Source: Candidatus Methanophagaceae archaeon (GTDB lineage: Archaea > Halobacteriota > Syntropharchaeia > Alkanophagales > Methanospirareceae). Taken from it: DNA of 64,000 nt. Both the position numbers and the translations under genes were made by a program. This document shows, piece after piece, positions 1 to 64,000 of this stretch. Below the pieces are notes generated by a model. The model did no database searches. It had not been told where the DNA came from and was given only the letters and a program-made list of their open reading frames with translations. Numbering within the stretch: position 1 is the stretch's first letter; each line of letters opens with the position of its first letter. The stretch covers positions 19,773 through 83,772 of the forward strand of contig PQXC01000008.1 in NCBI GenBank assembly GCA_003194435.1, given 5' to 3'.

Positions 1-2300
1 CTGTTTTCGGGTCGCCGTTACAGAGGATAGAGAATGCATATTACAGGAGTAGAGAAGATTTGATGGCGGAGCTGCTCGATTTGGAGGAAGGAGGTATAAT
101 TGCGAAAATAGGGATAAGGAATTTTCTTGAAGCCGACTATTTCGCCTGGTATCTGGATGAATGGAGCGAAGAAGTGAAGGACGGTGTAATTGAGATAGTG
201 AGGATGTTGAGTGATTACGACCCCGCAACGGTTGAGTTAGACCCGGATAGAGTGAAGGATTTGTTCAAGCGGTTATATCAGAATCTGGTGCCGAAGCGCG
301 TGAGGCATGACCTTGGCGAGTATTTCACGCCGGACTGGCTTGCGGAACTCGTGCTGAAAGAAGCGGACTACGATGGCAACTTAGATAAGAGGGTTCTTGA
401 CCCTGCTTGCGGTTCCGGGACGTTTCTGGTGCTTGCCATAAAAGAGATGCGGAATTATGCGGAAGAGCATTTCGTAACAGATAAGAGCGAGTTGTTGCGA
501 AAAATAGTGGGTAACGTTGTTGGTATTGACCTGAACCCGTTAGCGGTTCTGGCAGCGAGAGCGAATTACGTGATCGCGTTAGGTGATTTGATCAGGTATA
601 TACCGAAAAAAGAAGGCGTAGAGATTCCTGTTTATTTAGCGGATTCTATTCTGGTGAGCAGGAAGGTGAAATTTACGGGTGAGTGGGAAGTTTATCTAAC
701 GACAAGCGAAGGTGAGTTCTCTGTTCCCCAGGAAGTGATAAATAAAAATTTGCTGTCAAATGTGTTGGATGTGATAGAAAGTTGTGTGAGAGGAGATTAC
801 AGCGAAAAGGAGTTTGAGAAGCTGATAGAGAAGGATATTGTGGATTTGAAGGAAGAAACCATAGCATCTTTGGAGGGACTCTACGTTAAAATAAAGGAAT
901 TGGAAAAGGAGGGCAAGAACAAGATTTGGACGAGGCTGCTTAAGAATTCGTTTGCGCCTTTGTTGATGGGTAAATTTGATTTTGTCGTTGGTAATCCGCC
1001 GTGGGTTCGCTGGGGTTATCTACCAGAGGGATACAGAGATGCAACGCTCAAATTGTGGAAGGACTATGGGCTTTTCTCACTTAGTGGCATGGATGCACGA
1101 CTTGGCGCGGGTGAAAAGGATTTCTCGATGCTCTTCACTTATGTCGCCGCGGACCGCTACCTCAAGAAAGGAGAGAAACTGGCATTTCTCATAACACAAG
1201 AGGTTTTCAAGGCGAAAGGCGCTGGTGAGGGGTTCAGAAGCTTCAAAGTGAAAACTACGCCTGTAAAAGTAGTTAAGACGCATGACCTCGTTTCTTTAAA
1301 GCCTTTTGAAAGTGCTGCGAATAAAACCGCACTTATAATTCTGAAGAAAGGAGAGAAGACGGAGTATCCTGTGCCTTACATACTCTGGAGAAAGAAAAAG
1401 GGTATGAAATTGGATCCGGGGATTTCTTATGTTGACGCATTGGAGCGGACAGAGAGGGTGGAAATGCTGGCTAAACCCATTGGAACGCCTGTAAGTTCAT
1501 GGCAAACGTTTGAAGCAAAAACGGAAAGGATTCTGGATACATTGCGAGGGGAGTCAATATATCAAGCACGTGTAGGATCAAGAATTGACCCTTACGGCGT
1601 ATTTTACATGAAAATCAAGCATGTCTTCTCTGATGGCACGATACTTGTGGAGAACTTGCCGGAACTCGGTAAGAGGCGAATATCAAAAGTTGAGGAGAGA
1701 ATAGAAGGCGATTTGGTATTTCCTGTGGTTCGGGGGAGGGATATAAGGCGGTGGAATGCCATGCCAGAAATTTACGCCCTCATTGTTCAAGACCCTAAAA
1801 AGAGGGTGGGTTACGAGGAGGAGTGGATGAAAATCAACTTACCAAGGACTTTTGCGTATTTGCATAAGTTTAAGGAAGTTCTTCTGAGCAGAGGGTCTAA
1901 TGTCGTGAGAGAATTGGCAGAAAAGACCGCATTTTACACGATGTACAGCATTGGAGAATATACCTTTGCACCCTACAAAGTGGTATGGAAGAGGATGGCA
2001 AGCGACCTTGAGGCGGTGGTTCTCTCAAAGATCAAGACTCCGATTGGCGAGAAGGATGTGATTCCAACGGATACAACTTCGCTTATTCCTTTTAAGAGCG
2101 CAGAAGAAGCGCATTATGTATGTGCGATTTTGAATTCTTCTCCTGTCAGGTTTTGTGTAAGGTCTTATTCTTCTGGGGGTCGCGGGTTTGGTGCTCCTTC
2201 TATTATCAGACATTTTGGAATACCGAAATATGATAAGGAGAAAGAGGTTCATTGGAGAGTTTCGGAGCTTTCCAAAAGGGCGCATACGTTGGCTAAATGA
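1..2300 (+). CDS. N6-adenine DNA methyltransferase, type IIG RM / BREX PglX-like; 5' end lies outside the window (the reading frame is open upstream of position 60) and the gene ends at an in-frame TGA
   Basis: Translation contains the SAM-binding motif DPACGSGTFLV, the catalytic motif NPPW (VVGNPPWVRWGY), and LGEYFTPDWLAELV. The frame of the 60..2300 ORF has no stop back to nt 3. Confidence 0.7.
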   Translation, partial: VFGSPLQRIENAYYRSREDLMAELLDLEEGGIIAKIGIRNFLEADYFAWYLDEWSEEVKDGVIEIVRMLSDYDPATVELDPDRVKDLFKRLYQNLVPKRVRHDLGEYFTPDWLAELVLKEADYDGNLDKRVLDPACGSGTFLVLAIKEMRNYAEEHFVTDKSELLRKIVGNVVGIDLNPLAVLAARANYVIALGDLIRYIPKKEGVEIPVYLADSILVSRKVKFTGEWEVYLTTSEGEFSVPQEVINKNLLSNVLDVIESCVRGDYSEKEFEKLIEKDIVDLKEETIASLEGLYVKIKELEKEGKNKIWTRLLKNSFAPLLMGKFDFVVGNPPWVRWGYLPEGYRDATLKLWKDYGLFSLSGMDARLGAGEKDFSMLFTYVAADRYLKKGEKLAFLITQEVFKAKGAGEGFRSFKVKTTPVKVVKTHDLVSLKPFESAANKTALIILKKGEKTEYPVPYILWRKKKGMKLDPGISYVDALERTERVEMLAKPIGTPVSSWQTFEAKTERILDTLRGESIYQARVGSRIDPYGVFYMKIKHVFSDGTILVENLPELGKRRISKVEERIEGDLVFPVVRGRDIRRWNAMPEIYALIVQDPKKRVGYEEEWMKINLPRTFAYLHKFKEVLLSRGSNVVRELAEKTAFYTMYSIGEYTFAPYKVVWKRMASDLEAVVLSKIKTPIGEKDVIPTDTTSLIPFKSAEEAHYVCAILNSSPVRFCVRSYSSGGRGFGAPSIIRHFGIPKYDKEKEVHWRVSELSKRAHTLAK

Positions 2301-2432
2301 TACTACGAGCAAAATGATTTGGAAGCGCGGGAGGAATTGAAGGAAGTGGAGGAGAGAATTGATAAGATGGTTGCGGGATTGTATGGGATTACGGATAAGG
2401 AGTTGGAGGATGTGAAGAATAATGGAACCTGA
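2301..2432 (+). pseudogene. Methyltransferase C-terminal tail, in frame immediately after the TGA at 2298-2300 (YYEQNDLEAREELKEVEERIDKMVAGLYGITDKELEDVKNNGT*)
   Basis: Same frame as the methyltransferase. Carries the ...LYG(I/L)T.EEL..V... C-terminal motif typical of type I/IIG/PglX methyltransferases. Confidence 0.5.
2322..2416. repeat. Direct repeat copy 1 (methyltransferase tail) flanking the AT-rich cassette; copy 2 is at 4509-4603
   Basis: gaattgaaggaagtggag...attgataagatggttgcgg.attgtatgggattacgg...gagttggaggatgtgaagaa is present at both sites. Confidence 0.8.
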
Positions 2433-3141
2433 GGTTGCAGGAGTTTTAAGCCAGTTCAAATCTATCAAGAAACATGCAAGTCTACTTCGTCAACATATCT
2501 TTTATGATACAAAGGAGGAGTTAGAAAGTCTTGTTGAAGAATTCACGGATGCAAAAATACATTTTGAAAGTATAAGGCACAAACAAAAAATTGACATATA
2601 TCTTCGGAGTATAAAATCAACGGAATGGAAATATAGAACCGATGAACAAAAAGCATTATTAAGAACAATAGACATAGAATGCGATAAAGCTATTGGTGCT
2701 TTAGAAAGCATAGCCACTCCCTTGTCGAAAGATGAATTAAAGAAACTTACACCTATCAGAGAGGAATTGGAAGAGCTATCAGAAGTATTACCGGATATAA
2801 ACTATGAAAGAAATTTAGAAGAAGCAATAAAGGAGTACGAAAAGGGAGATTATCTCGCATCGGCATTAATCTCCGGCCGTGTAATAATTTATGCCTTGGG
2901 TCAAATTCCCGGAGAGTCCGATGAAGAAAAAGTGAAATTTTTGCGAGAAAAAGGGATTATAGAGAAAGGCAGAAAAGATGTTCACGAGTCAATAATAAAA
3001 GCGAGTAGAAGAGCAAGAAATTTCTTCTCTCACGATATTAAAGTGTTTCCAACACCTTCTGAGGCACTTTCATTGTTAGGTGATGCTATTGGGATTTTAG
3101 GAATTGTTAGCAAAGTTTTGAAAGGGGAGGGAAAGTCTTGA
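2422..3141 (+). CDS. Hypothetical protein with a C-terminal HEPN-like RNxxxH motif (ASRRARNFFSHD); first gene of the AT-rich cassette
   Basis: 239-aa ORF. Visibly more AT-rich than its flanks. R-N-x3-H matches the HEPN Rx4-6H signature. Confidence 0.35.
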   Translation: MEPEVAGVLSQFKSIKKHASLLRQHIFYDTKEELESLVEEFTDAKIHFESIRHKQKIDIYLRSIKSTEWKYRTDEQKALLRTIDIECDKAIGALESIATPLSKDELKKLTPIREELEELSEVLPDINYERNLEEAIKEYEKGDYLASALISGRVIIYALGQIPGESDEEKVKFLREKGIIEKGRKDVHESIIKASRRARNFFSHDIKVFPTPSEALSLLGDAIGILGIVSKVLKGEGKS

Positions 3142-3193
3142 AAAGGAAAAACGGTTTGCCAGAAGTGGTGGAAGAGAAAAAAAATAGATTGGA

Positions 3194-3646
3194 ATGAGCG
3201 AAGAAAGAAACAAAGCTGAAGATGTGGAGAGATTGAAGGAAGAATTGAATGAGTGGATAGACCATAGAATTGTGGATAATAACGCCTTTATAAGTTCTCC
3301 TAAGAAAGAAACCCTCTCTTTACTCTTTGCTTTACTTCCCCTCTTGGCTATTTGCGGCTCATGGCTATGGGGCATTCTAAAACAGTATTACATTTATTCT
3401 CTCCATCTTGTATTCATACTCTGGACTGTGGTAGGTATTACGGAGTCAATAGCAAAAAGGAAAGGGACAAAAGAATTTATTAAGGCGCATATAAATTTGA
3501 AAGATGCAGTTTATTTTTCTTTCCGTAATGTGAAAGCAATGGTATTTTCCTTCGATGTGTTATTTATTCTCTGTATTTTTGTGCTTTTGCTTGTTAAAGA
3601 TTTGAGATGGTGGCTATGGGGTGATCGTCACATTAGTATTATATGA
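3194..3646 (+). CDS. Small hypothetical membrane protein (about 3 predicted TM helices)
   Basis: Hydrophobic stretches LLFALLPLLAICGSWLWGIL, LHLVFILWTVVGI, LFILCIFVLLLV. AT-rich. Confidence 0.3.
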   Translation: MSEERNKAEDVERLKEELNEWIDHRIVDNNAFISSPKKETLSLLFALLPLLAICGSWLWGILKQYYIYSLHLVFILWTVVGITESIAKRKGTKEFIKAHINLKDAVYFSFRNVKAMVFSFDVLFILCIFVLLLVKDLRWWLWGDRHISII

Positions 3647-3899
3647 AAAAGCAGTAACAAATACCGCGACAATGGTGGAGGGAGATTATAAAATAGAACT
3701 GAACACTTTTAGGAAAAAAGTACTATCAGGAATTGCAATAGTCCTCATTATAGGCTTAATCGCGGCTTTAGTCTATGTATTCTATAAAACACCCTTAGAA
3801 ATATACTTCATGATTTCAGAAGATCCATCTGGACTTTTTGGAATAATTCTAACCTTATTTGCAATCTTGACAAGTTATGCTCTTTATCAGAATATTTGA
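3621..3899 (+). CDS. Small hypothetical membrane protein (2 TM)
   Basis: GIAIVLIIGLIAALVYVF and GLFGIILTLFAILTSYALY. Overlaps the previous ORF by a few codons (operon-like). Confidence 0.25.
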   Translation: MIVTLVLYEKAVTNTATMVEGDYKIELNTFRKKVLSGIAIVLIIGLIAALVYVFYKTPLEIYFMISEDPSGLFGIILTLFAILTSYALYQNI

Positions 3900-4129
3900 G
3901 TATAAAATTCACAATTGCTGACGTTACCGTACAAAAAAATAAACTTTCCATGCTCAAAATGGAGATTGATAAAATGAACGTTGAAGAACTCGAGAGGGTG
4001 AAGAAAAATTTGCGAAAGTGGCCTTTACCGATAATCGAAAAGTTTTTGTTTTTCAACTACTACGGTTTCATGCCCACGAGATATACTTTTGAGGTAGACG
4101 AGAAAGATGAGAAGTCAAATAGAAATTAG
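3896..4129 (+). CDS. Small hypothetical protein
   Basis: 77-aa ORF in the cassette; no recognisable motif. Confidence 0.2.
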   Translation: MSIKFTIADVTVQKNKLSMLKMEIDKMNVEELERVKKNLRKWPLPIIEKFLFFNYYGFMPTRYTFEVDEKDEKSNRN

Positions 4130-4487
4130 TGCGAAGTTAAAAGTGTTATATGCAATTGGGAGGGGACTCAGGATGATTGTAGTCGGATGGAATAATGGGT
4201 CACCTAATAATAGAACCGGAGCTGGATACGGCGTCCGAATAGTACGCGAAGATAGAGATATGTATTTCCAGAACACGTGGTCTTCTGTGATCATTGAGCT
4301 TGACAATGGAGATTTATTGGATGTTAGGTTATCAGCTTCATTTTGGAGAGGTTGTACTGAACTGCGGAATGTTAAAATAGGAAAATGGATGCTTGAGCAG
4401 GGGCTTGCTCCGTGGCCAAAAGGTGACCCGCCAAAACTCAAATTAGAACCGATAGGGAATAGAAGATTCCGGTTAAGTCGCTTGTAA
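4107..4487 (+). CDS. Hypothetical protein (last ORF of the cassette)
   Basis: 126-aa ORF; ends 10 nt before the second copy of the methyltransferase tail. Confidence 0.3.
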   Translation: MRSQIEISAKLKVLYAIGRGLRMIVVGWNNGSPNNRTGAGYGVRIVREDRDMYFQNTWSSVIIELDNGDLLDVRLSASFWRGCTELRNVKIGKWMLEQGLAPWPKGDPPKLKLEPIGNRRFRLSRL

Positions 4488-4496
4488 CTTCCCAAC

Positions 4497-4640
4497 AATT
4501 TGCAAGCGAGAGAAGAATTGAAGGAAGTGGAGGGGGAAATTGATAAGATGGTTGCGGAATTGTATGGGATTACGGGTGAAGAGTTGGAGGATGTGAAGAA
4601 GACGTTAGGGATTTTGAAAGGCGAGGATGGTGAGCGATAG
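4497..4640 (+). pseudogene. Orphan second copy of the methyltransferase C-terminal tail (LPNNLQAREELKEVEGEIDKMVAELYGITGEELEDVKKTLGILKGEDGER*); no start codon
   Basis: By eye, roughly 90% nucleotide identity to 2322-2416 over about 95 bp. Confidence 0.55.
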
Positions 4641-4847
4641 ATAGGATAGTTTTAGAGATGATATACCTCTTTTGTGTGTTCGTGTTTCTCCATCAGAAGA
4701 GACAGCTATTTGAAAGATATAATAAAATTGATGGACTGATGGATATGGACAATCCCTTTTATAAAATCATACCTTATATTATGTTTTATACCTTTGAGAC
4801 CAAAAAGAGAAAAAAGAGACTAAAAGTAAGGGAGAAGAAGGAGGGAG

Positions 4848-5156
4848 ATGGGTGTAGATATAGACATAGAGATAGAGAATGAGCATGAGAATCGGTTATT
4901 GAGACGTAAGGAGGTTTTCTTCCGGTTAAAGTATGATGGTGGCTCACCAAGCAGAGCGGAGGCACGTAAGGCTCTGGTAAATGCACTCCGGTGCAGTCCG
5001 GACCTGCTTGTGATTGACTGGATGCGTGCAGAATTTGGCAAGCGTGAGGCGGTAGGCTATGCGAAGATATACGAGAATGAAGATAGGATGAAGGAGATAG
5101 AGAGGGAGCATATATTAAAGAGGAACTTTGGAGGTACAAATGGAAATGATACATAG
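4848..5156 (+). CDS. rps24e: 30S ribosomal protein S24e
   Basis: [34 protein letters not shown] matches the S24e family pattern; followed directly by S27ae, as in archaeal operons. Confidence 0.85.
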
Positions 5157-5313
5157 CTACTATGAGGTATTAAAAGAGGAAGATGGAGGATTGAAATTGA
5201 AGAGGAAGCGGAGAACATGCCCGAGATGTGGTGCCGGAGTCTTCCTGGCAGAGCATGAAGACCGCTACTCGTGCGGTAAATGTGGCTATACCGAGTTCAG
5301 GAAGAAGAGATAG
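5128..5313 (+). CDS. rps27ae: 30S ribosomal protein S27ae (zinc ribbon)
   Basis: [28 protein letters not shown]4 zinc ribbon; 61 aa. Confidence 0.85.
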
Positions 5314-5337
5314 GGATATGGATATGGATAGTTAGTC

Positions 5338-6447
5338 TTATTTTAGCCTGACCCTGAACACCACGAGCATGATTATAAAAGTAAGCGATAGTGTCACGAT
5401 ATAAACAGCAGAGATGATTGCTGCTCGTTTAAATATGAAATCCTTCCTATTAAATGTGTCAAGAACGATAATGAGAAATAAAATCAGGAGATAAGCGATA
5501 AAACTGAATGATAAAGGTCTTAATAACCTCCACTTCTTCCGACCTTCTTCTCTGGCACCTGCTACTCCTGCACCCTTCAACAAACGCTTCACACGCTCTT
5601 CAGTTGCAGGCTGAGTACGAAACAGGAAGTGATAGCAGGGCAGTCGAAAGTCCAGCACCGTGAGCTCGCTATCATGTAACGGATTCACAATAAAGAGATG
5701 CGCATGTGCGGGATTAACCTCAAAATGGTGCGATTTTAAATGCTCTTCTATCTTGCGCAATGCACACGCCAGCTTATCCGGCTTTCCATGCAATAAGACA
5801 CTCTGTTCATCCGTCTGGTATTCCAGGTGACGGTGACGCGTAGTTAGCTGTATAATCGTAGCAGCTATTGGTGCAACCAGCGCAGTAACGAAGAATTTTA
5901 GTAGCTGTGGTGCCGGATCATCTTCCTGCCCAAATCCGGTGAGTATCGCGCCCCAGAAAGCGAGATTCGCGAGAGCAATGAGCATCCCGGCTAAGACCCC
6001 GGAAAAAGTCACAATTCCTATGGAACTATTCTTAATATTAATATGTGTGAGTTCGTATGCCAGTACAGCCTCCATCTCCTCATCGTCAAGCAGGTCTATC
6101 AATCCAGTAGTAAGAACAACAGAGGCATGTCTCTTGCTCCTGCCTGCTACAAATGCATTTGGCATCGCGGAATCCACAATGAAGACTCCTGGCTCAGGAA
6201 TACCTGCCTTTGATGCAAGCCTGTGTACCATCTCGTGTAGTTGAGCATGAGCATTACTTGTCTTCCTCGCATGGTACCAGCGCAGCAATAATCGGTCAGC
6301 AATGAGATACATGAGCAATATGAGCAGGAATAGCGCAAGAGCACCAATAGCAACAATGATTAACACTGGTGGTAGTGGTAATGGTAATCCCTGCCCGAAC
6401 ATCCCCCATCCAGCCAGAAGTTCTCTCATCTGAAATCTCAATTTCAA
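5338..6447 (-). CDS. htpX: HtpX-like M48 family zinc metalloprotease, membrane-bound
   Basis: N-terminal TM helices. HtpX-like block ...NAFVAGRSKRHASVVLTTGLIDLLDDEEMEAVLAYELTHI... (HExxH-type motif region). Confidence 0.65.
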   Translation of the reverse strand: MKLRFQMRELLAGWGMFGQGLPLPLPPVLIIVAIGALALFLLILLMYLIADRLLLRWYHARKTSNAHAQLHEMVHRLASKAGIPEPGVFIVDSAMPNAFVAGRSKRHASVVLTTGLIDLLDDEEMEAVLAYELTHINIKNSSIGIVTFSGVLAGMLIALANLAFWGAILTGFGQEDDPAPQLLKFFVTALVAPIAATIIQLTTRHRHLEYQTDEQSVLLHGKPDKLACALRKIEEHLKSHHFEVNPAHAHLFIVNPLHDSELTVLDFRLPCYHFLFRTQPATEERVKRLLKGAGVAGAREEGRKKWRLLRPLSFSFIAYLLILFLIIVLDTFNRKDFIFKRAAIISAVYIVTLSLTFIIMLVVFRVRLK

Positions 6448-6470
6448 ATTTAGTTATAGATTATAGATAG

Positions 6471-7094
6471 TTACATAAGGATAAACTTTGTTAGGAGCAG
6501 CTTGCCTTCTTTCACTATCCCTACACCTTCATATTTTATATCGCCAGCCCTTAAAGCAGCCCGAAACGCATCGAACGAATCAGGAGAGTTCACTATACTC
6601 TGCAATGTGTGCTCACTGGTATATACATTTATCGTGGGGTCTGGATTCTTTCCCGTCTTCAGCTCCGCCATATCTCCCCTTATGTTACTATTGAAATTCA
6701 ATACGCTACCGTTATCGAGCGTGATGTATATGTTTACGCGTTCGTTACCGAATACCCATCTGATTATCTCGGGATCAAAGATGATAGCAAAAGTTTTTGT
6801 ATGGTATACCTTATCCAGGTTGATCTTGAGGGTGAAGGAGTCCAGGGGAGCGATAAATGAATCCAAATCATTAGCGTTATCAAGTGCTTCCTTTATCTCC
6901 TCATAATCACACTCTGATATAAGCCCTTTGCTCTCACCCTTATTCAGAACCCTATTAATTCCCATCTTCTCTTCACTCCAATTCCCCGCACCTGCTATAT
7001 TGACAGGATTGACAAGAAATGATACAATGATAACGATGATAATGACCATGAACAGCAGCGATGCAACGTCAATATTGTTACTTTTACCCCTCAT
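6471..7094 (-). CDS. Hypothetical protein with an N-terminal membrane anchor
   Basis: N-terminal hydrophobic segment LLFMVIIIVIIVSFLV. No confident domain; the C-terminal region is possibly SCP2-like. Confidence 0.3.
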   Translation of the reverse strand: MRGKSNNIDVASLLFMVIIIVIIVSFLVNPVNIAGAGNWSEEKMGINRVLNKGESKGLISECDYEEIKEALDNANDLDSFIAPLDSFTLKINLDKVYHTKTFAIIFDPEIIRWVFGNERVNIYITLDNGSVLNFNSNIRGDMAELKTGKNPDPTINVYTSEHTLQSIVNSPDSFDAFRAALRAGDIKYEGVGIVKEGKLLLTKFILM

Positions 7095-7147
7095 CTCTAT
7101 AATAAAATATCATATATGTATGTGTAGTGTAGATATAAACAATTATT

Positions 7148-7543
7148 ATGAGAAGGATAGAGATAATAACGCGGGAAAGCACCGAGCTTGTAGATATTAC
7201 AGACAAAGTAAAAGAGATAGTCAAGAATGAGGGTGTTACCTCCGGTATATGTGTGGTATTCACAAAGCATACAACCACAGGACTCATAATAAATGAGAAT
7301 GAAGCGGGTTTGAGAAGCGATATCATTGCTCTTCTGAACGAACTGATCCCAAAAGGTAGGGGATACATGCATGATAGAATAGATAACAATGCGCATTCGC
7401 ATCTCAGGGCTATGATCCTCGGTTCCTCTGTGTGTATCCCGATAGATCAGGCTAACTTAATGCTCGGGCGATGGCAGAGTATCTTATTTGTTGAGTGTGA
7501 CGGACCGAGAAAGAGAGAGGTATATGTAAAGGTTATACCATAG
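7148..7543 (+). CDS. yjbQ: YjbQ/UPF0047 family protein (secondary thiamine-phosphate synthase-like)
   Basis: ITDKVKEIV...GICVVFTKHTTTGLIINENE...RSDI...HSHLRAMILGSS; 131 aa, typical of the family. Confidence 0.7.
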   Translation: MRRIEIITRESTELVDITDKVKEIVKNEGVTSGICVVFTKHTTTGLIINENEAGLRSDIIALLNELIPKGRGYMHDRIDNNAHSHLRAMILGSSVCIPIDQANLMLGRWQSILFVECDGPRKREVYVKVIP

Positions 7544-7572
7544 AAACCATAAGCCATAGTACCATAGTATTT

Positions 7573-7600
7573 TATAGTATATAATGTTATTTCTATTAAA
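7573..7600 (+). promoter_or_regulatory. Candidate archaeal TATA-box promoter (tttatagtatataatg) about 50-80 nt upstream of the 7653 gene
   Basis: AT-rich TTTATA-like element in an intergenic region; inferred. Confidence 0.3.
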
Positions 7601-7652
7601 GGTTTCTTCATGAATGTGTATTCTTTGGTAAGAGGATAAGAGGAGGGTAGAG

Positions 7653-8357
7653 ATGAGGAAAGCAAGGACAAGAGCAAGAGGGGACGAGGAGAAGGTGATT
7701 GCTTACATGACATCCAGGTTATTTCCATGGAACTTTATTGTGGAAGATGTTGATTCGGAGTCATTAAGGCATTTTGTTCCTTATGCGATCCAGATATGTG
7801 AGGATAAGGGAATAAAGAAGGGCTCGATAGAGCGAGACAGGGTAGACAAGGTAAAGGAGGTGATAGAAAAGGAAGTGAAATGGATGCTGAACGACTATCT
7901 ACATCAAGAAGACAGGGATGCAGCGAGGATACATGGCAAATTCTACGCTCAGTATCCTTTCGCGTTCGCTCAGGCACTGATATATACAATCCTATACCGA
8001 TTGGGAGCGAGCCTGGAAGACGTGGTGAATATAAACGCACTTGGTGAGTTGCTGGAGCTGGATATTAAAGCGATAAAGAGAAGAGAGCGTTTCATTCGCG
8101 ATTTGATATCAAAGAACGAGGAGAAGGCATTGAGGATATTCAGCAAAGCCATGTTGAACAGGAAAGTGATATCAGAAGAGGGTGATTATATAGGCAGCGT
8201 GAGTGACATCGTATTTGATAGTGAAACAGGTACCCTCAAAAGTCTGATATTGAATAAGCAGAAAGGTTCAGAGAAGCTAAAAGTACCTATGAATGATATG
8301 AAATTGAATTTATATAGCAGGAATATCGTCTTAAAATATGTAAAGAAGGAGCAATGA
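7653..8357 (+). CDS. Hypothetical protein with a C-terminal PRC-barrel-like domain
   Basis: C-terminal VISEEGDYIGSVSDIVFDSETGTLKSLIL resembles a PRC barrel. Confidence 0.4.
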   Translation: MRKARTRARGDEEKVIAYMTSRLFPWNFIVEDVDSESLRHFVPYAIQICEDKGIKKGSIERDRVDKVKEVIEKEVKWMLNDYLHQEDRDAARIHGKFYAQYPFAFAQALIYTILYRLGASLEDVVNINALGELLELDIKAIKRRERFIRDLISKNEEKALRIFSKAMLNRKVISEEGDYIGSVSDIVFDSETGTLKSLILNKQKGSEKLKVPMNDMKLNLYSRNIVLKYVKKEQ

Positions 8358-10378
8358 CCACTTTCTCCTCTCATTCTTATTCGTCACCCCCGTTCTTAGA
8401 GCGGTATCTGAATGATTCGCTCAGTCTCCCAGATTTCTATTCCTTAGCTACATTGCTGAGAGTACAGAAGAGAGAAGCAGAAAGGTTGGTGATAAAGCAT
8501 AAGGAAAGAGCAGCGGGATGCAGGATCAGGGATCTGTTCTGCACGAAGGAGACGAGGGAACTGAGACGTGAGATTCTGGAGATGCTATCGCTCTATGCAG
8601 TGACTCGAATCGGTAGGGAGATGATTCTCACACTCATACCCACACAAGACAGAGAGGAACTCCAGAGGCGGTTCACTGATATACGAGCAGGTATAGAACT
8701 GGTGCAATTACTGGGCGCTGAGAATGTGACGAGGGTGCGGGAAATGCTATCAAAAGCGGAGATAAGGGGTATTGGCATCTTTAAAGCTCCCGTCGTCGCC
8801 GTTCAGGATAGAGATATAGAGCAGTTGATAAAATCAAACTATGGCGATTTTGTAACTGTGGAATTTCTGGATTCAACGGAGAAAGCGGAAGAGCTCGTGA
8901 ATAGAGAGAATAGCATTTTACTGATCGGTGAGCATGAGCATGAGCACGAATACGATGAACCTGGTATCATAACGAAACGGGTTGATGATTTATCAGAGCC
9001 CTGCGAGATATGTCCAGAGTTCGTGGTCAGGAGCTATGTAGCGAAGAAGAGTGCGATAGAGGTACTGATAGAGATTCTTGAGCAGTTTGAGGCTATCAGG
9101 AACTCAGAACTATTCAAAGAAGTCTCAATTGCCGATTTAAAAGCTGTATTATCGCTTATCAGTGTTGGTGAAGCAGAGGTTAAAGACAAGGACAGGGATA
9201 AGGATAAGGGGGCTGAGAGCTTCGACGAGATGATCTTGAGATATGAGGAGGAGATAAACAGGGAAGCCGTACGGATAATGAAGACGGGCGGTGGAGCAGC
9301 TGAATTCAGAGCTTATCTGGATGATATTCTGTTGCAGATGGCAGATGAGCTGATGCTCAAGGGAGAGGACAGAATCACACTCCGGGAAAGTGCTCTGGAT
9401 CTGGATGCTGGTGAGCCACCATTTGAATTCAGGAGGGATAAGATAGAGAGCCTGCGCCTGAAGTATAACAGGGAGAGGGGAGAGAGGAGCTATTACCGGT
9501 TGAGTGAATTGGCGAAGCAGCTGGAGCAGCAGAGGGAAGTGGTGAGAGAAGGTATCAAAAAACTCTTCTACCTCGATTTCATGCTCGCTACGGCGCTGTT
9601 CGCTCGTGACTTCGAGTTGAATCCCCCGGAGCTTATAGATGGGGGTCTGGGGTTGGAGATGGGGAAGAACATATTTCTGAAGGCTGAAGAGTTAAAAGGC
9701 GGAGAGAAGGTAGTTCCGGTATCCTACTCGATAGGGGAGGTGAAATTGGGCATCTTCGGCGCTACTCCACATCCTGTAGCCATCCTCACAGGTGCCAATA
9801 GCGGGGGTAAGACCTGTTTGCTTAATATGCTTGCAACATCTGTTATACTCACCGAGCTGGGTCTGCCAGTGCCTGCCGAGAGGGCGGAGATACCACTGCT
9901 GCCTCTTTATCTGTACAGGAGAAAGATGATAAAGAAGACGGGGTCTTTTGAATATTCGATGAGGGCATTGAGCAGGATATTCATGCGAGAGGGCGGGAAA
10001 GTGGTATTGATAGATGAACTGGAAGCGCTGACCGAACCAGGAGCAATGGGGCGTATAATGGCTTCAATCCTGAATAACCTGCCTGAAGGTACTCTCGGGG
10101 TGGTGATAACGCATTTGATCCATGAGATATTGCCGCATATAAGTATGGCGAAGATTCGGGTGGATGGTATAGAAGCCGAAGGTCTGGATGCCTCGGGTAA
10201 CATTATTGTGGATCGGCAGCCGATGTTCAACCATATCGGTTCGAGCATGCCGGAACTGGTGATAAAGAAGCTATTGGGACGAGTAAGGAATGAGGAATTG
10301 AGAACAGTATATGAGGAGATAATAGATGCACTGGCAACTGAGCGAGCGGAATTGGGCTCAAAGAGCAAAGATGGATGA
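8354..10378 (+). CDS. MutS-family ATPase (MutS2/MutS-like; no obvious mismatch-binding domain)
   Basis: Walker A ILTGANSGGKTCLLN and Walker B VVLIDELEALTEPG. MutS domain V-like arrangement in the C-terminal third. Confidence 0.6.
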   Translation: MTTFSSHSYSSPPFLERYLNDSLSLPDFYSLATLLRVQKREAERLVIKHKERAAGCRIRDLFCTKETRELRREILEMLSLYAVTRIGREMILTLIPTQDREELQRRFTDIRAGIELVQLLGAENVTRVREMLSKAEIRGIGIFKAPVVAVQDRDIEQLIKSNYGDFVTVEFLDSTEKAEELVNRENSILLIGEHEHEHEYDEPGIITKRVDDLSEPCEICPEFVVRSYVAKKSAIEVLIEILEQFEAIRNSELFKEVSIADLKAVLSLISVGEAEVKDKDRDKDKGAESFDEMILRYEEEINREAVRIMKTGGGAAEFRAYLDDILLQMADELMLKGEDRITLRESALDLDAGEPPFEFRRDKIESLRLKYNRERGERSYYRLSELAKQLEQQREVVREGIKKLFYLDFMLATALFARDFELNPPELIDGGLGLEMGKNIFLKAEELKGGEKVVPVSYSIGEVKLGIFGATPHPVAILTGANSGGKTCLLNMLATSVILTELGLPVPAERAEIPLLPLYLYRRKMIKKTGSFEYSMRALSRIFMREGGKVVLIDELEALTEPGAMGRIMASILNNLPEGTLGVVITHLIHEILPHISMAKIRVDGIEAEGLDASGNIIVDRQPMFNHIGSSMPELVIKKLLGRVRNEELRTVYEEIIDALATERAELGSKSKDG

Positions 10379-10400
10379 ATGGGATAGGAGTGATACCACA

Positions 10401-11420
10401 ATGGGAGCGAATACGAATATAAATACAAATACGAATACCGGATATTTCCCCTATCTGCGCATCGGTAAGATGAACGAGATATTGAAGCAGATACCGCTGC
10501 AATACATCTCGGTAGTGAATGAGTTCTCAACCAGGGGCATAGCGAGTGCGATTGGAGTGAGTATGACCACAGTTAATAATCTTATAGCGACAATGAAATC
10601 GCTCGATTTCGTTGTTGGGCGGCGGAGATTCTTGTTTACACGCCCGGGTGCGGACTATTCAGTTCTAATAAGGACGGATGAAGATGCAGCGAAGAAGATA
10701 CTGGAAGAGCAGACGAAAAAGATCGAGTATTTTGCAGTGGTGAAGCAGGAACTGATTCAGAAAGGGGAACTGACGATTTTTGAGATTGGTGAGGAGATGG
10801 TAAAACGGTATGGCAAGAATTGGACAAACCCGCTGACTTTAAAGACCTATGGCGCTGCAATTGCAACCATACTTGATTTCACAGGCTTTGGGCATTATAG
10901 AAGTGGGATTTTAAGACTTGAGGAAGAGAAGGAAGGGATGGACATCCCCGTTCCTTACCTCAGTGTGGAGAAGATGCTGAAGATAATGGATGCTCTATTC
11001 CCCGGGGGCAGTGAAATACATAAGCTTGCAGCAGAACTGGGAACAGAGGAGAGACGGCTGAGTCAGGAACTCTCATGTTGTCGTGCAATGGGGTTTGTCA
11101 GATACCCACGGAGAGGTTTTTACGAATTGACAGAGGATGGGCGGGAGATAACACGCAGCAGTGAAGGACTCAGGAAGAAGAAGTTCACCAACCATCTGCT
11201 TGGTTCTGGTTATAAAAAACTTATAGACAGGCTACAGCAGCAACTACATGCTGACGATAAAATAACGCTGGTAACGCTTGGTGACCTCTTGGAGAAGGAA
11301 TATAACAGGCAATGGTCGGAGATAACGAAGCGAACATACGCGAAGAAGTTCTTAAACTGGCTCAGGTATTCAGGCATCGTGGTCAAGGTAGAGGGAGGAT
11401 ATAAATTGCGTGTATCTTAA
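10401..11420 (+). CDS. Hypothetical protein, probably winged-helix DNA-binding; start uncertain (ORF opens at 10326)
   Basis: The ORF overlaps the MutS-like gene end. Internal Met at 10401/10470. The N-terminal NTNINTNTNT repeat comes from the tandem aatacgaatataaatacaaatacg. Confidence 0.3.
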   Translation: MGANTNINTNTNTGYFPYLRIGKMNEILKQIPLQYISVVNEFSTRGIASAIGVSMTTVNNLIATMKSLDFVVGRRRFLFTRPGADYSVLIRTDEDAAKKILEEQTKKIEYFAVVKQELIQKGELTIFEIGEEMVKRYGKNWTNPLTLKTYGAAIATILDFTGFGHYRSGILRLEEEKEGMDIPVPYLSVEKMLKIMDALFPGGSEIHKLAAELGTEERRLSQELSCCRAMGFVRYPRRGFYELTEDGREITRSSEGLRKKKFTNHLLGSGYKKLIDRLQQQLHADDKITLVTLGDLLEKEYNRQWSEITKRTYAKKFLNWLRYSGIVVKVEGGYKLRVS

Positions 11421-11510
11421 GTTTTAAGTTTTAATCTTAATTAATACTGATTATAATGAAGAACCGCAGGAGGAGGCTGTTTCAAATTTGAGAAAGGGCA
11501 GGTAAAAGAG

Positions 11511-13175
11511 ATGCAGAGAAGTAAAGGTTTAATAAGTGATATAAGGGTGATAACGCTGTTATTGTTCGTTTTAGCCGCGCTCATTGCCATTTATGTCTAT
11601 CCACCGCCACCTGCTGATGCGGGATTGAATGGCAACTTACAGTACGGGTTAGACCTCGTAGGTGGCTCTTCATTGCAGTTGAAGTTGAATGGTACCTTGG
11701 TTGGGATTGATGCGCCTGAAGACGTTAACGAATCCCGCGTTGCATCATACCTCAGCGATGCGCTGGATACCGAAGTTAGACCTTACAGGACTGCACGTGG
11801 CGAAATAAAGTACGAGATACGGAAGAGCGTTACAACGGAGCAACTGGCGGATGCTCTTAAGGGTATCAACGCCACGATAGCGAAGAAGCCGGATGGCAAA
11901 CTGGATTTTGAGGAAGGAGTGACCCGGGAGACGCGCGATGAGACCAGGCGAATAATAGAGACGAAGCTGAATATGCTGGGTCTGGCAAGCACAAGGGTAA
12001 GAACAGCAGGCAGTAATTTGCTGGTCATTGACCTTGCGGGGATTGATATAAAGACCGCAGAGTCGCTTGTAGGCGAGCCAGGTAAGTTTGAGATACGGAT
12101 ACAGACGAATGGAACCGGCGGAGAGATAAAGGTGGGAGAGCACCTGAGCGAGATTGAGAACATCACCGAGCATGTTGTCTACGGTAGCGAGGGAATACGC
12201 AGTGTAAGGATGGTCCCCCAGAGGAGTAAGAGCGGATCCTGGGGTGCTCCCTTTACACTGACCGAGAAAGGTGCCACTGCACTCAGGGATGCTGCTATAA
12301 AGTATGGCGCTCTTGATAATCCAAGAGACCACGAACTGGTAATGCTGCTCGACAACGTGGTCGTTTACAGTGGACCACTGGATCCAAATCTTGCGGAAGA
12401 ACTGCGCAATGCGCCTGTATATAGCCTTATATCCGAGACGGGTGTGGGTGATGAGGGTTTAAAGCGAGCAAGGGAACTGATAATACACTTGAAAGCGGGT
12501 GCTTTACCGGTGAATGTGCAGGTGATAGGTTCAGGTGAAGTGCCGGCGTATCTGGGCATGAAATTCAAGAAAGGTGCTCTAATTGCGGGTTTACTCGCTC
12601 TTATCGCCGTTACAATCGTCGTTGCCGCACGATACCGTGAGAAGAGGATAATATTGCCGATGTTCTTTGGGCTACTCAGCGAGGTAATCCTGATATTAGG
12701 GATAGTAGCCACGATGAACTGGCTAACGATAGGCATGATGGGTATTCTACTGGTGGTGTTACTCATCGGGGCACTGCTGAGATGGTGGAAATATCCAGTG
12801 ACAGACCTGACGGTTGGCGTAGCAGTGTTACTGGTTATATCTGTATTTATACTATCGGCGGGCAAATGGCAGCTGGACTTGCCCAGCATCGCGGGTATAA
12901 TCGCCGTAATTGGTACCGGTGTGGACCAGATGGTGATAATAACTGATGAAGTACTTTCCGGTGGCAGGTCTTCCTCAATGTACCATAAGCGTATCTCATT
13001 TGCTTATGGCATTATATTCGCATCCGCAGCGACAACAATAGTTGCTATGCTTGCACTCGCATTTATGGCTCTTGGCACGCTCAGGAGTCTCGCAATTGTG
13101 ACTATAATCGGACTCATGATAGGTATTTTTATTACAAGACCAGCTTATGCACGGATAATAGAGCTACTGGTTTAA
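11511..13175 (+). CDS. SecD-like / RND-superfamily export membrane protein (N-terminal TM, large extracytoplasmic domain, C-terminal 5-6 TM bundle)
   Basis: Topology TM(13-30) + soluble domain + C-terminal TM bundle. The GLDLVGGSSLQLKL start of the soluble domain resembles the SecD P1 domain. TM region has IGTGVDQMVIITDEVL. No adjacent secF. Confidence 0.4.
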   Translation: MQRSKGLISDIRVITLLLFVLAALIAIYVYPPPPADAGLNGNLQYGLDLVGGSSLQLKLNGTLVGIDAPEDVNESRVASYLSDALDTEVRPYRTARGEIKYEIRKSVTTEQLADALKGINATIAKKPDGKLDFEEGVTRETRDETRRIIETKLNMLGLASTRVRTAGSNLLVIDLAGIDIKTAESLVGEPGKFEIRIQTNGTGGEIKVGEHLSEIENITEHVVYGSEGIRSVRMVPQRSKSGSWGAPFTLTEKGATALRDAAIKYGALDNPRDHELVMLLDNVVVYSGPLDPNLAEELRNAPVYSLISETGVGDEGLKRARELIIHLKAGALPVNVQVIGSGEVPAYLGMKFKKGALIAGLLALIAVTIVVAARYREKRIILPMFFGLLSEVILILGIVATMNWLTIGMMGILLVVLLIGALLRWWKYPVTDLTVGVAVLLVISVFILSAGKWQLDLPSIAGIIAVIGTGVDQMVIITDEVLSGGRSSSMYHKRISFAYGIIFASAATTIVAMLALAFMALGTLRSLAIVTIIGLMIGIFITRPAYARIIELLV

Positions 13176-13280
13176 GTTTAATTTGTTGCAAGCAAATCCC
13201 TTTTCTCCACAGCCTGAAAGTATGCATTTACATTTAAATAGAATGGAAGGGAATATAGAGGGTAGTAGAAAAGAGACAGG

Positions 13281-14108
13281 ATGGAACAGAAGAAGCTGAT
13301 GAAGCTGATGCTGATAATACTGTTGATAGTCCTTAGAGTGGCATTGGGGGCAATGCATGGAGCGACAGGAGACCAGGCAGTGATCAACGTGAGCGTGAAT
13401 AATGTACCACCCGAGATAACAGAGGTCGTGATAACGCCCGACACGGTATCGCTGAGTCCATGCCCGGATACCACGCCGGTCATGATAGAAGTGAGTGCAG
13501 TTGATGACAACGGCGCTGATGATATAGGCAGCGTAGAACTGACTGTATTGACTGACAGCGTGGGTAACGATGCAAGCAGTAACCTTACGACATCACTGCC
13601 CGTTGTAATGGTATACAATGCAAGTAATGGCATGTATGAGGTGCCGGTGTATTTGAAGTGCACCACACCCAGCAACTCATATATCGCAGTGGTTTCTGCT
13701 ACTGACAGTATGGGTGCCTCAAGTTCTGCTAACGCGTCCTTCTCCGTTCAGACAACCCGCGCGCTTCGGATAGACTTCAGTGTGCTGGATTTCGGTGCAA
13801 TTGATCCGGGTAATACTTCAATCATTGCCGGCGATGCCAATATGAGTACACCAGTGGCGCCAACGATAAAGAATATAGGTAATACAAAGATGGATGTGGG
13901 GATGAAGATAGAGGGAGAGCTTTTCCCCATTAATACCAGTTGTACACTTGAAGGAACTACAAGGACTCTTACCACAACCACACAATCATTTGGAGTGAGT
14001 ATAGCTCCGGGTAATGCCATTGCAGCAGATTTTAAACTTTTCGTTCCTATCGGAACACATGCAGGCACCTATACCGGGCAACTTATCATCGAACCTGTCG
14101 CGGCATAA
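13281..14108 (+). CDS. Secreted cell-surface protein with a CARDB/Ig-like domain
   Basis: Signal peptide MEQKKLMKLMLIILLIVLRVALGA. Its C-terminal domain is homologous to the C-terminal domain of the subtilase (FGAIDPG...GDANMSTP...KNIGN...). Confidence 0.45.
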   Translation: MEQKKLMKLMLIILLIVLRVALGAMHGATGDQAVINVSVNNVPPEITEVVITPDTVSLSPCPDTTPVMIEVSAVDDNGADDIGSVELTVLTDSVGNDASSNLTTSLPVVMVYNASNGMYEVPVYLKCTTPSNSYIAVVSATDSMGASSSANASFSVQTTRALRIDFSVLDFGAIDPGNTSIIAGDANMSTPVAPTIKNIGNTKMDVGMKIEGELFPINTSCTLEGTTRTLTTTTQSFGVSIAPGNAIAADFKLFVPIGTHAGTYTGQLIIEPVAA

Positions 14109-14111
14109 GGC

Positions 14112-14170
14112 GTAAGTATAACTCTAACTATAACTCTAACTAACTCTAACACTAACTCTAAAGGGGGGGG
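14112..14170. repeat. Four imperfect tandem copies of AACTCTAAC, followed by a G8 homopolymer 12 nt upstream of the ATG at 14182
   Basis: taactctaactataactctaactaactctaacactaactctaaagggggggg, seen directly. Confidence 0.7.
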
Positions 14171-14181
14171 AGAAGAGAAGC

Positions 14182-15555
14182 ATGAAATGGATAATTATGA
14201 GATTGGGAATAGATAAAGAACTGCTCTCCATGGCTATTATGGCTATGATTATGCTACCTATACCTGCGGTGGTACAACCCACTTTCGCTATCCAGAATAT
14301 GGTCTCCTCGAACGCGAGTGTGATGAATGTCGTGCCAGATGTGCATGTGGAATTAGCACCAGACGATGACCCTGAGAGACCGGGTGTGCAGGTGATTAAC
14401 CCTGCTCCTGGAATGAATAAGACCGTCATGATTACCGCGAATATAAGCGATATAAATGGTTATGGTAACTTACAGACGGTAAGGTCAGTGGTAAGAGGTC
14501 CGGGAGTGGGAGTAATAGAGGGTCCATTCAATTTGAGCTTTGACCATCCAGTGAGTGTTACCACAGCGGAGTATAAAGGCACGTTTAATCTCTCCAACCA
14601 TCCAGAGGGCGAGTATAAAGTGGAAGTGAATGCAACAGATAAGGGTGGACTCAGTAGTGTGGGCTCCAGTAACTTCTCTTATCTCTACGCTGATATAACA
14701 CCGCCGGTAGTGACGAACCCGAGCGCGAACCCAGCATCAGTGCTCGCAGATGGCATTCAGGAATCGCGACTCAATGTGAGTGTCCGTGACGATAGTGGTG
14801 TTTATTCTGTGAGGATCAACCTGAGCAGTATAGGAGGACCGGAAGCGAAGGAGATGTCTAATATCCCCGGTACTGATATTTACACCACAACCACCACCGT
14901 CAAAGTTGGCACCCCACCCGGGGACTACCACCTTCGGGTTAATGCCACAGACAACAGCACGAACAGAAACTCTAATACCTCAGTGGCTATACAGTTAACA
15001 GTGCTCCCGCCTGAAATCGTCACCACCTATGATTTCTCCACTGGTGCAGGCTATAACAGGTGGGCATACCGGAAACAGCATTATTTCAAGCCCCCGGCAA
15101 CAAACTCTGTACCACGAATCGCATTCAGTCAGCAGCAATATAGCCGGATAAGTGCAAATGATGGCTCTTTTCAGTTTGATCGCAGCAGTTTGAACGGCTA
15201 TTACGCTATTCACAGGTTCAAATTCAAGTTAAAAGAGCCGGAATCGTGCATAAAAGAGCTCCACGTGCTCTGGGATGGTATAGGTATGCACGACCTTGGC
15301 ATTCCTGGTGCCACGCTCTACATCTGGAATTATGAATCAGGAGCATATGAAGAACTGGATAAGAGGATAAGAAGGGTTTTCACTCTGGAAGGCACAGTAA
15401 GGCATCACGTAGGTGAATATATTGATGATGGAACACTGGTATTAGCAGTGCAGCAGAACTTTCCGCAGTGGGGATTCTGGCGCTGGCGATTCCATTCCCG
15501 AATAGGAACCGATTATGTAAGGGTGGATGTCATACACACACCTGTGGGGGTGTAG
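14182..15555 (+). CDS. Secreted surface protein with Ig-like/adhesin-type repeats
   Basis: N-terminal hydrophobic signal (MAIMAMIMLPIPAVV). Thr/Ser/Asn-rich beta-rich composition. No catalytic motifs. Confidence 0.4.
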   Translation: MKWIIMRLGIDKELLSMAIMAMIMLPIPAVVQPTFAIQNMVSSNASVMNVVPDVHVELAPDDDPERPGVQVINPAPGMNKTVMITANISDINGYGNLQTVRSVVRGPGVGVIEGPFNLSFDHPVSVTTAEYKGTFNLSNHPEGEYKVEVNATDKGGLSSVGSSNFSYLYADITPPVVTNPSANPASVLADGIQESRLNVSVRDDSGVYSVRINLSSIGGPEAKEMSNIPGTDIYTTTTTVKVGTPPGDYHLRVNATDNSTNRNSNTSVAIQLTVLPPEIVTTYDFSTGAGYNRWAYRKQHYFKPPATNSVPRIAFSQQQYSRISANDGSFQFDRSSLNGYYAIHRFKFKLKEPESCIKELHVLWDGIGMHDLGIPGATLYIWNYESGAYEELDKRIRRVFTLEGTVRHHVGEYIDDGTLVLAVQQNFPQWGFWRWRFHSRIGTDYVRVDVIHTPVGV

Positions 15556-15560
15556 TTGTA

Positions 15561-17594
15561 GTGAATGAGCACAATGTCCACAATGTCAATGTAGCAATCA
15601 TCATAGCAGTTATAGCGGTCATAATCTCATTGCCTGCCCTTATTGGTATTGCAGGCGCTTCGGCTGGGTCGGCTGGGTTACCAAGTAACTACAATCACAA
15701 TCATAACCACAATCATAACCGCAATCATAGCCACAACCACAATCCCGGCTTAAAGCAGGTGATAATAATCATGAAGGATAAACAGGTAGCAAAGCAGGTA
15801 ATGAGGGTACTGAAGCAGGATATAAGCACTTATGGCGGTAAAATTAAGTGCGAGTATAAGTTGAAGCCGGCAGTAGCAGCTTCTCTGCCGCCTGCGGTGA
15901 TACAGAGGTTGAAGAAGAATCCGAATCTGCGCATAATAGATGACCTGCCGGTATATACAGTAGGAGAGAGCCTCGATTGGGGGGTAGACCGGATAGATGC
16001 GGATATAGTCCATCCAGAAAACAGAGGAACGGGAGTTAATGTAGCCATTATGGATACAGGCATTGATTACAACCATCCAGACTTAGCTGCCAACTATCGG
16101 GGTGGCTATGATTTCGGTGGAGATTACCCGGGAGCGGCGAATGATGATGACCCTATGGACACCCGCGGGCATGGGACCCACTGCGCGGGCATTGTCGGAG
16201 CGATAATGGGGAATGGGATAGGAGTTATAGGTGTTGCTCCTGAAGCAGACCTGTACGCGGTTAAAGTGTTCCCTGATAATTCCAATACAGGGAATTACAG
16301 TGATATTATCGAGGGACTGGAGTGGTGTATCAACACACACATGGATGATGACCCCAATAACGATATACAGGTAATATCAATGAGTTTCGGCTCGGATGTA
16401 AACGAAGGGGACCCGGGAATCGAGCCATGGATTGATGCAGCATACAATGTTGGGATTCTGCTGGTAGGGGCGGCAGGTAACGCAGGCAGTGGAACGGACA
16501 CTGTAATTTACCCTGCGAGATATGAGAATGTGATTGCAGTTGGGGCAACGGATAAGAATGATAACAGAGCGTGGTTCTCGAGTACCGGTCCTGCGGTCGA
16601 ACTGGCAGCACCTGGCGTGAGTATCAAATCAACCGGCTTAAATGGTGGCTATTTCGTGATGAGTGGAACCTCGGTCTCATGCCCGATGGTAAGTGGAACA
16701 GCAGCACTGGTCTGGTCTGCCTATCCCAGATACGATAATACGCAGGTAAGGCAGAGATTGCAGATGACTGCTGAGGACCTTGGTACACCGGGTAGAGATG
16801 AATGGTATGGATATGGGTTGGTGGATGCGGGAAAAGCTGGGAAACCACCAGAAACAGAAACACCACCTGTAGTAGAGAGTGTCAGAATAATCCAGGATAA
16901 TGATACTGAGTCGGCAGAAGAAGGCGTAAACGTGAGTATAGAGCCTGAACCGGGTGGCAACAGGACTGTTACTGTCTCGGCAGTGGTAAAGGACGCAGAT
17001 GGGTGGGACGATGTGAATACAGTGATAGCAAAAATAGAGGGTCCTGATACCGTTGCTGATAGCCCCGTTATTCTACACATTATCTCTCATAATGAGACCA
17101 CCGGTATCTTCAGCGGGAGATTTAATATGAGTTTTTATTATCACAGCGGGGAGTATGTGGTGAATGTAACGGCAGTGGATAGGACAGGTTTAAGTGGATA
17201 CAACTCCACATCGCTATTCTATCTACCAGCAATCGCGCTGGAACTCGATGCTGATACGATTGCTTTTGGCTCTTTAGACCCTGGAGAGAGCCGAGAAGTG
17301 CTGGGTGATGCAGATATGAGCACCCCGGAGTATCCAACGGTATGGAACACCGGGAATGTAGCGATTGATATAGAAGTGAATGGGACGGGACTGAGCACAC
17401 TCGGAAGCGATGTGATAGCAGTGAGGATAGGCGATGAATATAAGGAACTGGGAGAGCCAAGACGCTTTTACGTGAATATTTCACCTGATGGGAAAAGCGC
17501 GGTGGATTTCAAACTCTCTGTACCCTGTGGAACACCCTGTGGTAATTACAGCGGCAGAGTGAGTCTGAAAGCTGTGATGCATTCGTATTCGTGA
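15561..17594 (+). CDS. Subtilisin-like serine protease (peptidase S8) with I9 propeptide and C-terminal CARDB-like domain; non-ATG (GTG) start inferred
   Basis: Catalytic triad blocks VAIMDTGIDYNHPDL (Asp), HGTHCAGIVGA (His), GTSVSCPMVSGTAALV (Ser). The signal-like AIIIAVIAVIISLPALIGIAGA is followed by the HN-repeat NYNHNHNHNHNRNHSHNHN. The first in-frame ATG (15771) would lack a signal peptide. Confidence 0.75.
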   Translation: MNEHNVHNVNVAIIIAVIAVIISLPALIGIAGASAGSAGLPSNYNHNHNHNHNRNHSHNHNPGLKQVIIIMKDKQVAKQVMRVLKQDISTYGGKIKCEYKLKPAVAASLPPAVIQRLKKNPNLRIIDDLPVYTVGESLDWGVDRIDADIVHPENRGTGVNVAIMDTGIDYNHPDLAANYRGGYDFGGDYPGAANDDDPMDTRGHGTHCAGIVGAIMGNGIGVIGVAPEADLYAVKVFPDNSNTGNYSDIIEGLEWCINTHMDDDPNNDIQVISMSFGSDVNEGDPGIEPWIDAAYNVGILLVGAAGNAGSGTDTVIYPARYENVIAVGATDKNDNRAWFSSTGPAVELAAPGVSIKSTGLNGGYFVMSGTSVSCPMVSGTAALVWSAYPRYDNTQVRQRLQMTAEDLGTPGRDEWYGYGLVDAGKAGKPPETETPPVVESVRIIQDNDTESAEEGVNVSIEPEPGGNRTVTVSAVVKDADGWDDVNTVIAKIEGPDTVADSPVILHIISHNETTGIFSGRFNMSFYYHSGEYVVNVTAVDRTGLSGYNSTSLFYLPAIALELDADTIAFGSLDPGESREVLGDADMSTPEYPTVWNTGNVAIDIEVNGTGLSTLGSDVIAVRIGDEYKELGEPRRFYVNISPDGKSAVDFKLSVPCGTPCGNYSGRVSLKAVMHSYS

Positions 17595-17597
17595 TAC

Positions 17598-18002
17598 TCA
17601 GAGGTAAGGTTTCAGAACACGTTCTATCTTCATCCGTACCTCCTCGGTGGGTGTTATCGTCTCGTTCTCTATCTTTCTTAGCAATGAGTGCTTCTCATTG
17701 ATCATTCTGGCGAGCTCTTCCTGTTTCAAGCCCGCCTTCTCCCTCGCCTCTTTCACCTTGCGACCATAATCCTCCATATCCACATCCATATCGAGCTCTT
17801 CTATCTCTATATCCCGCTCCATCTGGTACAGATCCCTCCTCCGTGCAAGTAACGAAGAGCTGTTCTCTTTCTTCTCTGGCTCCACCACTGCTGTTCCATA
17901 ACGCGCACAGGCTTCGCATACCCTCAATTTTGAAGTCCCTATCTGGATATAGCGCGCATGCCCTTTCTTTATCTCCGCGCCACATATCTCACACTCGGTC
18001 AT
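17598..18002 (-). CDS. mbf1: Archaeal multiprotein-bridging factor 1 (zinc ribbon + HTH_XRE)
   Basis: N-terminal CEICGAEI...CEAC zinc ribbon. C-terminal HTH LKQEELARMINEKHSLLRKIE. Confidence 0.75.
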   Translation of the reverse strand: MTECEICGAEIKKGHARYIQIGTSKLRVCEACARYGTAVVEPEKKENSSSLLARRRDLYQMERDIEIEELDMDVDMEDYGRKVKEAREKAGLKQEELARMINEKHSLLRKIENETITPTEEVRMKIERVLKPYL

Positions 18003-18064
18003 CTCATTTTTCCCTCCTCTCTCCTCTCATTATCTATTTATATAGCAGAGTGGAGAAGTAAATA

Positions 18065-19306
18065 ATGAGTGGTAATATGAAGTCAGAGGGCGTTTCCTAT
18101 GGAGAGGAGTATTCAAGATTTCTACAGGATAAGATGAGGCAGCTGGAGGAGGCGAATATTCTGCTGCGGGATAAACTGGAGAAGATAGAGCAGGAAAGTA
18201 GATACTATCAGGAGATGCGAGTTCGATATGAGCGAGAGATAAAGCGGTTAAGGTCGGAACTGGAGAAATTGCGCACTCCACCACTGCTGGTTGGGACCAT
18301 TGTGAATGTGATAGATGATAAGAGGATAGTAGTGAGGAGCAGTACGGGTCCACAATTTGTGGTGACGTACACGCAGTGTGTGGAGCCGAGAGAAGTTGTT
18401 CCGGGTGCTCAGGTAGCTCTGAATCAGCAGTCACTGGCGGTGGTAAGCGTGCTCCCCTCTGCAAAGGACCCTTCTGTCTGCGGCATGGAAGTAATAGAGT
18501 CACCAGATGTGGACTACTCAATGATAGGGGGGCTGCATGAGCAGATAGAGGAGATAAGGGAAGTGGTAGAGTTACCGTTGACTGCACCAGAGCGATTTGA
18601 GCGTGTGGGTGTAGAGCCCCCAAAGGGCGTTCTCCTTATTGGATTGCCGGGTACAGGGAAGACGCTGTTAGCAAAGGCAGTTGCGAAACGTACATCAGCG
18701 ACCTTCATAAGGGTTGTTGGCTCGGAGCTGGTACAGAAGTACATAGGCGAGGGTGCGCGTATGGTGAGGGAGCTATTTGCAATGGCGAAGGAGAAAGCGC
18801 CTTCTATACTATTCGTTGATGAGATAGATGCAATAGCAGCGAGGAGGATAGAGGATGGGAGTTCAGGGGAACGGGAGGTGCAACGAACACTGATGCAGTT
18901 ATTGGCTGAGATAGATGGATTCGATCCCAGGGGAAATGTACGAATAATAGGAGCTACAAACCGACCTGATATACTCGATCCCGCTCTATTGCGACCAGGG
19001 CGATTTGACAGGGTTATAGAGATACCGATGCCGGATAAGAAGGCGAGAAAGGAAATATTTAAGATACATACATCCCGACTGAAGCTGAAGAAGGATGTGG
19101 ACCTTGATAAACTGGCTGAACTTACCGAGAATGCCACTGGTGCGGATATAAGAGCGATAGCAACAGAAGCAGGGATGCTCACGGTGAAGAAGAATAAGAG
19201 GGCGGTAGGGATGGAAGAATTCGAGCATGCGATAAAGAAAGTGATGAGAAACGAGCAGAGGAACTACCCGGTGAATGTAAAAGAGATGGGTGTGATGTTT
19301 ATGTAA
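18065..19306 (+). CDS. pan: Proteasome-activating nucleotidase PAN (AAA+ ATPase)
   Basis: N-terminal coiled coil, OB domain, Walker A GLPGTGKTLLAKAVA, Walker B ILFVDEIDA, second region of homology ending ...ATNRPDILDPALLRPGRFDR. Confidence 0.9.
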   Translation: MSGNMKSEGVSYGEEYSRFLQDKMRQLEEANILLRDKLEKIEQESRYYQEMRVRYEREIKRLRSELEKLRTPPLLVGTIVNVIDDKRIVVRSSTGPQFVVTYTQCVEPREVVPGAQVALNQQSLAVVSVLPSAKDPSVCGMEVIESPDVDYSMIGGLHEQIEEIREVVELPLTAPERFERVGVEPPKGVLLIGLPGTGKTLLAKAVAKRTSATFIRVVGSELVQKYIGEGARMVRELFAMAKEKAPSILFVDEIDAIAARRIEDGSSGEREVQRTLMQLLAEIDGFDPRGNVRIIGATNRPDILDPALLRPGRFDRVIEIPMPDKKARKEIFKIHTSRLKLKKDVDLDKLAELTENATGADIRAIATEAGMLTVKKNKRAVGMEEFEHAIKKVMRNEQRNYPVNVKEMGVMFM

Positions 19307-19338
19307 TGTAATCTTTTTCAAATCTTTTTTCACTAAGC
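19307..19338 (+). terminator. T-rich tract (aatctttttcaaatcttttttcac) after pan, then hairpins at about 19370-19420 between convergent genes
   Basis: Oligo-T runs typical of archaeal termination. The aagccc/gggctt and ggggc/gcccc inverted repeats are visible. Confidence 0.35.
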
Positions 19339-19427
19339 ATCCTATTTCTTTGGTAAAGTAAAGCTTTCTTATAAGCCCTTACAGGGCTTGCGGGGTCATG
19401 GGGCAGAGCCCCACATAAAGAAAGGTT

Positions 19428-20663
19428 TCACATCACCTTCTCCAGACTCATATCCAGCATCTGCTTCGTCTCTCGTGCAAGCGCATCAGGTAGTCCAGTG
19501 ATGTCAACATTCAGGAAACCGCGAATGATCACCGATGTGGCTTCCTCTTCACTCAAGCCACGTGCCATCAGATACAGTATCGCCTCCTCCGCTATCTTAC
19601 CCACTGCGGCTTCGTGAGAGAGGTCAAGGTCTTTACGAACAGCTTTGAGTTCCGGTATAGAGGTTATTGCCGCATTATCGGAGAGCATCAACCCTCTGCA
19701 TTCTATGTGCCCACTTGCATTTGCACCCTCGCCTATCACCTCACCACGTGCGATGACCTCCGCGTTATCGGTAGCGAGCACTCTGGAGATTATCTCCGCT
19801 CTGCTTCGTTCGCCCTTCAGCACTGCTCTTGAGCCCATATCTATTCGGGCATTGCCTGATGCATAGATAATGGACTGGAAATTGGCTCTCGCATTCTTAC
19901 CCTCGCAATATGCAGTTGGATACGTTTGAAGTGATTTCAACGGCGTCATTAAGATATAATTACTTATGAAAGTCCCGTCATCTTCTATCACCACTGCGGT
20001 TCTCGGTCTCACCTCCACACCTTCGCTCCAGTTGTGTATCATAGTGAAGGTGATTTTGGCACCGCGCTTCACATAGAACTCAGAAACGCCGAGATGAAGT
20101 GCTGACTGGACTGCATGAGCAACGGAACAGCCAGTGATGATATGAAGCTCCGAGTTCTCTTCTGCAATTATGATATTATGAACCTTCTGCCCGGTTTTAT
20201 CGGTGGTGATGAATAAACAAGCCTGGACCGGAATAGTCACCTTCGAATTGGCTTTCGCTCTGATAAAATAGCCATTCGTCTGGTCCAATTCAACATCTGC
20301 GGTATACTTATCCATGTCAACAGGTATTGCCTTCCACAGATAGTCAGTGGCGAGCCATTCATGCCGTTTCAATGCTTCTGTAGTGCTCATGAGCTCCAGA
20401 CCCGGTGATTTTACACGCGAGAATACCACAGAGCGGTCTTGCAGCAGGAAAGAGCCGGACCTGCCACTCTCAGAAGGTTCAATGCCGGCACGAAGCAGAC
20501 TCTGCTTATGCTCCTGAGGGACTTCAGCGAGCGACTTGAGGGCATCGTGCTCACTACCCGCTGTATTATAGCGCTCGAGGTTGATGTCATCGCCCAGACT
20601 TGCTTTCTTCTCTCGCGCACGCTTCGCACGCTCTATTATATCCCGCATATCTCGTTTATTCAT
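19428..20663 (-). CDS. sufB: Fe-S cluster assembly protein SufB/SufD family
   Basis: Directly downstream of sufC on the same strand. beta-helix-type repetitive core. ~411 aa, typical of archaeal SufB. Confidence 0.75.
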   Translation of the reverse strand: MNKRDMRDIIERAKRAREKKASLGDDINLERYNTAGSEHDALKSLAEVPQEHKQSLLRAGIEPSESGRSGSFLLQDRSVVFSRVKSPGLELMSTTEALKRHEWLATDYLWKAIPVDMDKYTADVELDQTNGYFIRAKANSKVTIPVQACLFITTDKTGQKVHNIIIAEENSELHIITGCSVAHAVQSALHLGVSEFYVKRGAKITFTMIHNWSEGVEVRPRTAVVIEDDGTFISNYILMTPLKSLQTYPTAYCEGKNARANFQSIIYASGNARIDMGSRAVLKGERSRAEIISRVLATDNAEVIARGEVIGEGANASGHIECRGLMLSDNAAITSIPELKAVRKDLDLSHEAAVGKIAEEAILYLMARGLSEEEATSVIIRGFLNVDITGLPDALARETKQMLDMSLEKVM

Positions 20664-21434
20664 TCACTTCACCTTGCATTTCTCCACACATTTCTCAAAT
20701 CCCACTTCCATTATGTTCTTTGTTATCTCATCAGGCATACCGGAACAGGCTATACTGCCTTCGAGCATCACGTGCGCACGGTCAGCTTTTATGTAGCGCA
20801 TGATAAACCCGCTATGGGTAATTATAAGTCCCGCTCGCACTCTCTTACTCGGTAACTTATTCCTGTCCAGGAGTTCAGACATTATCCCGCCTATAAGCTC
20901 TATATTCTCCACATCAACACCGGAATCGGGCTCATCGAACATGATGAACTCCGGCGATTGCGCCATAAGCTGGAGTATCTCCGACCGCTTCACCTCGCCA
21001 CCGGAGAAACCGAGATTCACATCCCGAACAAGGAACTCATAGGGGATATTAAGCCGTGCTGCAAGCTCTATCACACCTTCATCTATTGCTGCCTCGCTTC
21101 TACCCTGTGCGATATTCACCATGTCGCCGAGCGTGACGCCCCTTATCTGTGGTGGATGCTGGAATGATACACCCATCCCCAGCTTCACGCGCTCGTTGGT
21201 CGGTAAATTCGTTATATCAACACCTTTAAACTTTATACTCCCGCTTTTGACCTTATAGGCTGGAAAACCAAGTATAGTCAACAAAAGGGTCGTCTTACCA
21301 CACCCATTTGGTCCAAATAATACATGCACCTCACCACGCTCGATATTCAGATATAAATCGCGTAGAATCTCCTTTCCCGCTACTTCCACCGTCAGGTTCT
21401 CTATTTCCAGCATATTTATGATCTTACCGTTCAC
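20664..21434 (-). CDS. sufC: Fe-S cluster assembly ATPase SufC
   Basis: Walker A GPNGCGKTTLL, ABC signature LSGGEVKR, Walker B IMFDEPDSGVD. Confidence 0.85.
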   Translation of the reverse strand: MNGKIINMLEIENLTVEVAGKEILRDLYLNIERGEVHVLFGPNGCGKTTLLLTILGFPAYKVKSGSIKFKGVDITNLPTNERVKLGMGVSFQHPPQIRGVTLGDMVNIAQGRSEAAIDEGVIELAARLNIPYEFLVRDVNLGFSGGEVKRSEILQLMAQSPEFIMFDEPDSGVDVENIELIGGIMSELLDRNKLPSKRVRAGLIITHSGFIMRYIKADRAHVMLEGSIACSGMPDEITKNIMEVGFEKCVEKCKVK

Positions 21435-21518
21435 ATATACCCTCCAGTTCGCTGAATATTCCCGGACAAAAGTCTATCTTATATATTCCCACTATAGTAT
21501 AAATATTTTAATTTAGGG

Positions 21519-22181
21519 GTGAGAGTGAGAGAGATGGAGATAAGATGGTATGGACATGCCTGTTTTGGGATAACAGGTGAAGCAGGTGAGGTGATAGTTA
21601 CAGACCCTTATGACGAGAGCATAGGGTATCAAATGCCGGATTTGAGGGCGGACGTCGTCACTGTCAGTCATGAGCATTACGACCATAACAATGTAGCGGC
21701 AGTGAAGGGCAATCCAGAAGTGGTGAGAGGACCAGGTGAGCATATTGCCAGCGGGATAAGGTTTCTTGGCGTTAATACATACCACGATACCTCAAGAGGT
21801 GCAGAGAGGGGCGAGAATACCGTGTTCCTATTTGATGTGGACGATATAAGGTTATGCCATCTTGGCGACCTTGGGCATGTTCTGGAAGAGCCCCAGGTAA
21901 AGAGCATCAGGGAGAGGGATATAGATGTGCTGTTCATACCCGTAGGTGGTGTATACACGATAGATGCGAGTGGCGCTACTGAGGTATTGAACCAGCTGGA
22001 GCCAAGAATAGCGATACCAATGCATTATAAGACACCGCCTCTGCGGTTGAATATAAATAAGGTGGACAGCTTTCTGCGAGGAAAGGAGCGAGTGATGCGG
22101 GAGAAGAAGCTTTCGCTTCGTAAAGCCGATTTGCCACCACCGGGTGAGAAGGAGATAGTGGTGCTGGATTGGAGGCATTGA
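21519..22181 (+). CDS. Metallo-beta-lactamase-fold hydrolase
   Basis: HEHYDH motif and flanking Asp/His blocks. Confidence 0.6.
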   Translation: MRVREMEIRWYGHACFGITGEAGEVIVTDPYDESIGYQMPDLRADVVTVSHEHYDHNNVAAVKGNPEVVRGPGEHIASGIRFLGVNTYHDTSRGAERGENTVFLFDVDDIRLCHLGDLGHVLEEPQVKSIRERDIDVLFIPVGGVYTIDASGATEVLNQLEPRIAIPMHYKTPPLRLNINKVDSFLRGKERVMREKKLSLRKADLPPPGEKEIVVLDWRH

Positions 22182-22428
22182 TGCATACGATGAATGCAGT
22201 AAAGTGGACTGGTGTCACGGTATTTCTCATCGGGCTGCTAACCATGATGGCTTATAGCATGTATCCCCTTTTTTACCAAAATGGAGAATCTACGGTGCTG
22301 TTTGGAATGAAGCTCAGCGTGGTACTGATGAGCATTGGTGCTGCTATTTTAATAATAACCATGAGCATTGAACGATACAAAGATTGGAAAAAGATGAAAG
22401 AGGAGATAAGCGAGGAGGATTTGAGACC

Positions 22429-22749
22429 ATGAGCGTAATAGTGGTAAATACGGATTTTGTTCCGGGTAAGGAGATAGTAGAGGTTTTAGGGATTGTAAAA
22501 GGAAATGTGATTCAGGCAAAGCATCTCGGCAAAGATATAGCCGCGGGATTTCGGCAACTCGTCGGTGGTGAGATAAAGGAATACACAGAGATGATGAGCG
22601 AGGCGAGGGAAATCGCAATGAAAAGGCTGATAGAGAAGGCGGAGGAGATGGGTGCGGATGCGGTCGTGAATCTTCGATTTATGACTTCGATGATAATGGG
22701 CGGCGCCGCGGAAATACTGGCATACGGGACCGCGGTAAAGTTAAGGTGA
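22429..22749 (+). CDS. YbjQ/UPF0145 (DUF74) family protein
   Basis: MSVIVVNTDFVPGKEIVEVLGIVKGNVIQAKHLGKDI...GGEIKEY...ADAVVNLRF. GAGGAGG RBS 8 nt upstream of the ATG at 22429. Confidence 0.65.
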   Translation: MSVIVVNTDFVPGKEIVEVLGIVKGNVIQAKHLGKDIAAGFRQLVGGEIKEYTEMMSEAREIAMKRLIEKAEEMGADAVVNLRFMTSMIMGGAAEILAYGTAVKLR

Positions 22750-22809
22750 GTCTGAAAGTCAGGTATTTTATTCGGCACAATGATATGATATGAGATATAC
22801 AAATGAGAG

Positions 22810-23511
22810 ATGGGAAGATTAGCAGTGTGTGTATGCTCAGGCGGGATAGACTCGACGGTTGCAGCGACGATTGCATCACGAGAAGGATATGAGTTGCATG
22901 TCTTACATGTATCTTACGGGCAGCGTGCGGAATTGAGGGAGCGAGAAGCGGTGAAGAAGATATCGGCTTATCTGGGCGCTGTTGAGTTGAAATTCACCAC
23001 TGTTGAGATGATTAAAGAGCTTGGGGGTTCTGCATTGACCGATTATAGCAGGGATGTGCCAGCCGGCGAGGAGGTGAAACTGGACAGGAACGAGACACCG
23101 CCCACATGGGTACCATGCCGCAATCTGGTCCTTTTATCACTGGCAAGTGCGTATGCGGAAGCAATTGGAGCGGATAGCATCTTCGTTGGCTTCAATGCCG
23201 AGGAGGCGAAGTCTTACCCTGATAACAGTAAGGAATTTGTCGAGCGATATAATGCGGTGCTGGAGAAGGCAGTGGCTTCTTTCTCCACTCCTCCTGAGGT
23301 GCGAGCGCCTCTTGTGGACTTATTGAAGCCGGAGATAATAAAGAAGGGGATGGAAGTAGGAGCGCCATTAAAGTTCACTTATTCATGTTATCTCGGCGGT
23401 GAGAAGCATTGCGGTCTCTGCGAATCGTGTCAGCACCGCCGTAGAGGGTTCAGGGAGGCGGGTGTGGAAGACCCTACGGAGTATGAAGCATTCGCTCAAG
23501 CATTTCTCTGA
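22810..23511 (+). CDS. queC: 7-cyano-7-deazaguanine synthase QueC
   Basis: PP-loop AVCVCSGGIDSTVAA. C-terminal zinc-binding CGLCESCQHRRRGF. Confidence 0.85.
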   Translation: MGRLAVCVCSGGIDSTVAATIASREGYELHVLHVSYGQRAELREREAVKKISAYLGAVELKFTTVEMIKELGGSALTDYSRDVPAGEEVKLDRNETPPTWVPCRNLVLLSLASAYAEAIGADSIFVGFNAEEAKSYPDNSKEFVERYNAVLEKAVASFSTPPEVRAPLVDLLKPEIIKKGMEVGAPLKFTYSCYLGGEKHCGLCESCQHRRRGFREAGVEDPTEYEAFAQAFL

Positions 23512-23716
23512 ACCTCTTTATGTCCTCTACCGACTCTTTAACCGTTTCCCCTGGTAGCCAAGCCTCATAAAAGTTCTGATGCAAGGAAGTGGCTATTTGC
23601 CATAGTCTTCGTATCTCGGGCTCGTTCGCCTCCCTTCTGAGCTCTGCTACGAACCTGTTCAAATCGCTATGACTCCTGAGTTCCAAATTTCTCTTCGCTG
23701 CAACCGCCTTAACCAT
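23474..23716 (-). pseudogene. Internally deleted partial copy (C-terminal half) of the 23873..24364 gene; overlaps the queC 3' end on the opposite strand
   Basis: Segment 23452-23837 repeats 23838-24352 apart from an internal gap of roughly 130 bp. The 80-aa translation is near-identical to residues 84-163 of the downstream gene. Confidence 0.5.
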
Positions 23717-23872
23717 TTGTGACGCCGCTCCCCATAATTTCTCTGACGCCTGAACGTAATCCCCTTCTTTTAAAAGCTCCTTCGCTTTGCTAAAATATTT
23801 CTCACTGAGATTAATTCTTCTCAGAATCTTTTCCGGAAAGTTTATGGTTCAGGGAGGCGGGTGTGGAAGACC

Positions 23873-24364
23873 CTACGGAGTATGAAGCATTCGCTCAAGC
23901 ATCTCTCTGAACCTCTTTATGTCCTCTACCGACTCTCTAACCGTTTCCCCTGGTAGCCAAGCCTCATAAAAGTTCTGATGCAAGGAAGTGGCTATTTGCC
24001 AAAGTCTTCGTATCTCGGGCTCGTTCGCCTCCCTTCTGAGCTCGGCTACGAACCTGTTCAAATCGCTATGACTCCTGAGTTCCAAATTTCTCTTCGCTGC
24101 AACCGCCTTAACCATTTGTGACGCCGCTCCCCATAATTTCTCTGACGCCTGAACGTAATCCTCTTCTTTTAAAAGCTCCTTCGCTTCACTAAAATATTTA
24201 TCACTGAGATTCACATGCAACTCAGTTTTTGTTTCAGGGTCTGCTAACTGCAGATATTCCAGCACCGCCTCATTTATAATCTCCTCTGGAAGTACATCTT
24301 CAGTCCTCGAGATCTCATTAATTCTTCTCAGAATCTTTTCCGGAAAGTTTATCTCGATGCTCAT
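23873..24364 (-). CDS. Hypothetical helical protein, possibly HEPN-like (KRNLELRSH = Rx6H)
   Basis: 163 aa, all-helical composition, R-x6-H motif. Its 3' end and a copy of the queC 3' end (23838-23900) belong to a tandem duplication. Confidence 0.35.
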   Translation of the reverse strand: MSIEINFPEKILRRINEISRTEDVLPEEIINEAVLEYLQLADPETKTELHVNLSDKYFSEAKELLKEEDYVQASEKLWGAASQMVKAVAAKRNLELRSHSDLNRFVAELRREANEPEIRRLWQIATSLHQNFYEAWLPGETVRESVEDIKRFREMLERMLHTP

Positions 24365-24491
24365 GCCCCCTTATCCTTTACCTTTACCTCCTTTTATCCC
24401 TCTTTCTTTCCTTTCATTCGCACTGTGAAACATGAACCCAGAGGTTATTTTTTAAATGCCCTTCATAAAATAATAGGATAGATAAGTATGT

Positions 24492-25052
24492 ATGGTGCAT
24501 GACATGATTGAGATATGTGTATATGGCAGGGGAGGTCAAGGGGGAGTGACACTGGCTGAGCTGGTTGCCCATGCCGCTATTGCGGAGGGTAAACATGCCC
24601 AATCAATGCCTTCTTTTGGTCCAGAACGTCGGGGTGCTCCTGTTCTCGCTTTCTTGCGTGTGAACGAGCGTGAGCGAATAAAAGTAAGAACTGAGATAAC
24701 CGAACCGGATGTGCTCATCGTGCTTGACCCCGGTCTATTGCACATAGGCACAGTCCTCTCACAGCTCAAAGAAGGGGGCATAGCGGTAGTGAGCACGAAG
24801 AAGTCGCACGAAGCATTGAAATCGGAGCTGAAATTGAGCAGACTGGCAACTGTGGATGCTAAAGGTATCGCCATGCGGGTTCTTGGATTACCCATCGTCA
24901 ATACCGCAATGCTCGGGGCGCTTGTGAAGGCAACGGGCATAGTGAAGTTAGAATCATTGAAGCAGGTAATGGAACACCGATTTGGCAAACTCGCAATGAA
25001 GAACCAGGAAGCGATGTTAGAAGCGTATAACGAGACGGTGGTGAGTGGCTGA
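24492..25052 (+). CDS. porG: Pyruvate/2-oxoacid:ferredoxin oxidoreductase gamma subunit
   Basis: MIEICVYGRGGQGGVTLAELVAHAAIAEG matches the PorG N-terminal signature. Confidence 0.8.
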   Translation: MVHDMIEICVYGRGGQGGVTLAELVAHAAIAEGKHAQSMPSFGPERRGAPVLAFLRVNERERIKVRTEITEPDVLIVLDPGLLHIGTVLSQLKEGGIAVVSTKKSHEALKSELKLSRLATVDAKGIAMRVLGLPIVNTAMLGALVKATGIVKLESLKQVMEHRFGKLAMKNQEAMLEAYNETVVSG

Positions 25053-25383
25053 GATGAGCAACGAAGATAAAGATATGATAGGGATGGGGATAGGCTGGAA
25101 AGACCTGAAACCCGGGTTTGTGGTCACCGAGCCGGGGAGTGCATCCTCATATGAGACCGGCGATTGGCGGTCTGAGAGACCAGTTCGTGCGAATGAGAGA
25201 TGTATAAAGTGCGGTATATGCTACATCTATTGTCCCGAAGGCTGCGTTAAGGAGACAGAAGACGGGTTCTTTGAGGCGGATTTGTACTATTGCAAGGGCT
25301 GTGGAATCTGTGCACACGAGTGTCCACGAGGAGTAATAACAATGGAAGAGGAGAAGGAGGAGGGAGTTCAGGATGGGATATAG
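25045..25383 (+). CDS. porD: Pyruvate/2-oxoacid:ferredoxin oxidoreductase delta subunit (2x[4Fe-4S] ferredoxin)
   Basis: CIKCGICYIYCP and CKGCGICAHECP cluster motifs; 4-nt overlap with porG. Confidence 0.75.
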   Translation: MAEMSNEDKDMIGMGIGWKDLKPGFVVTEPGSASSYETGDWRSERPVRANERCIKCGICYIYCPEGCVKETEDGFFEADLYYCKGCGICAHECPRGVITMEEEKEEGVQDGI

Positions 25384-25410
25384 GATAGGACAATGGGATA
25401 GATACATGTT

Positions 25411-26640
25411 ATGAGGAGCAAAACCAAATCAGCATCAGCAATACTAATCGTCTGTGATGGTCTCGGTGACAGACCGACAGCAGACGGTAAGACGCCATTG
25501 CAGGCTGCCGAGACACCGAATATGGACGCCGTGAGTGAAGCCGGGATAAATGGCTTGATGGATGTGATATCACCGGGGATAGTTCCGGGTAGCGATACCG
25601 CTCATCTCGCTCTCTTCGGGTATGACCCTTACGAGTATTATCCAGGTAGGGGTGTTTTCGAAGCACTCGGTGCAGATATGGAACTGCGAGAGGGCGATGT
25701 CGCATTCAGAGCGAATTTCGCTACCGTTGATGACAGTATGCGGATTATTGACCGCAGGGCGGGCAGGAAGGGCAGTAAAGAGCTGGCTGATGCACTTGAC
25801 GGGCTCGAAATAGATGACGTCCAAATTTCTCTGCGGAATACCACAGAGCATAGATGCGCACTCGTAATGCGCGGTGATAACCTCTCAAAACTGGTTTCTG
25901 ATGTGGACACGCACGTTGAGGGCGGTGTTGTGAGCGAATGCAGACCGCTGAAAGAAGGCTCAGCGGAGAGGAAGACCGCACGCATCGTGAACGAATTGGT
26001 GAGAAGGAGCTATGAAATCCTGAACAAGCACCCGGTGAACGAAGAGAGGCGACAGAAAGGTGAATTACCCGCCAATATACTGCTGTTACGGGGTGCAGGC
26101 AGTTATAAAAAGGTCACTTCAATGCATGACCGATTCGGGTTAAGTGCTGCCTGTGTAGCTGGCGCTTCGCTCTACAAAGGAGTGGCGAAATATCTCGGTA
26201 TGACGGTCATCCCGGTGGAGGGAGCGACAGGCAAGAGTGATACGAATCTCGGTAACAAAGCCGAAGCAGCGTTAAACGCATTGCGAAGTCATGATTTCGT
26301 ATTCGTGCATGTGAAAGCAACCGATAGCATGGGGCATGACGGCAACTTCGAGGGCAAGAAGGAGATGATCACAAGGATAGATAGAGAGCTTGTAGCGGAG
26401 TTGAAAGACGCGGATGCGTATGTTGTTATCACTGCGGATCACAGCACGCCTGTATCAATAAAGCGACACAGTAGCGACCCCGTGCCCGTTGTGATGAAGG
26501 GTGAGGGAGTGAGGAGCGACGAAGTGAAGCATTTTGACGAGATTTCAGTGGCTTCTGGTGGCTTATGCAGGCTTAAAGGTCTGGATTTGTTGCCGATACT
26601 GACCGATTTCATCGGCTGTTATATGATGTATGGGACTTAA
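25411..26640 (+). CDS. apgM: 2,3-bisphosphoglycerate-independent phosphoglycerate mutase, archaeal type
   Basis: ILIVCDGLGDRP..., ATDSMGHDG, ITADHSTP blocks. 409 aa. Confidence 0.85.
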   Translation: MRSKTKSASAILIVCDGLGDRPTADGKTPLQAAETPNMDAVSEAGINGLMDVISPGIVPGSDTAHLALFGYDPYEYYPGRGVFEALGADMELREGDVAFRANFATVDDSMRIIDRRAGRKGSKELADALDGLEIDDVQISLRNTTEHRCALVMRGDNLSKLVSDVDTHVEGGVVSECRPLKEGSAERKTARIVNELVRRSYEILNKHPVNEERRQKGELPANILLLRGAGSYKKVTSMHDRFGLSAACVAGASLYKGVAKYLGMTVIPVEGATGKSDTNLGNKAEAALNALRSHDFVFVHVKATDSMGHDGNFEGKKEMITRIDRELVAELKDADAYVVITADHSTPVSIKRHSSDPVPVVMKGEGVRSDEVKHFDEISVASGGLCRLKGLDLLPILTDFIGCYMMYGT

Positions 26641-26692
26641 CATAGATTTCGATTTCATAGCTGTGCAGAAAGGAAGGTTTGTGCTGAATGCA

Positions 26693-27076
26693 CTATGCGG
26701 TCACCTTCTTCTCGAGTTCAGCAAGCCTGGCTTCAAGTTCAGCCACCTTCTCCATCACCGGTAGTCTCGCTTCGAGCGAATCAAGCCTGGAATCCACGGC
26801 ATCGAACCTCCTGTCCACAGCCTCAAATCGCGAAATCATCTCATTTCTCAAACTATCGAACTTAACATCCACCTTTGCATCTAATGCTGTAAGCCTGCCA
26901 TCCACCGCCTCAAACTTCGTCATCATCTCGCTTCTCAAGCTTGTAACTTCCTTCTCCACCCCGTCTATGCGTGTATGCACTGCATCTATGCGTGTGTGTA
27001 TGGCTTTTATTTCGCCTGTGATCTCATTCAGCTTCGGCATAAGTAGCCGTTCTATCCAGCCGGGTATTTTCTCCAT
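26693..27076 (-). CDS. Coiled-coil protein with internal sequence repeats
   Basis: Repeated RIDAVHTRIDGVEKEV / FEAVDGRLTALDAKVD / FEAVDRRFDAVDSRLD heptad-like units; repeats are also visible in the DNA. Confidence 0.35.
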   Translation of the reverse strand: MEKIPGWIERLLMPKLNEITGEIKAIHTRIDAVHTRIDGVEKEVTSLRSEMMTKFEAVDGRLTALDAKVDVKFDSLRNEMISRFEAVDRRFDAVDSRLDSLEARLPVMEKVAELEARLAELEKKVTA

Positions 27077-27171
27077 GATAAAATGTTTAGCTCATGCGTG
27101 TATATAAATCTTCGTACAATACAAGTTTAAATTAATTAAATATAACTACAAATACAATTTGAGATAGATAC

Positions 27172-27921
27172 ATGAAAGGGATTGTAAACATAGTGGAAGA
27201 GGAGGGAGTGGAGCATAAGAATCCGATAGTGATAGAGGGTCTGCCAGATGTTGGTCTGGTAGGTACGATTGCAGCATCCTACATCGTGGAGAAGATGAAA
27301 TACAATGAGATAGGGTACATTGAATCTGACTTGTTCCCACCGGTCATGGTCATCCATGGAGGAAAATTGAAGAGCCCTTTCTGTCTGTATGGCAACGAAG
27401 AGGTGATAGTGGTCTCGTCTGAGATTGCGATACCGCCAAATGCGGTCTATCCGCTGACTCGAACACTTGCTGACTGGTTCAACAATATAAATGCGGCACT
27501 CGTGATATCAATAACAGGCTTACCGGTGAAGAACAGGATGGACATAGAGAAGCCAGAGGTATTTGCGGTGGGTAACAACGAGGAAGTGGTGAAGGAGCTG
27601 AAGGCGAAGCAGGTGGAGCTGCTGCAAGAAGGTTTCATTGCTGGTACATATGCGGTAATGCTGCGAGAATGTTACAAGAGGGAACTGAATGCGATTTCTC
27701 TGCTCGCTCAGTGTTTCCCGGTATATCCCGACCCTGGTGCCGCGGCATCGGTTATTGGCTCCCTTGATAAATTCCTGCAATTGGGCATAGATGTGGGGGA
27801 GTTGATGGAGAAGGAGGAGGAGATAAAACTGAAGGCGCGGGACCTCATGCGGCAGACCGCTTTATCCGCTTCCGAGATGCAGAAGAGTGCGGAGCAGGAT
27901 ATGCCATTCATGTATCGTTAG
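27172..27921 (+). CDS. Proteasome assembly chaperone (PAC2) family protein
   Basis: PIVIEGLPDVGLVGTIAASYIVEKM N-terminal block typical of archaeal PAC2/COG1938. Confidence 0.6.
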   Translation: MKGIVNIVEEEGVEHKNPIVIEGLPDVGLVGTIAASYIVEKMKYNEIGYIESDLFPPVMVIHGGKLKSPFCLYGNEEVIVVSSEIAIPPNAVYPLTRTLADWFNNINAALVISITGLPVKNRMDIEKPEVFAVGNNEEVVKELKAKQVELLQEGFIAGTYAVMLRECYKRELNAISLLAQCFPVYPDPGAAASVIGSLDKFLQLGIDVGELMEKEEEIKLKARDLMRQTALSASEMQKSAEQDMPFMYR

Positions 27922-27954
27922 TTTAGTTGTAGTTGTTGGAGGTGATGAAAGGAA

Positions 27955-28320
27955 ATGGGTCTGGAAAGGTGGATAAGAGATGCAATGTGGAGTTATAATG
28001 GTAATTTAGAGCCGTTATATGAGCTGGAAGATAGGGGTGATGAGATAATTATCACTTTTGACCTGCCTCGAGTGAAGAAGGAGGATGTGGAGATAAATAC
28101 AACGGAGGATTCTGTGGAGATAAAAGCGAAGATGAGCGAAGCGGTCTGCTGGGAGCGATGGGGTAGCGTTCAGAGGCGAATAAGCTTTCACCAGTTCAGA
28201 AAGCAGATAAAATTGCCCGAACAGATAGACCCCGAGAAAGCTTCCGCTTCACTTAAAAATGGTATCCTCAGGATATCACTGCCAAAAAAGAGGACAAAGG
28301 TGCTCATACCTATACAATAG
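27955..28320 (+). CDS. Hsp20/alpha-crystallin family small heat-shock protein
   Basis: IIITFDLPRVKKEDVEIN...VEIKA......LKNGILRISLPKK. Confidence 0.6.
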   Translation: MGLERWIRDAMWSYNGNLEPLYELEDRGDEIIITFDLPRVKKEDVEINTTEDSVEIKAKMSEAVCWERWGSVQRRISFHQFRKQIKLPEQIDPEKASASLKNGILRISLPKKRTKVLIPIQ

Positions 28321-28466
28321 CTATGCTATGTTATAAAGGTGCTACCCTTCCCTCCTGCTGAAGCCTGAAATAAAAAGCAAAAGCGTCAATAAAAACAAAA
28401 ACTCGCTTCGCTCAATATCAATTCCAAACCTGTTTTGCAGATCTCTTTTAACTATTTCTCCTCTAT

Positions 28467-29438
28467 TCACAGCGTCTCTATCCCAAAAGACTCCAGTAGT
28501 ATCTCCGTATTTATCTTCCCACTTGTAAACGTTTTCCCGCTTTTTATCTCGTTCACCGTTATTTCGGCAGGTGCAAACATACCAGCATCCACCTTGAAGA
28601 AATCGAAGCCGGCGTCCTTGAAGGTTCGGTAGAACGGCTTACCGTAATCCGGTGAGTTCAGCGATGGCACTTTCTTCACATATTCCTTCAATTCCTCCAC
28701 ATCTTCATACTCCACCGTGTAATACATGCGACCACAATAGATAATACAGTCGTTCGTAGAGCCCATACATTCCACATCACTGCCCACGACCGGCGAGACC
28801 GGGATGATGCCATGGGCATGTTTTATAGTGTTTATATCGAAGCCCAGAGAATCAAACTTGTGTATACCGGTCTCTATCCCTCTCGCGGATATCTGTACGG
28901 AGCCAGCGAGAGAAGCTGTTGGCACGACAACAATATACAGGTCTTCGGTGTCCACTCTGCAGTCCTCGGCTATCTTGTCTGTTACTTCTTCATCTGGTAT
29001 CGCACTGCTTTCCAGAATTAAGACCGCTTCAGTTGCATCATCCTCGTATCCTATCTTCTCGTATAGTTCACGCGGATTGAGGGATAGCGCCCTTGCAGGA
29101 CCTGAGCCCATGCCAAAGAATTTCTTCACTTTAATCCGCCATCCAGCGTATTGCGATGCCATACACGCGATTACAGGGTGGTCAGTGGTGAGCTCTAATG
29201 CCGGCACTGAGAATTTACCGAGGTCAAAAGTGCTGAATCTTATATCCGCAAGGTCTGCCATACATATACGTGCTACATATAGACCCGCTTCAAATCCTCC
29301 TTCCACTTCCACGCCCGCATCTATTATCGTTGTCCCATTATCCAGCTCCAGAATATCCACCTGCAGCTCCTCTGCGTTGTCCATCATCTCTTCAAACACA
29401 TCCAGCCCATACTCATTCACACTTACATTTATCATCAT
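28467..29438 (-). CDS. mch: Methenyltetrahydromethanopterin cyclohydrolase
   Basis: 323 aa. N-terminal [43 protein letters not shown] matches the Mch family. Confidence 0.75.
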
Positions 29439-29568
29439 TCCTCTTCCACTCTCCTTCTCACCTTTCTATTACAATACCATCCAACCTATTTATAATGATA
29501 TGGTTATGAAGGTGATGGGAAAACTGCAGAAAGCTTTCCTTTGGTGGAGAGGCTGTCCCCTTAATCGC

Positions 29569-29931
29569 TCACCTTCGAAAAACCTCCACTCCTTCTTCCA
29601 AAGCTCTTCTTATGAAGAAATTCCCTTCTTCCTTCATCTTCTCCAGCTCCTCCTCTGTATATGGGAATACATCCATCCCTACCGGGAACCGGGAAGGCAA
29701 AAAGCGCGGTATCCGCTCCATGAAGGTCTCTTCTGATGCACTCAGTATCAGGAGTAAGTCTATATCGCTTCCTGGCACGCATTCGTCCCGAACAAAAGAG
29801 CCGAAGAGGAGCACACGCTTCACTTCTGGATGCTTTTCCTCTATCTCCTTCAGATATCTCCTGAGCGATTCTTCCACTAACCTCTTATCGAAGTATCTTA
29901 TCCTCACATTCATAATCTCCATAATCTCCAT
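29569..29931 (-). CDS. Nucleotidyltransferase (MNT/Pol-beta superfamily), copy 1; antitoxin-like
   Basis: LLFGSFVRDECVPGSDIDLLLIL is the hG[GS]x9-13Dh[DE]h motif. Confidence 0.7.
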   Translation of the reverse strand: MEIMEIMNVRIRYFDKRLVEESLRRYLKEIEEKHPEVKRVLLFGSFVRDECVPGSDIDLLLILSASEETFMERIPRFLPSRFPVGMDVFPYTEEELEKMKEEGNFFIRRALEEGVEVFRR

Positions 29932-30028
29932 CTTGCTGACTCAAGAGCATGCCGGGCATGTATCACCAACCATCAATGTTTTATTTATTTTATATCAGCG
30001 CGGCAAACTTAAGTTAGTTAATGGCAAA

Positions 30029-30147
30029 ATGAAGATAAGGGCATCGGTGCCTGCGAAGGTGATATTATTCGGTGAGCATTTTGTGGTATATAACAAACGA
30101 GCACTCGCAACCGCATTAAACCTGCGACTTTCTGTTGAAGTCTCAGA
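30029..30147 (+). pseudogene. 5' fragment of mevalonate kinase (MKIRASVPAKVILFGEHFVVYNKRALATALNLRLSVEVS) cut off at the duplication junction
   Basis: Identical to the first 39 codons of mvk at 30645; the reading frame then runs into the second duplication copy. Confidence 0.55.
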
Positions 30148-30184
30148 AAGCTTTCCTTTGGTGGAGAGGCTGTCCCTTAATCGC

Positions 30185-30547
30185 TCACCTTCGAAAAACC
30201 TCCACTCCTTCTTCCAAAGCTCTTCTTATGAAGAAATTCCCCTCTTCCTTCATCTTCTCCAGCTCCTCCTCTGTATACGGGAATACATCCATCCCTACCG
30301 GGAACCGGGAAGGCAAAAAGCGCGGTATCCGCTCCATGAAGGTCTCTTCTGATGCACTCAGTATCAGGAGTAAGTCTATATCGCTTCCTGGCACGCATTC
30401 ATCCCGAACAAAAGAGCCGAAGAGGAGCACACGCTTCACTTCTGGATGCTTTTCCTCTATCTCCTTCAGATATCTCCTGAGCGATTCTTCCACTAACCTC
30501 TTATCGAAGTATCTTATCCTCACATTCTTAATCTCCATAATCTCCAT
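30185..30547 (-). CDS. Nucleotidyltransferase (MNT), copy 2; differs by a few residues from copy 1
   Basis: Same motif. Lies in the second unit of the ~620-bp tandem duplication. Confidence 0.7.
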   Translation of the reverse strand: MEIMEIKNVRIRYFDKRLVEESLRRYLKEIEEKHPEVKRVLLFGSFVRDECVPGSDIDLLLILSASEETFMERIPRFLPSRFPVGMDVFPYTEEELEKMKEEGNFFIRRALEEGVEVFRR

Positions 30548-30644
30548 CTTGCTGACTCAAGAGCATGCCGGGCATGTATCACCAACCATCAGTGTTTTAT
30601 TTATTTTATATCAGCGCGGCAAACTTAAGTTAGTTAATGGCAAA

Positions 30645-31721
30645 ATGAAGATAAGGGCATCGGTGCCTGCAAAGGTGATATTATTCGGTGAGCATTTTGT
30701 GGTATATAACAAACGAGCACTTGCAACCGCATTAAACCTGCGACTCTCTGTTGAAGTCTCTGGTAGGGGCAAGGATAAGAGTGGCTATCATCTCTACATT
30801 GAGAATATACCCTCTTTCGGGTTCCAGATGGAATTGGCAGAAGGGAAGGCGCAGCCATTTATAAATTATGAAGGTGCATCAAGCGCTATTGCGTATGTCA
30901 GAGGCGCAATTGAGTATCTTGAATCGAAATATGGTATAGAAGGCGGTGTGGAGATGAGAATAAAATCCGATATACCGCTTTCCGCCGGCTTGGGCTCTTC
31001 CGCTGCAACTTCTGTCGCCACCATCGCCGCACTCAGGAGATATTTCGGTGTGGATAGTGATAGTGGAGAACCAACCCCAAAACTGGAAGAGATAAGGGAG
31101 GATGCACACCATGTAGAGAAGGCGATTCAGGGCAATGCCAGCTCTGTGGATACCGCTATTTCGACCTATGGGGGCTACGTAATGATAGAGAATGGAGAAG
31201 TGAAGCGCCTGAATCTACCCGCGATAGACCTGATTATAGGCACTATCGGCTGTATCCCGCTGGGTGTGAGTGTTGAGCGAATATCGGAACTGAGCCTGAA
31301 GACGAAGAAGCTCGTTGAAGCTGTTAAAACACGGAGAGAAGCATTTAAAAGCGTATTTGAACACATCTTCAACGCCTCTGACGAGCTAACAAAAGAGGCA
31401 ATCCTGGCACTGGAACAGCGTGATTTTTATCGCCTCGGCAGCTTGATGAATATAAATCATGGCTTGCTCGATGCCATAGGAGTCGTTCCTCGCCGGTTAA
31501 GTGAGCTGGTGAAGCTGTCACAGGAGTTGGGTGCACCTGGAGCGAAGGTGACAGGTGCAGGTGGTCTGGACGAGCTGGGAGGTGCAGGCTCTGTTATGGC
31601 ACTGCCGCCGCCAGGCGACTCAAATGGCGCGATAAAGATAAAAACCGCTATGGCACTTACTGGTGCACTCGCGATGGTTTTGAAGACGAACGCAAAAGGG
31701 CTGATTGTTGAATCTGTTTGA
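30645..31721 (+). CDS. mvk: Mevalonate kinase
   Basis: GHMP kinase motifs: KVILFGEHFVVY and PLSAGLGSSAATSVATIAAL. Confidence 0.8.
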   Translation: MKIRASVPAKVILFGEHFVVYNKRALATALNLRLSVEVSGRGKDKSGYHLYIENIPSFGFQMELAEGKAQPFINYEGASSAIAYVRGAIEYLESKYGIEGGVEMRIKSDIPLSAGLGSSAATSVATIAALRRYFGVDSDSGEPTPKLEEIREDAHHVEKAIQGNASSVDTAISTYGGYVMIENGEVKRLNLPAIDLIIGTIGCIPLGVSVERISELSLKTKKLVEAVKTRREAFKSVFEHIFNASDELTKEAILALEQRDFYRLGSLMNINHGLLDAIGVVPRRLSELVKLSQELGAPGAKVTGAGGLDELGGAGSVMALPPPGDSNGAIKIKTAMALTGALAMVLKTNAKGLIVESV

Positions 31722-33009
31722 AATGAGCGAGATTATCGGGAGTTATGGCTCAGGAGCAGAAACAGGAGCAGGAACAAGAGCAAGAGTCCACATAGAGACC
31801 TTTGGCTGCACTGCAAATGCCGGCGATACGCAGAAACTGCGCGCTATATTGAAGAGGAGTGGATATCAACTGGTAACGGACTATAAAAAAGCCGATTGTG
31901 TCATCGTGAACACATGCACAGTGACGAAGCGGACGGAACTGAATGTGGTGAAGCGGCTGGAGGAACTGAAGAAGCAGGGCAAGCATGTAATCGTAGCCGG
32001 CTGTATGGCTGCGGCACAGCCCGAACTGGTGAAGAGCGTTCTGGGGAAGGATACAATTATGATAACGCCTGAAGAGCTATACCCGGTTATGGATTTTGAT
32101 TTTGACAACAACTCCTCCGTGGTTGGTATAATCCCGATATCAATGGGCTGTCTCGGAGAATGCACCTATTGCATTGTGAAGAGAGCGAGGGGGAGACTGA
32201 AGAGCCTGAGTCCCGATAGGATATGCAGCGCGTTAAGGTCCGCAGTGGCGGCTGGTGTGAAGGAAATAAGAATAACAGCCCAGGATTGTGCCGCTTACGG
32301 GTTCGACCGCACGGATATGGGTATGGATATGGCTGTGAAACTACCTGAGCTCCTGCGGATGCTGACCGAAGTGGAAGGCGATTTTAGAATTCGTATAGGC
32401 ATGATGAACCCCTTCACACTACTCTGCATCATAGATGAGCTCCTTGAGGCTTTTGAATCCGATAAGGTGTTCAAGTTCTTCCACATACCGGTTCAGTCGG
32501 GCTCTGATAAGGTGCTAAGCGATATGCGCAGGAATTACAAAGTCGCTGACTTCGTAGAGATAGTGAGAAGAATAAGGAGGCGATTCCATTACTGCACCAT
32601 CTGTACAGATTTTATCGTTGGATTTCCAACAGAGGATGAGGATGATTTCCGGGCGTCACTGCAGCTACTGGAGGAAGTGAAGCCTGAGAAGGTGAACATT
32701 ACGCGATTCTCACCGCGACCGGGGACGGAGGCATCGAAACTCAAGGACATGCTGGCTCGCGATAAGAAGATGAGGTCGCGAACGATGTCGGCGATTTATC
32801 ACAGGATGGCACTTGAAGCCAATAACCAACTGATAGGAGCGGAACTACCGGTTCTGGTTACCGAACGCGGTGATAAAGGCGGTGTGATTGCCCGTGACCC
32901 ATCTTATAAGACGATAATATTGGAGGAGGATTTGCCGCCCGGTTCATTCCATAAGGTGCGTGTGAAGGATGCGAGGAGCACTTATCTGGTTGCCTCTGTG
33001 ATTTCATGA
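31705..33009 (+). CDS. Radical-SAM methylthiotransferase, MiaB/MtaB-like (tRNA t6A37 methylthiotransferase-type)
   Basis: N-terminal MTTase domain (IETFGCTANAGDT), radical-SAM CLGECTYC, C-terminal TRAM-like region. Confidence 0.7.
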   Translation: MLNLFEMSEIIGSYGSGAETGAGTRARVHIETFGCTANAGDTQKLRAILKRSGYQLVTDYKKADCVIVNTCTVTKRTELNVVKRLEELKKQGKHVIVAGCMAAAQPELVKSVLGKDTIMITPEELYPVMDFDFDNNSSVVGIIPISMGCLGECTYCIVKRARGRLKSLSPDRICSALRSAVAAGVKEIRITAQDCAAYGFDRTDMGMDMAVKLPELLRMLTEVEGDFRIRIGMMNPFTLLCIIDELLEAFESDKVFKFFHIPVQSGSDKVLSDMRRNYKVADFVEIVRRIRRRFHYCTICTDFIVGFPTEDEDDFRASLQLLEEVKPEKVNITRFSPRPGTEASKLKDMLARDKKMRSRTMSAIYHRMALEANNQLIGAELPVLVTERGDKGGVIARDPSYKTIILEEDLPPGSFHKVRVKDARSTYLVASVIS

Positions 33010-34274
33010 CCCGTGTCCAGTTCTACATCTATCACATCCAATTCCTTCACTTCCGCTTCTATACCCGTACCCAGCAAATCGCTCAGGTTCGGTCTTGTTC
33101 GTCCTCTATCTCCCGAAATTAACTCCTTTACGTATAAGCCACCATCACACTTCACTTCCAGCTCGCATGTAGAACCACCGTAGTTCAGCAATTTCATCCC
33201 ATATATTCGCCTGCTGCGTATCAAGTCCGCCCGGCGATGCACCACCCTCAAAGGTGTCCTCTGCTCTATCACTGCTCCGTCAAGCTCTTGCACCGCTTCC
33301 CTCAATTTCGACTCGGCTACAGCCCCTCTTAGCTCCACTCGCATTCGGTAGGTCTTTCTCGCATTCGCATTCTTTATCCGTGCAACCATCTCTCTATTTA
33401 CATACTTGAGATTGGTGACTTCCAATTTTGCTCTGTTCTCTTCGTTCACCTTCTCTTCTAAGGCATGCAAATCCACTCGCTGCCGCCGCTTCGGCGCTCT
33501 CAGCTCCACCACGAAAGGACGACCAGAGCCGAGCATTCGAGCATCTATGTCCTCCCTCCCACAGCCGTGCAGTATCACATCCTCCGCTCCATACACATCC
33601 ATAATAGAGCCTTTTATCAATTCCTCAACCGATTCCGCATACATCTTACCGGTGAAATTGCATCTCTCACAGCCCTTACCATGACATGCACGGCAAAACC
33701 ATCTCGTCTGCGGTATTCCCCGCCTGTACTTCCTGTATCTGCCATAGATGAACAGGGGCTTCACCTGTAACTCAACATCAAAATCACCGCTCCAAAGGTT
33801 CAATATCACAACAACTTCGGGCGTATCAAAATCCACCCTCTTTCCCGTCTCTTGCTCTATCCTCTTACCCACCTCCCTGTTCAGCTCCGCTTTCAATGGC
33901 TCGGCAAATAGTGCTCCCGCTATCTCCCACATCATTTCCTCGTTCTCCATGAGCATTCCACTCATCTTCGTACCCACGAGAAAAGTATCGTATTCATACT
34001 GTTTCAGCTTCGCCAGTGCTGCTCTTACCCACTCATCCAGATTGTCATTCTCAAATAGACCGTTGCACAGCCAGCATTTGCCGCTCTCTATCTCTTCACC
34101 AACCGCTCTTAGTATCTCTTTCAATACCTCACCGCGTCGCTCATTCGATACGCCGGACGAGACCTTCGCAAATTGCCTGCCAAGGCAGTGGTTGCAGATG
34201 GGACCGGGACTCTCGCGTATTATCTTCTTGGCTATCTCTATTATCTCCCTCTTCTCTAACTCCGCCCTCAGCAT
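32982..34274 (-). CDS. pus10: tRNA pseudouridine(54/55) synthase Pus10
   Basis: N-terminal zinc ribbon CNHCLGRQFAK...CWLC. Second Cys cluster WFCRACHGKGCERC. 430 aa. Confidence 0.8.
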   Translation of the reverse strand: MLRAELEKREIIEIAKKIIRESPGPICNHCLGRQFAKVSSGVSNERRGEVLKEILRAVGEEIESGKCWLCNGLFENDNLDEWVRAALAKLKQYEYDTFLVGTKMSGMLMENEEMMWEIAGALFAEPLKAELNREVGKRIEQETGKRVDFDTPEVVVILNLWSGDFDVELQVKPLFIYGRYRKYRRGIPQTRWFCRACHGKGCERCNFTGKMYAESVEELIKGSIMDVYGAEDVILHGCGREDIDARMLGSGRPFVVELRAPKRRQRVDLHALEEKVNEENRAKLEVTNLKYVNREMVARIKNANARKTYRMRVELRGAVAESKLREAVQELDGAVIEQRTPLRVVHRRADLIRSRRIYGMKLLNYGGSTCELEVKCDGGLYVKELISGDRGRTRPNLSDLLGTGIEAEVKELDVIDVELDTGHEITEATR

Positions 34275-34379
34275 CTCCTCTTTCTCTTATCCCAACCCTT
34301 ATTAAAATTTTGGTCGTGTTATTGTTAATGTTAAAGATGCTTTGTCTGATACTCTAAATAAGTCGAGCAATTCAATTAC

Positions 34380-35045
34380 TCATCGGTTCAGAGCGAGAGA
34401 TGCGAGAGACAAGAGCTCATTGAGCTTCTCTATGTGCATGTCTATCTCTATGTCTGTGTTCGCGCCTGATTTCGCATCCACTCCTGCACCCATGCCTGCT
34501 CCTGTTCCTGTTCCTATTCCTATGACAGTACAACCAGCGGATTTGCCTGCCTGAAAGTCACTTTCGGTATCGCCCACGAGTATCACATTCTCTGGCTTCA
34601 CTTTCAGCCTGCGACACGCCTCTATCACCATCTCTGCATTTGGCTTACCTTCGTGCACGTCATCGCCCGTGATGACCACATCGAAGTGCCTGGCGAGTTG
34701 AAAGTGCTCCAGTATCCTGGCAACGTTCTTTTTCGGCGTGTTCGTTACCAGTCCAACCTTGTATTTGTGCCTTATGCGGCTCAAGACCTCTTTCGCGTCA
34801 GGGAACAGTTCTATAAGCTCTACCAGCTCCAGTTGCTTATCTATACAATAATGCCCGGCTTCCTCATCGAGGTTCCATGCATCCAGGTTATGCCTCAGGT
34901 CTGGACCCCAGCATTTCACCCTGAATTCCTCTCTGCTTATCTCTTCTTTCCCGTATCTCCTCAGCATCGCATTAAATGCCTGGTACCAGCTCTCAAATGA
35001 GTTTATTATTACACCGTCGAGGTCGAACAGCACCGCTTCTATCAT
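34380..35045 (-). CDS. HAD-superfamily hydrolase (beta-PGM-like subfamily IA)
   Basis: Motif I VLFDLDGVIINS, motif IV VGDTESDFQAGKSAG. Confidence 0.7.
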   Translation of the reverse strand: MIEAVLFDLDGVIINSFESWYQAFNAMLRRYGKEEISREEFRVKCWGPDLRHNLDAWNLDEEAGHYCIDKQLELVELIELFPDAKEVLSRIRHKYKVGLVTNTPKKNVARILEHFQLARHFDVVITGDDVHEGKPNAEMVIEACRRLKVKPENVILVGDTESDFQAGKSAGCTVIGIGTGTGAGMGAGVDAKSGANTDIEIDMHIEKLNELLSLASLALNR

Positions 35046-35142
35046 CCGCTTACGCTTACACTTACACAGTTCTTTCTTATATTGTATTGTATGTTAGTCA
35101 TCTATAAATCTATAAATTATAGCTAAGGTTGTAACAGAGGAA

Positions 35143-35382
35143 ATGGCAACAAGAGAGGAAGATTGGCTAAGACAAGCAAAGAGAGACCTGGAGCATGCCA
35201 GGCATGCTCTTGAGGATAGAGATTATGAATGGTCTTGTTTTGCTGCTCAGCAGGCAGCGGAAAAAGCGGTAAAAGCGCTTTATCAGAAACTGGGCGCTGA
35301 TGCGAGGAAATTATCGCGTTCTGTGAAGATAAGATACTTCGATAAGAAGTTACAAATACAAAATAATTGTAAATTTCATTAA
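35143..35382 (+). pseudogene. Truncated HEPN-domain gene (N-terminal half only)
   Basis: EDWLRQAKRDLEHARHALEDRDYEWSCFAAQQAAEKAVKAL is the typical HEPN N-terminus. The ORF ends before the expected Rx4HxY region. No MNT partner adjacent. Confidence 0.45.
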
Positions 35383-35483
35383 AATGAATTGGTAATATTT
35401 AAAACAAAAGTTACTGATAAACTAACTTTTAAAAGTCTACTTTGAATTTGATTTTTAATTGTAGGGTAGTAAGGGTGTACAAA

Positions 35484-36707
35484 ATGGCTACAATCTTGGC
35501 AACGGGTTTGTGTGAAGGTGAAGATAGTGCAGCAACGGCTGAAGAGGCTGTACGGCAGGCGAAGGATAAATTGGAGAGGAGTGCCTGTAATGCAGCAGTG
35601 GATATGTCCATCGTATATTGCTCCAGCAGATATGATTATCAGGAGGTTATAGATGTGGTGAGGGAGGAAACGAACAAAGCACCCCTGTTAGGCTGCTCCA
35701 CTGCTGGTGAGTTTACAGAATGGGCGGTGGGAAATGGGGGTATTGCCGTAGGTCTGGTCTCTTCTGATGATATAAAGTTCTTCACTTCCATGGTTGAGGG
35801 TGTGAAAGAGGACCCGGAGCTCGCAGTCAGGACTGTAGCAAACGAATTTCCATCGAAATTCGACGACGGTTATTCTCATCTTTGTGCCATTATGCTCCTT
35901 GATGGGCTGGCAGGAGTTGGTGAAGAGGTTACACTGTTGGCGTCTTCTGCATTCAACCAGATATTCGGCAAGAATGTGATGCTTGTGGGTGGTGCTGCGG
36001 GAGACGACCTGAGATTTGAGACGACCACGTTATTCTCCGATAACAGGGTTGCAAGTGATGCACTCAGTGTGTGCTTGTTGGCGTCAAAGAAGCCTTTCTT
36101 CACCGGCGTACAGCATGGGCACGTACCTGTTAGCCCGCCCTTACATATAACGAGAGCGGACGGCTGTGTATTGTATGAAATAGAAGGCAGACCGGCGTGG
36201 GAGGTATGGAAAGAGCAGACCGCAGAAGCAGCACGCAGTATAGGAATAGACACCGATAAACTGGAGGAACCTGATGCCATAGGTACGTATCTAATGCGTT
36301 TTGAACTCGGTTTACCTACCAAATCCGGACAATATAAGATTCGAATACCCCTGAGTAAGAACGAAGATGGTTCCTTAAATTTCGGGTGCACTATCCCGGA
36401 AGGTGCTGTATTCAGATTAATGGAAAGTAAACAGGCATATCAGATTCAATCAGCACGAGAGGCAGCGGAAATAGCCATGATGAATGCCAATGGTAATGTG
36501 GAGATCGCAAGTGCTTTCATATTCGATTGCGCCTGTCGTAGCTTGATTCTTGGCGATGAGCTCTGCAAAGGTATAGGTCAGTTCAAATCGGTACTTGGCA
36601 ACATTCCTATGCTTGGCTGCGGGACATACGGTGAGATATGCATGGAACCAGGTCAGTTCAGTGGTTTTCACAACACCGCTTCGGTGGTCTTGCTTATACC
36701 AAAATGA
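35484..36707 (+). CDS. FIST-domain sensor protein (FIST_N + FIST_C)
   Basis: LLGCSTAGEFTEWAVGNGGIAVGLVSSDD block typical of FIST; ~408 aa. Confidence 0.5.
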   Translation: MATILATGLCEGEDSAATAEEAVRQAKDKLERSACNAAVDMSIVYCSSRYDYQEVIDVVREETNKAPLLGCSTAGEFTEWAVGNGGIAVGLVSSDDIKFFTSMVEGVKEDPELAVRTVANEFPSKFDDGYSHLCAIMLLDGLAGVGEEVTLLASSAFNQIFGKNVMLVGGAAGDDLRFETTTLFSDNRVASDALSVCLLASKKPFFTGVQHGHVPVSPPLHITRADGCVLYEIEGRPAWEVWKEQTAEAARSIGIDTDKLEEPDAIGTYLMRFELGLPTKSGQYKIRIPLSKNEDGSLNFGCTIPEGAVFRLMESKQAYQIQSAREAAEIAMMNANGNVEIASAFIFDCACRSLILGDELCKGIGQFKSVLGNIPMLGCGTYGEICMEPGQFSGFHNTASVVLLIPK

Positions 36708-36710
36708 TGG

Positions 36711-37607
36711 ATGATGAGTGAACGAGAGGAACTGGAGAGACTGGTTCATGAACAGACCAAAGGATTGAAGCAGCGTAAGCGGGTGGAAGAGATACTTAAA
36801 TATTGCATTCCTGCATCAACTCATCCTTCTATTGATATCAGCAACCTTAAACTCACTGATATAATAAATGTTACACTATTACAGGAATTACAGGACGAAT
36901 TCGCATCCTGTCATGGGGTGGCTTCGCTCATCTTCTCCGCCAGCGGTGAGCCAATAACAGAACCGAGCAACTTCAGTGAGTTTTGCACCTTGCTACGCTC
37001 AACAGAGAAAGGTAGAGCAAATTGTATGCGTTCGGATTCCAGATTGGCGAAAGAAACAGTTAAGGGTAAGCCTGCAATCACTCACTGTCAGAACTTTCAG
37101 GAGATACTCGATGGAGCAGTTCCGATATTTATTGGTGAGCAGTTTGTTGCCTCATGGGGTATCGGGCAGGTATTGACAACACCGCTCGATGAGCAGCGGG
37201 TACGTCAGTATGCGCGTGAAGTAGGATTAGAAGAAGCGAAGCTTGTGGCGGCATCGAAGAAGTTGAATCAGAATCTGATGCCACGTACTAAATTCAAGAA
37301 ACTGATAGACTTCATGGCTATACTTGCAGAGGATATCTCGCTACTTGGGCTACAGAATTTACAGCAGGCACATGTCATTGCGGAATTAGAGCAAACGGAA
37401 GAGGCACTTTATAGATATATGGAAGAGCTTGAGCGGTTCAATCGTCTGGCGGTAGGTCGCGAATTGAGGATGATAGAACTGAAGAGGGAGGTGAACCAGC
37501 TTTGTGAACGATTGGGCGAGAAACAACCTTATGACCTCTCGTTTGTGGAGGATACGCAATCAAAAAGGATAAGCGGTTTAGACGGGGTATGTAATAATGG
37601 AACATAA
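36711..37607 (+). CDS. PocR-domain sensor protein with C-terminal coiled-coil module; no output domain
   Basis: PocR-like block (VASLIFSASGEPITEPSNFSEFC...RANCMRSD...HCQNF...AVPIFIGEQFVASWGIGQV). The C-terminal RFNRLAVGRELRMIELKREVNQLCERLGEK is shared with the 39068 gene. Confidence 0.5.
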   Translation: MMSEREELERLVHEQTKGLKQRKRVEEILKYCIPASTHPSIDISNLKLTDIINVTLLQELQDEFASCHGVASLIFSASGEPITEPSNFSEFCTLLRSTEKGRANCMRSDSRLAKETVKGKPAITHCQNFQEILDGAVPIFIGEQFVASWGIGQVLTTPLDEQRVRQYAREVGLEEAKLVAASKKLNQNLMPRTKFKKLIDFMAILAEDISLLGLQNLQQAHVIAELEQTEEALYRYMEELERFNRLAVGRELRMIELKREVNQLCERLGEKQPYDLSFVEDTQSKRISGLDGVCNNGT

Positions 37608-37869
37608 ATTAGCAAACCAGCATACAGAAGAGGAATTGGAAGAAGAGGCGATAGACCTGAGGGGGGACGTATGCCCCTATCCACTGATTATGGCGATAAA
37701 AAGGGTTAGCGAAGTGGAAGACCGCTTGAGAGCAGGCAGAATCGTATTAAAATTCATCGTGGACCATCCGCCATCCACTAAATCTATTCCCCGTGAAGCA
37801 AAGAAGAGGGGGCATCAAACAGAAATAGAGAAGACGGGTGCTGCGGAATGGGTAATAACCGTAAAATGA
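37597..37869 (+). CDS. TusA-like sulfurtransferase / TsuB-like protein
   Basis: DLRGDVCPYPLIMAIKRV (CPxP motif), 90 aa. Confidence 0.7.
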   Translation: MEHKLANQHTEEELEEEAIDLRGDVCPYPLIMAIKRVSEVEDRLRAGRIVLKFIVDHPPSTKSIPREAKKRGHQTEIEKTGAAEWVITVK

Positions 37870-39086
37870 AAATGAGGATGAGGGAAGCATTAAGGGAGGA
37901 TCTTGAAAAAATATTCGGGAAAGCATGGCCCGCCTGGCTCGGCGGATTGCTGGTGGGCATGTTCAACGTATTCGAATACATAATCAAGAAGCCCTGGGGA
38001 ATCACATCCGCCACTTCACGGTGGTCAGGCTGGATACTAAACAGTTTTGGCGTTGATACCCCTAATTGGCTTTACTTTCAACAGATGAAGACATTTCAAA
38101 ATATTCCGTTCTTGTATGACGGCGATGCTATCAACGTGGGGGTGGTATTGGGTGCGTTCATTGCCGCTTCTCTCTCGTATGAATTCGCTATTCGACGAGC
38201 ACGGAGCAATAGAGTGTACATGCAGGCATTTGCCGGCGGTATCCTGATGGGTTATGGTGCACGGCTGTGCAATGGATGTAACTTAGGGGCACTCATCTGT
38301 TCCATTCCTTCGCTTTCATTAAGCGGCTGGATTTTCTGGCTTGGCTTAGCCTTAGGTGCTTACATAGGTATAAAATTTATCGTCTGGCAAATTACTCGAA
38401 TGACGGTAAGCAGCCGACCAATGAGCACAACGGAAAAGAGATCAGGACTGAACGAACAGCGGCAGACAATTATTGGGCTAACAGGTATTCTCGCAGCGGT
38501 AGCAATTACCCTATTTTATTCTTACTTCACCAAAGCAGAGGTAGTAATCCTCTTTTTAATCGGGCTGGCGTTTGGTGTAATAGTGCAACGCAGCCGTTTT
38601 TGCTTCGTTACCTCTTTTAAGGACGTCTTTATCAGCAGAGACGCAACAATATTTAAAGCGATTATCATCGCCATGCTGGTAGCCACCATTGGTTTCTCGC
38701 TGATTATGTATAAACTTGTTCCCGATCCGTCTATCGGCGAGCTGCCCGCACATGCGAAGATAAACAACATTGGCAGTCCGTTCGGGATTCCGCATCTGGT
38801 TGGCGGCATCCTGTTCGGGCTTGGGATGACATTAGCCGGTGGGTGTGCCTCAGGAACGCTGTACCGGATGGGAGAAGGTTATGTCAGTCTATGGGTAGCG
38901 TTTCTTGGGACACTGGTGGGCTATGTTTTTATTGCACATAACTGGCAGTGGCTGTATCCCAATCTGCTTGAAGGCACGAAAGTCTGGTTGCCGCGGTATT
39001 TAGGCTGGGGCGGGTCCGTGTTCCTGACACTATCGGCACTGATGGGTGTGTATGCCCTGATTACATATTGGGAGGCAAGTGGCTGA
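37848..39086 (+). CDS. YeeE/YedE family transporter (TsuA-like thiosulfate/sulfur-compound transporter)
   Basis: About 9 TM segments. Two conserved Cys-containing half-repeats, LCNGCNLGAL and GGCASGTLYRMGEG. Confidence 0.7.
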   Translation: MGNNRKMKMRMREALREDLEKIFGKAWPAWLGGLLVGMFNVFEYIIKKPWGITSATSRWSGWILNSFGVDTPNWLYFQQMKTFQNIPFLYDGDAINVGVVLGAFIAASLSYEFAIRRARSNRVYMQAFAGGILMGYGARLCNGCNLGALICSIPSLSLSGWIFWLGLALGAYIGIKFIVWQITRMTVSSRPMSTTEKRSGLNEQRQTIIGLTGILAAVAITLFYSYFTKAEVVILFLIGLAFGVIVQRSRFCFVTSFKDVFISRDATIFKAIIIAMLVATIGFSLIMYKLVPDPSIGELPAHAKINNIGSPFGIPHLVGGILFGLGMTLAGGCASGTLYRMGEGYVSLWVAFLGTLVGYVFIAHNWQWLYPNLLEGTKVWLPRYLGWGGSVFLTLSALMGVYALITYWEASG

Positions 39087-40360
39087 GTATGGGCAGAAAA
39101 CAATTAAAATATATAGAACTGGACGATGAATCAGGGAGGTTATATGCGGCTGGAGTGCCTCATTTGCTTTTCCCCGTCAATATAGTGGAATTAATGCGTG
39201 ATATTCTACGAAAAATTGCTGGAAATGCAGCAGCAGAAGCGTTGATGTACCGAATAGGCGAGGAAGTCGGAAGGGAATATGCGAAACGTGTAAAAAAGAT
39301 TCTTGACGAAAGTGAGGTGGAACTGGACAAGGATGCACTGCTGACGCAGGTCTATTGCACCACCATGCAGTCAGGCTGGGGAGGGATAAAAAAAATCAAA
39401 TGGATCAACCCAGAAGATGGCAAGATAGAGATTCGGGGCAGAAACTTCCCCTGTATGGAACTGGAAAACTGCAATTGCGCACTGGAGCGAGGAATATTAG
39501 CAGGGGCATACCATGAAATCGTTGGCAAGAGGATATATTACGCCCTGACCAAAAAGACAAGAGATGAGGTTGTAATCAATTCACTTGAAGAGATCCCGCC
39601 CGAGGTACTGAGGGATGAAGAGTTAGCACTGCTGAGCAAAAGGGAACTGGAGGAGATAATTAGAGAGAAAACCCGTGAGTTGGAGAAATCGCGAATTGCG
39701 ACATTGAACATAGCGCAGGACATTGAGAATGCGAAGAAGGAGCTGCAAGAATCTGAAGAGAAATTGCGGGCTATCGTGGAAAGCGCGAAAGATTCCATAT
39801 TCATAAAAGACCGGCAATTAAGATACGTATTGGTTAATCCTGCTATGGAACGTTTGTTCGGGCTGCCAGCCGAAAAGATGCTTGGGAAATCGGATGCCGA
39901 ATTATTTGGTGAAGAGAGAGTGAAGCATATTGAGGAGGTGGATAGTCAGGTGCTTCAGGGCGAAACCGTAGAGGACGTGTATTCCAAACCTGTTGGAAGA
40001 GAAATAAAAACGTTTCATACGATAAAAGTGCCATTGCGAGATGCTTCCGGCAAGATAAGCGGGTTATGCGGTATCGAGCGTGACATAACCGAGCAGAAAC
40101 GGATGGAGGATAAGGTGAAGGAGGCAATGACGAAACTTAAGCGGTTCAATCGTCTGGCGGTCGGTCGCGAATTGAGGATGATAGAACTGAAGAGGGAGGT
40201 GAACCAGCTTTGTGAACGATTGGGGGAGAAGCCAAGATACAACCTGTCATTTGTGGACAATAAAATTACAGGTGGAAATGAAAACGAAAATGAAAATAAA
40301 AAATTACGAATTGGGTTGTTCGCAAATGCGAACGTAGGAGAAGAGAAAAATGAAAGATAA
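39068..40360 (+). CDS. V4R + PAS sensor protein with the same C-terminal coiled-coil module; no output domain
   Basis: V4R-like NCNCALERGILAGAY; PAS (IVESAKDSIFIKDRQLRYVLVNPAMERLFGLPAEKMLGKSD); C-terminal RFNRLAVGRELRMIELKREVNQLCERLGEK. Confidence 0.5.
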   Translation: MGGKWLSMGRKQLKYIELDDESGRLYAAGVPHLLFPVNIVELMRDILRKIAGNAAAEALMYRIGEEVGREYAKRVKKILDESEVELDKDALLTQVYCTTMQSGWGGIKKIKWINPEDGKIEIRGRNFPCMELENCNCALERGILAGAYHEIVGKRIYYALTKKTRDEVVINSLEEIPPEVLRDEELALLSKRELEEIIREKTRELEKSRIATLNIAQDIENAKKELQESEEKLRAIVESAKDSIFIKDRQLRYVLVNPAMERLFGLPAEKMLGKSDAELFGEERVKHIEEVDSQVLQGETVEDVYSKPVGREIKTFHTIKVPLRDASGKISGLCGIERDITEQKRMEDKVKEAMTKLKRFNRLAVGRELRMIELKREVNQLCERLGEKPRYNLSFVDNKITGGNENENENKKLRIGLFANANVGEEKNER

Positions 40361-41210
40361 TAGTGAGATGGATTTTAAGGAAGCGAGTAAGAGATTTGTG
40401 GCTGTGTTTGGGGAAAGAGAACCACTGATTCGACCCGTAGGTGTAAAACTAATCCCAAAAGGAAGAGGAAGAGAAGTCGAAGTCCCGAAGGGTACGAGGT
40501 CTATTGAGGAATATCAGGGCGTTCCGTGGTGTGAAGCGGTGAGAATTGCAGCTACGAAAGGTGAGGTGGTGGTAATAACCAAAGAGAATGTGGGTTGCCC
40601 AGCAGCAGCCATCGCGCTTGGTCTCGTTGACCAGTATCAAAAAGAGCCGCTGGGCGGTAAACGGAAATACACCGATTTGATGGCTGAACCTGCTGCACCG
40701 GCTGACTTCACCAATGGACTGGTCTATGCCTGCAAAGATAGCGGGAACATGCAGTTCGCTCTCTTCGGGAATGATGATACGGGACGCTATGAAACATTGG
40801 GAGCAGCGCTAAAAGCTGTTTCCGGAATGAAGGCAATTCAACCTGCAATTATGGACGCTGCGGTGGCATACCAGGCGGAAAATCTGGACCTGGACCTCAA
40901 GCCTGACGTGGTGATTCTCGCATTAAAACCAAAGCAGGCACTGCTTGCGATTCAGGGCTACAATTTCCTATCCGGTAATCGCTTTGAAATGAGCACCATC
41001 GGTATTAGAGGCGTATGTGCTGATTTAACTGCTCAGCCTTTCATAGAGCAAAAGCTAAACGGCTCTTTATTCTGTCTCGGTGCGAGAGCGCTCGGAGGTT
41101 GGGAAGGTAACCTGCTGGGATTGGGCATGCCATACTCAATATTCCAGCAGATGGTCTCTGGCATGGAAAGGTCAGCGACCGGATTTCCGTATAAGGCATA
41201 TCCTGAATGA
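40350..41210 (+). CDS. Hypothetical protein (possibly DUF169-like)
   Basis: 286 aa; the conserved GCPAAAIALGL block is only weakly suggestive. Confidence 0.3.
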   Translation: MKDNSEMDFKEASKRFVAVFGEREPLIRPVGVKLIPKGRGREVEVPKGTRSIEEYQGVPWCEAVRIAATKGEVVVITKENVGCPAAAIALGLVDQYQKEPLGGKRKYTDLMAEPAAPADFTNGLVYACKDSGNMQFALFGNDDTGRYETLGAALKAVSGMKAIQPAIMDAAVAYQAENLDLDLKPDVVILALKPKQALLAIQGYNFLSGNRFEMSTIGIRGVCADLTAQPFIEQKLNGSLFCLGARALGGWEGNLLGLGMPYSIFQQMVSGMERSATGFPYKAYPE

Positions 41211-41221
41211 GAGACTGTGAT

Positions 41222-41266
41222 AGTGAAAGTGAAAGTGAAAGTGAAAAGTGAAAAGTGAAAGGGGGG
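41222..41266. repeat. (GTGAAA/GTGAAAA)x6 microsatellite followed by a G6 tract, immediately upstream of the ATG at 41271
   Basis: gtgaaagtgaaagtgaaagtgaaaagtgaaaagtgaaagggggg, seen directly. Confidence 0.8.
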
Positions 41267-41270
41267 ATAA

Positions 41271-42776
41271 ATGGGCAAAAGGGAGAAAAACAGCCTGAGG
41301 GAACTCGTAGACCTTGATGAACTGCAATCCATTCAGGATGACTTTGCAAAAACCGTTGGCACTTCTTCTGTTATTTTCACACCAGAAGGTGAGCCTCTAA
41401 CGCAGTTCAGCAACCCTACCGGCTTTTGCTCTCTGATACAATCAACAGAGGAAGGCAGACGGCGCTGTTTTCAATCGTTCATGGATATGAGCCGAAAGGC
41501 ACTGGAGCTAAAAGAGCACAAAATCCTCTATTGTTTTGCACATGGTGGTCACTTTGTCGCACCGATAATCATCAATGGCGAGCATAAAGGAACGATGTTC
41601 GCCGGGCAATTTATACCACGGGAGTTCTCCAGGGAGCAACTAACCGAGCTAAGGCGAATAGCGGAGGAGATAAACATAGACCCGGAACAGCTAATAAAAG
41701 AAGCGAAGCGGATGCGTGTGGTGGAAGAAGAGAGGGTCTGGAATTATTCGAGTTTATTGTTTCATATAGTGAGCCTTATTGCAAGGCTGGGTGCGCAAGC
41801 GGCTGAACTGAATCGTGCCAATGATGCATTGCAAAGGGCGCATGACGAACTGGAAATCCGCGTACAGGAACGCACGGCGGAACTGGCGAAGAGTAACGAA
41901 CAACTGAGACGTGAGATAGAGGAACGAAAGCGGATGGAGAAGGAGCGGGAAGAAGCCCACCTCGCAGTGCTGAACATAGCAGAAGACCTCAACGAGGCGA
42001 GAATAGAAGCGGAGAATGCACGGAGGGAACTGGAAGAGCTGACACGAAAGCTTGAGAAATCGAATCAGGAGCTGCAAGATTTCGCTTATATCGTCTCACA
42101 CGACCTTAAGGCACCGGTGCGAAAAGTGGCGATGTTTGGAGACCTGCTGAAGGAATCGCTGGCAGGTCGGCTGGACGAAGACGAGCAGGAGAACTTCGAG
42201 TTCATGATTGAAGGCGCCACACGAATGCAGCAGTTGATTGATGCTCTGCTTACCTATTCACGTGTACATACGAGGGTAAAGCCACCGCAGCGAGTGGATC
42301 TGAGGAAGGTGATAGAGGACTTGAAGGAGATAGAACTGGCGTTACCACTGGAGGAGACAGGGGGCAAGGTGGAGATAGAGGAGCCACTGCCATCTGTTTA
42401 TGCCGACCCTTCACAGGTGTACCAGCTATTGCAGAACCTGATAGCGAATGGGTTGAAGTATCACCGTGAGGGAGTTCCACCCGTGATCACAATTCGTGGT
42501 AAACAGCTTGGGGACTGGGTTCGTATTGAGGTTCAGGACAATGGGATTGGCATACCCGAAGAGCATCATGAGAGGATATTCGGGATGTTCCAGCGGCTTC
42601 ATGCCGATGATAAGGGCACGGGAGTGGGTCTTGCGGTCTGTAAAAGAATTGTGGAGCGGCATGGCGGGGAGATAGGAGTTGAGTCCACGCCAGGAGTTGG
42701 TTCCACATTCTGGTTCACCCTCCCGAGTGCTCCGAACCTGAATGAAGAACTAAAAACTAAAGGGAGTGAGGAATGA
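41271..42776 (+). CDS. Sensor histidine kinase with N-terminal PocR domain
   Basis: PocR block; HisKA FAYIVSHDLKAPVRKV; HATPase_c GTGVGLAVCKRIVERHGGEIGVESTPGVGSTFWFTLP. Confidence 0.75.
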   Translation: MGKREKNSLRELVDLDELQSIQDDFAKTVGTSSVIFTPEGEPLTQFSNPTGFCSLIQSTEEGRRRCFQSFMDMSRKALELKEHKILYCFAHGGHFVAPIIINGEHKGTMFAGQFIPREFSREQLTELRRIAEEINIDPEQLIKEAKRMRVVEEERVWNYSSLLFHIVSLIARLGAQAAELNRANDALQRAHDELEIRVQERTAELAKSNEQLRREIEERKRMEKEREEAHLAVLNIAEDLNEARIEAENARRELEELTRKLEKSNQELQDFAYIVSHDLKAPVRKVAMFGDLLKESLAGRLDEDEQENFEFMIEGATRMQQLIDALLTYSRVHTRVKPPQRVDLRKVIEDLKEIELALPLEETGGKVEIEEPLPSVYADPSQVYQLLQNLIANGLKYHREGVPPVITIRGKQLGDWVRIEVQDNGIGIPEEHHERIFGMFQRLHADDKGTGVGLAVCKRIVERHGGEIGVESTPGVGSTFWFTLPSAPNLNEELKTKGSEE

Positions 42777-42779
42777 AGA

Positions 42780-43634
42780 ATGAGAGAGGTCATCGGTGAG
42801 AAGCGTACGCATATAGATAGAAAAGAGGGACGGGTGTGCAATATCTTGAACAGTGAACGAGCGATATTATTAAAGGAGCTTGAACGTTCAAATCGAGAAT
42901 TGCGAGAGCTCGTTTTTGTCACTTCGCATCATCTACACGAGCCCACAAGGAAGATATTCACCTATGGCAATATGCTCTTCAACTCGCTCCGGGATAAAAT
43001 AGATACAGATGACCGCGAGAATCTCCAGTTCATAATTGATGGTGCCCGGAAGATGCAGGCGCTGGTGGATGATCTGCTCCTGTATTCAGAGGTGATCATG
43101 CGTAAAGAGAGGGCACGGGTGCCCGTTGATCTGAACGAGATAGTGGAAAAACTGAGGACTAAGGAGCTGGCTTCTTTGCTTGACGCGACTCATGGTATCA
43201 TCAAAGTGCCGGAGCCACTACTCCCTGTTCAGGCTGATCCCGTACAGGTACGATTGCTCATGCAGAACCTGATTGCAAACGGGTTGAAGTTTCATCGTGT
43301 GGGTACGATACCCGAAGTAACAATCAGGAGCTCACGCTGTGGAGATAAAGAGGTTCGCGTGAGTGTGGAGGATAATGGAGTGGGAATATCCAGGGAATAT
43401 CATAATAGAATATTCAGTCTGTTTCATCAGCTTCAGCCATCTGAGGATGGCACTGGAGTTGGACTGGCGATCTGCAAGAAGGTGGTGGAGCAGCATGGAG
43501 GAGCTATAGGAGTCGAATCCACGCCGGGCAGGGGTTCTACTTTCTGGTTCACTTTACCAATTGCAAGCAGGAATTGCACTATCCCTGTAATTGTAAGTAA
43601 AGAAATTCATATTGAGGAGGTGAAGAAGAAATGA
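42780..43634 (+). CDS. Histidine kinase (HisKA + HATPase_c; no obvious sensor domain)
   Basis: FVTSHHLHEPTRKI H-box; GTGVGLAICKKVVEQHGGAIGVESTPGRGSTFWFTLP. Confidence 0.7.
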   Translation: MREVIGEKRTHIDRKEGRVCNILNSERAILLKELERSNRELRELVFVTSHHLHEPTRKIFTYGNMLFNSLRDKIDTDDRENLQFIIDGARKMQALVDDLLLYSEVIMRKERARVPVDLNEIVEKLRTKELASLLDATHGIIKVPEPLLPVQADPVQVRLLMQNLIANGLKFHRVGTIPEVTIRSSRCGDKEVRVSVEDNGVGISREYHNRIFSLFHQLQPSEDGTGVGLAICKKVVEQHGGAIGVESTPGRGSTFWFTLPIASRNCTIPVIVSKEIHIEEVKKK

Positions 43635-44077
43635 GAAGAATAGACCCTGCTATAGTATTGCTGGTGGAAGACGACCCGGGCGACCAGAAACTGGTAAAAA
43701 TCTCACTGAAGAGGCAGCGCATAGCGAACGAACTGCATATAGTGAGCAGTGGAGAGGAGGCGCTGGACTTTTTATACCAGCGTGGTAAGTACAACGGCGG
43801 AACGCCCCGACCCGACCTGATTCTGCTGGATTTGAATATGCCGGGTATGGGTGGGAAAGAATTTCTGAGACGGATAAAGAAAGACGGAGATTTGAAAAAG
43901 ATTCCCGTGGTTATCCTGACGACATCTGATTCCGAGCGGGATATCATAGATAGCTATCATCTGCAAGCCTCAGGCTACGTGAAGAAGCCAGTGGACCTGG
44001 AGGATTTCAAGAATGTAATGAAAGAGATAGGGGAATACTGGTTTGTGATGTGCAAACTGCCCCCAAAGGAGGTGTGA
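43631..44077 (+). CDS. CheY-like single-domain response regulator (receiver)
   Basis: VLLVEDDPGD...LILLDLNMPGMGG...VVILTTS...GYVKKP receiver motifs with the phospho-acceptor Asp. Confidence 0.8.
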   Translation: MRRIDPAIVLLVEDDPGDQKLVKISLKRQRIANELHIVSSGEEALDFLYQRGKYNGGTPRPDLILLDLNMPGMGGKEFLRRIKKDGDLKKIPVVILTTSDSERDIIDSYHLQASGYVKKPVDLEDFKNVMKEIGEYWFVMCKLPPKEV

Positions 44078-44080
44078 AAA

Positions 44081-45235
44081 ATGATGAACTACGAATTGGA
44101 AACGAAATTAGAGGAGCAGCCAGAGGAGAAGCCGCTGAAGATTCTCGTATGCGATGATGACCCTTCGTTCCGGAAGTTGGTACGTACATATTTGCATCAG
44201 GGTGCAGATAGGAGATTCAAGTTGATAGAAGCCGGCAATAAGGAGGAGATACAGCAGGCACTCGATAATGAGGCTATTGACATCATCTTTATGGACATAA
44301 TGATGCCTGACAAATCGGGTATGGAGTGGCTTCGTGAGATTGTTCAGGGTAAGATAGCACCGGTAGTCATGCTTACAGGGTTTGGTAGTGAAGATATTGC
44401 AGTCCAGTCAATTCGTAATGGTGCTATTGATTATATCCCAAAAGACCACCTCACAAAGGACCGGTTATGGGGTACTATAAAAGCAACACTGGAGACATGG
44501 AAGCGGATGCAGGCGGAGGATGAGAAGAAGAAGCTGATGTGCGAACTGGAGGCTAAGAATACCGAACTGGAACGATTCACCTATACGGTATCACACGACC
44601 TCCGCTCTCCTCTACTCACTATCCGTGGTTTTGTATCCATGTTGCGTGACGATTTAGAGGAGAACGACCGTGAGAAGGTAGCTAAAGACCTTGATTATAT
44701 AGATAATGCAGCGAAGAAGATGGAACAGCTCCTGGACGATACATTGCAATTATCCCGTATCGGGCGTGTGGCGAATCCACCCGAGGATGTGCCATTCGCA
44801 GAGATAGTAGACGATGCACTGGAACAAACAATGGAACAGATATTGGAGAGCGGTGTGAAGGTCACAGTGGCAGATGATTTTCCTGTTGTTCATGTTGACC
44901 GTATGAGAATAGCGGAGGTGCTGGTGAACCTCATAACGAACAGCATAAAATATATGGGCGACCAGCCGAATCCGGAGATATTTATCGGTTATCGGAAGGA
45001 CGGTGACGAAGTTGTCTTCTTCGTGCGGGACAATGGCATAGGGATAGACAAGAGTCAACATGAGAAGGTATTCGAGCTTTTCTATAAGCTCGACAGCAGT
45101 ACCAAAGGCACAGGTGCCGGGCTCGCCATTGTGAAAAGGATAATAGAAGTACATGGGGGACGCGTCTGGATAGAATCAGAGAAAGGGAAGGGGTGCACTG
45201 TTTGTTTTACACTTCCTGTTGTTAAGTTAAAATAA
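44081..45235 (+). CDS. Hybrid response regulator / histidine kinase (REC + HisKA + HATPase_c)
   Basis: ILVCDDDPSF...IIFMDIMMPDKSGME receiver; FTYTVSHDLRSPL H-box; GTGAGLAIVKRIIEVHGGRVWIESEKGKGCTVCFTLP. Confidence 0.75.
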   Translation: MMNYELETKLEEQPEEKPLKILVCDDDPSFRKLVRTYLHQGADRRFKLIEAGNKEEIQQALDNEAIDIIFMDIMMPDKSGMEWLREIVQGKIAPVVMLTGFGSEDIAVQSIRNGAIDYIPKDHLTKDRLWGTIKATLETWKRMQAEDEKKKLMCELEAKNTELERFTYTVSHDLRSPLLTIRGFVSMLRDDLEENDREKVAKDLDYIDNAAKKMEQLLDDTLQLSRIGRVANPPEDVPFAEIVDDALEQTMEQILESGVKVTVADDFPVVHVDRMRIAEVLVNLITNSIKYMGDQPNPEIFIGYRKDGDEVVFFVRDNGIGIDKSQHEKVFELFYKLDSSTKGTGAGLAIVKRIIEVHGGRVWIESEKGKGCTVCFTLPVVKLK

Positions 45236-45264
45236 ACAATCAGGGTCTATGTCTATATCTATAT

Positions 45265-45873
45265 CTATGATCTGCAAATGAGATGTACGAAATTGTCCAG
45301 TATGAGCAGTCCCTTACGTGATGACTTCTCGGGATGGAACTGAACGCCGTAGATATTGCCATTATTCACCACCGCAGTTAACTGCAAACCGTATTCTACC
45401 GATGCAATTATACTGGCTTCATTCTCAGGCACGCAATAATAAGAATGCACGAAATAGAAATAATCCGCTTCGGTAATCCCTTCCAGTAGCTCTGAGTGCC
45501 GGTGCAGGTGCAGATTGTTCCAGCCCATGTGCGGTACCCGCACGTAAGGCGGTAAACGAACCACTCTCCCGGGGATGAGTGCAAGTCCCTTCTCTTCGCC
45601 CTCTTCGCTATCTTCAAATAGGAGCTGCATACCTATACATATCCCAAGCACCGGCACACCAGATTCCACAAGCCTGAACAACTCCGTTGAGAACGGCTTT
45701 AAGTTCCTTATGCCATCATCAAACGCGCCTACACCGGGAATAATAACACCATCAGCTTCTCTTAAGCTGCCGATATCAGCCTCACTAATAAGAACTGCAT
45801 GGTTACAGACCTTCTTCAGCCCGTTGTATATACTGAATAGATTCCCCATCCCATAATCTATGATTGCAATCAT
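45265..45873 (-). CDS. hisH: Imidazole glycerol phosphate synthase glutamine amidotransferase subunit
   Basis: MIAIIDYGMGNLFSI, GICIGMQLLFE (catalytic Cys), GVQFHPEKS (His/Glu). Confidence 0.85.
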   Translation of the reverse strand: MIAIIDYGMGNLFSIYNGLKKVCNHAVLISEADIGSLREADGVIIPGVGAFDDGIRNLKPFSTELFRLVESGVPVLGICIGMQLLFEDSEEGEEKGLALIPGRVVRLPPYVRVPHMGWNNLHLHRHSELLEGITEADYFYFVHSYYCVPENEASIIASVEYGLQLTAVVNNGNIYGVQFHPEKSSRKGLLILDNFVHLICRS

Positions 45874-45969
45874 ATCATACTCACACCTTATTCTTACCCT
45901 CTTCTTAGAAAGAAGAGCTTTAGCAAAAGAAATATTTATTCAAAAGTGACTCTCTGATACTATTGAGCT

Positions 45970-47055
45970 ATGAAGGCGATCCTTGCACTTGAAGATGGAA
46001 CAGTGGTGGAGGGTGTGGGCTGGGGTGCAGAGGGTATAGCGCTGGGGGAACTCGTGTTTGCAACGCCTTTTACGGGCTACGAAGAGGCGCTTACTGATCC
46101 CTCGTACAGGGGGCAGATATTGATGCTCACGTATCCACTTGTTGGTAATTATGGTGTCAGCGGTGCCAGATTCCAATCAGATAGCATAAAGGTAGAGGGC
46201 TTTGTGGTCCGGGAGATGTGTGATACGCCATCGCATTACATGAGTAAGCGAGGTATAGATGATTTCCTGCGGAATGAAGGTGTGCCAGCCATCAGCGGAG
46301 TGGATACGAGGATGTTAACGATAAAGACGAGGCGATACGGCACGATGAAGGCGTGTTTGATGGTTGAGCCAGAGAGAGGGATAAGGGAAGAAGCTAAAGC
46401 CAGAGCTCTGGAACTCGCGAGAGCTCAGCCCGATATCTCAGACCTGGATCTGATAGAGCAGGTTACATGCAAGACGGGATACAGGATACCGGGTAGCGGT
46501 AAGCGAATAGCAGTGATAGACCTGGGAGTAAAGCGGAACATAATAGAGAACTTGAGGAAGCGTGATTTTGACATCTTCGTCTTCCCTGCTACTGTAAAGA
46601 AATCAGAGATAGTGAATTCGGAGCCTGATGCTTTATTACTCTCGAATGGTCCTGGCGACCCAAAGCGTGCAAAGAATGCGATGAGCGTGGTGAAAGAGCT
46701 CGCGGGTACAATCCCCATCTTCGGGATATGTCTCGGTCTGCAGGTAATTGCTCTTGCTCTGGGTTGCGACACGTATAAATTGAAATTCGGGCACAGGGGT
46801 GCGAATCAGCCGGTGAAGGACCTTAGAAGTGCTCGTGTATACATAACCGCGCAGAATCATGGATTCGCAGTTGATAAAGATTCGATGGACGGTATCGTTG
46901 AGTTGACGCAGATAAATGCCAATGACGGCACGGTAGAAGCTTTCGAGGAGTCTTATATGGGTATTAAATGCGTCCAGTACCATCCAGAGGCGAGTCCAGG
47001 TCCATGGGATACCGAGAAAATATTCTTTGATGAACTCATGCGAGTGGGCAGATGA
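45970..47055 (+). CDS. carA: Carbamoyl-phosphate synthase small subunit
   Basis: N-terminal CPSase_sm domain plus GATase with GICLGLQ and HGFAV...YHPEASPGP. Confidence 0.9.
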   Translation: MKAILALEDGTVVEGVGWGAEGIALGELVFATPFTGYEEALTDPSYRGQILMLTYPLVGNYGVSGARFQSDSIKVEGFVVREMCDTPSHYMSKRGIDDFLRNEGVPAISGVDTRMLTIKTRRYGTMKACLMVEPERGIREEAKARALELARAQPDISDLDLIEQVTCKTGYRIPGSGKRIAVIDLGVKRNIIENLRKRDFDIFVFPATVKKSEIVNSEPDALLLSNGPGDPKRAKNAMSVVKELAGTIPIFGICLGLQVIALALGCDTYKLKFGHRGANQPVKDLRSARVYITAQNHGFAVDKDSMDGIVELTQINANDGTVEAFEESYMGIKCVQYHPEASPGPWDTEKIFFDELMRVGR

Positions 47056-47596
47056 TATGATAGAAGATGCAGAGGGCTTAATAAAGCGGGAAGAGATTTT
47101 AAAACACCTGGGGCTGCGTGGGAAGCATATACTTGATATAGGTGTGGGTCAGCTTTCTATAATTGCAGCTCGGGATTTCAATTGCAGGGTTACCAGCATA
47201 GATATTTCGGAATCGGCATTGAGGGATGCGAAACGGGATGCGGAGTCAGAAGGGGTAGCGGATAGGATAACTTATGAGCTCGGAGATGCGACATCGCTTC
47301 GTTACAGTGATGCAAGTTTCGATGCGGTGATCAGCTATGGCGCGTTGCATCATGTAGAGCCGGATAAGCGAGGCGAGTTTGTGCGGGAAGCAAGCAGAGT
47401 GGCGCGAGATAAGGTCATTATTGCGGAATTGAATACTGTGGGCTTTCACCGGATACACGGCTCCAGCAGTTTTAAAGCCGTTGACCTCAGGTGGTTGAAG
47501 AAGGAACTGAGTTCGTTTGGCGTGCTGGAAGAGTATATCGGTACGGCAATGAATGTTTATGTGTTGAAGAAGTCAAAAATAAAGTCATTCCGGTAA
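47027..47596 (+). CDS. Class I SAM-dependent methyltransferase (start possibly at 47057)
   Basis: Motif I ILDIGVGQLSIIAA; motif post-I DISESAL. Overlaps the carA stop. Confidence 0.55.
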   Translation: MMNSCEWADDMIEDAEGLIKREEILKHLGLRGKHILDIGVGQLSIIAARDFNCRVTSIDISESALRDAKRDAESEGVADRITYELGDATSLRYSDASFDAVISYGALHHVEPDKRGEFVREASRVARDKVIIAELNTVGFHRIHGSSSFKAVDLRWLKKELSSFGVLEEYIGTAMNVYVLKKSKIKSFR

Positions 47597-47603
47597 ATTA
47601 ACA

Positions 47604-47825
47604 TTAACGAATATCGGTGGATTTACGCTTGTAACGCTCAGTGATGAAGACCCGTTTTGCTCTGTACCTCACTTTCGCTTCATCATAATCATATTGCTCC
47701 ACGAGCTTCGCAAGCAATCGCTTTTTACTCTCTCCCTCGAGTCCCAGGTCTGACATTATCGCTTCTACTATCCTGTCCTTGTCCTTATTCTTATCTTCAT
47801 TCCCGGGCTTATCTTCTTCGCTCAT
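47604..47825 (-). CDS. Small hypothetical acidic/basic protein
   Basis: 73-aa ORF with an RBS-like context; no motif. Confidence 0.25.
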   Translation of the reverse strand: MSEEDKPGNEDKNKDKDRIVEAIMSDLGLEGESKKRLLAKLVEQYDYDEAKVRYRAKRVFITERYKRKSTDIR

Positions 47826-47979
47826 CTATCGTATTGCGGATTACGGATTGCGGAGCTGTGTTCGTTTATTTAGTCGTTTGTATTGTACCTGTACTATCCA
47901 GTATATTTATTGTCTCTTCTTATATTTAGGTAGTCTCACTTTTAAATGTTGTTAGACATATAGCAGCAACGGAACATAA

Positions 47980-48105
47980 AAAAACGGTAAGACCCGTAAA
48001 GTTGTCCAGCGTTACCAGTGCAAGAACTGCAGGCACATTCACAGATGCGTGAAGGAGGAGGTATTTTTTAAGAATTTCTGTGAATATTCTGGTGCTTCCT
48101 CATAA
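47980..48105 (+). mobile_element. Remnant of an IS1-family InsA-like transposase N-terminal zinc-ribbon region (KNGKTRKVVQRYQCKNCRHI...); no start codon, about 40 codons
   Basis: Matches the InsA pattern KNGK-x4-QRYxCKxCxxxF. The open frame is bounded by stops, has no ATG, and lies in an AT-rich intergenic spacer. Confidence 0.4.
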
Positions 48106-48109
48106 GCTT

Positions 48110-51100
48110 TTATGCCCTCCTGCTGTTATTTCCATCACGCATCCTATTATACATATTCTGCGACTCTGAAAAAATATGAATAAGCCATCTACTCCCTTCT
48201 CTACTCTCCAAACGCTCAATCGCATTTCTTAAAACCTCCTCATCCATGTATCCCATTTCATTCAATCTCTCCTTTATATCATTCACAGAATCACTCCCTG
48301 AAAAAGAATGCAATAGTAGAATATGTCCTGCAACCACACGCTCACTTTCCTCTCCTAATCCTAATATCCAACCACAAGCCCTTATTGCATACTCTATTCT
48401 TCGCTCATTCGTGAAAAGATTTCCCGCACGCAGCATATCCTCCCTCGCTCTACCATACTCGCCTAATCTCACATAAGCGAGACCTCTGTTGTAGTATGCT
48501 TCCGCAAGATCAGGATTCAGTTTTATCGCCTTGTCGTAATCTTCTATCGCTCTATCATACTCGCCTAATCTCACATAAGCGAGACCTCTGTTGTAGTATG
48601 CTTTCGCATAATCTTTATTCAGTTCTATCGCCTTATTGAAATCTTCTATCGCTCTACCATACTCGCCTAATTCCGCATAAGCGAGACCTCTGTTGCTGTA
48701 TGCTTTCGCATAATCTTTATTCAGTTCTATCGCCTTATTGAAATCTTCTATCGCTCTACCATACTCGCCTAATCTCACATAAGCGAGACCTCTGTTGCTG
48801 TATGCTTCCGCAAAATCAGGATTCAGTTTTATCGCCTTATTGAAATCTTCTATCGCTCTATCATACTCGCCTAATTCCGTATAAGCGACACCTCTGTTGT
48901 TGTTGTATGCTTCCGCATATTCATTTAGTTCCAGAGATGTGCTATATGCCTTAATTGAACTCTCAAAATCCTTCTGTTCATATAAAGCATTTCCGAGATA
49001 GAAGAAATGTGCTGCAAGAGAGAGGCGAGCGATATCCTTTCCAGGAGCTTCAACATGTTCCACTTTTTTGAAATAATTGTAAGCGAATAGCAGCATGCGA
49101 GCATCGGGAGGTGCATTTTCTGCGGCATCCGCTATCAGGTAGAAGAAGCTCATATTTTTACCTTCATCAAAAGCCTTTTTTATCTCCTCTCTTATCACTG
49201 CCTTCGCATCCATTAAATCTAAAGAGGCTTCAAGGAACTTTTCAGCAAGTTCTCTATCTTCTATTCCGCCTTCTATCGCACTATTTATCGCATCTCGCCA
49301 ATACTGTGATAATGAATATAACCTTCCTTCTCTCTGCAGATATTTTTCAAGCGCCTCTTTCTGCTCTTTTGCCTCATTTCCTTGTGCAATTCTTTCATAA
49401 ATCGCATCATAAAGGAATATTGAGAAAATTCTGAGCTTTGAGATTGTGATTAAGAGCTTAATGAAAGTCATATCACTTTCATCATTACGCAATAATTTTC
49501 TTATTGTGTCCATCAGAATGTTCTTAACACCTTTTGGCAATCTCTCTATTTCTTCCATGCTGAGTGTTCTATTGTGATGTTCATGCATCAAATGTCGTAT
49601 GTAGAAAGGGGCGTTGTTTGACCTCTCAACCAATAATTGCATCGCTTTGTTCAGCACTTCGCTCATTCTTCCGCTCTCAATCATTTCACATGCTTCATCT
49701 GGAGGAATGCCAGCAATACTTACATTGAAATACTTTATGTAGCTCGCAATGATCTTCCACATATCATCCGTTTCAGGTTTTACTTCATAAGGTATCAGTT
49801 CAAACCCTCTATCATAAACAACTCTCTGAAGAATGTCCTTTTCAGAATTTCTCATCGTTATAATCATTTTTGCACGGTTTCTCTTTGCAAAATCAACAAT
49901 TCTCTCGCATTTATTCCTTAACGCTTCTTCCACATTGCCATTCGCTTTCAAATGTCCGAGAGCATCAATTACAATGAATTTCCTATATTCATGCTCAACC
50001 TGTGATATAGATGATTCGTATTCGTATGAATTAAGGAATATAACTTCTTCCTTCCCCCGCTCGATAATACGCTCAACAAGGAGAAGCATGTATGTCGTCT
50101 TTCCCACACCTATATCGCCGTGTATAGCGAGAATCTGCCCCTCCGAAGGCTCTTTAAACTCATAATAATTATATACGGTTGATTTGAACTCTTCCCATGT
50201 CTGAAATCCCTTTTTGTAGGGCGTTTCTAAAAATCTATCATCTTCAACTACATTCTTCAATTCATCTTCATTTCTCACGCGCTTATACGCCTCTATTGTT
50301 CTTATTGGAGGTCTTTCTTCAAGCTCAGGAGGTTCAATAACATTAAAATCAAGTTCAAAATGCAAATTGTATCGCTCAAGAACATCTCTTACACTATTCA
50401 ATTCCTCTTCGATTTTCTCTTTCACTTTATCTGCGACATTGTTTTCTTTGTGGTCTTTGTATTTCAGGAGCATTTCTACATATATCTCGCTTCCTTTTAT
50501 CTCTACTCTCTCCACTATTTCGTGTTTCCAGTATTCTTCCTGGGATTCCTGCGGGATTTGTGGTAGACGCCTGTAATCTTCTGGGGGTAGGCGATTCTTA
50601 CCGCAGTCAAGGGCATCTGCGAGCCTGAGCAATGCTGCTAAAAATCTTGTGCGAACATTCTCACCTGCGATATGAATTGTGCTCTCCTCATCAACATCAT
50701 TTATGGCAACCTTACTGCTGTGAGCACGGCAAATCCATTGAATAATTGTCGCTTCTGTTTTACCACTTAACTCTATTTCTCTCAAATGCTTGCTGATATA
50801 TTCAGCACTTCGCTTGTGATGTTCTTTCCTGATTCTATTGCAAACTTCAGGATCATTAATATCCTCACCTTCCCGCATTAACATCCCGATGTCATGGAGC
50901 CAAGCACTGCATTTCAGCAGGAAATTCTCATATTCACTTAGATTCACACCTTCGGTGAGTTTATCCAGTATTTTGATTACTGCCTCTGAATGCCCTGGAC
51001 CGTGGTCAGTGTAATATCTGAAAAGACCTTGAGAGTGTATATATGGTAGTTTTCGCATGCAAAACTCCTTTATTTTTTCAAGTCTTTCACCGAGATTATG

Positions 51101-51121
51101 ATTAGACATGAATCTCACCAT
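48110..51121 (-). CDS. HD-domain / P-loop NTPase / TPR-repeat protein (STAND-like candidate defence NTPase)
   Basis: N-terminal HD (HGPGHSEAV...AWLHDIGML...RLADALD); Walker A LAIHGDIGVGKTTYML; Walker B KFIVIDALGH; at least 8 C-terminal TPR units (AEAYxNRGLAYxxLGEYxRAIEDFNKAIELN). Confidence 0.6.
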   Translation of the reverse strand: MVRFMSNHNLGERLEKIKEFCMRKLPYIHSQGLFRYYTDHGPGHSEAVIKILDKLTEGVNLSEYENFLLKCSAWLHDIGMLMREGEDINDPEVCNRIRKEHHKRSAEYISKHLREIELSGKTEATIIQWICRAHSSKVAINDVDEESTIHIAGENVRTRFLAALLRLADALDCGKNRLPPEDYRRLPQIPQESQEEYWKHEIVERVEIKGSEIYVEMLLKYKDHKENNVADKVKEKIEEELNSVRDVLERYNLHFELDFNVIEPPELEERPPIRTIEAYKRVRNEDELKNVVEDDRFLETPYKKGFQTWEEFKSTVYNYYEFKEPSEGQILAIHGDIGVGKTTYMLLLVERIIERGKEEVIFLNSYEYESSISQVEHEYRKFIVIDALGHLKANGNVEEALRNKCERIVDFAKRNRAKMIITMRNSEKDILQRVVYDRGFELIPYEVKPETDDMWKIIASYIKYFNVSIAGIPPDEACEMIESGRMSEVLNKAMQLLVERSNNAPFYIRHLMHEHHNRTLSMEEIERLPKGVKNILMDTIRKLLRNDESDMTFIKLLITISKLRIFSIFLYDAIYERIAQGNEAKEQKEALEKYLQREGRLYSLSQYWRDAINSAIEGGIEDRELAEKFLEASLDLMDAKAVIREEIKKAFDEGKNMSFFYLIADAAENAPPDARMLLFAYNYFKKVEHVEAPGKDIARLSLAAHFFYLGNALYEQKDFESSIKAYSTSLELNEYAEAYNNNRGVAYTELGEYDRAIEDFNKAIKLNPDFAEAYSNRGLAYVRLGEYGRAIEDFNKAIELNKDYAKAYSNRGLAYAELGEYGRAIEDFNKAIELNKDYAKAYYNRGLAYVRLGEYDRAIEDYDKAIKLNPDLAEAYYNRGLAYVRLGEYGRAREDMLRAGNLFTNERRIEYAIRACGWILGLGEESERVVAGHILLLHSFSGSDSVNDIKERLNEMGYMDEEVLRNAIERLESREGSRWLIHIFSESQNMYNRMRDGNNSRRA
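48470..48910. repeat. Near-identical tandem array of 102-bp units (4-5 copies) encoding consecutive TPR repeats inside the HD-NTPase-TPR gene
   Basis: ctcgcctaat(c/t)(t/c)c(a/g)(c/t)ataagcgagacctctgttg..gtatgct(t/c)(t/c)cgca...atcgccttattgaaatcttctatcgctcta.catactcgcc recurs with a 102-nt period. Confidence 0.8.
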
Positions 51122-51661
51122 CCCATGAGGGTTTCTTATAGGTTTTATTGTTATTTTTCATAAAGATTAAAGATTACTTGCCTGAATATTATACGGTCTC
51201 TTCTCATACAAAACTTCTTCCAGCAGACCTGTTCTACAAAATACTTTTCCAACGTGCCCATCAACAATCATCACATCAATTGTTTCAATCCACAAAACCC
51301 GGACAAAATTCATTTCCGGTTTTAACTTAGGAATTTAAGAATAAAGTGCCATAACTTATCTGCCTTATCGAGCTTCTCCATGACCTCCTCCTTACCTCGC
51401 TCTATAATATTCATCGCAGCGCTATTCAATACCTTACCAGAGGCTTTTTCAATCATACGATAAAGAGGTGAGAGAGCGATAGGGATAACGGTGCCAGATT
51501 TTCACGGGGATTTGAGTTAAAATGAACAGAGCTTCTCCAACTGGATGCCCCGCAATTTCATTGCGGAGTGGCGTGGATAGGGCTTTTAAAGGATGTGCGC
51601 AAGTTAAAACAGAAATATTAATATATTTAAAAAACAAAAGAGAAGAGAGAAGAATAACAAA

Positions 51662-52681
51662 ATGAAACTAAAGAAGATGTTTGCAGTAATTGTTCTGGTA
51701 GCCATAATTTCGGTTTCTTTTGCTGGATATCATCATTTTTTTGTCGGGAAAGAACAATTTGAAGGGGATTCATCTCCTCCAATTGTCTCAAATGCTTCCC
51801 TAGCTAATGTTTCTATTCTATTAAAATTAGAAGGGGTTTCGGTTAAGATAGCGTCTGATATGAACGAGAGCGCAGTTTGCTCTCTGCTTCAAAAAGAGCT
51901 TGAGGCTGATGTGAATCCCGTGGGAGAGGGAGTGTATGAAATAAGGAAAAACATTACAGAGGAGCATTTAACAGAGGTTTTGAAGAAGATAAACGCAAGC
52001 ATAGCAGAGGAAATAGATGATGAGCCGTTTTTTAAGGAAGGTATAACTCCCCAGACAAGGAACGAAACCTGGCAAATAATCAAGACGAAGTTAAATATGC
52101 TTGGTCTTGAAAACTTCACTGTGAGGACAAGCGGAGAAAACCTCTTGCGTATTAATATCACAGGTGTGGATGCTCAGGATGTTCAGATCGTGAAGGATAT
52201 AATAGGTGTACCGGGAAAGTTTGAAATAAGAATTCAGACGGGTGGTAAAGGTGGAGACATAAATGCAGGACAAAGATTAGAAGATATTGAGAATATCACT
52301 GCCCATGTCATTTATGCGAGCGAAGGAATAGAAAGCGCGGGAACGATACCAGTGAGAGTAGGAGGGGACTCACTATGGGGTGTTCCTTTCTCACTGAAAA
52401 AGGAAGCTGCTGCTAAGTTGAGGGATGATGCGGAGAAGTATGGTGCTTTGGATAACCCAATGGACCACGAAATCGCTATGCTGCTCGACGATGTGGTGAT
52501 ATATAGTGCTCCTTTGTCACCGGAGCTTGCGAGTGAGATGAAGACAAAAAAGATAGAGAACTTAGTTGTTGAAACTGGGCTTGGAGAGGAGGGATTTAAG
52601 AAGACAAAAGAGCTAATAATTCATTTAAGAGCGGGTACAATGCCAGTTAATGTTAAATTAGTTCGTTTTGTTAGCCTATAA
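51662..52681 (+). CDS. Paralog of the extracytoplasmic domain of the 11511 SecD-like protein, lacking the C-terminal TM bundle (signal-anchored, 339 aa)
   Basis: TKLNMLGLENFTVRTSGENLL...GKFEIRIQTGGKGG...ENITAHVIYASEGI...KYGALDNPMDHEIAMLLDDVVIYS...LIIHLRAGTMPVNVKLV aligns with residues ~140-340 of the 11511 protein. Confidence 0.45.
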   Translation: MKLKKMFAVIVLVAIISVSFAGYHHFFVGKEQFEGDSSPPIVSNASLANVSILLKLEGVSVKIASDMNESAVCSLLQKELEADVNPVGEGVYEIRKNITEEHLTEVLKKINASIAEEIDDEPFFKEGITPQTRNETWQIIKTKLNMLGLENFTVRTSGENLLRINITGVDAQDVQIVKDIIGVPGKFEIRIQTGGKGGDINAGQRLEDIENITAHVIYASEGIESAGTIPVRVGGDSLWGVPFSLKKEAAAKLRDDAEKYGALDNPMDHEIAMLLDDVVIYSAPLSPELASEMKTKKIENLVVETGLGEEGFKKTKELIIHLRAGTMPVNVKLVRFVSL

Positions 52682-52748
52682 TGCCCCTCGGATGCCAATT
52701 TATTGCGGGGTAGCGAGGATTGGGCGTAAACTGGAAGATTAGTTAATA

Positions 52749-53114
52749 CTACCCTGTCGCATTTTCCGGCACATATATCACCTCGCCCGTTGTCAGCCGG
52801 TATGCAGTCCCCAACTTCCTGCCTTGTCCGCCCGCGACCTGTTCCGTCATATTCATCACCTTTATCTCCTGCCCCTTCTTGATAATCACCTGCATATTCT
52901 CCTGACCCGGATTCTTCACTACCGTTATATCTGCAGTCGGGTTCAAGAGCTCCGGGACGCTCGCGGATATTACCAGTGCGACGAGAAGAGCAACGGCAAA
53001 CACCATCGCGGCATCAAACAGGTTTGCGACCCCGTTAAGTGGGTCCTCCCCTTCCTCTTCATCCAGAATCAACCGATTTCGCCTCCTCCCGCTTCTCATT
53101 ACCATTACCATCAC
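52749..53114 (-). CDS. ExbD/TolR-like single-TM protein (DUF2149-like)
   Basis: Basic N-terminus, one TM (MVFAVALLVALVISA), periplasmic beta-rich tail. Translationally coupled to the MotA/TolQ-like gene. Confidence 0.4.
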   Translation of the reverse strand: MMVMVMRSGRRRNRLILDEEEGEDPLNGVANLFDAAMVFAVALLVALVISASVPELLNPTADITVVKNPGQENMQVIIKKGQEIKVMNMTEQVAGGQGRKLGTAYRLTTGEVIYVPENATG

Positions 53115-53117
53115 CTT

Positions 53118-53735
53118 TTATTTCAGTACCTCCACCACGTATTCCATATCACTCAAATCCTGCGTGTACCACCTCTTCTTGACCAATGAGATTGTGTATG
53201 CTATACCGCCGCTAAGAAGTCCGAGAACCGTAGTGCTGAATGCCACAACCAGATTAGTTGCAAGTTGCTGAATGTTTCCCGCAGTGAGCCCCATCAATGC
53301 AGGTCCTAAGGGTATCAATGTGCCCATCAATCCGAACATGGGTCCCAGCTTTACCACCAGCCTCGCCTTCTCGAGCTCCTTTGCTATCCTTAGTTCATAG
53401 TCCTGAAGCAGCTTCTCCGCTTCTACCGCGAATTTATTCTCTTTTAGCGATTCTGTAAGGTCATTCAGGAAACTTCTGAGGAAGTCATTAGAGCCACTGG
53501 ACCTCAGGACTTCTGCTGCTTTTTTGTAATCCTGCATCTGCATATATTTCCTTGCGGCTCTACACCCAACCTTTAGTTTGGCTATATCCCTGTTTCTCGA
53601 TGCATATTCTGATATTAACTGCCCTATGGAAATGAGCGACCATGCCACCAGCCCGAGCAGTATAATGATTACAGGGTAGAGCAACGAGTTCGAAATCATG
53701 AACATCGCCCCAATTATTCCAGAAGTTGCGTCCAT
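53118..53735 (-). CDS. MotA/TolQ/ExbB-family proton-channel protein
   Basis: 3 TM; conserved LGPMFGLMGTLIPLGPALMGL channel helix. Confidence 0.55.
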   Translation of the reverse strand: MDATSGIIGAMFMISNSLLYPVIIILLGLVAWSLISIGQLISEYASRNRDIAKLKVGCRAARKYMQMQDYKKAAEVLRSSGSNDFLRSFLNDLTESLKENKFAVEAEKLLQDYELRIAKELEKARLVVKLGPMFGLMGTLIPLGPALMGLTAGNIQQLATNLVVAFSTTVLGLLSGGIAYTISLVKKRWYTQDLSDMEYVVEVLK

Positions 53736-54454
53736 TTTTTGCCTCCTTTTTCGCTCTTCATTCTTTTATACTTATCCACTAAAAATCCAAGCACTATAAG
53801 AAGAGTCATTACTGAGAATGAGAGAACTATCTTATGATAATCTACCGGGAACTCAGGGCTTGGAATGCTTTTAGCCTGAATATATGCCGGGATTATTAAA
53901 GGGGATAAGAAGTAAAATAGACCGAAGAATAGCATAACTGTGCCAAGTGTGGAAGGGTTTTTGATTTTTAATACGCTTGCGATTGAAGAAGTAGCAAAGG
54001 AAGATAAGCACACACCGATAAAGAAAATCACGCCCACCAAAAAGCCTATTCTCAGATTGCTGATCCTGGTAAGTCGAGATAGCATCAGACAGGCTAAAAA
54101 TGTCGCTGTTAAACATACTGGACATGGAACAGAGAGCCAGAGGAAAGTTCTTCTTGAGAGGTCATTGCCACGAGAAAGCCATTCCCTCTTCGTTTTTATC
54201 CCGAAATACACAAGCCCTGTTGCGATGATAAGGTGCATTGTAACACCCATTGCAAGTATATTTTGCGTTACATTCAGAGGGATAACACCTACCAGATAGC
54301 CGAGTACGATAGAAGTAATGAAATAAATAAGAGCCACGTAAACAATCTCTCTTTTCCCCAAGTTGGCGAAACCGCATCCTAAACCTGTTTTTAATGCCAG
54401 GATTGCTACGCCTATAATCACCCCCAGTGTAATTAGATTGCTTATCTCTGTCAT
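53714..54454 (-). CDS. Polytopic membrane protein (about 7 TM), first gene of the MotA/ExbD-like operon (possibly DUF2162-like)
   Basis: Hydrophobic throughout; overlaps the MotA-like gene start by 22 nt. Confidence 0.35.
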   Translation of the reverse strand: MTEISNLITLGVIIGVAILALKTGLGCGFANLGKREIVYVALIYFITSIVLGYLVGVIPLNVTQNILAMGVTMHLIIATGLVYFGIKTKREWLSRGNDLSRRTFLWLSVPCPVCLTATFLACLMLSRLTRISNLRIGFLVGVIFFIGVCLSSFATSSIASVLKIKNPSTLGTVMLFFGLFYFLSPLIIPAYIQAKSIPSPEFPVDYHKIVLSFSVMTLLIVLGFLVDKYKRMKSEKGGKKWTQLLE

Positions 54455-54806
54455 TTATCTTCTGCCTGTGCTCAATTTCTTTGTATTTGGATGACGTTAT
54501 CTATCTTTGTATTTGGATGACAAATATTACCCCAATACGAAATAGATCTAAACACTCTCAAACGATGTGTCTCAATACGCTACTGGAGGAGACTGTAATT
54601 ACAGGATACAGGAATCGAAGCGAACCAATCCGGGACGGGGGAGATTTTTGCAATAGCACTCTTTCGAATCTCCTTCTGTGGAACGCTCTCCGCTTTCTTC
54701 TTGATGTCTTCATAAGTGACCGCCGATAGGGAGACTTGGACGAGAAAAGCGATTCCTTTTGTTGTGTATCCCTTTTCTGTAATTTTATTTCCTCCTGAGT
54801 TTTTAT

Positions 54807-56528
54807 TCAGCAATCAACGGGTTCTAACATGTCATCATCTGCTGGCGACTCCCACAATGGCTTAAACAGCACACCTAATGTTCCGTCAGGGTCGGCTTTC
54901 CACTGTGCAATGTGCATTGCATCTGCCATTGTTACATCTCCATCGTCCGTAGTATCTGCACACTTGAGTTGACTCGCATTAAGACTTCTCAAGCCTGCTT
55001 TATACTGTGCAATGAACATAGCATCTGCCATTGTTATGTGCTCATCCATCGTGACATCACCTTCCATAAGTGTTGGGTTCACTTCAAATGTTCCATCAGT
55101 GACGGTATGCGGTATTGTGTTAGCACTTGCATCGGTTAGTTCCTTAACGTCAAGGTCTAACGAGCTTTTGTCTCCTGTATTTCCTACTGCTTTCAGTGTT
55201 ACGTATGCGAAAACAAAATCGCCTGTCTTTCCCGTAGCTGAGAACCAGGTCATCTTTGTCACGCCGGCTGCATTGTCTATTCCTGTTGTTACCGGACTGA
55301 GGTCTCCTTCTGATACGCTGTCCACGATTACTACGTCTTTGTTATACGATAGCCAGATGTTTGCAGTTCCTAAATTGGTGACATTTGTTATGCGAATTGG
55401 CACGGTAACCGTTGAACCCCTGGGCGCGGATGCTGATTCAATTGAGACTGTTGCTTTGCCATCTTCGCTTATGCAACACCAGCTCGGATCCAAGTCATCT
55501 GCAGAATTACTCGTTAGCTTCCTAACATTTGTTCCATCTGCATTCATCGCATAGATTTCCCAATCACCATCACGCTCTGAGGAAAACGCAATCTTCGTGC
55601 CATCAGGAGACCATGAAGGCACATAATCGGTATGGTAAGGGTCGTTTGTCAATCTGACCAAGTTGCTCCCGTCGGAGTCCATCACGTATATCTCTCCATA
55701 TGCACCATATCTGCCAGGAGTTATTTCAAGGAAACCATGGCGGAAGGAGTAAAACACTATTTTATCACCCACAGGAGACCAAGCAGGAGAACAATCGTCC
55801 ATCTTAATGCCTTTTGAATACGCTGGCGAAATGAGCCTTCGTTTGTTAGATCCATCCGCAGAATTCATCACATAGATTTCACTTCCGCCCATCGCAAAAA
55901 CAATCTTGCTACCATCGGGAGACCAAGCCTGATTACTGATTATAGCATGAGGATAGGCAAGGCGCTTAAGATTAGACCCGTCCGCATTCATCACATAGAT
56001 GCCGGTATTCGTGACAGAACTCCCAGACCTGAATGCAATCTTCTTACCATCTGGACTCCACGAAGGGTCCAAGTCTACGATTGAATTCTTAGTAAGCTGC
56101 ACTACATCAGAGCCATCGGAGTTCATCACATAGATCTCCAAATCACCGTCTCTATCTGAGGTAAAGGCAATCTTGGTCGCGTCTGGTGACCACACGGGGT
56201 TCCTATCACTTGCTGTATTATTCGTTAGCTTCTTAACATTTGTTCCGTCTGCATTCATCACGTATATCTCATCATCGCCGTCCCTATTCGACCTGAAGAC
56301 AATCTTGCCAACCAAATCGCCAGCATCGGCAACGTTAATTGGATGTTCGCTTTCAGATACGCTCGTTTGGTTAACGATAACGCTCGTTTGATTAACGATA
56401 ATAGCACTGCTAATTATCGCGCCATCAGCGTCATAAATTTTACTCACATCACTTGATATAACAGGCAAAACCGTCAAAATAGACATCAATATTATCGCTG
56501 CCACTACTATTGCAATTTCTTTCTTCAT
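54807..56528 (-). CDS. Secreted modular protein: signal peptide + PD40/TolB-like beta-propeller repeats + cohesin-like domain + C-terminal dockerin-like repeat pair
   Basis: Repeated IYVMNxDGSNxxxLT...SWSPDGxKIAF (PD40). Cohesin-like IWLSYNKDVV...GDFVFAYVTLKAVG. Dockerin-like GDVTMDEHITMADAMFIAQ and DTTDDGDVTMADAMHIAQ. Confidence 0.55.
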   Translation of the reverse strand: MKKEIAIVVAAIILMSILTVLPVISSDVSKIYDADGAIISSAIIVNQTSVIVNQTSVSESEHPINVADAGDLVGKIVFRSNRDGDDEIYVMNADGTNVKKLTNNTASDRNPVWSPDATKIAFTSDRDGDLEIYVMNSDGSDVVQLTKNSIVDLDPSWSPDGKKIAFRSGSSVTNTGIYVMNADGSNLKRLAYPHAIISNQAWSPDGSKIVFAMGGSEIYVMNSADGSNKRRLISPAYSKGIKMDDCSPAWSPVGDKIVFYSFRHGFLEITPGRYGAYGEIYVMDSDGSNLVRLTNDPYHTDYVPSWSPDGTKIAFSSERDGDWEIYAMNADGTNVRKLTSNSADDLDPSWCCISEDGKATVSIESASAPRGSTVTVPIRITNVTNLGTANIWLSYNKDVVIVDSVSEGDLSPVTTGIDNAAGVTKMTWFSATGKTGDFVFAYVTLKAVGNTGDKSSLDLDVKELTDASANTIPHTVTDGTFEVNPTLMEGDVTMDEHITMADAMFIAQYKAGLRSLNASQLKCADTTDDGDVTMADAMHIAQWKADPDGTLGVLFKPLWESPADDDMLEPVDC

Positions 56529-56571
56529 TTTTTTTCACCTCCTAATTTTATTATCCCGCTTTTCTAATATT

Positions 56572-57858
56572 TTATGCAAGCTTTATTGCCGGTATCCAAC
56601 CACCGTATTCTTTACCATTCACATCTACGAACCCCGTGCAGTTTATCCAGCCCTTTGCAGTTGGCAGTGCACTTGTATGATGAATCTGCGGATAAGAACC
56701 GGTTCTTATTTCATAGTAGTATTCTTTATCTGCGAATAGCGTGAAAGGGTTGCCAAAGGCTATGCTATGCCAGTTGTCTTGATAGCCATCCCAAAAAGCT
56801 TCTTCACCACTCCACGTATCGTTCCATATCTTTGCATATTCGGTATGCCCGCCAGTGCCTGCGCAGGGATAGGTGTAAAGCGAAGATACAGTAATTGTTT
56901 GATTTGGCGTTATCGTTCCATAATGCGTACCGGGTATGGATGGATAGGGATTGACAGACTCTCCCGCGTCGAAGACCGACGATATTGTAAATGAGCCGTC
57001 CTCAACAGTATGCGATATTGCGTTTGCACTCATGTCGCCTAATTCCTTAACGTCAAGGTCTAAAGAGCTACTCTGTCCAGCACTACCGACTGCTTTCAGT
57101 GTGAGATAAGCAAAAACGAAATCCCCTGTCTTTCCCGTCGCAGAGAACCAGTTCATCCTCGTCACGCCTGCCGTATTGTTTATCGCAGCTGTTATCGGAC
57201 TGAGATCGCTTTCTGATACGCTCTCCACGGTCACAACGTCTTTATTATACGATAGCCAGATGTTTGCTGTTGCCATATTCTCAACATTTGTGATGTTAAT
57301 AGCTACAGTGACCGTTTCTCCGGGATTTGCAGTTGCCTCTTGAATTGATACTACTGTTGGCGCTGGTGACGGACTCGGTGCTGGACTTGCATTCCACGTT
57401 ATATTTCCGGTATAACAGGTATCCACATACGGAAAACGAACCGTCCAAGTATGACTATAAGTTCCGGTTGCAGAGTTTGGTGAAGTGAATTCTCCGTAAA
57501 TCCTTACTTCTCTATTGTACTGGAATTTGTTTTCAAGTATACTTAATGGAGGGATAATCAACGTAAAAGTTCTGCGACCCCTACTGCCACTGAAACAGAC
57601 ATAACTGTATGAGATGCTGAAGTTATACACCTGCATGCCGCTAACGTTAAATGAAACATTTTCGCCTTCCGAAGTAGTACCAACCCATGAGCCACTTGTT
57701 ATGGCTTCTGATAGCTCACTTAATGAACCCCCACACGGGTCACTCGCATTCGTTACATTTTCTCCCCCCGACATAACAGGCAGAACCGTCAAAACAGACA
57801 TCAATATTATCGCTGCTACCACAATTGCACATTCTTTTTTCTTTTTTCTTTTTTCCAT
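56572..57858 (-). CDS. Secreted protein with the same cohesin-like module (start at the second Met, giving a signal peptide)
   Basis: Signal KECAIVVAAIILMSVLTVLPVMS is almost identical to that of the neighbour. VSIQEATANPGETVTVAINITNVENMATANIWLSYNKDVVTVES...GDFVFAYLTLKAVG aligns with the 54807 protein. Confidence 0.5.
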   Translation of the reverse strand: MEKRKKKKECAIVVAAIILMSVLTVLPVMSGGENVTNASDPCGGSLSELSEAITSGSWVGTTSEGENVSFNVSGMQVYNFSISYSYVCFSGSRGRRTFTLIIPPLSILENKFQYNREVRIYGEFTSPNSATGTYSHTWTVRFPYVDTCYTGNITWNASPAPSPSPAPTVVSIQEATANPGETVTVAINITNVENMATANIWLSYNKDVVTVESVSESDLSPITAAINNTAGVTRMNWFSATGKTGDFVFAYLTLKAVGSAGQSSSLDLDVKELGDMSANAISHTVEDGSFTISSVFDAGESVNPYPSIPGTHYGTITPNQTITVSSLYTYPCAGTGGHTEYAKIWNDTWSGEEAFWDGYQDNWHSIAFGNPFTLFADKEYYYEIRTGSYPQIHHTSALPTAKGWINCTGFVDVNGKEYGGWIPAIKLA

Positions 57859-58212
57859 ATTACCTCCTAATCTTTTTCTATAGCGACTGAATGCCATATC
57901 TTTGATTGGCTGAAGTTATAAAAAAGGTTTACGGTATATTCCGCAGTCTACAAAATGTACTCTACATACTCTATAAAACCAGCGAACAAGAACAAGCACC
58001 TTTACGGCTACATCTCTATGTTGCCCAATAAGCACCCTTTGACTATCATGGTACTCCAGTTTGTGATTTTCGAACTCCTCATCGCTCACCGATAGCACTA
58101 TCTCCTTATTATCCTCGGTTATCGTGACTGGTGCGAGGTATTGCACGCCTAGCAGGTTTTGACGTAGAAACCGCAGGAGGAGGTGAGGAAGGAATTATGC
58201 TATATAAAGTTT

Positions 58213-59253
58213 TTAAATCCCCTGTAAGCCCACTTGCTCCTTCAGCAACTCGTATTCTGCACGTGTATGCACAAAGAGATGAAGATTCCCGAGCTTGACC
58301 CTTCGCAGTCCTGCATCTCTTGCCGCGTTATATGCCTCTATCATCTCTCCTAAATTTGGTACCGGGACGTCTCGCATCCTGTATTCAGGGAAGAAAGCAA
58401 GGATAGTGAAGGGTATATCAGCATCTATGGACGCAATGGTGCGAGCGATACTGGCTATCTGCGGTGTCTCAACCCATCGGGGAATAAATAAAGATGAGAC
58501 TTCAAGAACGAATCCCCGGTCCTTCAGCTCCGCTGGCAGTTTCGAGATGCGGCTGTTGGATACGCCGGTAAGCCTTCGGTGCACCTCATCATCAAACGCT
58601 TTGATATCGAGCCAGAATGAGTCTATGCCCGCTTGCTGATACCGGTCAAGGTTGTCAGGCGTGAGCCCATAGCCGTTGGTTTCCATGAGAATCCATACAC
58701 GCTCGTTACGCTCCTTAATCAATTCCGCTGACCTCACATAGAAGTCAGGCTGACAGAGCAGGTCGCCACCGGTGAAAGCGACTATGTTGCGGGCAGGACC
58801 CCAGCCCTGTTCACTCAGCATAATCTTATCGCGACTGAGCACACCGGGGCAGTTCTCACTCCTCACACCCCTCAGGACGCAACTGCCGCACGATTTACAG
58901 AGCTCGTGTGCATGCCAGCTCGTGGCGTGTTCTCGTTTCACAAATGTTATCTCCATGCCACTCATGTATCTCTCTACTGCTCCTGCTATATCCTCAGGAC
59001 ACATCCATTCACCCACGGCATTCTGTGTGAAGCGCCACGAATGGCATTTCTTACACTCGAAGTTGCAGCCCGATTGGTAGATGGAGAGGTAATGCTCGGG
59101 TCTTGACAGGATAATCGAGTCTATTAACCGGTATGGAACTCCGGCTCTGTACCGTAGCGTAACCTCACATGCCTTACCGCTTCTGCCAGTGCTGAAATCG
59201 AATACCTGGCAGCTTCCCGGCTCAAACCCCTGCTTAGCAAGTTCGCATTCCAT
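58213..59253 (-). CDS. Radical-SAM enzyme, PflA/AmmeMemoRadiSam-like activase family
   Basis: CNFECKKCHSW = Cx3Cx2C radical-SAM cluster motif with a trailing aromatic. Additional Cys-rich C-terminal region CKSCGSC. Confidence 0.5.
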   Translation of the reverse strand: MECELAKQGFEPGSCQVFDFSTGRSGKACEVTLRYRAGVPYRLIDSIILSRPEHYLSIYQSGCNFECKKCHSWRFTQNAVGEWMCPEDIAGAVERYMSGMEITFVKREHATSWHAHELCKSCGSCVLRGVRSENCPGVLSRDKIMLSEQGWGPARNIVAFTGGDLLCQPDFYVRSAELIKERNERVWILMETNGYGLTPDNLDRYQQAGIDSFWLDIKAFDDEVHRRLTGVSNSRISKLPAELKDRGFVLEVSSLFIPRWVETPQIASIARTIASIDADIPFTILAFFPEYRMRDVPVPNLGEMIEAYNAARDAGLRRVKLGNLHLFVHTRAEYELLKEQVGLQGI

Positions 59254-59262
59254 TCTATGCTT

Positions 59263-60150
59263 TTAGCGCTTTAAACGCGTGAATAACAAATCCACTATTT
59301 TCTCTGTGACATCAATACCGCAGGCTAATTTTATACCCCGTGCCGAAGGTGTAGCATTTATTTCAAGCAAATATAGACCGTCTGCGCTTTCTATGAGGTC
59401 AACACCGGCGAAATCGGCTCCCACTGCCTTCGTGGCTCTTATTGCAAGCTCGCACAGCTCTTCGGTCAATTTGCATTTACGCGGGCTCCCGCCCTGACTG
59501 AGATTAGAGCGAAAAGAGCCTGGTGGTGTAACGCGGTAGATAGCGCCTAAAGCAGTTTCTCCAACCACAAAGACCCTTATATCGCGTCCCGGGTTATGCA
59601 CGAACTGCTGTAAATAGAGCACACCCCTATCCTTCAGTAGTGCTGCCACTTTAGGGGCATACTCATAACCCTCAAGCTTGATTATACCCTTACCCTGACT
59701 GCCAAATATCGGCTTCACCAGCACCGAGCCAAAATCTTCAATCGCTCGTTTCGCAACCTCCAGATCGGCTGTTACCACAGTAGGAGGCAGAGGCAGGTGT
59801 GCACGCTGAAAGAGCACGAACGATAAGAACTTGTTTGCCGCGTTCTGTATAGCCACAGAGGAGTTCATAACGGTGGTGTGGCGCTCAATCTCAAATATGC
59901 GTATAAGGTCAAATTTAACAGAGATAAGGTCTAACAGGTTGCTAATACCCACATCACGAACTATAACCCCATCCATGCCATTTATATCCTCGGTCTCGTT
60001 GAGCCAATAGAGACCGGCATTGGTGATGGAAACGCCAATCTGTGCGAGATTAAGTGCCACAGCTTCCGCTCCTTTATCACGGATATTCTTCAGTATTGCT
60101 GTTGCAGTCCAGTCATCAGCCTCAGTAAGAACAACGCCGATTTTGCGCAT
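59263..60150 (-). CDS. RimK-family ATP-grasp alpha-L-glutamate ligase (MptN/CofF-like)
   Basis: ATP-grasp fold blocks (VLVKPIFGSQGKGI, LLEINATPS). ~295 aa, typical of methanogen MptN/CofF. Confidence 0.6.
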   Translation of the reverse strand: MRKIGVVLTEADDWTATAILKNIRDKGAEAVALNLAQIGVSITNAGLYWLNETEDINGMDGVIVRDVGISNLLDLISVKFDLIRIFEIERHTTVMNSSVAIQNAANKFLSFVLFQRAHLPLPPTVVTADLEVAKRAIEDFGSVLVKPIFGSQGKGIIKLEGYEYAPKVAALLKDRGVLYLQQFVHNPGRDIRVFVVGETALGAIYRVTPPGSFRSNLSQGGSPRKCKLTEELCELAIRATKAVGADFAGVDLIESADGLYLLEINATPSARGIKLACGIDVTEKIVDLLFTRLKR

Positions 60151-60205
60151 CTCTTTATCTCATGCCTATGTATTGTATTATAATGCATTTTCTTACAGAA
60201 TAAGG

Positions 60206-60904
60206 ATGATGAATATCAATATCTACCCGATACCCATTCCGGTAATTGAGGCACTGGGGAAGGCAATAGTAATAGGAGCAATAGCCTTTGCAATTCTTAT
60301 TCTGATAGCCCTGCTGTTCTGTATATTCATATTCCACACACACCGGATAATATTCCCCAATCTCGTTCTCTTCTTGATATTAGTATGCGAGGAGCCACTG
60401 CGCAGGCTGCTATCCTTCTTCCACGTTGACCCCACACTGGTGGACCGCGTGTCGGTGGAGATAGGGAACGCGGTGAACTATCCGGCATTTGCCAGTACGA
60501 AGCTGGAAGAGCGTGCATTACTGCTGCCACAATGCATTCGCAGCCCTGACTGCCCGGCGAAGCTCAGCCCGGTGGAGGGCATCAAGTGTGTGGAATGCGG
60601 GAGATGCGAGATTGCGAAACTGAGCGCTGTTTGTAAGGAGCTCGGCATCAGCATGTATATCTCGCCTGGTGGCACGTTCACGAAGCGGATTCTTATGTAT
60701 AACTATAACGGTGGCAGTGGGCGAGTGAAAGCGGTAGTTGGTGTAGCGTGCTACCCGAACCTGCATGAAGGGCTGTTAAATGTGAAGCTTGTAGGGATAC
60801 CCGCACAGGGCGTACCATTAAAGACAACCGGGTGCGTGAACACCACAGTGGACATTCATGAGATAATAGCGAGGTGCAAGATGGGAATAGAGAGTAGGGA
60901 ATAG
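60206..60904 (+). CDS. DUF116-like membrane protein (paralog A)
   Basis: 2 N-terminal TM; conserved LLPQCIRSPDCPAKLSPVEGIKCVECGRCEIAKL...YISPGGT. Confidence 0.45.
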   Translation: MMNINIYPIPIPVIEALGKAIVIGAIAFAILILIALLFCIFIFHTHRIIFPNLVLFLILVCEEPLRRLLSFFHVDPTLVDRVSVEIGNAVNYPAFASTKLEERALLLPQCIRSPDCPAKLSPVEGIKCVECGRCEIAKLSAVCKELGISMYISPGGTFTKRILMYNYNGGSGRVKAVVGVACYPNLHEGLLNVKLVGIPAQGVPLKTTGCVNTTVDIHEIIARCKMGIESRE

Positions 60905-61266
60905 AGAATAGAGAATAGAGAATAGAGAATAGTTCATCCCCCTAAACCATCGGGAACAGAATGATGGATACGAAACCAAGTTTCCTTTGATGAGATATAC
61001 TTGCCCAGATAGTGTTTTGATACACCTCTGAACTGAATTTTCTCAGCCATGCTTTCAGGGATCCATGTCTCTCTCCAATCTCTTGCACCGCTCTTACGAA
61101 AGCCAATACGGAATTCGTGAGGTCATTGAAATGTTTGCCGCAAAGGCAACTTCCTCTGTTGGGAAAAACACCTCTTTGATTACACTTGACTCTATCATGT
61201 TTTTTATGATGATGTTTTTGCTTATTTTAGCATTACGATGAAATGCGGGGATGAGCGTAGGGAATA

Positions 61267-61932
61267 ATGAGCAGCACCATCTTTTTATCTTCCGCTGTGT
61301 ATCTATGGGTGGGAACGGCTTTTATTAGCCTGGTTATAGCATTTGCGGTGCTGACCCTGGCAGCAGTATGCTTAGCCATCTATAAAAGAGAGTTATTCCC
61401 GCGATTCACACTCTTTGTGCTCAATCTCTTTTACCACCCGGCGAAGCTATTGCTTGGGTATCTTCATATAAACCACATAATTGTAGATGAGATAGGCATT
61501 GCACTGATGAACTCGATATACAGAGAGGCGTATGAGAATACAGCACTGGATAAGAGAATTCTGTTCCTGCCTCAATGCCTCCGCAGTCTTGAATGTCCCG
61601 CAAAGGTATCGCCACGTGAGGGTATATTATGCAAGGCGTGCGGCAGGTGCGGGATTGCGGAGCTTAAAAGACTATGTGATGACCTGGGTGTTAGTATCTG
61701 CATTGCACCGGGAGGCGAATTTGTAAAGCGGGCGATAAGCGATAAGAAGCCGCAGGCTGCGCTGGGCGTGGCATGTCAGCATGACCTCTATGATGCGATG
61801 CGGTATGTCACATCAAAGGGCATACCAATGATAGGAATAGTGCTCACAAGAAGCGGGTGCGTATCAACGGATGTGGATTGGGAAGAGGTGAAGAGAGCCA
61901 TTGCCATTTGTGCATCTCCAGATAAAAGGTGA
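61267..61932 (+). CDS. DUF116-like membrane protein (paralog B)
   Basis: FLPQCLRSLECPAKVSPREGILCKACGRCGIAELK...CIAPGGE; same architecture as paralog A. Confidence 0.45.
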   Translation: MSSTIFLSSAVYLWVGTAFISLVIAFAVLTLAAVCLAIYKRELFPRFTLFVLNLFYHPAKLLLGYLHINHIIVDEIGIALMNSIYREAYENTALDKRILFLPQCLRSLECPAKVSPREGILCKACGRCGIAELKRLCDDLGVSICIAPGGEFVKRAISDKKPQAALGVACQHDLYDAMRYVTSKGIPMIGIVLTRSGCVSTDVDWEEVKRAIAICASPDKR

Positions 61933-61985
61933 TAAGATGATTTGTGTATCTGTATTTGTATGAGAGAGGATTTATTATTATAACA

Positions 61986-63314
61986 ATGCGAATAGAGAGA
62001 GCGAGGGGTACACGGGATTTCCTGCCTGCGGAAATGAAGAAGAGGCGAATGATAGAAGCGAAGATGCGGGAGATAGCGGAGCGATGGGGCTATGAGGAGA
62101 TAAGCACACCCACCTTTGAACTCGCTGAGTTATTCACACTCAAGTCAGGAGAGGGCATTCTGAAAGAGATGTACGAATTCAGAGATAAAAGTGGCAGGCA
62201 CTTAGCACTGAGACCTGAACTGACCGCACCGGTGATAAGACTGTATGTCAACGAACTGAAGATGGCGCCGAAGCCGACGAAGGTCTATTATTTCGGTAAT
62301 TGTTTCAGGTATGAGGAGCCACAGCGCGCTCGATACCGCGAGTTCTGGCAGTTTGGGGCGGAGATTATCGGCTCTGACCGTCCAGAAGCGGAGGCGGAGC
62401 TAATTGCTCTCGCTTATCATATCACAAAGGCACTTGGCATAAAAGCAGAGCTGCATGTGGGTCATGTGGGTCTCTTAAGAGAGCTATTACGAACTGCGAA
62501 TATGAGTGATGCAACGATAAGCAGAGCGATGCGATTGATAGACAAAGGAGCGAAGAGTGAATTGAGCGAGTTAATGAGCGATACAGGGATAGAGAGTGGG
62601 AAGAAGAAGGATTTAATCCGCCTTATAGACTCAAGGGGTGAAGCGGCTGTGGAAGAGGCACGAAGAATGATTGCGGATGATAATGATAGTGATGGCGAAG
62701 TATTGGAGCAATTTGGGCGATTGGAGCAGTTGCTGGAGCTACTCCGCTATTATGGGGTCGTCTATACCCCGAACCTGGGTATAGCACGGGGACTGGACTA
62801 TTATACAGGAATGGTATTTGAGATATACGAAGCGGGCGATAAACTGGGCGCACAGAGGCAGATATGCGGCGGTGGTACCTACCGACTGGCTGCACTGTTC
62901 GGTAGCAGTGAGGATACCCCCTCAACAGGCTTTGCATTCGGCTTTGACCGATTAGCGGAGATATTGCAGGATGCGGGGCGTGAATATGAATTGAAGAAAG
63001 CAACGGTGGTGGTGGTGCCGGTGCGAGCTAAGGATAAGAAGGGGCAGGACCATGAAGTGATTAAAGCGGCTATAAGAATAACCGCAAAGTTGAGAGAGCG
63101 CTTCATAACCTATCTGGATTTGATGAACCGAAGTATAAGGGAGCAACTGGCTTATGCCAATACGATTAATGCTTCATTCGCAGTGCTCGTGGGCGAGCGC
63201 GAACTGGAGGTTGGGAAGGTGACCTTAAGGGACCTCAAAACAGGTGAACAGGATACAATGAGCCTTGAAGAATGTATGGAGCGGTTAGAGTTTGCAGATA
63301 CATATTACCAGTAG
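61986..63314 (+). CDS. hisS: Histidine--tRNA ligase
   Basis: ARGTRDFLPAE (motif region), class II aaRS motifs, C-terminal anticodon-binding domain; start taken at the internal Met at 61986. Confidence 0.9.
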   Translation: MRIERARGTRDFLPAEMKKRRMIEAKMREIAERWGYEEISTPTFELAELFTLKSGEGILKEMYEFRDKSGRHLALRPELTAPVIRLYVNELKMAPKPTKVYYFGNCFRYEEPQRARYREFWQFGAEIIGSDRPEAEAELIALAYHITKALGIKAELHVGHVGLLRELLRTANMSDATISRAMRLIDKGAKSELSELMSDTGIESGKKKDLIRLIDSRGEAAVEEARRMIADDNDSDGEVLEQFGRLEQLLELLRYYGVVYTPNLGIARGLDYYTGMVFEIYEAGDKLGAQRQICGGGTYRLAALFGSSEDTPSTGFAFGFDRLAEILQDAGREYELKKATVVVVPVRAKDKKGQDHEVIKAAIRITAKLRERFITYLDLMNRSIREQLAYANTINASFAVLVGERELEVGKVTLRDLKTGEQDTMSLEECMERLEFADTYYQ

Positions 63315-64000
63315 TGCTTGCAGAATTCTATATTCCGCCTTAATTCGTCATAGCTCATCTCTCTTCTCGTTTTATCACGCCAGAAGGTCTCTATCACCAT
63401 ATATTTAAGACCGGTAGACCTCAGAAGCTCGAATATCTGATTGAAATCCAGCTCCCCACGCCCAATTGAGAGGTGGTCCTGCTTATCAGTGATAGAGCAA
63501 TCATGCAGGTGCACGACCAGTATCTTCGCACCACCGCATGCCCTTATCCATCTCTGAAGGTAATCGGTGTAGTTATGGTTATGACCTCCTGTTTTTGTTG
63601 AATGTTGCAATTCCGCCATTATTGCATGCCCGATATCAAAGGTGAGATAGGTTTTGGGTGAAGAGACCGCTTCCAGTATCAATTCAGACCATTCAAAAGG
63701 CACCAGGTCGTTCTCCACACATACCTGCATACCGAATTCAGAAGCCATACTCGCTATTTCAAAAAATCTACTGATGCCCTTATTCTTTACCTCTGCTCGC
63801 ACCTCCTGGAGCTTGTATGTTGAGAGCCGGGGATGGAGATGCAGATTGTAATACAGAGGTGTGAATTCCGCTGAGAATTCCATACACTGCCTCAATACAC
63901 GCATACTCGCATCTGCTATCTCTTCACGTGGATGCATAACTGCGATATCAAGGGGTGAATGAAATGCAATACGCATGCCATAATCTGCCAATAGCCCTTT
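63305..64000 (-). CDS. Xylose-isomerase-like TIM-barrel sugar-phosphate isomerase/epimerase (N-terminus beyond the window end)
   Basis: HLHDCSITDKQDHLSIGRGELDF block typical of the AP-endonuclease 2 / xylose isomerase-like fold. The ORF is open to the window edge. Confidence 0.45.
   Translation of the reverse strand, partial: KGLLADYGMRIAFHSPLDIAVMHPREEIADASMRVLRQCMEFSAEFTPLYYNLHLHPRLSTYKLQEVRAEVKNKGISRFFEIASMASEFGMQVCVENDLVPFEWSELILEAVSSPKTYLTFDIGHAIMAELQHSTKTGGHNHNYTDYLQRWIRACGGAKILVVHLHDCSITDKQDHLSIGRGELDFNQIFELLRSTGLKYMVIETFWRDKTRREMSYDELRRNIEFCKHYW

Follow-up and report, generated by a model that had tools for sequence, protein, structure and literature searches.

A candidate single-polypeptide STAND receptor with an N-terminal HD-CE domain in an ANME-1 archaeon

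Described relatives and the locus

Avs5 (AVAST type 5; SIR2-nSTAND3-TPR, as in EfAvs5 and PaAvs5) is an experimentally antiviral protein in which one polypeptide carries an N-terminal enzymatic effector, nSTAND3 as its NTPase and a C-terminal TPR-type sensor, and which is reported to be activated by oligomerization or filamentation upon phage sensing. The archaeal protein PH0952 of P. horikoshii, a STAND with a TPR sensor, is the source of a model for resting-state autoinhibition through contacts between the NOD, an arm and the TPR part, and its autoinhibition and oligomerization mechanism has been described (PMC6468293). Neither PH0952 nor MalT has an enzymatic effector; they are STANDs of the transcription-regulator type.

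The HD-CE domain (PF24391) is found repeatedly on the N-terminal side of nSTAND1, nSTAND3 and NACHT NTPases, with caspase or HEPN domains as neighbors, and its fusions to STAND NTPases are spread over many bacteria and archaea. Known architectures include HD-CE+NA-iREase1+NACHT, HD-CE+caspase+nSTAND1, HD-CE+HEPN+nSTAND3, HD-CE+nSTAND3+HEAT and HD-CE+EAD7, the last being a fusion to effector-associated domain 7, an adaptor said to recruit effectors (PMC7159879). HD-CE is also often joined to IF-2B-family sugar-phosphate isomerase-like domains. In the literature that could be searched we found no HD-CE protein that has been characterized experimentally, and neither HD-CE nor nSTAND3 is named in the text of the Kaur 2020 and 2021 papers.

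The gene described here lies in a 64,000-nucleotide stretch of DNA (the window) from a Ca. Methanophagaceae archaeon. As originally predicted, positions 48110..51121 of the minus strand hold one ATG-initiated open reading frame of 1003 aa plus stop; its product is identical to NCBI PXF52572.1 from this ANME-1 MAG, where it is labeled 'hypothetical protein'. The gene does stand alone, with intergenic flanks of 284 bp (3′) and 540 bp (5′) that are AT-rich (GC 0.384 and 0.376; the window averages 0.46), and its own GC is 0.396. An IS1-like transposase remnant had also been proposed for the 3′ flank, and here the likeness has no statistical support. The flank contains a short decayed frame of about 40 codons with half a zinc-ribbon motif (NGKTRKVVQRYQCKNCRH; 47980..48102, plus strand), whose best score, to DUF6431 (E=6e-4), falls below the cutoff. 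The frame is present and more intact at the matching place in the locus of a related MAG, L003, and that copy scores 13 bits against Zn_ribbon_InsA (cutoff 26.1; E=0.09), which is not significant. A scan of the locus for bacterial promoters and terminators, with models that are not applicable to archaea, did no better than on shuffled sequence.

A predicted effector-NTPase-sensor architecture

Curated HMMs, conserved motifs and structure prediction agree on the tripartite layout of effector, NTPase and sensor first suggested for this protein, and the H..HD..D N-terminus and the Walker A/B center are both present, with ligands and motifs invariant in 11 homologues. All domain coordinates given below refer to the minus strand.

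The N-terminal HD-CE domain (aa 10-262; 50336..51094) consists of a helical HD core and a small alpha/beta subdomain (aa 190-262). It matches Pfam PF24391 over aa 34-246 (E=4.1e-41, 141.9 bits), and its ligand set is H44, H76-D77, H101/H102, H134 and D169; across 76 HD-CE proteins H76, D77, H134 and D169 are invariant, while H44 and H101 are kept in at least 90%. The curated HMM match, the H...HD...H...H...D ligands and the HD helical fold together place the domain in HD-CE, a family of the HD metal-dependent phosphohydrolase superfamily. The AlphaFold2 model of the domain (pLDDT 87, pTM 0.86) supports an HD fold for the N-terminal part of the protein. Its nearest structural neighbors are domain III of Ppx/GppA and phosphodiesterases; the known immune HD nucleases are not among them. 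These neighbors share 9-22% identity with the domain, which differs from them in having an alpha/beta C-terminal subdomain of its own and in carrying a full H-HD-H-H-D set of ligands. The fold alone does not reveal the substrate, and neighbors of this kind are equally compatible with a role in signaling.

The combination of an HD domain with a STAND NTPase had been regarded as not well described; this overstated its novelty, as Pfam already has a family for HD-CE, which precedes NTPases of several STAND clades. The other HD-CE proteins share the N-terminal position of the domain, ahead of a STAND NTPase and of repeats or an adaptor, whereas their NTPase clades and sensors differ, and the HD domain described here is 20-47% identical to those of the other HD-CE conflict proteins. 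In P0103, a member of the same NTPase lineage, a NERD nuclease stands in for HD-CE. With the recurrence of HD-CE before STAND NTPases, this NERD swap and the use of nSTAND3 in Avs5, the N-terminal domain behaves, as far as comparative sequence evidence can tell, as an effector.

A low-confidence linker (aa 263-320; 50162..50335; pLDDT about 50), with an FLE(T/N)P motif (aa 297-301) that does not vary across the NOD-family alignment, leads into the P-loop nucleotide-binding domain (aa 321-450; 49772..50161) with its five strands. Walker A reads GDIGVGKT (aa 335-342; nt 50096-50119), and Walker B reads FIVID with a single acidic residue, D386, followed by Ala; neither motif varies among 11 close homologues and five distant members of the lineage. 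A sensor-1 motif, IITMR, contains T422 and R424, which are invariant in both the homologue and the NOD-family alignments, and its strand (418-423) is seen in the AlphaFold2 model. We take MIITMR to correspond to the Arg after strand 4 of NACHT and NB-ARC NTPases (hhhT/S-x-R; Leipe et al., 2004). A predicted helical domain and a putative winged-helix part of the NOD follow (aa 451-605; 49307..49771), modeled as helices with a beta-hairpin at 596-603, and contain the motifs SNNAPFYIRH (GxP-like, aa 501-510) and LPKG (aa 528-531), of which S501, Y507, P529 and G531 are conserved in the NOD family. The modeled order of secondary structure in the NOD is beta1-5, then the helical and then the winged-helix part.

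The match to nSTAND3 (PF20720; aa 329-425) scores 33.7 bits against a cutoff of 27.2 and is modest, covering 112 of 155 model positions. nSTAND3 is also the best NTPase family in five relatives, among them P0004, P0019, P0090 and P0100, and P0103 and P0104 give only a sub-threshold match to nSTAND5. With the P-loop motifs, the sensor-1 Arg and a curated clade model in agreement, we assign the NTPase to the STAND superfamily. A RecA/KaiC reading was rejected, because those matches do not extend outside Walker A and the model shows five strands with predicted helical and winged-helix parts after them. We also rejected a housekeeping AAA+ (Cdc6/Orc-like) identity combined with conserved synteny, the outcome that would have spoken against the original prediction: the best families are nSTAND3 and nSTAND5, no Cdc6/Orc family is among the best 25 of 41 Pfam matches at E<=1, and synteny is not conserved, with the gene in at least four unrelated contexts. 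Searches of PDB sequences with the protein and with the NOD-family profile returned generic P-loop matches only: RecA concatemers, KaiC, and NB-ARC at E=0.018. The lineage is very rare and patchy, since an exhaustive phmmer search with the NOD module found 12 representatives in 1.84 billion proteins at E<=1e-3, and gave no link to any characterized protein among these 12.

Degenerate TPR-like helices form an arm (aa 606-694; 49040..49306; pLDDT 65-90) that joins the NOD to the putative sensor, a TPR array (aa 695-920; 48362..49039) modeled with pLDDT >90. The initial estimate of at least eight TPRs was too high: Pfam finds TPR_1 in six stretches, and AlphaFold predicts 13 helices at aa 695-920, that is six pairs and a capping helix, preceded by about five TPR-like helices at aa 606-686. 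The DNA of the array contains a 102-bp tandem repeat (48445..48917; 4.6 copies, 90% identity) encoding near-identical TPR units, and homologues differ by whole 34-aa units. The variable positions 2, 5, 9, 13 and 34 of the unit sit on the concave, ligand-binding face, and five of the seven most variable positions are concave-face positions. The protein ends in a fast-evolving C-terminal tail (aa 921-1003; 48113..48361) that is helical and poorly modeled (pLDDT <50).

Avs5 likewise has effector, nSTAND3 NTPase and TPR-type sensor in one polypeptide, and there are these differences: the effector is HD-CE instead of SIR2, the host is an archaeon, the gene lies outside a defense island, and, apart from the P-loop, sequence searches detect no solved chain that resembles the protein. 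The Avs-type label given to the gene at the outset finds no support in PADLOC, none of whose Avs models matches, and the SIR2 N-terminus of Avs5 is absent; in that scan no defense model matched except for generic TPR matches and a weak mad8 match (E=0.005), and an NCBIfam scan gave TPR-driven matches only and no named system. By Foldseek, 734 columns align to PH0952 (6mfv; E=8e-10), and no other solved structure aligns over both the NOD and the TPR part; the alignment has 14% identity and low TM scores, and the NTPase clade of PH0952 is MalT-like rather than nSTAND3-like.

Mobility and selection

Copies of the gene with 88-90% DNA identity occur in ANME-1 and Syntrophoarchaeum among housekeeping genes, in four contexts unrelated to each other, and the homology among them ends at the ends of the ORF. 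Synteny is common only to one MAG of about 93% identity and is broken elsewhere. In every one of four hosts the GC of the gene is 39-40%, against 45-50% around it, and its GC3 is 0.37, against 0.50-0.54 in its neighbors. Because of this foreign composition and of the 88% DNA identity between two archaeal orders (dS to Syntrophoarchaeum 0.235), the gene looks to have been acquired by horizontal transfer, in line with what had been proposed. The gene is not in a defense island: no recognizable defense genes lie next to the gene in any context examined, and all the loci read are housekeeping. Of five close copies two are broken: L006 has three frame changes and L052 an in-frame stop. At least three other genomes still carry an intact copy, and many variants of 84-90% identity with different TPR numbers co-occur in metagenomes. 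A scan of viral contigs found no close relative of the gene, and carriage by viruses is therefore unsupported.

The whole-gene dN/dS is 0.52, against 0.08-0.21 for neighbors at equal dS, and is unevenly distributed. The NTPase has the lowest value (0.19), and since dN/dS is 0.19-0.38 over the NTPase and HD domains, these parts are under purifying selection. In the TPR array dN/dS is 1.06, a value near 1 for which misaligned paralogous repeat units, or relaxed instead of positive selection, may be partly responsible; in the C-terminal tail it reaches 1.41 (vs L003). Excess divergence from L003 was rejected at the DNA level, as the gene is 92.9% and the flank 93.1% identical, and what the gene has in excess of its flank is non-synonymous change only. 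The fast evolution and change of unit number in the TPR sensor, together with the GC and mobility pattern, would be signatures of an arms race and of mobility.

Candidate role and alternatives

We suggest, with a probability of roughly 60%, that the protein is a single-polypeptide STAND (NLR-like) receptor acting in innate immunity or biological conflict. Its overall design is of the same general kind as that of bacterial antiviral STAND proteins and of the NLR immune receptors of animals and plants, and it is from this architecture and the evolutionary pattern that we infer a role in defense. At rest the NOD, with its P-loop, helical and winged-helix parts, would be kept closed by the TPR arm and sensor in contact with it, on the model of PH0952. 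The TPR solenoid would use its concave face to bind a particular macromolecule, for which a protein from an ANME-1 virus or another mobile element is the most plausible candidate, and binding would lift autoinhibition, upon which nucleotide exchange could drive oligomerization. This in turn would gather the N-terminal HD-CE domains and activate a metal-dependent phosphodiesterase or phosphohydrolase, which may degrade nucleic acid or an essential nucleotide pool and so halt the infected cell or the invader.

A more specific version of this we offer only tentatively, as one with a small chance of being right in all its parts: HD-CE may represent an uncharacterized immune effector chemistry, that of a Ppx/GppA- or phosphodiesterase-like HD enzyme that, after clustering by an NLR-type switch, destroys a nucleotide, alarmone or polyphosphate pool and not DNA, in a receptor that is exchanged between ANME-1 and Syntrophoarchaeum as a bare single-ORF cassette without recognizable mobile-element flanks and that diversifies by gain and loss of TPR units.

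The strongest alternative, possible in our judgment and still improbable, is a non-immune signaling STAND in which the TPR part senses an endogenous protein or metabolite and HD-CE hydrolyzes a nucleotide signal or polyP-type compound (alarmone, cyclic nucleotide or polyP) under a MalT/PH0952-like switch. The housekeeping nature of every genomic context would suit such a protein, as would a MalT homologue as the closest solved match to the whole architecture, the frequent fusions of HD-CE to isomerase-like domains and the interspersion of defense and non-defense clades in the 2026 STAND survey. In a housekeeping regulator one would not, however, expect a foreign GC content, passage between orders as a lone ORF, disruption in two of five genomes, or protein change fivefold faster than in its neighbors with turnover of TPR units. 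The rarity and patchiness of the lineage also argue against it, and the other partners of HD-CE (caspase, HEPN, NACHT, EAD7 and the NERD swaps) are modules of conflict systems.

ANME-1 and Syntrophoarchaeum live in consortia, and this way of life would fit a self/non-self system, for kin recognition or programmed cell death in multicellular or consortium-forming archaea, triggered by allelic variants of cellular proteins from neighboring cells instead of by viruses. Such triggering has been proposed for many Aravind-type NTP-dependent conflict systems. Kaur et al. (2020; PMC7159879) report an enrichment of effector/EAD systems of this type in prokaryotes that are multicellular or form aggregates, the few archaeal cases among them. 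The co-occurring variants with different TPR numbers point the same way, but the locus encodes a cytoplasmic protein from a single gene, with neither partner gene, secretion signal nor polymorphic-toxin context, and we consider this explanation unlikely. Least probable of all, the gene may be a decaying passenger, or a selfish gene, that at present does nothing in this genome. The disrupted L006 and L052 copies and the raised overall dN/dS could point to this, but it sits badly with the purifying selection on the NTPase and HD domains, the intact copies elsewhere and a window copy of 1003 intact codons with all catalytic and NTPase residues kept.

The protein, in our preferred reading an immune or conflict receptor, is built from domain families that are already catalogued, as is the architecture of HD-CE with a STAND NTPase, and it leaves the general picture of STAND immunity unchanged. 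The immunity of ANME-1 and Syntrophoarchaeum is known mostly from annotations of CRISPR, restriction-modification and toxin-antitoxin systems (PMC13385816), and no STAND or TPR genes figure in the ANME-1 hotspot paper. For these uncultured archaea, which are central to anaerobic methane and alkane oxidation, a gene until now labeled as encoding a hypothetical protein would add a plausible NLR-type receptor to the immune repertoire. It also provides a concrete case of apparent recent gene flow between ANME-1 and Syntrophoarchaeum, and a compact, intact example with which the widespread candidate effector domain HD-CE may be tested.

Domain architecture and predicted structure

We find a single long ORF of 1003 aa with an ATG start on the minus strand (window 48110..51121), whose product is identical to PXF52572.1 in NCBI, there labelled 'hypothetical protein C4B56_05505' and derived from an ANME-1 (Candidatus Methanophagaceae) MAG. 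Pfam assigns HD-CE (PF24391) to aa 34-246 (E=4.1e-41, 141.9 bits against a cutoff of 27), nSTAND3 (PF20720) to aa 329-425 (33.7 bits against a cutoff of 27.2) and TPR_1 to six stretches at about aa 705-910, besides a match to the generic HD family at 25.5 bits; NCBIfam and PADLOC scans of the ORF gave only TPR-driven matches and a weak mad8. The long ATG start is plausible, because the peptide at aa 5-21 is kept in frame by several homologues and forms a confident helix in the AlphaFold2 model.

That full-length model (94 aligned sequences, mean pLDDT 80) reaches pLDDT >90 for the HD-CE domain and the TPR array, 65-89 across the NTPase, helical and winged-helix region, and <50 for the last 80 residues. 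Five NTPase strands (329-334, 360-363, 382-385, 418-423 and 441-446) are followed by a helical bundle, a helix-helix-hairpin (568-603), helices at 606-686 and a TPR solenoid (695-920), a predicted order that is the one expected for a STAND NOD (here the P-loop, helical and winged-helix parts), arm and repeat sensor. The original prediction of at least eight TPRs holds for the repeats and not for their number, as Pfam and AlphaFold2 give six canonical TPRs capped by one helix, together with about five further helices that are TPR-like but degenerate.

When the ORF is aligned with ten homologues (82-89% full-length identity, 84-90% over aa 1-700), H44, H76-D77, H101/H102, H134 and D169 of the HD domain show no variation, and neither do Walker A GxxGxGKT, Walker B D386 and sensor-1 T422/R424 of the NTPase; H76, D77, H134 and D169 are identical throughout the 76 HD-CE proteins compared. 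A six-ligand H-HD-H-H-D pattern is typical of binuclear HD phosphodiesterases. The predicted fold confirms the N-terminal domain as an HD enzyme, and fold alone leaves its substrate unfixed. The data support a receptor of the STAND/NLR-like type, in which an HD-CE effector is combined with a divergent nSTAND3-type NOD and a TPR sensor. Avs5 is described as a SIR2-nSTAND3-TPR antiviral STAND whose NTPase is annotated nSTAND3 (bioRxiv 2025.07.08.663546; PMC11897194); the NTPase of the ORF also matches nSTAND3, but the ORF matches none of PADLOC's Avs models. Among solved chains, sequence similarity to the ORF was absent outside the P-loop.

Relatives and modular partners

A word-indexed search with aa 1-700 retrieved ten full-length relatives at 84-90% identity, of 803-1178 aa, from Methanophagales, Ca. 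Methanospirare and Ca. Syntrophoarchaeum butanivorans, and a single relative at 55%, likewise from Methanophagales. Many more distant HD-CE domains follow at 20-47% identity, partnered with HEPN_Swt1 and nSTAND3, caspase and nSTAND1, NA-iREase1 and NACHT, nSTAND3 and HEAT, effector-associated domain 7 (EAD7), HATPase_c, or IF-2B-family domains. According to Kaur et al. (PMC7159879), EADs such as EAD7 serve as adaptors through which effectors are brought to NTP-dependent conflict systems. The NOD module (aa 290-700) found only 12 proteins at E<=1e-3 in an exhaustive phmmer search of 1.84 billion representatives, the distant members being nSTAND3/5-like NTPases with TPRs; in one homologous protein (P0103), a NERD nuclease domain takes the place of HD-CE on a related NOD. 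STAND conflict proteins are modular in just this way: effectors are swapped on a common NOD, and one effector occurs on different NODs.

Some of these relatives deserve separate mention. The IF-2B-family domain (PF01008) is fused to HD-CE in about twenty proteins (P0029, P0031, P0058-P0082), a recurrence which hints at small molecules, ribose-phosphate or nucleotide-derived, as possible substrates of HD-CE. An 85% identical protein from a JGI metagenome contig of 4152 bp (P0004) carries about 200 extra N-terminal aa ('YIIWLDILGFEKLA...'), loosely like a nucleotidyl-cyclase motif and covered by no Pfam family, with the N-terminal peptide present in duplicate. On an ENA metagenome contig (L054; k141_828699, 1-11461), a 43% identical HD-CE-only protein stands in a co-directional row of vWA, Tubulin_2, unknown 645-aa, DEAD-like 933-aa, HD-CE and weakly M48-like 742-aa genes, which may be a multi-gene conflict system with the same effector.

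Genomic setting and horizontal transfer

Defence genes are not among the neighbours of the STAND gene in the window. Two-component kinases, HisH, CarA and a methyltransferase are found to one side of it; to the other are an unannotated 339-aa membrane/secreted protein, a set of DUF2149/ExbB/DUF2162 transporter genes and surface proteins of the cohesin/dockerin type. A related Methanophagales MAG (L003) has downstream synteny in common with the window at 93.1% DNA identity (STAND gene 92.9%), and this synteny ends 70-240 bp upstream of the start codon. In three other contexts DNA identity of 88.4-90.3% extends only to the ORF ends, beyond which lie unrelated housekeeping genes: URO-D/HMG-CoA reductase and archease/ribosomal/MCR genes in two independent assemblies of Syntrophoarchaeum butanivorans (L001/L002), V-ATPase subunit I and peptidase M24 in Methanospirare (L052), and flanks unrelated to the window in Methanophagales AOM70-1 (L006). 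The GC content of the gene is 0.39-0.40 at all loci against 0.45-0.50 for host DNA, and its GC3 is 0.37 against 0.50-0.54 in adjacent genes. The copies of ANME-1 and Syntrophoarchaeum differ by a dS of only 0.235, a value that rules out vertical descent between the orders and implies a recent inter-order transfer; the gene moves horizontally among alkane- and methane-oxidising archaea. IMG/VR viral contigs held no close relative of the protein.

The 3' flank had been thought to hold an IS1-like remnant, a proposal that we do not retain: the zinc-ribbon-like frame there (47980-48102), found more intact at the same place in L003, is below significance for IS1 InsA or other families. Just downstream, a 73-aa lysine-/glutamate-rich ORF (47604-47825, minus strand) is probably a real small gene, since it is conserved in L003 (97% aa identity, dN/dS 0.12). 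The 5' intergenic region contains an open frame (~51230-51360, minus strand; 'VLWIETIDVMIVDGHVGKVFCRTGLLEEVLYEKRPYNIQ') with no Pfam match, about 100 bp of which is 90% conserved upstream of the L003 homologue; it may represent the remains of a gene or else conserved regulatory DNA. The divergent 339-aa ORF (51662-52681, plus strand), with an N-terminal signal/transmembrane segment and no Pfam match, is as poor in GC3 (0.374) as the STAND gene, and as it is missing from this position in L003, both may belong to one low-GC acquired segment (~48.1-52.7 kb). Elsewhere in the window, two near-identical 120-aa Pol-beta-type nucleotidyltransferase (MNT-like) ORFs (29569-29931 and 30185-30547, minus strand) form a tandem duplication of ~616 bp that takes in the 5' end of the neighbouring GHMP-kinase gene as well; in L003 there is only one copy, adjoining a HEPN fragment.

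Selection, sensor turnover and role

Nei-Gojobori estimates between the window and L003 give a dN/dS of 0.52 for the whole STAND gene (dS 0.116), with 0.19 for the NTPase, 0.38 for HD-CE, 0.42 for the helical domains, 1.06 for the TPR array (aa 695-920), whose repeat units may be misaligned between copies, and 1.41 for the C-terminal tail, ratios near 1 on ~100 codons being no proof of positive selection. The corresponding values are 0.08 for HisH, 0.10 for CarA, 0.15 for the methyltransferase and 0.14-0.21 for three genes further away; dS is 0.08-0.12 in the adjacent flanking genes, similar to the STAND gene, and 0.23-0.32 in the three further ones. Homologues differ in length by whole 34-aa TPR units, which in the window derive from a 102-bp tandem DNA repeat (4.6 copies, 90% identity). 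Among 36 distinct units, variability is highest at positions 13, 34, 18, 32, 5, 9 and 2, and five of these seven fall in the concave, specificity-determining face (2, 5, 9, 12, 13, 33 and 34; Magliery and Regan, PMC1261162), with a hypergeometric estimate of p ~0.001. The effector and switch are kept by selection, and the TPR sensor is turning over.

We favor an immune or conflict role as the best explanation, with a probability of roughly 60%. A role in physiological signalling, for which the housekeeping genes around the loci speak, as do the HD domain's Ppx/GppA-like and phosphodiesterase-like neighbours, is unlikely, and kin recognition, a variant of the conflict reading, is more doubtful still. 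Two other copies are interrupted, that of L006 (9993-12998) by three frame changes, making it a pseudogene or possibly a long-read indel error, and that of L052 (7416-10079) by an in-frame stop separating a 190-aa HD-CE piece from the rest, but the window copy is intact, and its pure decay is improbable.

For this putative conflict receptor, both the design and the three domain families had been catalogued before, and HD-CE-STAND fusions are widespread; archaeal NLR-type systems have been predicted earlier (PMC11291487), and a 2026 survey lists 589 STAND clades (PMC13581612). Biochemical characterisation of HD-CE is apparently absent from the searchable literature, a point specific to this case, as are the rare NOD lineage, the unannotated gene and the clear transfer between orders.

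Follow-up and report, generated by a model that had tools for sequence, protein, structure and literature searches.

The closest described counterparts of the locus studied here are fungal NLRs with internally conserved TPR, ANK or WD40 repeats, such as Podospora NWD and HET-E/D/R (Paoletti 2007; Dyrka et al. 2014, PMC4986451). These proteins have a tripartite effector-NOD-repeat layout, their repeat units are 80-90% identical and undergo concerted evolution and reshuffling, their TPR number ranges from 2 to >14 between natural isolates, and their positively selected or polymorphic sites lie on the concave TPR face. Bacterial NLR-like proteins with WD or TPR repeats that are also 80-90% identical have been described, with rapid diversification suggested (Dyrka et al. 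2020, bioRxiv 10.1101/2020.01.06.895854), and internally conserved bacterial repeats have been reported by Marold 2015 and Hu 2017, as far as these studies are represented in Dyrka et al. 2020. Other STAND proteins offer partial parallels, including Avs5 (AVAST type 5; SIR2-nSTAND3-TPR/Sel1/PPR), whose sensor and NTPase were found experimentally to be needed for antiviral activity, and the STAND sensors diversified by diversity-generating retroelements (DGRs) in some bacteria and archaea (PMC10907252).

Here, we describe a gene of ANME-1 archaea, contained in a 64-kb stretch of DNA that was analysed as a whole (the window), which is a well-documented archaeal example of the fungal 'internally conserved repeat' regime, a regime that in itself was already known. 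Like the fungal NLRs, the gene has an effector-NOD-repeat layout, its units evolve in concert and are reshuffled, and its variable positions fall on the concave TPR face. It differs from them in its archaeal host, in the presence of nSTAND3 instead of NACHT/NB-ARC and of an HD-CE phosphohydrolase as predicted effector, and in its short arrays of at most five units; moreover, the fungal genes are backed by genetics, in the form of incompatibility phenotypes. In bacterial NLR-like proteins the regime was proposed by analogy, whereas at the ANME-1 locus an allelic series, traces of conversion and site-specific pN/pS are documented. With Avs5 the protein has in common the NTPase family PF20720 and a C-terminal sensor composed of alpha-helical repeats and differing among homologues. 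The Avs5 effector, in contrast, is SIR2 (NAD+ hydrolysis) rather than HD-CE, and Avs5 sensors have not been reported as near-identical tandem DNA units, as the ANME-1 sensor is.

Host gene and domain architecture

The gene and its parts, all on the minus strand of the window, are as follows.

48110-51121, minus strand: complete gene of 1003 aa, with HD-CE, nSTAND3, helical arm, putative TPR sensor and C-terminal tail (from the ORF list, translation and Pfam)
50384-51022, minus strand: HD-CE domain (aa 34-246), predicted metal-dependent phosphohydrolase effector (PF24391, E=4e-41; PF01966 HD)
49847-50137, minus strand: nSTAND3 P-loop NTPase core (aa 329-425; PF20720, 33.7 bits against a cutoff of 27.2, E=3.5e-8)
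49019-49774, minus strand: all-helical arm from the NTPase to the TPRs (aa about 450-701; predicted helical, pLDDT <50)
48917-49018, minus strand: degenerate N-terminal TPR (aa 702-735; 25-29% nucleotide identity to the array units)
48812-48916, minus strand: TPR unit 1 (aa 736-770; 35 codons, one extra AAC)
48710-48811, minus strand: TPR unit 2 (aa 771-804; 96% identical to unit 3)
48608-48709, minus strand: TPR unit 3 (aa 805-838; from the register analysis)
48506-48607, minus strand: TPR unit 4 (aa 839-872; matches unit 4 of allele L002 at 100% identity)
48449-48505, minus strand: terminal partial unit (aa 873-891; helix A and turn, 19 codons)
48113-48448, minus strand: conserved C-terminal tail (aa 892-1003; begins at the anchor (A)REDMLRAGNLFT)

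The order of the Pfam domains (HD-CE, aa 34-246; nSTAND3, aa 329-425; TPR, aa 702-891) is that of a tripartite STAND protein, an architecture in which the TPR region would act as the sensor of the NTPase. Near relatives in Methanophagales MAGs and metagenomes are 84-90% identical across the 735-aa non-repeat part, and a look-up of the exact window protein sequence found no record. No tRNA or Rfam features that could anchor the taxonomy were detected within the 64-kb window, and the assignment to ANME-1 is based on the homologues in Methanophagales MAGs.

The catalytic motif of HD-CE and the Walker motifs of nSTAND3 are intact. In HD-CE, the predicted metal ligands H76, D77, H101, H134 and D169, and likewise R166, show no variation across 32 diverse homologues, and the domain is modelled mostly at pLDDT 84-98; a fold search with the N-terminal model returned PPX/GppA domain III, HD-GYP and YpgQ as the nearest solved folds, all of them weak matches, while a literature search on 'HD-CE' gave unrelated medical papers and none of relevance. 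The nSTAND3 core has a Walker A motif, GDIGVGKT, at aa 335-342 and a Walker B motif around D386, and residues G335, G340, K341 and D386 are nearly invariant among homologues. The helical arm (aa about 450-701) has no Pfam match. The full-length AlphaFold model is globally of low confidence (pTM 0.35, with pLDDT <50 at aa 485-698), and TPR proteins dominate the matches of its fold search. A PDB sequence search with the 735 non-repeat residues returned consensus-TPR designs at the degenerate TPR only and no relative of the HD or NTPase domain, and NCBIfam yielded nothing but sub-threshold generic TPR families.

The repeats themselves are near-ideal TPRs. They match TPR_1 (PF00515, E=1.3e-55) in 6 stretches, with Y4, G8, Y11, A20, F/Y24 and A27 invariant or nearly so and P32 present in 36 of 50 units. 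Their helix pairs are modelled at pLDDT >90 and superpose on a designed consensus TPR (CTPR4, 9gzg; TM 0.89, rmsd 1.8 A, 44% identity), with the canonical 34-residue helix A/helix B geometry; structural alignments with the designs 1na0, 8chy and 9gzg give 37-44% identity. Upstream of the units, the degenerate TPR is found in all alleles, matches consensus TPR structures and terminates in a conserved anchor, S[IT]SLxLNEY, outside the homogenised array. At the other end, the terminal partial unit is present in every allele, including L010, which has no full unit, and beyond it the sequence diverges into the conserved tail. The extra Asn codon of unit 1 lies within an (AAC)3 run at 48896-48904 and also occurs in L002.

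Tandem array and allelic series

A single TRF array spans 48445-48917 (period 102 bp, 4.6 copies, 90% matches, 0% indels, score 702), and sliding self-comparison at an offset of 102 gives values of 0.8-1.0 within the array against about 0.25-0.4 outside it. The original prediction of near-identical 102-bp tandem units in the TPR region is thus borne out, the one correction being that the array extends slightly beyond the proposed span of 48470-48910. The array is in frame and in canonical TPR register within the ORF, and no further copy of the 102-bp unit lies elsewhere in the 64-kb window. Pairwise identities among the four full units are 85-96% for nucleotides and 74-91% for amino acids, compared with 80-90% in fungal NLRs; the earlier wording, 'almost identical', fits units 2 and 3 (96%) but slightly overstates the similarity of the remaining pairs.

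That the similarity would reside in the nucleotide sequence and not only in the protein is confirmed by the synonymous sites, at which the units of the window array differ less from one another (pS 0.028) than alleles do (pS 0.09-0.22). Because of this difference, we conclude that the units were duplicated or converted recently. For non-synonymous sites the order is reversed, with a pN of 0.116 within the array against 0.04-0.09 between alleles.

The allele set comprises 24 fetched Methanophagales (ANME-1) or metagenome loci in which the array region is covered. Of these, 19 have intact arrays, L010 has no full unit, L005 and L018 have frameshifted arrays, and two are short fragments. Expansion and contraction of the array had been anticipated, and counting units across these strains and metagenome variants revealed alleles in which fixed anchors enclose 0, 1, 2, 3, 4 or 5 full units, a narrower range than that of fungal TPRs (2 to >14). 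All 19 intact arrays and L010 keep the reading frame, the differences between them amounting to whole units. Seven of the 24 loci (L001, L002, L003, L004, L021, L022 and L023) have one or more flanking genes in common with the window, and these seven are therefore not paralogues; the exclusion of paralogy covers these loci, L026 and L027 being non-syntenic and the others being without informative flanks. Within the shared neighbourhood, where flanking genes are 94-99% identical in amino acids, unit counts are unequal, with two units in L001 and L004 and three in L022. Frameshifted or fragmented alleles (L005, L018 and L027) may be pseudogenes or the product of sequencing errors.

Since every sequence is a metagenome assembly, the repeat units are highly similar and the arrays of L005 and L018 are frameshifted, both the identity of the units and the differences in copy number could in principle result from expansion or chimerism in short-read assembly, or from collapse, a risk raised with the original prediction. 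We consider such an artefact very unlikely. The longest exact repeat in the array is 76 bp and most are at most 47 bp, so that ordinary paired reads can resolve it, and identical arrays with identical flanks were recovered from different metagenomes (L001 and L011; L003 and L004). Alleles of unequal copy number are also not simple subsets of each other, because their units and the non-repeat body of the gene differ in sequence as well, and the in-frame, whole-unit differences of the 19 intact arrays and L010 likewise speak against misassembly.

Several observations capture the exchange of individual units. In L021, unit 2 agrees at 100% identity with the fourth unit of the same array and with that of L023, whereas unit 2 of L023 differs; in the window and in L002, units 2 and 3 carry parallel changes that are specific to each lineage. 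These traces of unit replacement support the proposal that units have been recently duplicated or are subject to gene conversion. Moreover, positional orthology of the units has been lost, with an identity of 0.817 for units at the same position and 0.810 for units at different positions, despite flanking gene parts that are 89-95% identical between alleles. L001 and L002 are 97% identical upstream of the array and 88.8% identical downstream, and this conflict of histories indicates recombination in or at the array. The gene forms an island of divergence relative to its flanks (pS 0.093 against 0.011-0.018).

Several of the differences between units are multi-nucleotide cassettes, such as CCT/AAA, which are probably old variants that were imported and not new mutations. 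Targeted mutagenesis of the kind carried out by DGRs would serve an apparently similar purpose, the rapid diversification of a C-terminal sensor, and is known for STAND sensors (PMC10907252). It operates, however, by reverse-transcriptase mutagenesis of C-type lectin folds and not of TPRs, whereas the ANME-1 array varies through recombination, by which TPR modules are gained, lost and converted. Changes in the number of whole units are not an outcome of DGR activity. No template-repeat copy of the unit exists elsewhere in the 64-kb window, and the substitutions are not adenine-specific, as they include G/A, A/T, G/C, C/T and whole-codon CCT/AAA exchanges. On the grounds of the missing second copy and the substitution spectrum we rejected a DGR-type mechanism, which we regard as extremely improbable.

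Variation on the concave face

The original prediction also held that the array could vary a putative ligand-binding surface, and the location of the variable positions fits this idea closely. Concave-face TPR positions have been defined as 2, 5, 9, 12, 13, 33 and 34 (Magliery & Regan, PMC1261162). The variable unit positions in the ANME-1 protein (2, 5, 9, 12, 13 and 34) comprise six of these seven, an enrichment that is significant in the window array (P=0.002) and for the six positions of highest entropy across the family (P=4e-4). The positions that designers randomise for binding in CTPRs (2, 5, 9, 12, 13, 33 and 34) are those that vary naturally in the ANME-1 protein.

Minimal substitutions within the window array are all non-synonymous (18 of 18; P=0.016 against neutrality and P=1.7e-4 when compared with 0.42, the pN/pS of the gene itself). 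The corresponding pN/pS of 4.1 derives from 11 variable codons, and a per-codon count gives P=0.079 against neutrality. Across the family, pN/pS is 1.35 for concave codons, 0.52 elsewhere and 0.13 for scaffold codons, as obtained by counting over pairs that are not phylogenetically independent.

It could be argued that the TPRs are a mere scaffold or generic interaction domain, with units that resemble each other through recent duplication and a copy number that drifts. The within-array pN/pS of most other alleles (0.5-1.0; 0.47-0.98) is below 1, the C-terminal tail (aa 892-1003) has a pN/pS of about 1, which suggests generally relaxed constraint, and disrupted alleles are present. Evidence against neutral instability is that variation is concentrated on the concave face of the superhelix (P=4e-4 to 0.002), that scaffold codons are strongly constrained (pN/pS 0.13) whereas concave codons reach 1.35, and that the window array has 18 non-synonymous and no synonymous changes; the gene has also stayed intact, with catalytic motifs conserved across alleles. 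We therefore judge neutral drift to be an improbable explanation and favour one in which the binding face is under selection.

Proposed function and relevance

We think it likely that the array is the C-terminal sensor of an ANME-1 NLR-like STAND NTPase, built of recombining modules with a selected binding face and, by analogy, serving in defence. A near-ideal TPR superhelix of 34-residue modules would serve as ligand sensor, with scaffold codons kept near-identical in DNA and concave-face residues varying between modules. Given that the modules share 85-96% identity across 102 bp, whole modules could be added, deleted, converted and reshuffled by homologous recombination or by replication slippage, and selection would retain amino acid differences at the binding face. 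The population would thus hold many alleles, with 0-5 modules in varied order and therefore with binding surfaces that differ. If the protein works like Avs and NLR proteins, a foreign protein or peptide, probably of viral origin, would on binding in the TPR groove release autoinhibition, upon which the nSTAND3 NTPase would oligomerise; the HD-CE phosphohydrolase would then be activated, most likely on a nucleotide-type substrate, and the infected cell would be arrested.

A role in conflict or defence is suggested by the partner domains of HD-CE, which is found together with NACHT, nSTAND1/3/5, caspase, EAD7 and HEPN domains, by nSTAND3 being the NTPase family of the experimentally antiviral Avs5, and by the divergence island. 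A PADLOC scan of the protein matched no Avs or other defence-system model and gave only weak hits to TPR (2e-7, 1e-5) and mad8 (0.0048), scans of viral contigs with the protein and with the unit DNA found no relatives, and there is no defence island at the locus, where adjacent genes are housekeeping or signalling genes. Its immediate neighbours encode carA, a GATase, a SAM methyltransferase, histidine kinases, MotA/ExbB and DUF2162, and the gene for an Eco57I-like methylase is about 46 kb distant. A study of ANME-1 hotspots (PMC13385816) does not mention TPRs or the gene described here.

The same diversification could instead serve kin recognition among ANME-1 cells, comparable to that by fungal het genes, or a STAND protein that responds to an endogenous signal. 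In this respect, the locus lies outside any defence island and adjoins histidine kinases, the fungal genes that share this repeat regime function in allorecognition (PMC4986451), NLR-like proteins are over-represented in prokaryotes that form aggregates, and the nearest HD folds belong to signalling-nucleotide hydrolases (HD-GYP, GppA, SAH), albeit as weak matches. An endogenous ligand, however, would favour neither a hypervariable face nor a divergence island, the function-tested nSTAND3 relative, Avs5, is antiviral, and HD-CE accompanies death and effector domains. We regard a role other than defence as rather unlikely, although the present data do not distinguish virus sensing from kin sensing.

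Returning to the recombining sensor that we favour, a more far-reaching version of it is that the array acts as a fast switch of specificity within a lineage, with recombinational cassettes through which a clonal ANME-1 population would continuously make new surfaces. Scaffold-codon identity, even at synonymous sites, would then be kept as a substrate for recombination. In a variant of this idea, the locus would discriminate kin, as an allorecognition determinant within ANME-1 consortia similar to fungal het loci. We offer both as speculative and doubtful extensions.

ANME-1 archaea are a major control on methane flux from marine sediments. They are not amenable to culture, and what is known of their virus-host biology comes almost entirely from sequence. 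Our analysis reveals no new mechanism; its interest is that a regime demonstrated in fungi and only proposed for prokaryotes can be followed in an archaeon, through a series of alleles visible at a single syntenic locus. The locus could be used as a population marker for strain-level arms races, and its alleles are natural sensor variants that can be screened against ANME-1 virus proteins. Assemblers and annotators, too, may take the array as a warning, since current records give the protein no name beyond 'tetratricopeptide repeat protein'.

A modular repeat array in a putative STAND receptor

We found one strong tandem array at 48445-48917 (Tandem Repeats Finder: period 102 bp, 4.6 copies, 90% matches, 0 indels, score 702), and in a sliding comparison identity at an offset of 102 rises from a background of 0.2-0.4 to 0.8-1.0 solely within this interval. 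Both results bear out the original prediction of tandem, near-identical 102-bp TPR repeats; the array it placed at 48470-48910 is the right one, with bounds drawn slightly too narrow. The array lies in frame and in canonical TPR register within a minus-strand ORF (48110-51121, 1003 aa; hereafter the STAND gene), with units numbered along the gene 5' to 3':

48917-49018, minus strand: degenerate TPR ahead of the array
48812-48916, minus strand: TPR unit 1 (35 codons, one AAC codon extra)
48710-48811, minus strand: TPR unit 2
48608-48709, minus strand: TPR unit 3
48506-48607, minus strand: TPR unit 4
48449-48505, minus strand: partial unit, 19 codons
48113-48448, minus strand: conserved 112-aa C-terminal tail after the array (aa 892-1003)

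Pairwise identity among the full units is 85-96% for DNA and 74-91% for protein, so that "almost identical", as they had been described, fits units 2 and 3 best (96%). The longest exact repeat in the array is 76 bp, and no further copies of the unit occur elsewhere within the 64-kb window. The extra Asn codon of unit 1, common to the window and one related locus (L002), falls at TPR positions 5/6, inside an (AAC)3 run (48896-48904; GTTGTTGTT on the plus strand), and has the appearance of a 3-bp slippage event affecting the binding face. The C-terminal tail, which has no family match and a low-confidence model, is present in all alleles, with pN/pS of about 0.5-1.6; it might act as a cap, in autoinhibition or as a second interface.

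The Pfam matches of the encoded protein comprise an HD-CE domain (PF24391, aa 34-246, E=4e-41), an nSTAND3 NTPase (PF20720, aa 329-425, 33.7 bits, cutoff 27.2) and six TPR stretches (TPR_1, E=1e-55). Among 32 diverse homologues, no change occurs at the HD metal ligands (H76, D77, H101, H134, D169); conservation also covers Walker A (G335, G340, K341) and the aspartate of Walker B (D386). In the AlphaFold model, the TPR region forms regular helix A/helix B pairs with pLDDT above 90 and is closest to the designed consensus TPR 9gzg (TM 0.89, rmsd 1.8 A, 44% identity); the HD domain is also well modelled, and a fold search gave weak likeness to PPX/GppA domain III, HD-GYP, YpgQ and a small alarmone hydrolase. 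Family-wide, HD-CE occurs in fusions with NACHT, nSTAND1/3/5, caspase, EAD7, HEPN and NA-iREase1 modules, company typical of NLR-like conflict systems (PMC7159879), and the experimentally antiviral Avs5 uses an nSTAND3-family NTPase (bioRxiv 10.1101/2025.07.08.663546). PADLOC has no model matching the protein, there are no defence genes among the neighbours of the STAND gene, and NCBI labels homologues just "tetratricopeptide repeat protein". Close homologues in named MAGs lead us to place the host among the ANME-1/Methanophagales archaea. In other respects the window has a chromosomal character, carrying PAN, SufBD, apgM and carA.

Copy-number alleles and exchange among units

Searching with the non-repeat 735 aa, we found more than 10 relatives of 803-1178 aa at 84-90% identity. 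DNA was fetched for 27 loci; the array region is present in 24 of them and intact in 19 between both bounding anchors, S[IT]SLxLNEY upstream and (A)REDMLRAGNLFT downstream. Array length between these fixed anchors falls into whole-unit classes.

Full TPR units per array, counted from assemblies; an invariant 0.56-unit terminal piece comes on top
0 units: L010
1 unit: L012
2 units: L001, L003, L004, L007, L011, L019, L026
3 units: L013, L022; also L018 (13-bp deletion)
4 units: window, L002, L006, L008, L009, L017, L021, L023, L027
5 units: L005 (1-nt insertion)

Such differences could reflect paralogy, which we reject for seven loci because they have flanking genes in common with the window: MotA and orf51662 in L001 (98.5-98.9% nt identity), orf47604, a SAM methyltransferase gene (MTase), carA and GATase in L004 (92-98% aa identity), orf47604, MTase and carA in L022 (97-99% aa identity), orf47604 and MTase in L023, and orf47604 in L002, L003 and L021. 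Judged by these flanks, at least these seven are alleles of the window's locus. Identical arrays with identical flanks were recovered from independent metagenomes (L001 and L011; L003 and L004), which argues against random assembly collapse. Three alleles are disrupted and may represent pseudogenes or sequencing errors: L005 has its insertion in unit 3 (L005 2914-3016), L018 its deletion in the first unit (L018 887-975), and the gene of L027 is broken into at least 3 ORFs (L027 10172-12677). A full-length, 84% identical copy at L026 9947-12787 (LYOR01000004.1, Ca. Syntrophoarchaeum butanivorans BOX1) comes from a MAG of a different order with a non-syntenic neighbourhood, pointing either to misbinning or to horizontal transfer.

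Within the window, pS between units is 0.028, compared with 0.09-0.22 between the window and other alleles in the non-repeat gene body, indicating that the units share a more recent common ancestry than the alleles do. Positional orthology of units is erased: among the nine 4-unit alleles, same-position units are 0.817 identical and different-position units 0.810, while the gene around the array is 89-95% identical. Within-array identity (window 0.894, L002 0.882, L021 0.859) is well over the between-allele level, which indicates lineage-specific homogenisation in these three. Unit replacement has left discrete traces. In L021, units 2 and 4 match each other and unit 4 of L023 exactly, whereas unit 2 of L023 differs; the window and L002 have the same unit 4, and in each the unit 2/3 pair is 96% alike, with shared substitutions L9/G18/A27 in the window and F9/D18/V27 in L002. 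L001 and L002 are 97% identical upstream of the array and 88.8% downstream, a discordance that places recombination at the array. Likeness at the nucleotide level, recent duplication or conversion, and expansion and contraction had all been proposed, and all three are upheld by these data. Five scaffold codons are fixed even synonymously in 50 of 50 unique units of all alleles (R7 AGA, G8 GGT, I21 ATA, D23 GAT, I28 ATA), a uniformity that suggests either homogenisation throughout the population or selection acting directly on the DNA.

The STAND gene also stands out sharply as a divergence island. In the comparison with L001, pS and pN are 0.011-0.018 and 0.003-0.005 in flanking genes, compared with 0.093 and 0.041 in the gene body; the flanks (51551-53504) are 98.5-98.9% identical, the gene region (48110-51260) 92.8% and its 3' part about 86%. 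Against L004, pS is alike in gene and flanks, and pN/pS is 0.38 in the gene versus 0.10-0.20 in the flanks. The C-terminal tail has a between-allele pN/pS of about 1, and G+C is 39.6% in the gene, below the 46.0% of the window. Such an island is consistent with allelic lineages that persist for long and are exchanged through recombination, a pattern that diversifying or frequency-dependent selection would be expected to leave.

Variation on the concave face and a possible mechanism

Units of the window vary at 11 of 34 positions (2, 5, 9, 12, 13, 18, 24, 25, 29, 32, 34), and none of the 18 minimal nucleotide changes is synonymous. The lack of synonymous changes has P = 0.016 against neutrality and 1.7e-4 against the gene's own pN/pS of 0.42 when counted per nucleotide (18 changes), and 0.079 and 0.005, respectively, per codon (11 variable codons). 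As anticipated, variation concentrates on the predicted ligand-binding surface: six of the seven positions assigned to the concave TPR face, which is hypervariable and contacts the ligand (2, 5, 9, 12, 13, 33, 34; Magliery & Regan, PMC1261162), vary in the window (P = 0.002), and five of the six top-entropy positions family-wide (9, 18, 5, 13, 34, 2) belong to that set (P = 4e-4). Pairwise counts across the family, which are not phylogenetically independent, put pN/pS at 1.35 for concave codons; the remaining 27 positions give 0.52, and scaffold codons 0.13. Differences include whole-codon cassettes (CCT/AAA at position 32; GTGAGA, ACGGAA or GCGGAA at positions 12-13) found again in other alleles; thus, much of the variation is old polymorphism reshuffled rather than new mutation.

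The locus therefore combines modular DNA, whole-unit copy-number alleles, unit conversion and shuffling, variation directed to the binding face, and intact HD and P-loop motifs. By analogy with what is established for STAND/NLR and Avs proteins (PMC13581612), the TPR groove would bind a protein or peptide of foreign origin, relieving autoinhibition; the NTPase would then oligomerise and switch on the HD-CE phosphohydrolase, leading to cell arrest. Altering the number, order or identity of modules would change groove length and chemistry and, with them, specificity. In fungal NLRs, repeats are highly conserved within an array and polymorphic in number, evolve in concert and bear positive selection on their concave face (PMC4986451); the archaeal array shows the same regime, with pairwise counts favouring positive selection. 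This regime has also been noted, without population evidence, in bacterial NLR-like proteins (bioRxiv 10.1101/2020.01.06.895854), and our literature search found no published report of it in ANME-1 or in the HD-CE/nSTAND3 architecture. The archaeal case is well documented, moderately interesting and mechanistically unsurprising, the regime itself being already known.

Other features of the window

Directly downstream of the STAND gene, a 73-aa minus-strand ORF (47604-47825) without a match in Pfam is kept in seven related loci (88-97% aa, pN/pS 0.13-0.42), a conservation that makes it probably a real gene, whether or not it has a link to the receptor. Far from the locus, two more genes (60-2300 and 8354-10378) may serve in defence or DNA transactions: one encodes an N6-adenine methylase/Eco57I-like (type IIG-like) protein, the other a protein weakly matching MutS domain V. 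Two adjoining cohesin-domain proteins (54807-57897, minus strand) point to a cellulosome-like assembly module at the cell surface in an ANME-1 genome; one of the two also has a dockerin and PD40 beta-propeller repeats. Upstream of carA/GATase, a sensory cluster (39068-45235) comprises a PAS protein, a PocR-domain histidine kinase, a HATPase protein and a response-regulator/histidine-kinase hybrid.

Follow-up and report, generated by a model that had tools for sequence, protein, structure and literature searches.

Cohesins and dockerins are the hallmark modules of cellulosomes. The classic archaeal pair comes from Archaeoglobus fulgidus, for which experiments are reported to show strong and specific binding of the ORF2375 dockerin to the ORF2376 cohesin (Voronov-Goldman 2011 and Haimovitz 2008, as cited in PMC9705933). 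The first of these proteins (AF_RS11975, AF2375) consists of a COG0823 region (residues 31-235), a cohesin (221-359) and a dockerin (376-426), and the second (AF_RS11980, AF2376; 190 aa) carries a cohesin at residues 33-155. ANME genomes have dozens to more than 100 cohesin and dockerin domains, which have been tabulated (Timmers 2017, PMC5244752; Chadwick 2022, PMC9012536). The proteins concerned are regarded as non-cellulolytic (PMC9012536), and it has been proposed that they help to organise extracellular space and contacts between cells (Timmers et al. 2017; Chadwick et al. 2022). Combinations of PD40/COG0823 with cohesin are listed for Syntrophoarchaeum, ANME-1 ERB7 and ANME-2c (Chadwick et al. 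2022, S4 Data).

The pair of genes described here, ORF A and ORF B, lies in a 64-kb stretch of DNA (the window, meaning the whole stretch analysed) from the thermophilic, methane-oxidising ANME-1a "G60" genome (Ca. Methanophagaceae), which agrees with the archaeal origin assumed in the initial annotation. Judged by its domain order, the pair is of a kind already known from ANME archaea and corresponds to the classic pair of Archaeoglobus: in both, a PD40/COG0823-cohesin-dockerin protein stands beside a secreted cohesin protein on the same strand, the dockerin is C-terminal and type I-like, and carbohydrate-active enzymes are not involved. Like the proteins of the tabulated ANME repertoire, A and B are secreted, modular and from the same lineage (Timmers 2017; Chadwick 2022). 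The initial annotation had supposed that few archaeal examples exist and that the combination with PD40 is unusual. The ANME inventories contradict the first statement, and AF2375, the founding archaeal example with its TolB-like COG0823, cohesin and dockerin, contradicts the second. However, the gene order of the A. fulgidus pair is reversed in the window, where the gene of the cohesin-only type precedes its partner; B, a 428-aa protein, adds an N-domain and a C-terminal domain (domain X) to the cohesin of the AF2376 type; and the dockerin of A is of a subtype distinct from that of AF2375, in which the third and ninth loop positions are Thr and an acidic tail of 27 aa is conserved. Mutual binding is known from the A. 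fulgidus pair, whereas the window pair is known from its sequence and from structure models of B. The pair is not in the GB60 table of Chadwick et al. (2022, S4 Data), in which no row contains a dockerin or COG0823, and a domain search of the window found no further cohesin or dockerin.

Both ORFs were confirmed on the minus strand (Table 1), with a gap of only 43 nt between the stop of B and the start of A. The true start of B is most likely the ATG at 57856-57858 (Met14 of the listed ORF), since it is preceded by the ribosome-binding site common to A and B and agrees with the gene call in L001 (428-aa product); the functional CDS is thus probably 56572-57858. The ribosome-binding sites of the two genes are identical, and a TATA-like box, a candidate archaeal promoter for a B-to-A transcript, is seen upstream of B only. 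A and B are probably bicistronic in the order B then A.

Table 1 Features of the ORF B-ORF A locus (positions in the window)
Feature	Position	Strand	Remarks
TATA-like box TTTTTTATAA	57916..57925	-	about 60 nt upstream of likely start of B; read from sequence
ORF B as listed	56572..57897	-	441 aa
Ribosome-binding site of B, TTAGGAGGT	57862..57870	-	precedes likely true start; motif also before A
Signal peptide or N-terminal hydrophobic helix of B	57769..57858	-	residues 14-43 of listed ORF
N-domain of B	57388..57768	-	residues 44-170, then SPAPSPSPAP linker; no Pfam family
Cohesin module of B	56983..57354	-	residues 182-305; Pfam 51.6 bits
Domain X of B	56575..56982	-	residues 306-441; beta-sandwich of about 11 strands, no annotation
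Ribosome-binding site of A, TTAGGAGGT	56537..56545	-	read in front of A
ORF A	54807..56528	-	573 aa; identical to PXF52577.1, hypothetical protein C4B56_05535
Signal peptide of A	56454..56528	-	residues 1-25
Tandem heptad duplication IVNQTSV-IVNQTSV	56358..56399	-	residues 44-57, N-terminal linker; from translation
Six-bladed PD40 beta-propeller	55464..56321	-	residues ~70-355; six (E/G)IY(V/A)M(N/D) blade motifs
Cohesin module of A	55080..55451	-	residues 360-483; Pfam 54.4 bits
Dockerin of A	54891..55070	-	residues 487-546; Pfam match 490-540
Dockerin extension and acidic tail PDGTLGVLFKPLWESPADDDMLEPVDC	54810..54890	-	conserved in 20+ relatives; specific to this dockerin subtype

The reading of the locus as two adjacent secreted proteins with a common cohesin module, one of them also carrying PD40 repeats and a C-terminal dockerin, was borne out by the HMM scan proposed together with it. 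Both cohesins clear the Pfam cut-off (PF00963, 24.1 bits). The cohesin of B (residues 180-305) was modelled with a pLDDT above 90, and its best Foldseek match was the A. fulgidus cohesin 2XDH (TM 0.83, rmsd 2.1 A, E=3.8e-9, 23% identity in the structural alignment), with type I cohesins next (TM 0.76-0.80). 2XDH was also the top PDB sequence match of the A cohesin (E=3.7e-7), and so the window cohesins are closest to A. fulgidus by both sequence and structure. The nine-stranded cohesin fold is confirmed in the model of the B module and should hold for A, given a protein identity of 69-72% between the two modules (69% over 131 aa).

The two genes share their 5' ends as well as their cohesins, as expected from the local duplication suggested initially. 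Their signal peptides, noted as nearly identical, agree at 21 of 24 residues (88%), and the DNA match (86-87.5% over 72-81 nt) runs upstream into the common ribosome-binding site. The DNA identity of the cohesins, put at roughly 80%, is 78.8% over the best 312 nt but only 74.5% over all 369 nt. With a dS of about 0.85 between the cohesins, the duplication is old, not recent, and a dN/dS of 0.23 shows that both copies are under purifying selection.

Behind its signal peptide, A consists of a six-bladed PD40 propeller (148.8 bits; Pfam cut-off 20.9) with no catalytic domain attached, the cohesin, the dockerin and the acidic tail. The dockerin passed its cut-off by a narrow margin of about 5 bits (Dockerin_1, PF00404, 27.8 vs 22.9; profile positions 2-52 of 57). 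The double repeat of the initial annotation holds as two F-hand-like loops, but not as one 18-mer occurring twice, because repeat 1 reads DVTMDEHITMADAMFIAQ and repeat 2 DTTDDGDVTMADAMHIAQ; at the DNA level the identity of the repeats is 73% over 66 nt and reaches 87.5% in the best 40 nt. The loops (D491-V-T-M-D-E-H-I-T-M-A-D502 and D525-T-T-D-D-G-D-V-T-M-A-D536) start 34 residues apart and each is followed by ADAMxIAQ, so that two tandem loop-helix segments of about 22 residues are present, as in type I dockerins. In both loops positions 1, 5 and 12 are Asp, and positions 3 and 9, where canonical calcium ligands are Asn or Asp, are Thr, a feature conserved across the subtype. The recognition residues TMADAMxIAQ are identical in the two repeats. 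Internal symmetry of this sort is linked to the dual binding mode of type I dockerins to which the titles of PDB entries 2VN5 and 2VN6 refer.

In B, a signal peptide, an N-domain without family assignment, the cohesin and domain X follow one another. The structure model has a helix at residues 21-36, and a V-x-S motif suggests that the signal peptide would be cleaved. The N-domain was modelled with low confidence (pLDDT below 50); it recurs at 74% identity in one homologue (P0006, locus L082) and has 33-35% identity to N-cohesin-X proteins of other ANME-1 genomes.

The arrangement recurs in other ANME-1 loci. One of them (L082) has two back-to-back pairs in which a dockerin protein leads to a cohesin-X protein, with the dockerin subtype and cohesin type of the window. 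Two others (L003 and L005) have the order dockerin, cohesin, cohesin-X, cohesin-cohesin, and in a further one (L011) a cohesin-cohesin-dockerin protein adjoins a cohesin-cohesin-X protein, the two sharing an identical block of 277 aa before ending in dockerin and X, respectively. Across these loci the dockerin subtype co-varies with the adjacent cohesin type. A dockerin was found within 3 kb in 4 of 15 independent cohesin loci vs 1 of 66 X loci without a cohesin (Fisher p=0.0036). In one homologue (P0004) X takes the place of the dockerin in a protein otherwise 82% identical to A, while another (P0091) combines one dockerin-like loop with a cohesin and X, which indicates that dockerin and X are not strictly exclusive.

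The best reading of A and B is a self-assembling surface complex. On balance we consider it probable that they constitute a two-gene, non-cellulosomal ANME-1 cohesin-dockerin module, the counterpart of AF2375/AF2376, acting as a calcium-dependent tether that shows the propeller on the cell surface. Both proteins would be exported via their similar signal peptides, and the C-terminal dockerin of A, with its two symmetric, presumably calcium-binding F-hand repeats, would plug into the cohesin of B. Since A carries a cohesin related to that of B (72% identical), its dockerin may also enter the cohesin of another A, giving short head-to-tail chains. In bacterial cellulosomes, however, the dockerin of a scaffoldin as a rule fails to recognise the cohesins of the same protein, which makes such chaining uncertain. 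The outcome would be a non-catalytic, ligand- or protein-binding propeller held outside the cell, with B as the base unit. Domain X of B would fix the assembly on a set target, for which the envelope of the cell itself is the most plausible candidate, and would thereby play the part that SLH domains have in the anchoring scaffoldins of bacteria. B is indeed comparable to the anchoring scaffoldins of Clostridium thermocellum (OlpA/OlpC types, PDB 3UL4 and 4DH2) as a secreted protein with cohesin and C-terminal module that takes up dockerin proteins. In contrast to these, B has neither an SLH domain nor a sortase signal, its end module is X, for which anchoring is only proposed, and the cargo is a binding propeller rather than an enzyme, in an archaeal host without peptidoglycan. 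Among the points that count against the explanation are the narrow dockerin score, the Thr residues in both calcium loops, and the lack of an informative structural homologue of X.

Domain X, which had been overlooked in the initial annotation, comprises about 135 aa and was modelled with high confidence (pLDDT 91.7, pTM 0.86). It has no match in Pfam, NCBIfam, PHROG or PDB sequences, and Foldseek searches of PDB and BFVD returned nothing at E<=1e-3; the best structural match, a PHR domain (TM 0.53, E=2.9e-3), is not significant. X was found in 551 stretches of reference genomes and 1,032 cluster representatives, confined to ANME-1 and relatives. In 101 of 105 cases no more than 7 residues separate X from the C-terminus, and about 95% of 150 representatives among the matches listed show the same placement. 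Copies of X keep an identity of 55-70%, whereas the cohesins attached to them drop to about 30%. Its passengers are unrelated to one another (PKD, beta-helix/NosD, FN3, Big, M23 peptidase, PLD and PD40), and the neighbourhood comparison found no conserved neighbour gene or associated machinery. The archaeal sheath (SH) proteins, in which two six-stranded sheets form an amyloid-like core (Medvedeva et al. 2024, PMC11576556), were also considered as relatives of X. A motif and fold search, which is a weak test, gave no such link: the X motifs TGSYPQI, GTGGH, WIPAI and YPSI are absent from the sequence and HMM supplements of PMC11576556, and there are no sheath proteins among the PDB matches of X.

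Position and conservation suggest that X is an address or binding module, most plausibly aimed at the organism's own envelope. Alternatively, X might be a functional head, either a small enzyme or a lectin-like or metal-binding domain with extracellular polysaccharide, mineral or the surface of the partner as its target, and the cohesin would recruit dockerin proteins to the sites bound by X. X has 17% aromatic residues, a D-x-N-G loop, a near-invariant Asn, an invariant D424 and near-invariant H324, C344, H350, E352, H406 and C419, of which the His, Glu and Cys could form a metal or catalytic site; its weak structural neighbours, CBM35, CBM3, PHR and phage tail-tip beta-sandwiches, point the same way. 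However, every one of these matches is non-significant, no similarity to an enzyme family was found in the Pfam, NCBIfam and PDB-sequence searches, and a place at the extreme C-terminus of more than 1,000 carriers with high conservation across paralogues and genera fits one invariant target better. A head function appears rather unlikely.

Adhesion between species is in our view an unlikely alternative, with the dockerin or cohesins pairing not with each other but with complementary modules on the sulfate-reducing partner (HotSeep-1 in the G60 culture) to glue the consortium or sense the partner. It has been reported that syntrophic sulfate reducers, including HotSeep-1, encode cohesin/dockerin proteins absent from free-living relatives, that both partners express such proteins, and that they may play a role in the partnership (PMC10553843; PMC9012536). 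On the other hand, the co-variation of dockerin subtype with adjacent cohesin type in several ANME-1 genomes, together with the tandem cassettes, suggests cognate pairs inside one genome, and the A. fulgidus pair binds cis-genomically with no partner organism. The two ideas are not exclusive, as a self-assembled complex could touch the partner via the propeller or X.

The marginal dockerin score and the substitution of Thr for Asn/Asp would also be expected if the modules were degenerate, the dockerin having no calcium or cohesin binding and the cohesins serving as Ig-like spacers in generic surface proteins. Such decay is improbable: more than 20 relatives, with identities of 59-99%, retain the two loops, the recognition helices and the 27-aa tail, the cohesins are under purifying selection, and Thr side chains can serve as calcium ligands in loops of the EF-hand type.

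Very little speaks for an archaeal Tol-like system, in which the propeller of A would work with an ExbB/TolQ-like channel encoded 352 nt downstream (DUF2162, MotA/ExbB, DUF2149). The triad is adjacent and on the same strand, and TolB is the best NCBIfam match of A. But that match, which covers the propeller part only, misses its cut-off (TIGR02800, 203.6 vs 343.15 bits), and the Pfam search found no TolB_N domain, so the term "TolB-like" is retained only in the sense of a generic PD40 propeller. Conserved gene linkage between A and the triad is refuted, with a PD40, cohesin or X gene beside the triad in 0 of 63 triad loci; relatives 93-97% identical in triad DNA lose homology to the window about 160 nt downstream of the stop of A, and the homologue of A in SB_Co_68 has other neighbours than in the window.

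A true cellulosome-like complex for polysaccharide degradation can practically be dismissed despite the presence of both cohesin and dockerin, since domain searches of the locus and window detected neither glycoside hydrolases nor a CBM, a multi-cohesin scaffoldin or an SLH anchor, the dockerin has a PD40 propeller as its passenger, A and B contain one cohesin each, and the host is a methane oxidiser from a group whose cohesin/dockerin proteins are published as non-cellulolytic (PMC9012536); the initial label "cellulosome-style" therefore applies to the assembly logic alone.

The C-terminal domain of the T9SS in Bacteroidota and the SLH domain sort or anchor diverse cargo from a C-terminal position. 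X is analogous to them as the small, beta-rich C-terminal end of hundreds of unrelated secreted proteins in one lineage, but it shows no sequence or significant structural likeness to either, and it is larger and far more conserved. No description of domain X, of the dockerin/X alternation in adjacent paralogues or of the dockerin subtype was found in the ANME cohesin/dockerin literature; X appears to be new, as do the recurring adjacent paralogues with common cohesins that end in dockerin or X. We tentatively propose, as a possibility and not as the expected outcome, that X is a domain, not described before and restricted to ANME-1, Syntrophoarchaeum and Alkanophaga, which directs proteins to the cell envelope, and that it is the missing surface anchor in organisms where no S-layer-domain proteins have been recognised. 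Proteins of the signal peptide-cohesin-X type would then be minimal anchoring scaffoldins, and the pairs of dockerin and X paralogues could build anchored, self-extending chains that show PD40 propellers and other modules to syntrophic partners.

ORF A (signal peptide, six-bladed PD40 propeller, cohesin, dockerin and acidic tail) and ORF B (signal peptide, N-domain, cohesin and an unannotated C-terminal part, here called domain X) are both real and lie head-to-tail on one strand, as listed in the table. The initial annotation of two adjacent secreted proteins with a cohesin module, one of them also with PD40 repeats and a dockerin, was thus confirmed by the ORFs and Pfam. The HMM scan proposed there placed both module types above the Pfam cut-offs: A matched PD40 (148.8 bits), Cohesin (54.4 bits, cut-off 24.1) and Dockerin_1 (27.8 bits, cut-off 22.9), and the cohesin of B, the sole Pfam match in this protein, reached 51.6 bits. 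No further cohesin or dockerin was detected in the 64-kb window by tblastn and motif scan. The sequence of A is exactly that of PXF52577.1, which is deposited as "hypothetical protein C4B56_05535" in a Candidatus Methanophagaceae MAG, and CarA encoded in the window is PXF52569.1. The locus-tag prefix C4B56 is that of "G60", a thermophilic ANME-1a enrichment from the Guaymas Basin (PMC10702137), and the nearest reference-genome locus is that of Methanophagales SB_Co_68 (83% amino-acid identity). The A/B pair is absent from the GB60 table of Chadwick et al. (2022), and no mention of C4B56_05535 was found in the literature.

Features of the A/B region and of homologous loci (coordinates in the window unless a contig is named; coh, cohesin; doc, dockerin; SP, signal peptide)
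Feature	Location	Strand	Length	Content
ORF A	54807-56528	minus	573 aa	
A, cohesin	residues 360-483			
A, dockerin	residues 490-540			
A, tandem duplication	56358-56399 (residues 44-57)			heptad IVNQTSV, linker after the signal peptide
A, similar segments of blades 1 and 6	55500-55559, 56211-56270		60 nt	
ORF B	56572-57897	minus	441 aa as listed	
B, cohesin	residues 182-305			
B, domain X	residues 306-441 (441-aa numbering)		~135 residues	
DUF2162/ExbB/DUF2149 cassette	52749-54454	minus		predicted transporter (DUF2162), MotA/ExbB-family protein, DUF2149
STAND protein	48110-51121	minus	1,003 aa	N-terminal HD-CE/HD domain, STAND-type NTPase, C-terminal TPR repeats
Genes directly upstream of B	58213-60150	minus		radical SAM protein, RimK-type ATP-grasp ligase
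L082			6.9 kb	metagenome contig, close relative; in one direction: doc fragment, SP-unknown-doc (272 aa), SP-coh-X (304 aa), SP-unknown-doc (313 aa), SP-coh-X (309 aa), SP-N-domain-Big-PD40-X (673 aa)
L003 and L005				doc, coh, coh-X, coh-coh
L011	3-1019, 1030-2499 (contig)			coh-coh-doc adjoining coh-coh-X
L087, X protein	5611-6378 (contig)		255 aa	secreted, X at the end

The cohesins of A and B share 69-72% protein identity and 78.8% DNA identity over the best 312 nt, close to the roughly 80% first noticed. The signal peptides are nearly identical as described, with 21 of 24 residues of the N-terminal hydrophobic leaders in common, and both proteins carry predicted export leaders. The DNA similarity of the leaders extends upstream into a common ribosome-binding site, TTAGGAGGT; based on this site and on the gene call of an independent contig (L001, 428 aa), the true start of B should be the ATG at 57858. 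The similarity of leaders, upstream DNA and cohesins is in line with the local duplication that had been suggested, but a recent date for this event was rejected, since the cohesin copies differ with a dS of ~0.85; with a dN/dS of 0.23, both are under purifying selection. B and A are separated by a 43-nt spacer and have identical ribosome-binding sites, with a TATA-like box upstream of B only, a layout which would fit a single B to A transcript. Two repeats within A were also observed. The tandem duplication in its linker is perfect, and the N-x-T sequon in each copy may represent a duplicated glycosylation site. Blades 1 and 6 of the propeller are 85% identical in DNA over 60 nt (DGDDEIYVMNADGTNVKKLT and DGDWEIYAMNADGTNVRKLT), far above other blade pairs, which suggests that conversion took place within the gene or that a blade was recently duplicated.

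An alignment of 68 sequences was the basis of the AlphaFold2 model of B, in which the cohesin and the C-terminal domain were confident (pLDDT above 90). The N-domain was not (pLDDT below 50); it had no family match, and no kinship with the passenger domains of the L082 dockerin proteins was detectable. The modeled cohesin superposed best on 2XDH, a non-cellulosomal cohesin of Archaeoglobus fulgidus (TM 0.83, rmsd 2.1 A), followed by type I cohesins (TM 0.76-0.80), and type II and III cohesins fitted more poorly. 2XDH was also the best match of the A cohesin in the sequence search (E=3.7e-7). The cohesins and the dockerin are genuine, by HMM for both and by fold also for the cohesin. Two F-hand-like repeats, DVTMDEHITMAD and DTTDDGDVTMAD, make up the dockerin of A, with AMxIAQ after each; the loops have Asp at positions 1, 5 and 12, and Thr occurs at 3 and 9. 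This dockerin belongs to a subtype with the conserved extension DPDG[TS]LGVL[FY]KPLWESPADD.ML.PV.C, present in 20+ relatives. A symmetric dual binding mode is known for type I dockerins, and the identity of the recognition residues in both repeats suggests such a mode for A as well.

To our knowledge, no partner has been assigned for any cohesin or dockerin protein of ANME. Archaeal examples had been regarded as few; this does not hold, since these domains are strongly expanded in ANME, with domain hits per genome that reach 80 for cohesin and 149 for dockerin (Timmers 2017, Table 2, PMC5244752), and Chadwick et al. (2022, PMC9012536) devoted a section to these proteins and tabulated every one. 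Both studies left the function open and suggested surface organisation or cell-cell contact. Nor is the combination with a PD40 propeller unusual, since it is found in the founding archaeal case. AF_RS11975 (AF2375) of A. fulgidus has a TolB-type COG0823 region (31-235), a cohesin (221-359) and a type I dockerin (376-426), and its neighbor gene AF_RS11980 (AF2376) encodes a cohesin only (Chadwick et al. 2022, table). As in A/B, a PD40-type protein with cohesin and dockerin lies beside a cohesin gene. The ORF2375 dockerin is a tight and specific binder of the ORF2376 cohesin, and biotechnology uses the two as an orthogonal pair (PMC9705933, PMC12484212). As a cohesin-dockerin locus, A/B is a new addition to a documented repertoire; it is hitherto unannotated, and a close analogue of it has been characterised by experiment. 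PD40, cohesin and dockerin occur together, among the 120 listed relatives with the best scores, only in A's own 90% cluster (35 members) and in one further protein, P0196; judged from these sequences, the full architecture of A is rare in the protein database and its parts are shuffled freely among paralogues.

Domain X had no match in Pfam, NCBIfam, PHROGs or PDB sequences, a 28-sequence profile included, and these searches returned only chance WD40 or multicopper-oxidase matches (E>0.01). It is nevertheless the best-conserved part of the B relatives, with 55-70% identity where the adjoining cohesin has ~30% (120 homologues), and it ends at most 7 residues from the C-terminus in 101 of 105 cases. 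The passengers that X follows are unrelated (PKD, NosD/beta-helix, FN3, Big_2/Big_5, M23 peptidase, phospholipase D and PD40). The exhaustive search gave 1,032 cluster representatives (741 at E<=1e-30), in which carriers reach ~1,900 aa. The reference-genome scan gave 551 stretches, several per genome, nearly all in Methanophagales/ANME-1, Syntrophoarchaeum, Alkanophaga or unclassified Methanosarcinales/Halobacteriota MAGs. All-against-all neighbor clustering of 80 loci found no partner gene conserved beside X carriers, only antisense shadow ORFs. We could not find a description of this large, lineage-restricted C-terminal domain in the literature. Identity with the published archaeal sheath core was rejected by a motif search, the X motifs being absent from the sequence supplements of that paper (PMC11576556). 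A viral receptor-binding module was likewise rejected, with 1 locus among 2.9 million viral contigs. This contig (L087, IMG/VR UViG_3300029813_000255, 80.6 kb) carries paralogous small secreted proteins and a 1,675-aa beta-helix/FN3-like protein beside its X gene, and may be a provirus or a misclassified host contig. X in Desulfobacteria MAG contigs was not accepted as a sign of transfer to the partner: two contigs labelled Deltaproteobacteria/Desulfobacteria carry archaeal-type neighbors (GatE above its cut-off with weaker Dph6 and aCPSF1-like matches on L081, an HdrA2-like protein on L062) and are therefore probably mis-binned ANME-1 contigs. X also occurs on contigs labelled Nitrosotalea sp. 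(L025, L059) and Deltaproteobacteria/Desulfobacteria (L051).

Modeled alone, X forms a beta-sandwich of ~11 strands (pLDDT 91.7, pTM 0.86) with no significant structural neighbor in PDB or BFVD; the best match was a PHR domain (TM 0.53), followed by weak CBM-like and phage-tail-like matches. H324, C344, H350, E352, H406 and C419 are near-invariant, D424 is invariant, and 17% of residues are aromatic, which suggests a defined site, for binding or for a metal, and possibly also a disulfide bond. More speculatively, X would act as an address that sends B, along with hundreds of further proteins, to one shared and invariant target, for which the cell's own envelope is the simplest candidate. If X is such an address, cohesin-X proteins would be the analogue of SLH-bearing anchoring scaffoldins. 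That X is instead a lectin, metal-binding or enzyme head is considered unlikely.

Cohesin-X genes repeatedly adjoin dockerin genes across loci. At L082, the dockerin subtype and the cohesin type are those of the window pair, and across these loci the dockerin subtype co-varies with the adjoining cohesin type. An A-like propeller-cohesin protein (P0004, locus L002; 82% identical) has X in place of the dockerin. With redundant loci entered once, a dockerin lies within 3 kb at 4 of 15 cohesin loci versus 1 of 66 loci with X without cohesin (Fisher p=0.0036), a conservative comparison since many contigs are short. No description of this recurrent alternation of dockerin or X in adjacent cohesin paralogues could be found in the literature. 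The two L011 genes share a 277-aa stretch with 100% identity (cohesin, Pro/Thr/Ser linker, cohesin) before they diverge into dockerin and X; either the duplication is very recent and the C-terminal module was swapped, or the repeat induced an artefact in the assembly. P0091, a 393-aa JGI metagenome protein, has, ahead of cohesin and X, only one dockerin-like calcium loop, which lies near residue 84 (DANQDGEVNVLDATKV), so dockerin-like elements and X can coexist within one protein.

Based on the A. fulgidus precedent and the recurrent, co-varying adjacency, the A dockerin is expected to bind the B cohesin in a calcium-dependent manner. It might also bind A's own cohesin type, which would yield chains. 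Since no catalytic domain accompanies the propeller, this tether most likely displays it as a binding module. That the A/B modules pair with cohesins or dockerins of the bacterial partner is judged rather improbable, and that they are degenerate and non-binding, very improbable. The self-assembly logic and the domain identities of the initial annotation were borne out, but not its cellulosome-style complex in the strict sense: a true cellulosome is scarcely credible without enzymes or CBMs.

A Tol-like link of A to the downstream DUF2162/ExbB/DUF2149 genes is refuted, because it is absent from all 63 loci with these genes and synteny breaks ~160 nt downstream of the A stop. These genes form a rigid cassette: at least two were detected in 41 of 41 loci of at least 4 kb where the scan found the cassette, and ExbB in 61 of 63 loci overall (L088-L150). 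In relatives with 93-97% DNA identity, homology to the window is confined to the cassette (~52741-54649) and both flanks differ, so the cassette occurs in variable genomic contexts. The STAND protein lies in the lowest-GC stretch of that window part (48-52 kb; GC 0.39-0.40 versus ~0.47 elsewhere); PADLOC matched its TPR part only, and it could be a defence or signalling protein on acquired DNA. The radical SAM and RimK-type genes have no evident link to the A/B surface proteins.

ANME-1 archaea of marine sediments need a tight physical partnership with sulfate-reducing bacteria to consume methane, and we know of no recognised S-layer-domain proteins in them. The sheath components were not proposed until 2024 (PMC11576556). 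The cohesin-dockerin finding by itself is expected within the documented repertoire; A/B, from the cultivated thermophilic G60 enrichment, is a minimal pair open to experiment, for which A. fulgidus gives a direct, experimentally validated template, and the locus points to a large unannotated C-terminal domain family of ~1,000 cluster representatives. Domain X and the dockerin-or-X alternation are what is added, and they give a concrete testable model of ANME-1 surface building. If X is an envelope anchor, it would account for the positioning of hundreds of ANME-1 surface proteins and would be useful as a sequence tag when the surface proteome of ANME-1 is predicted.
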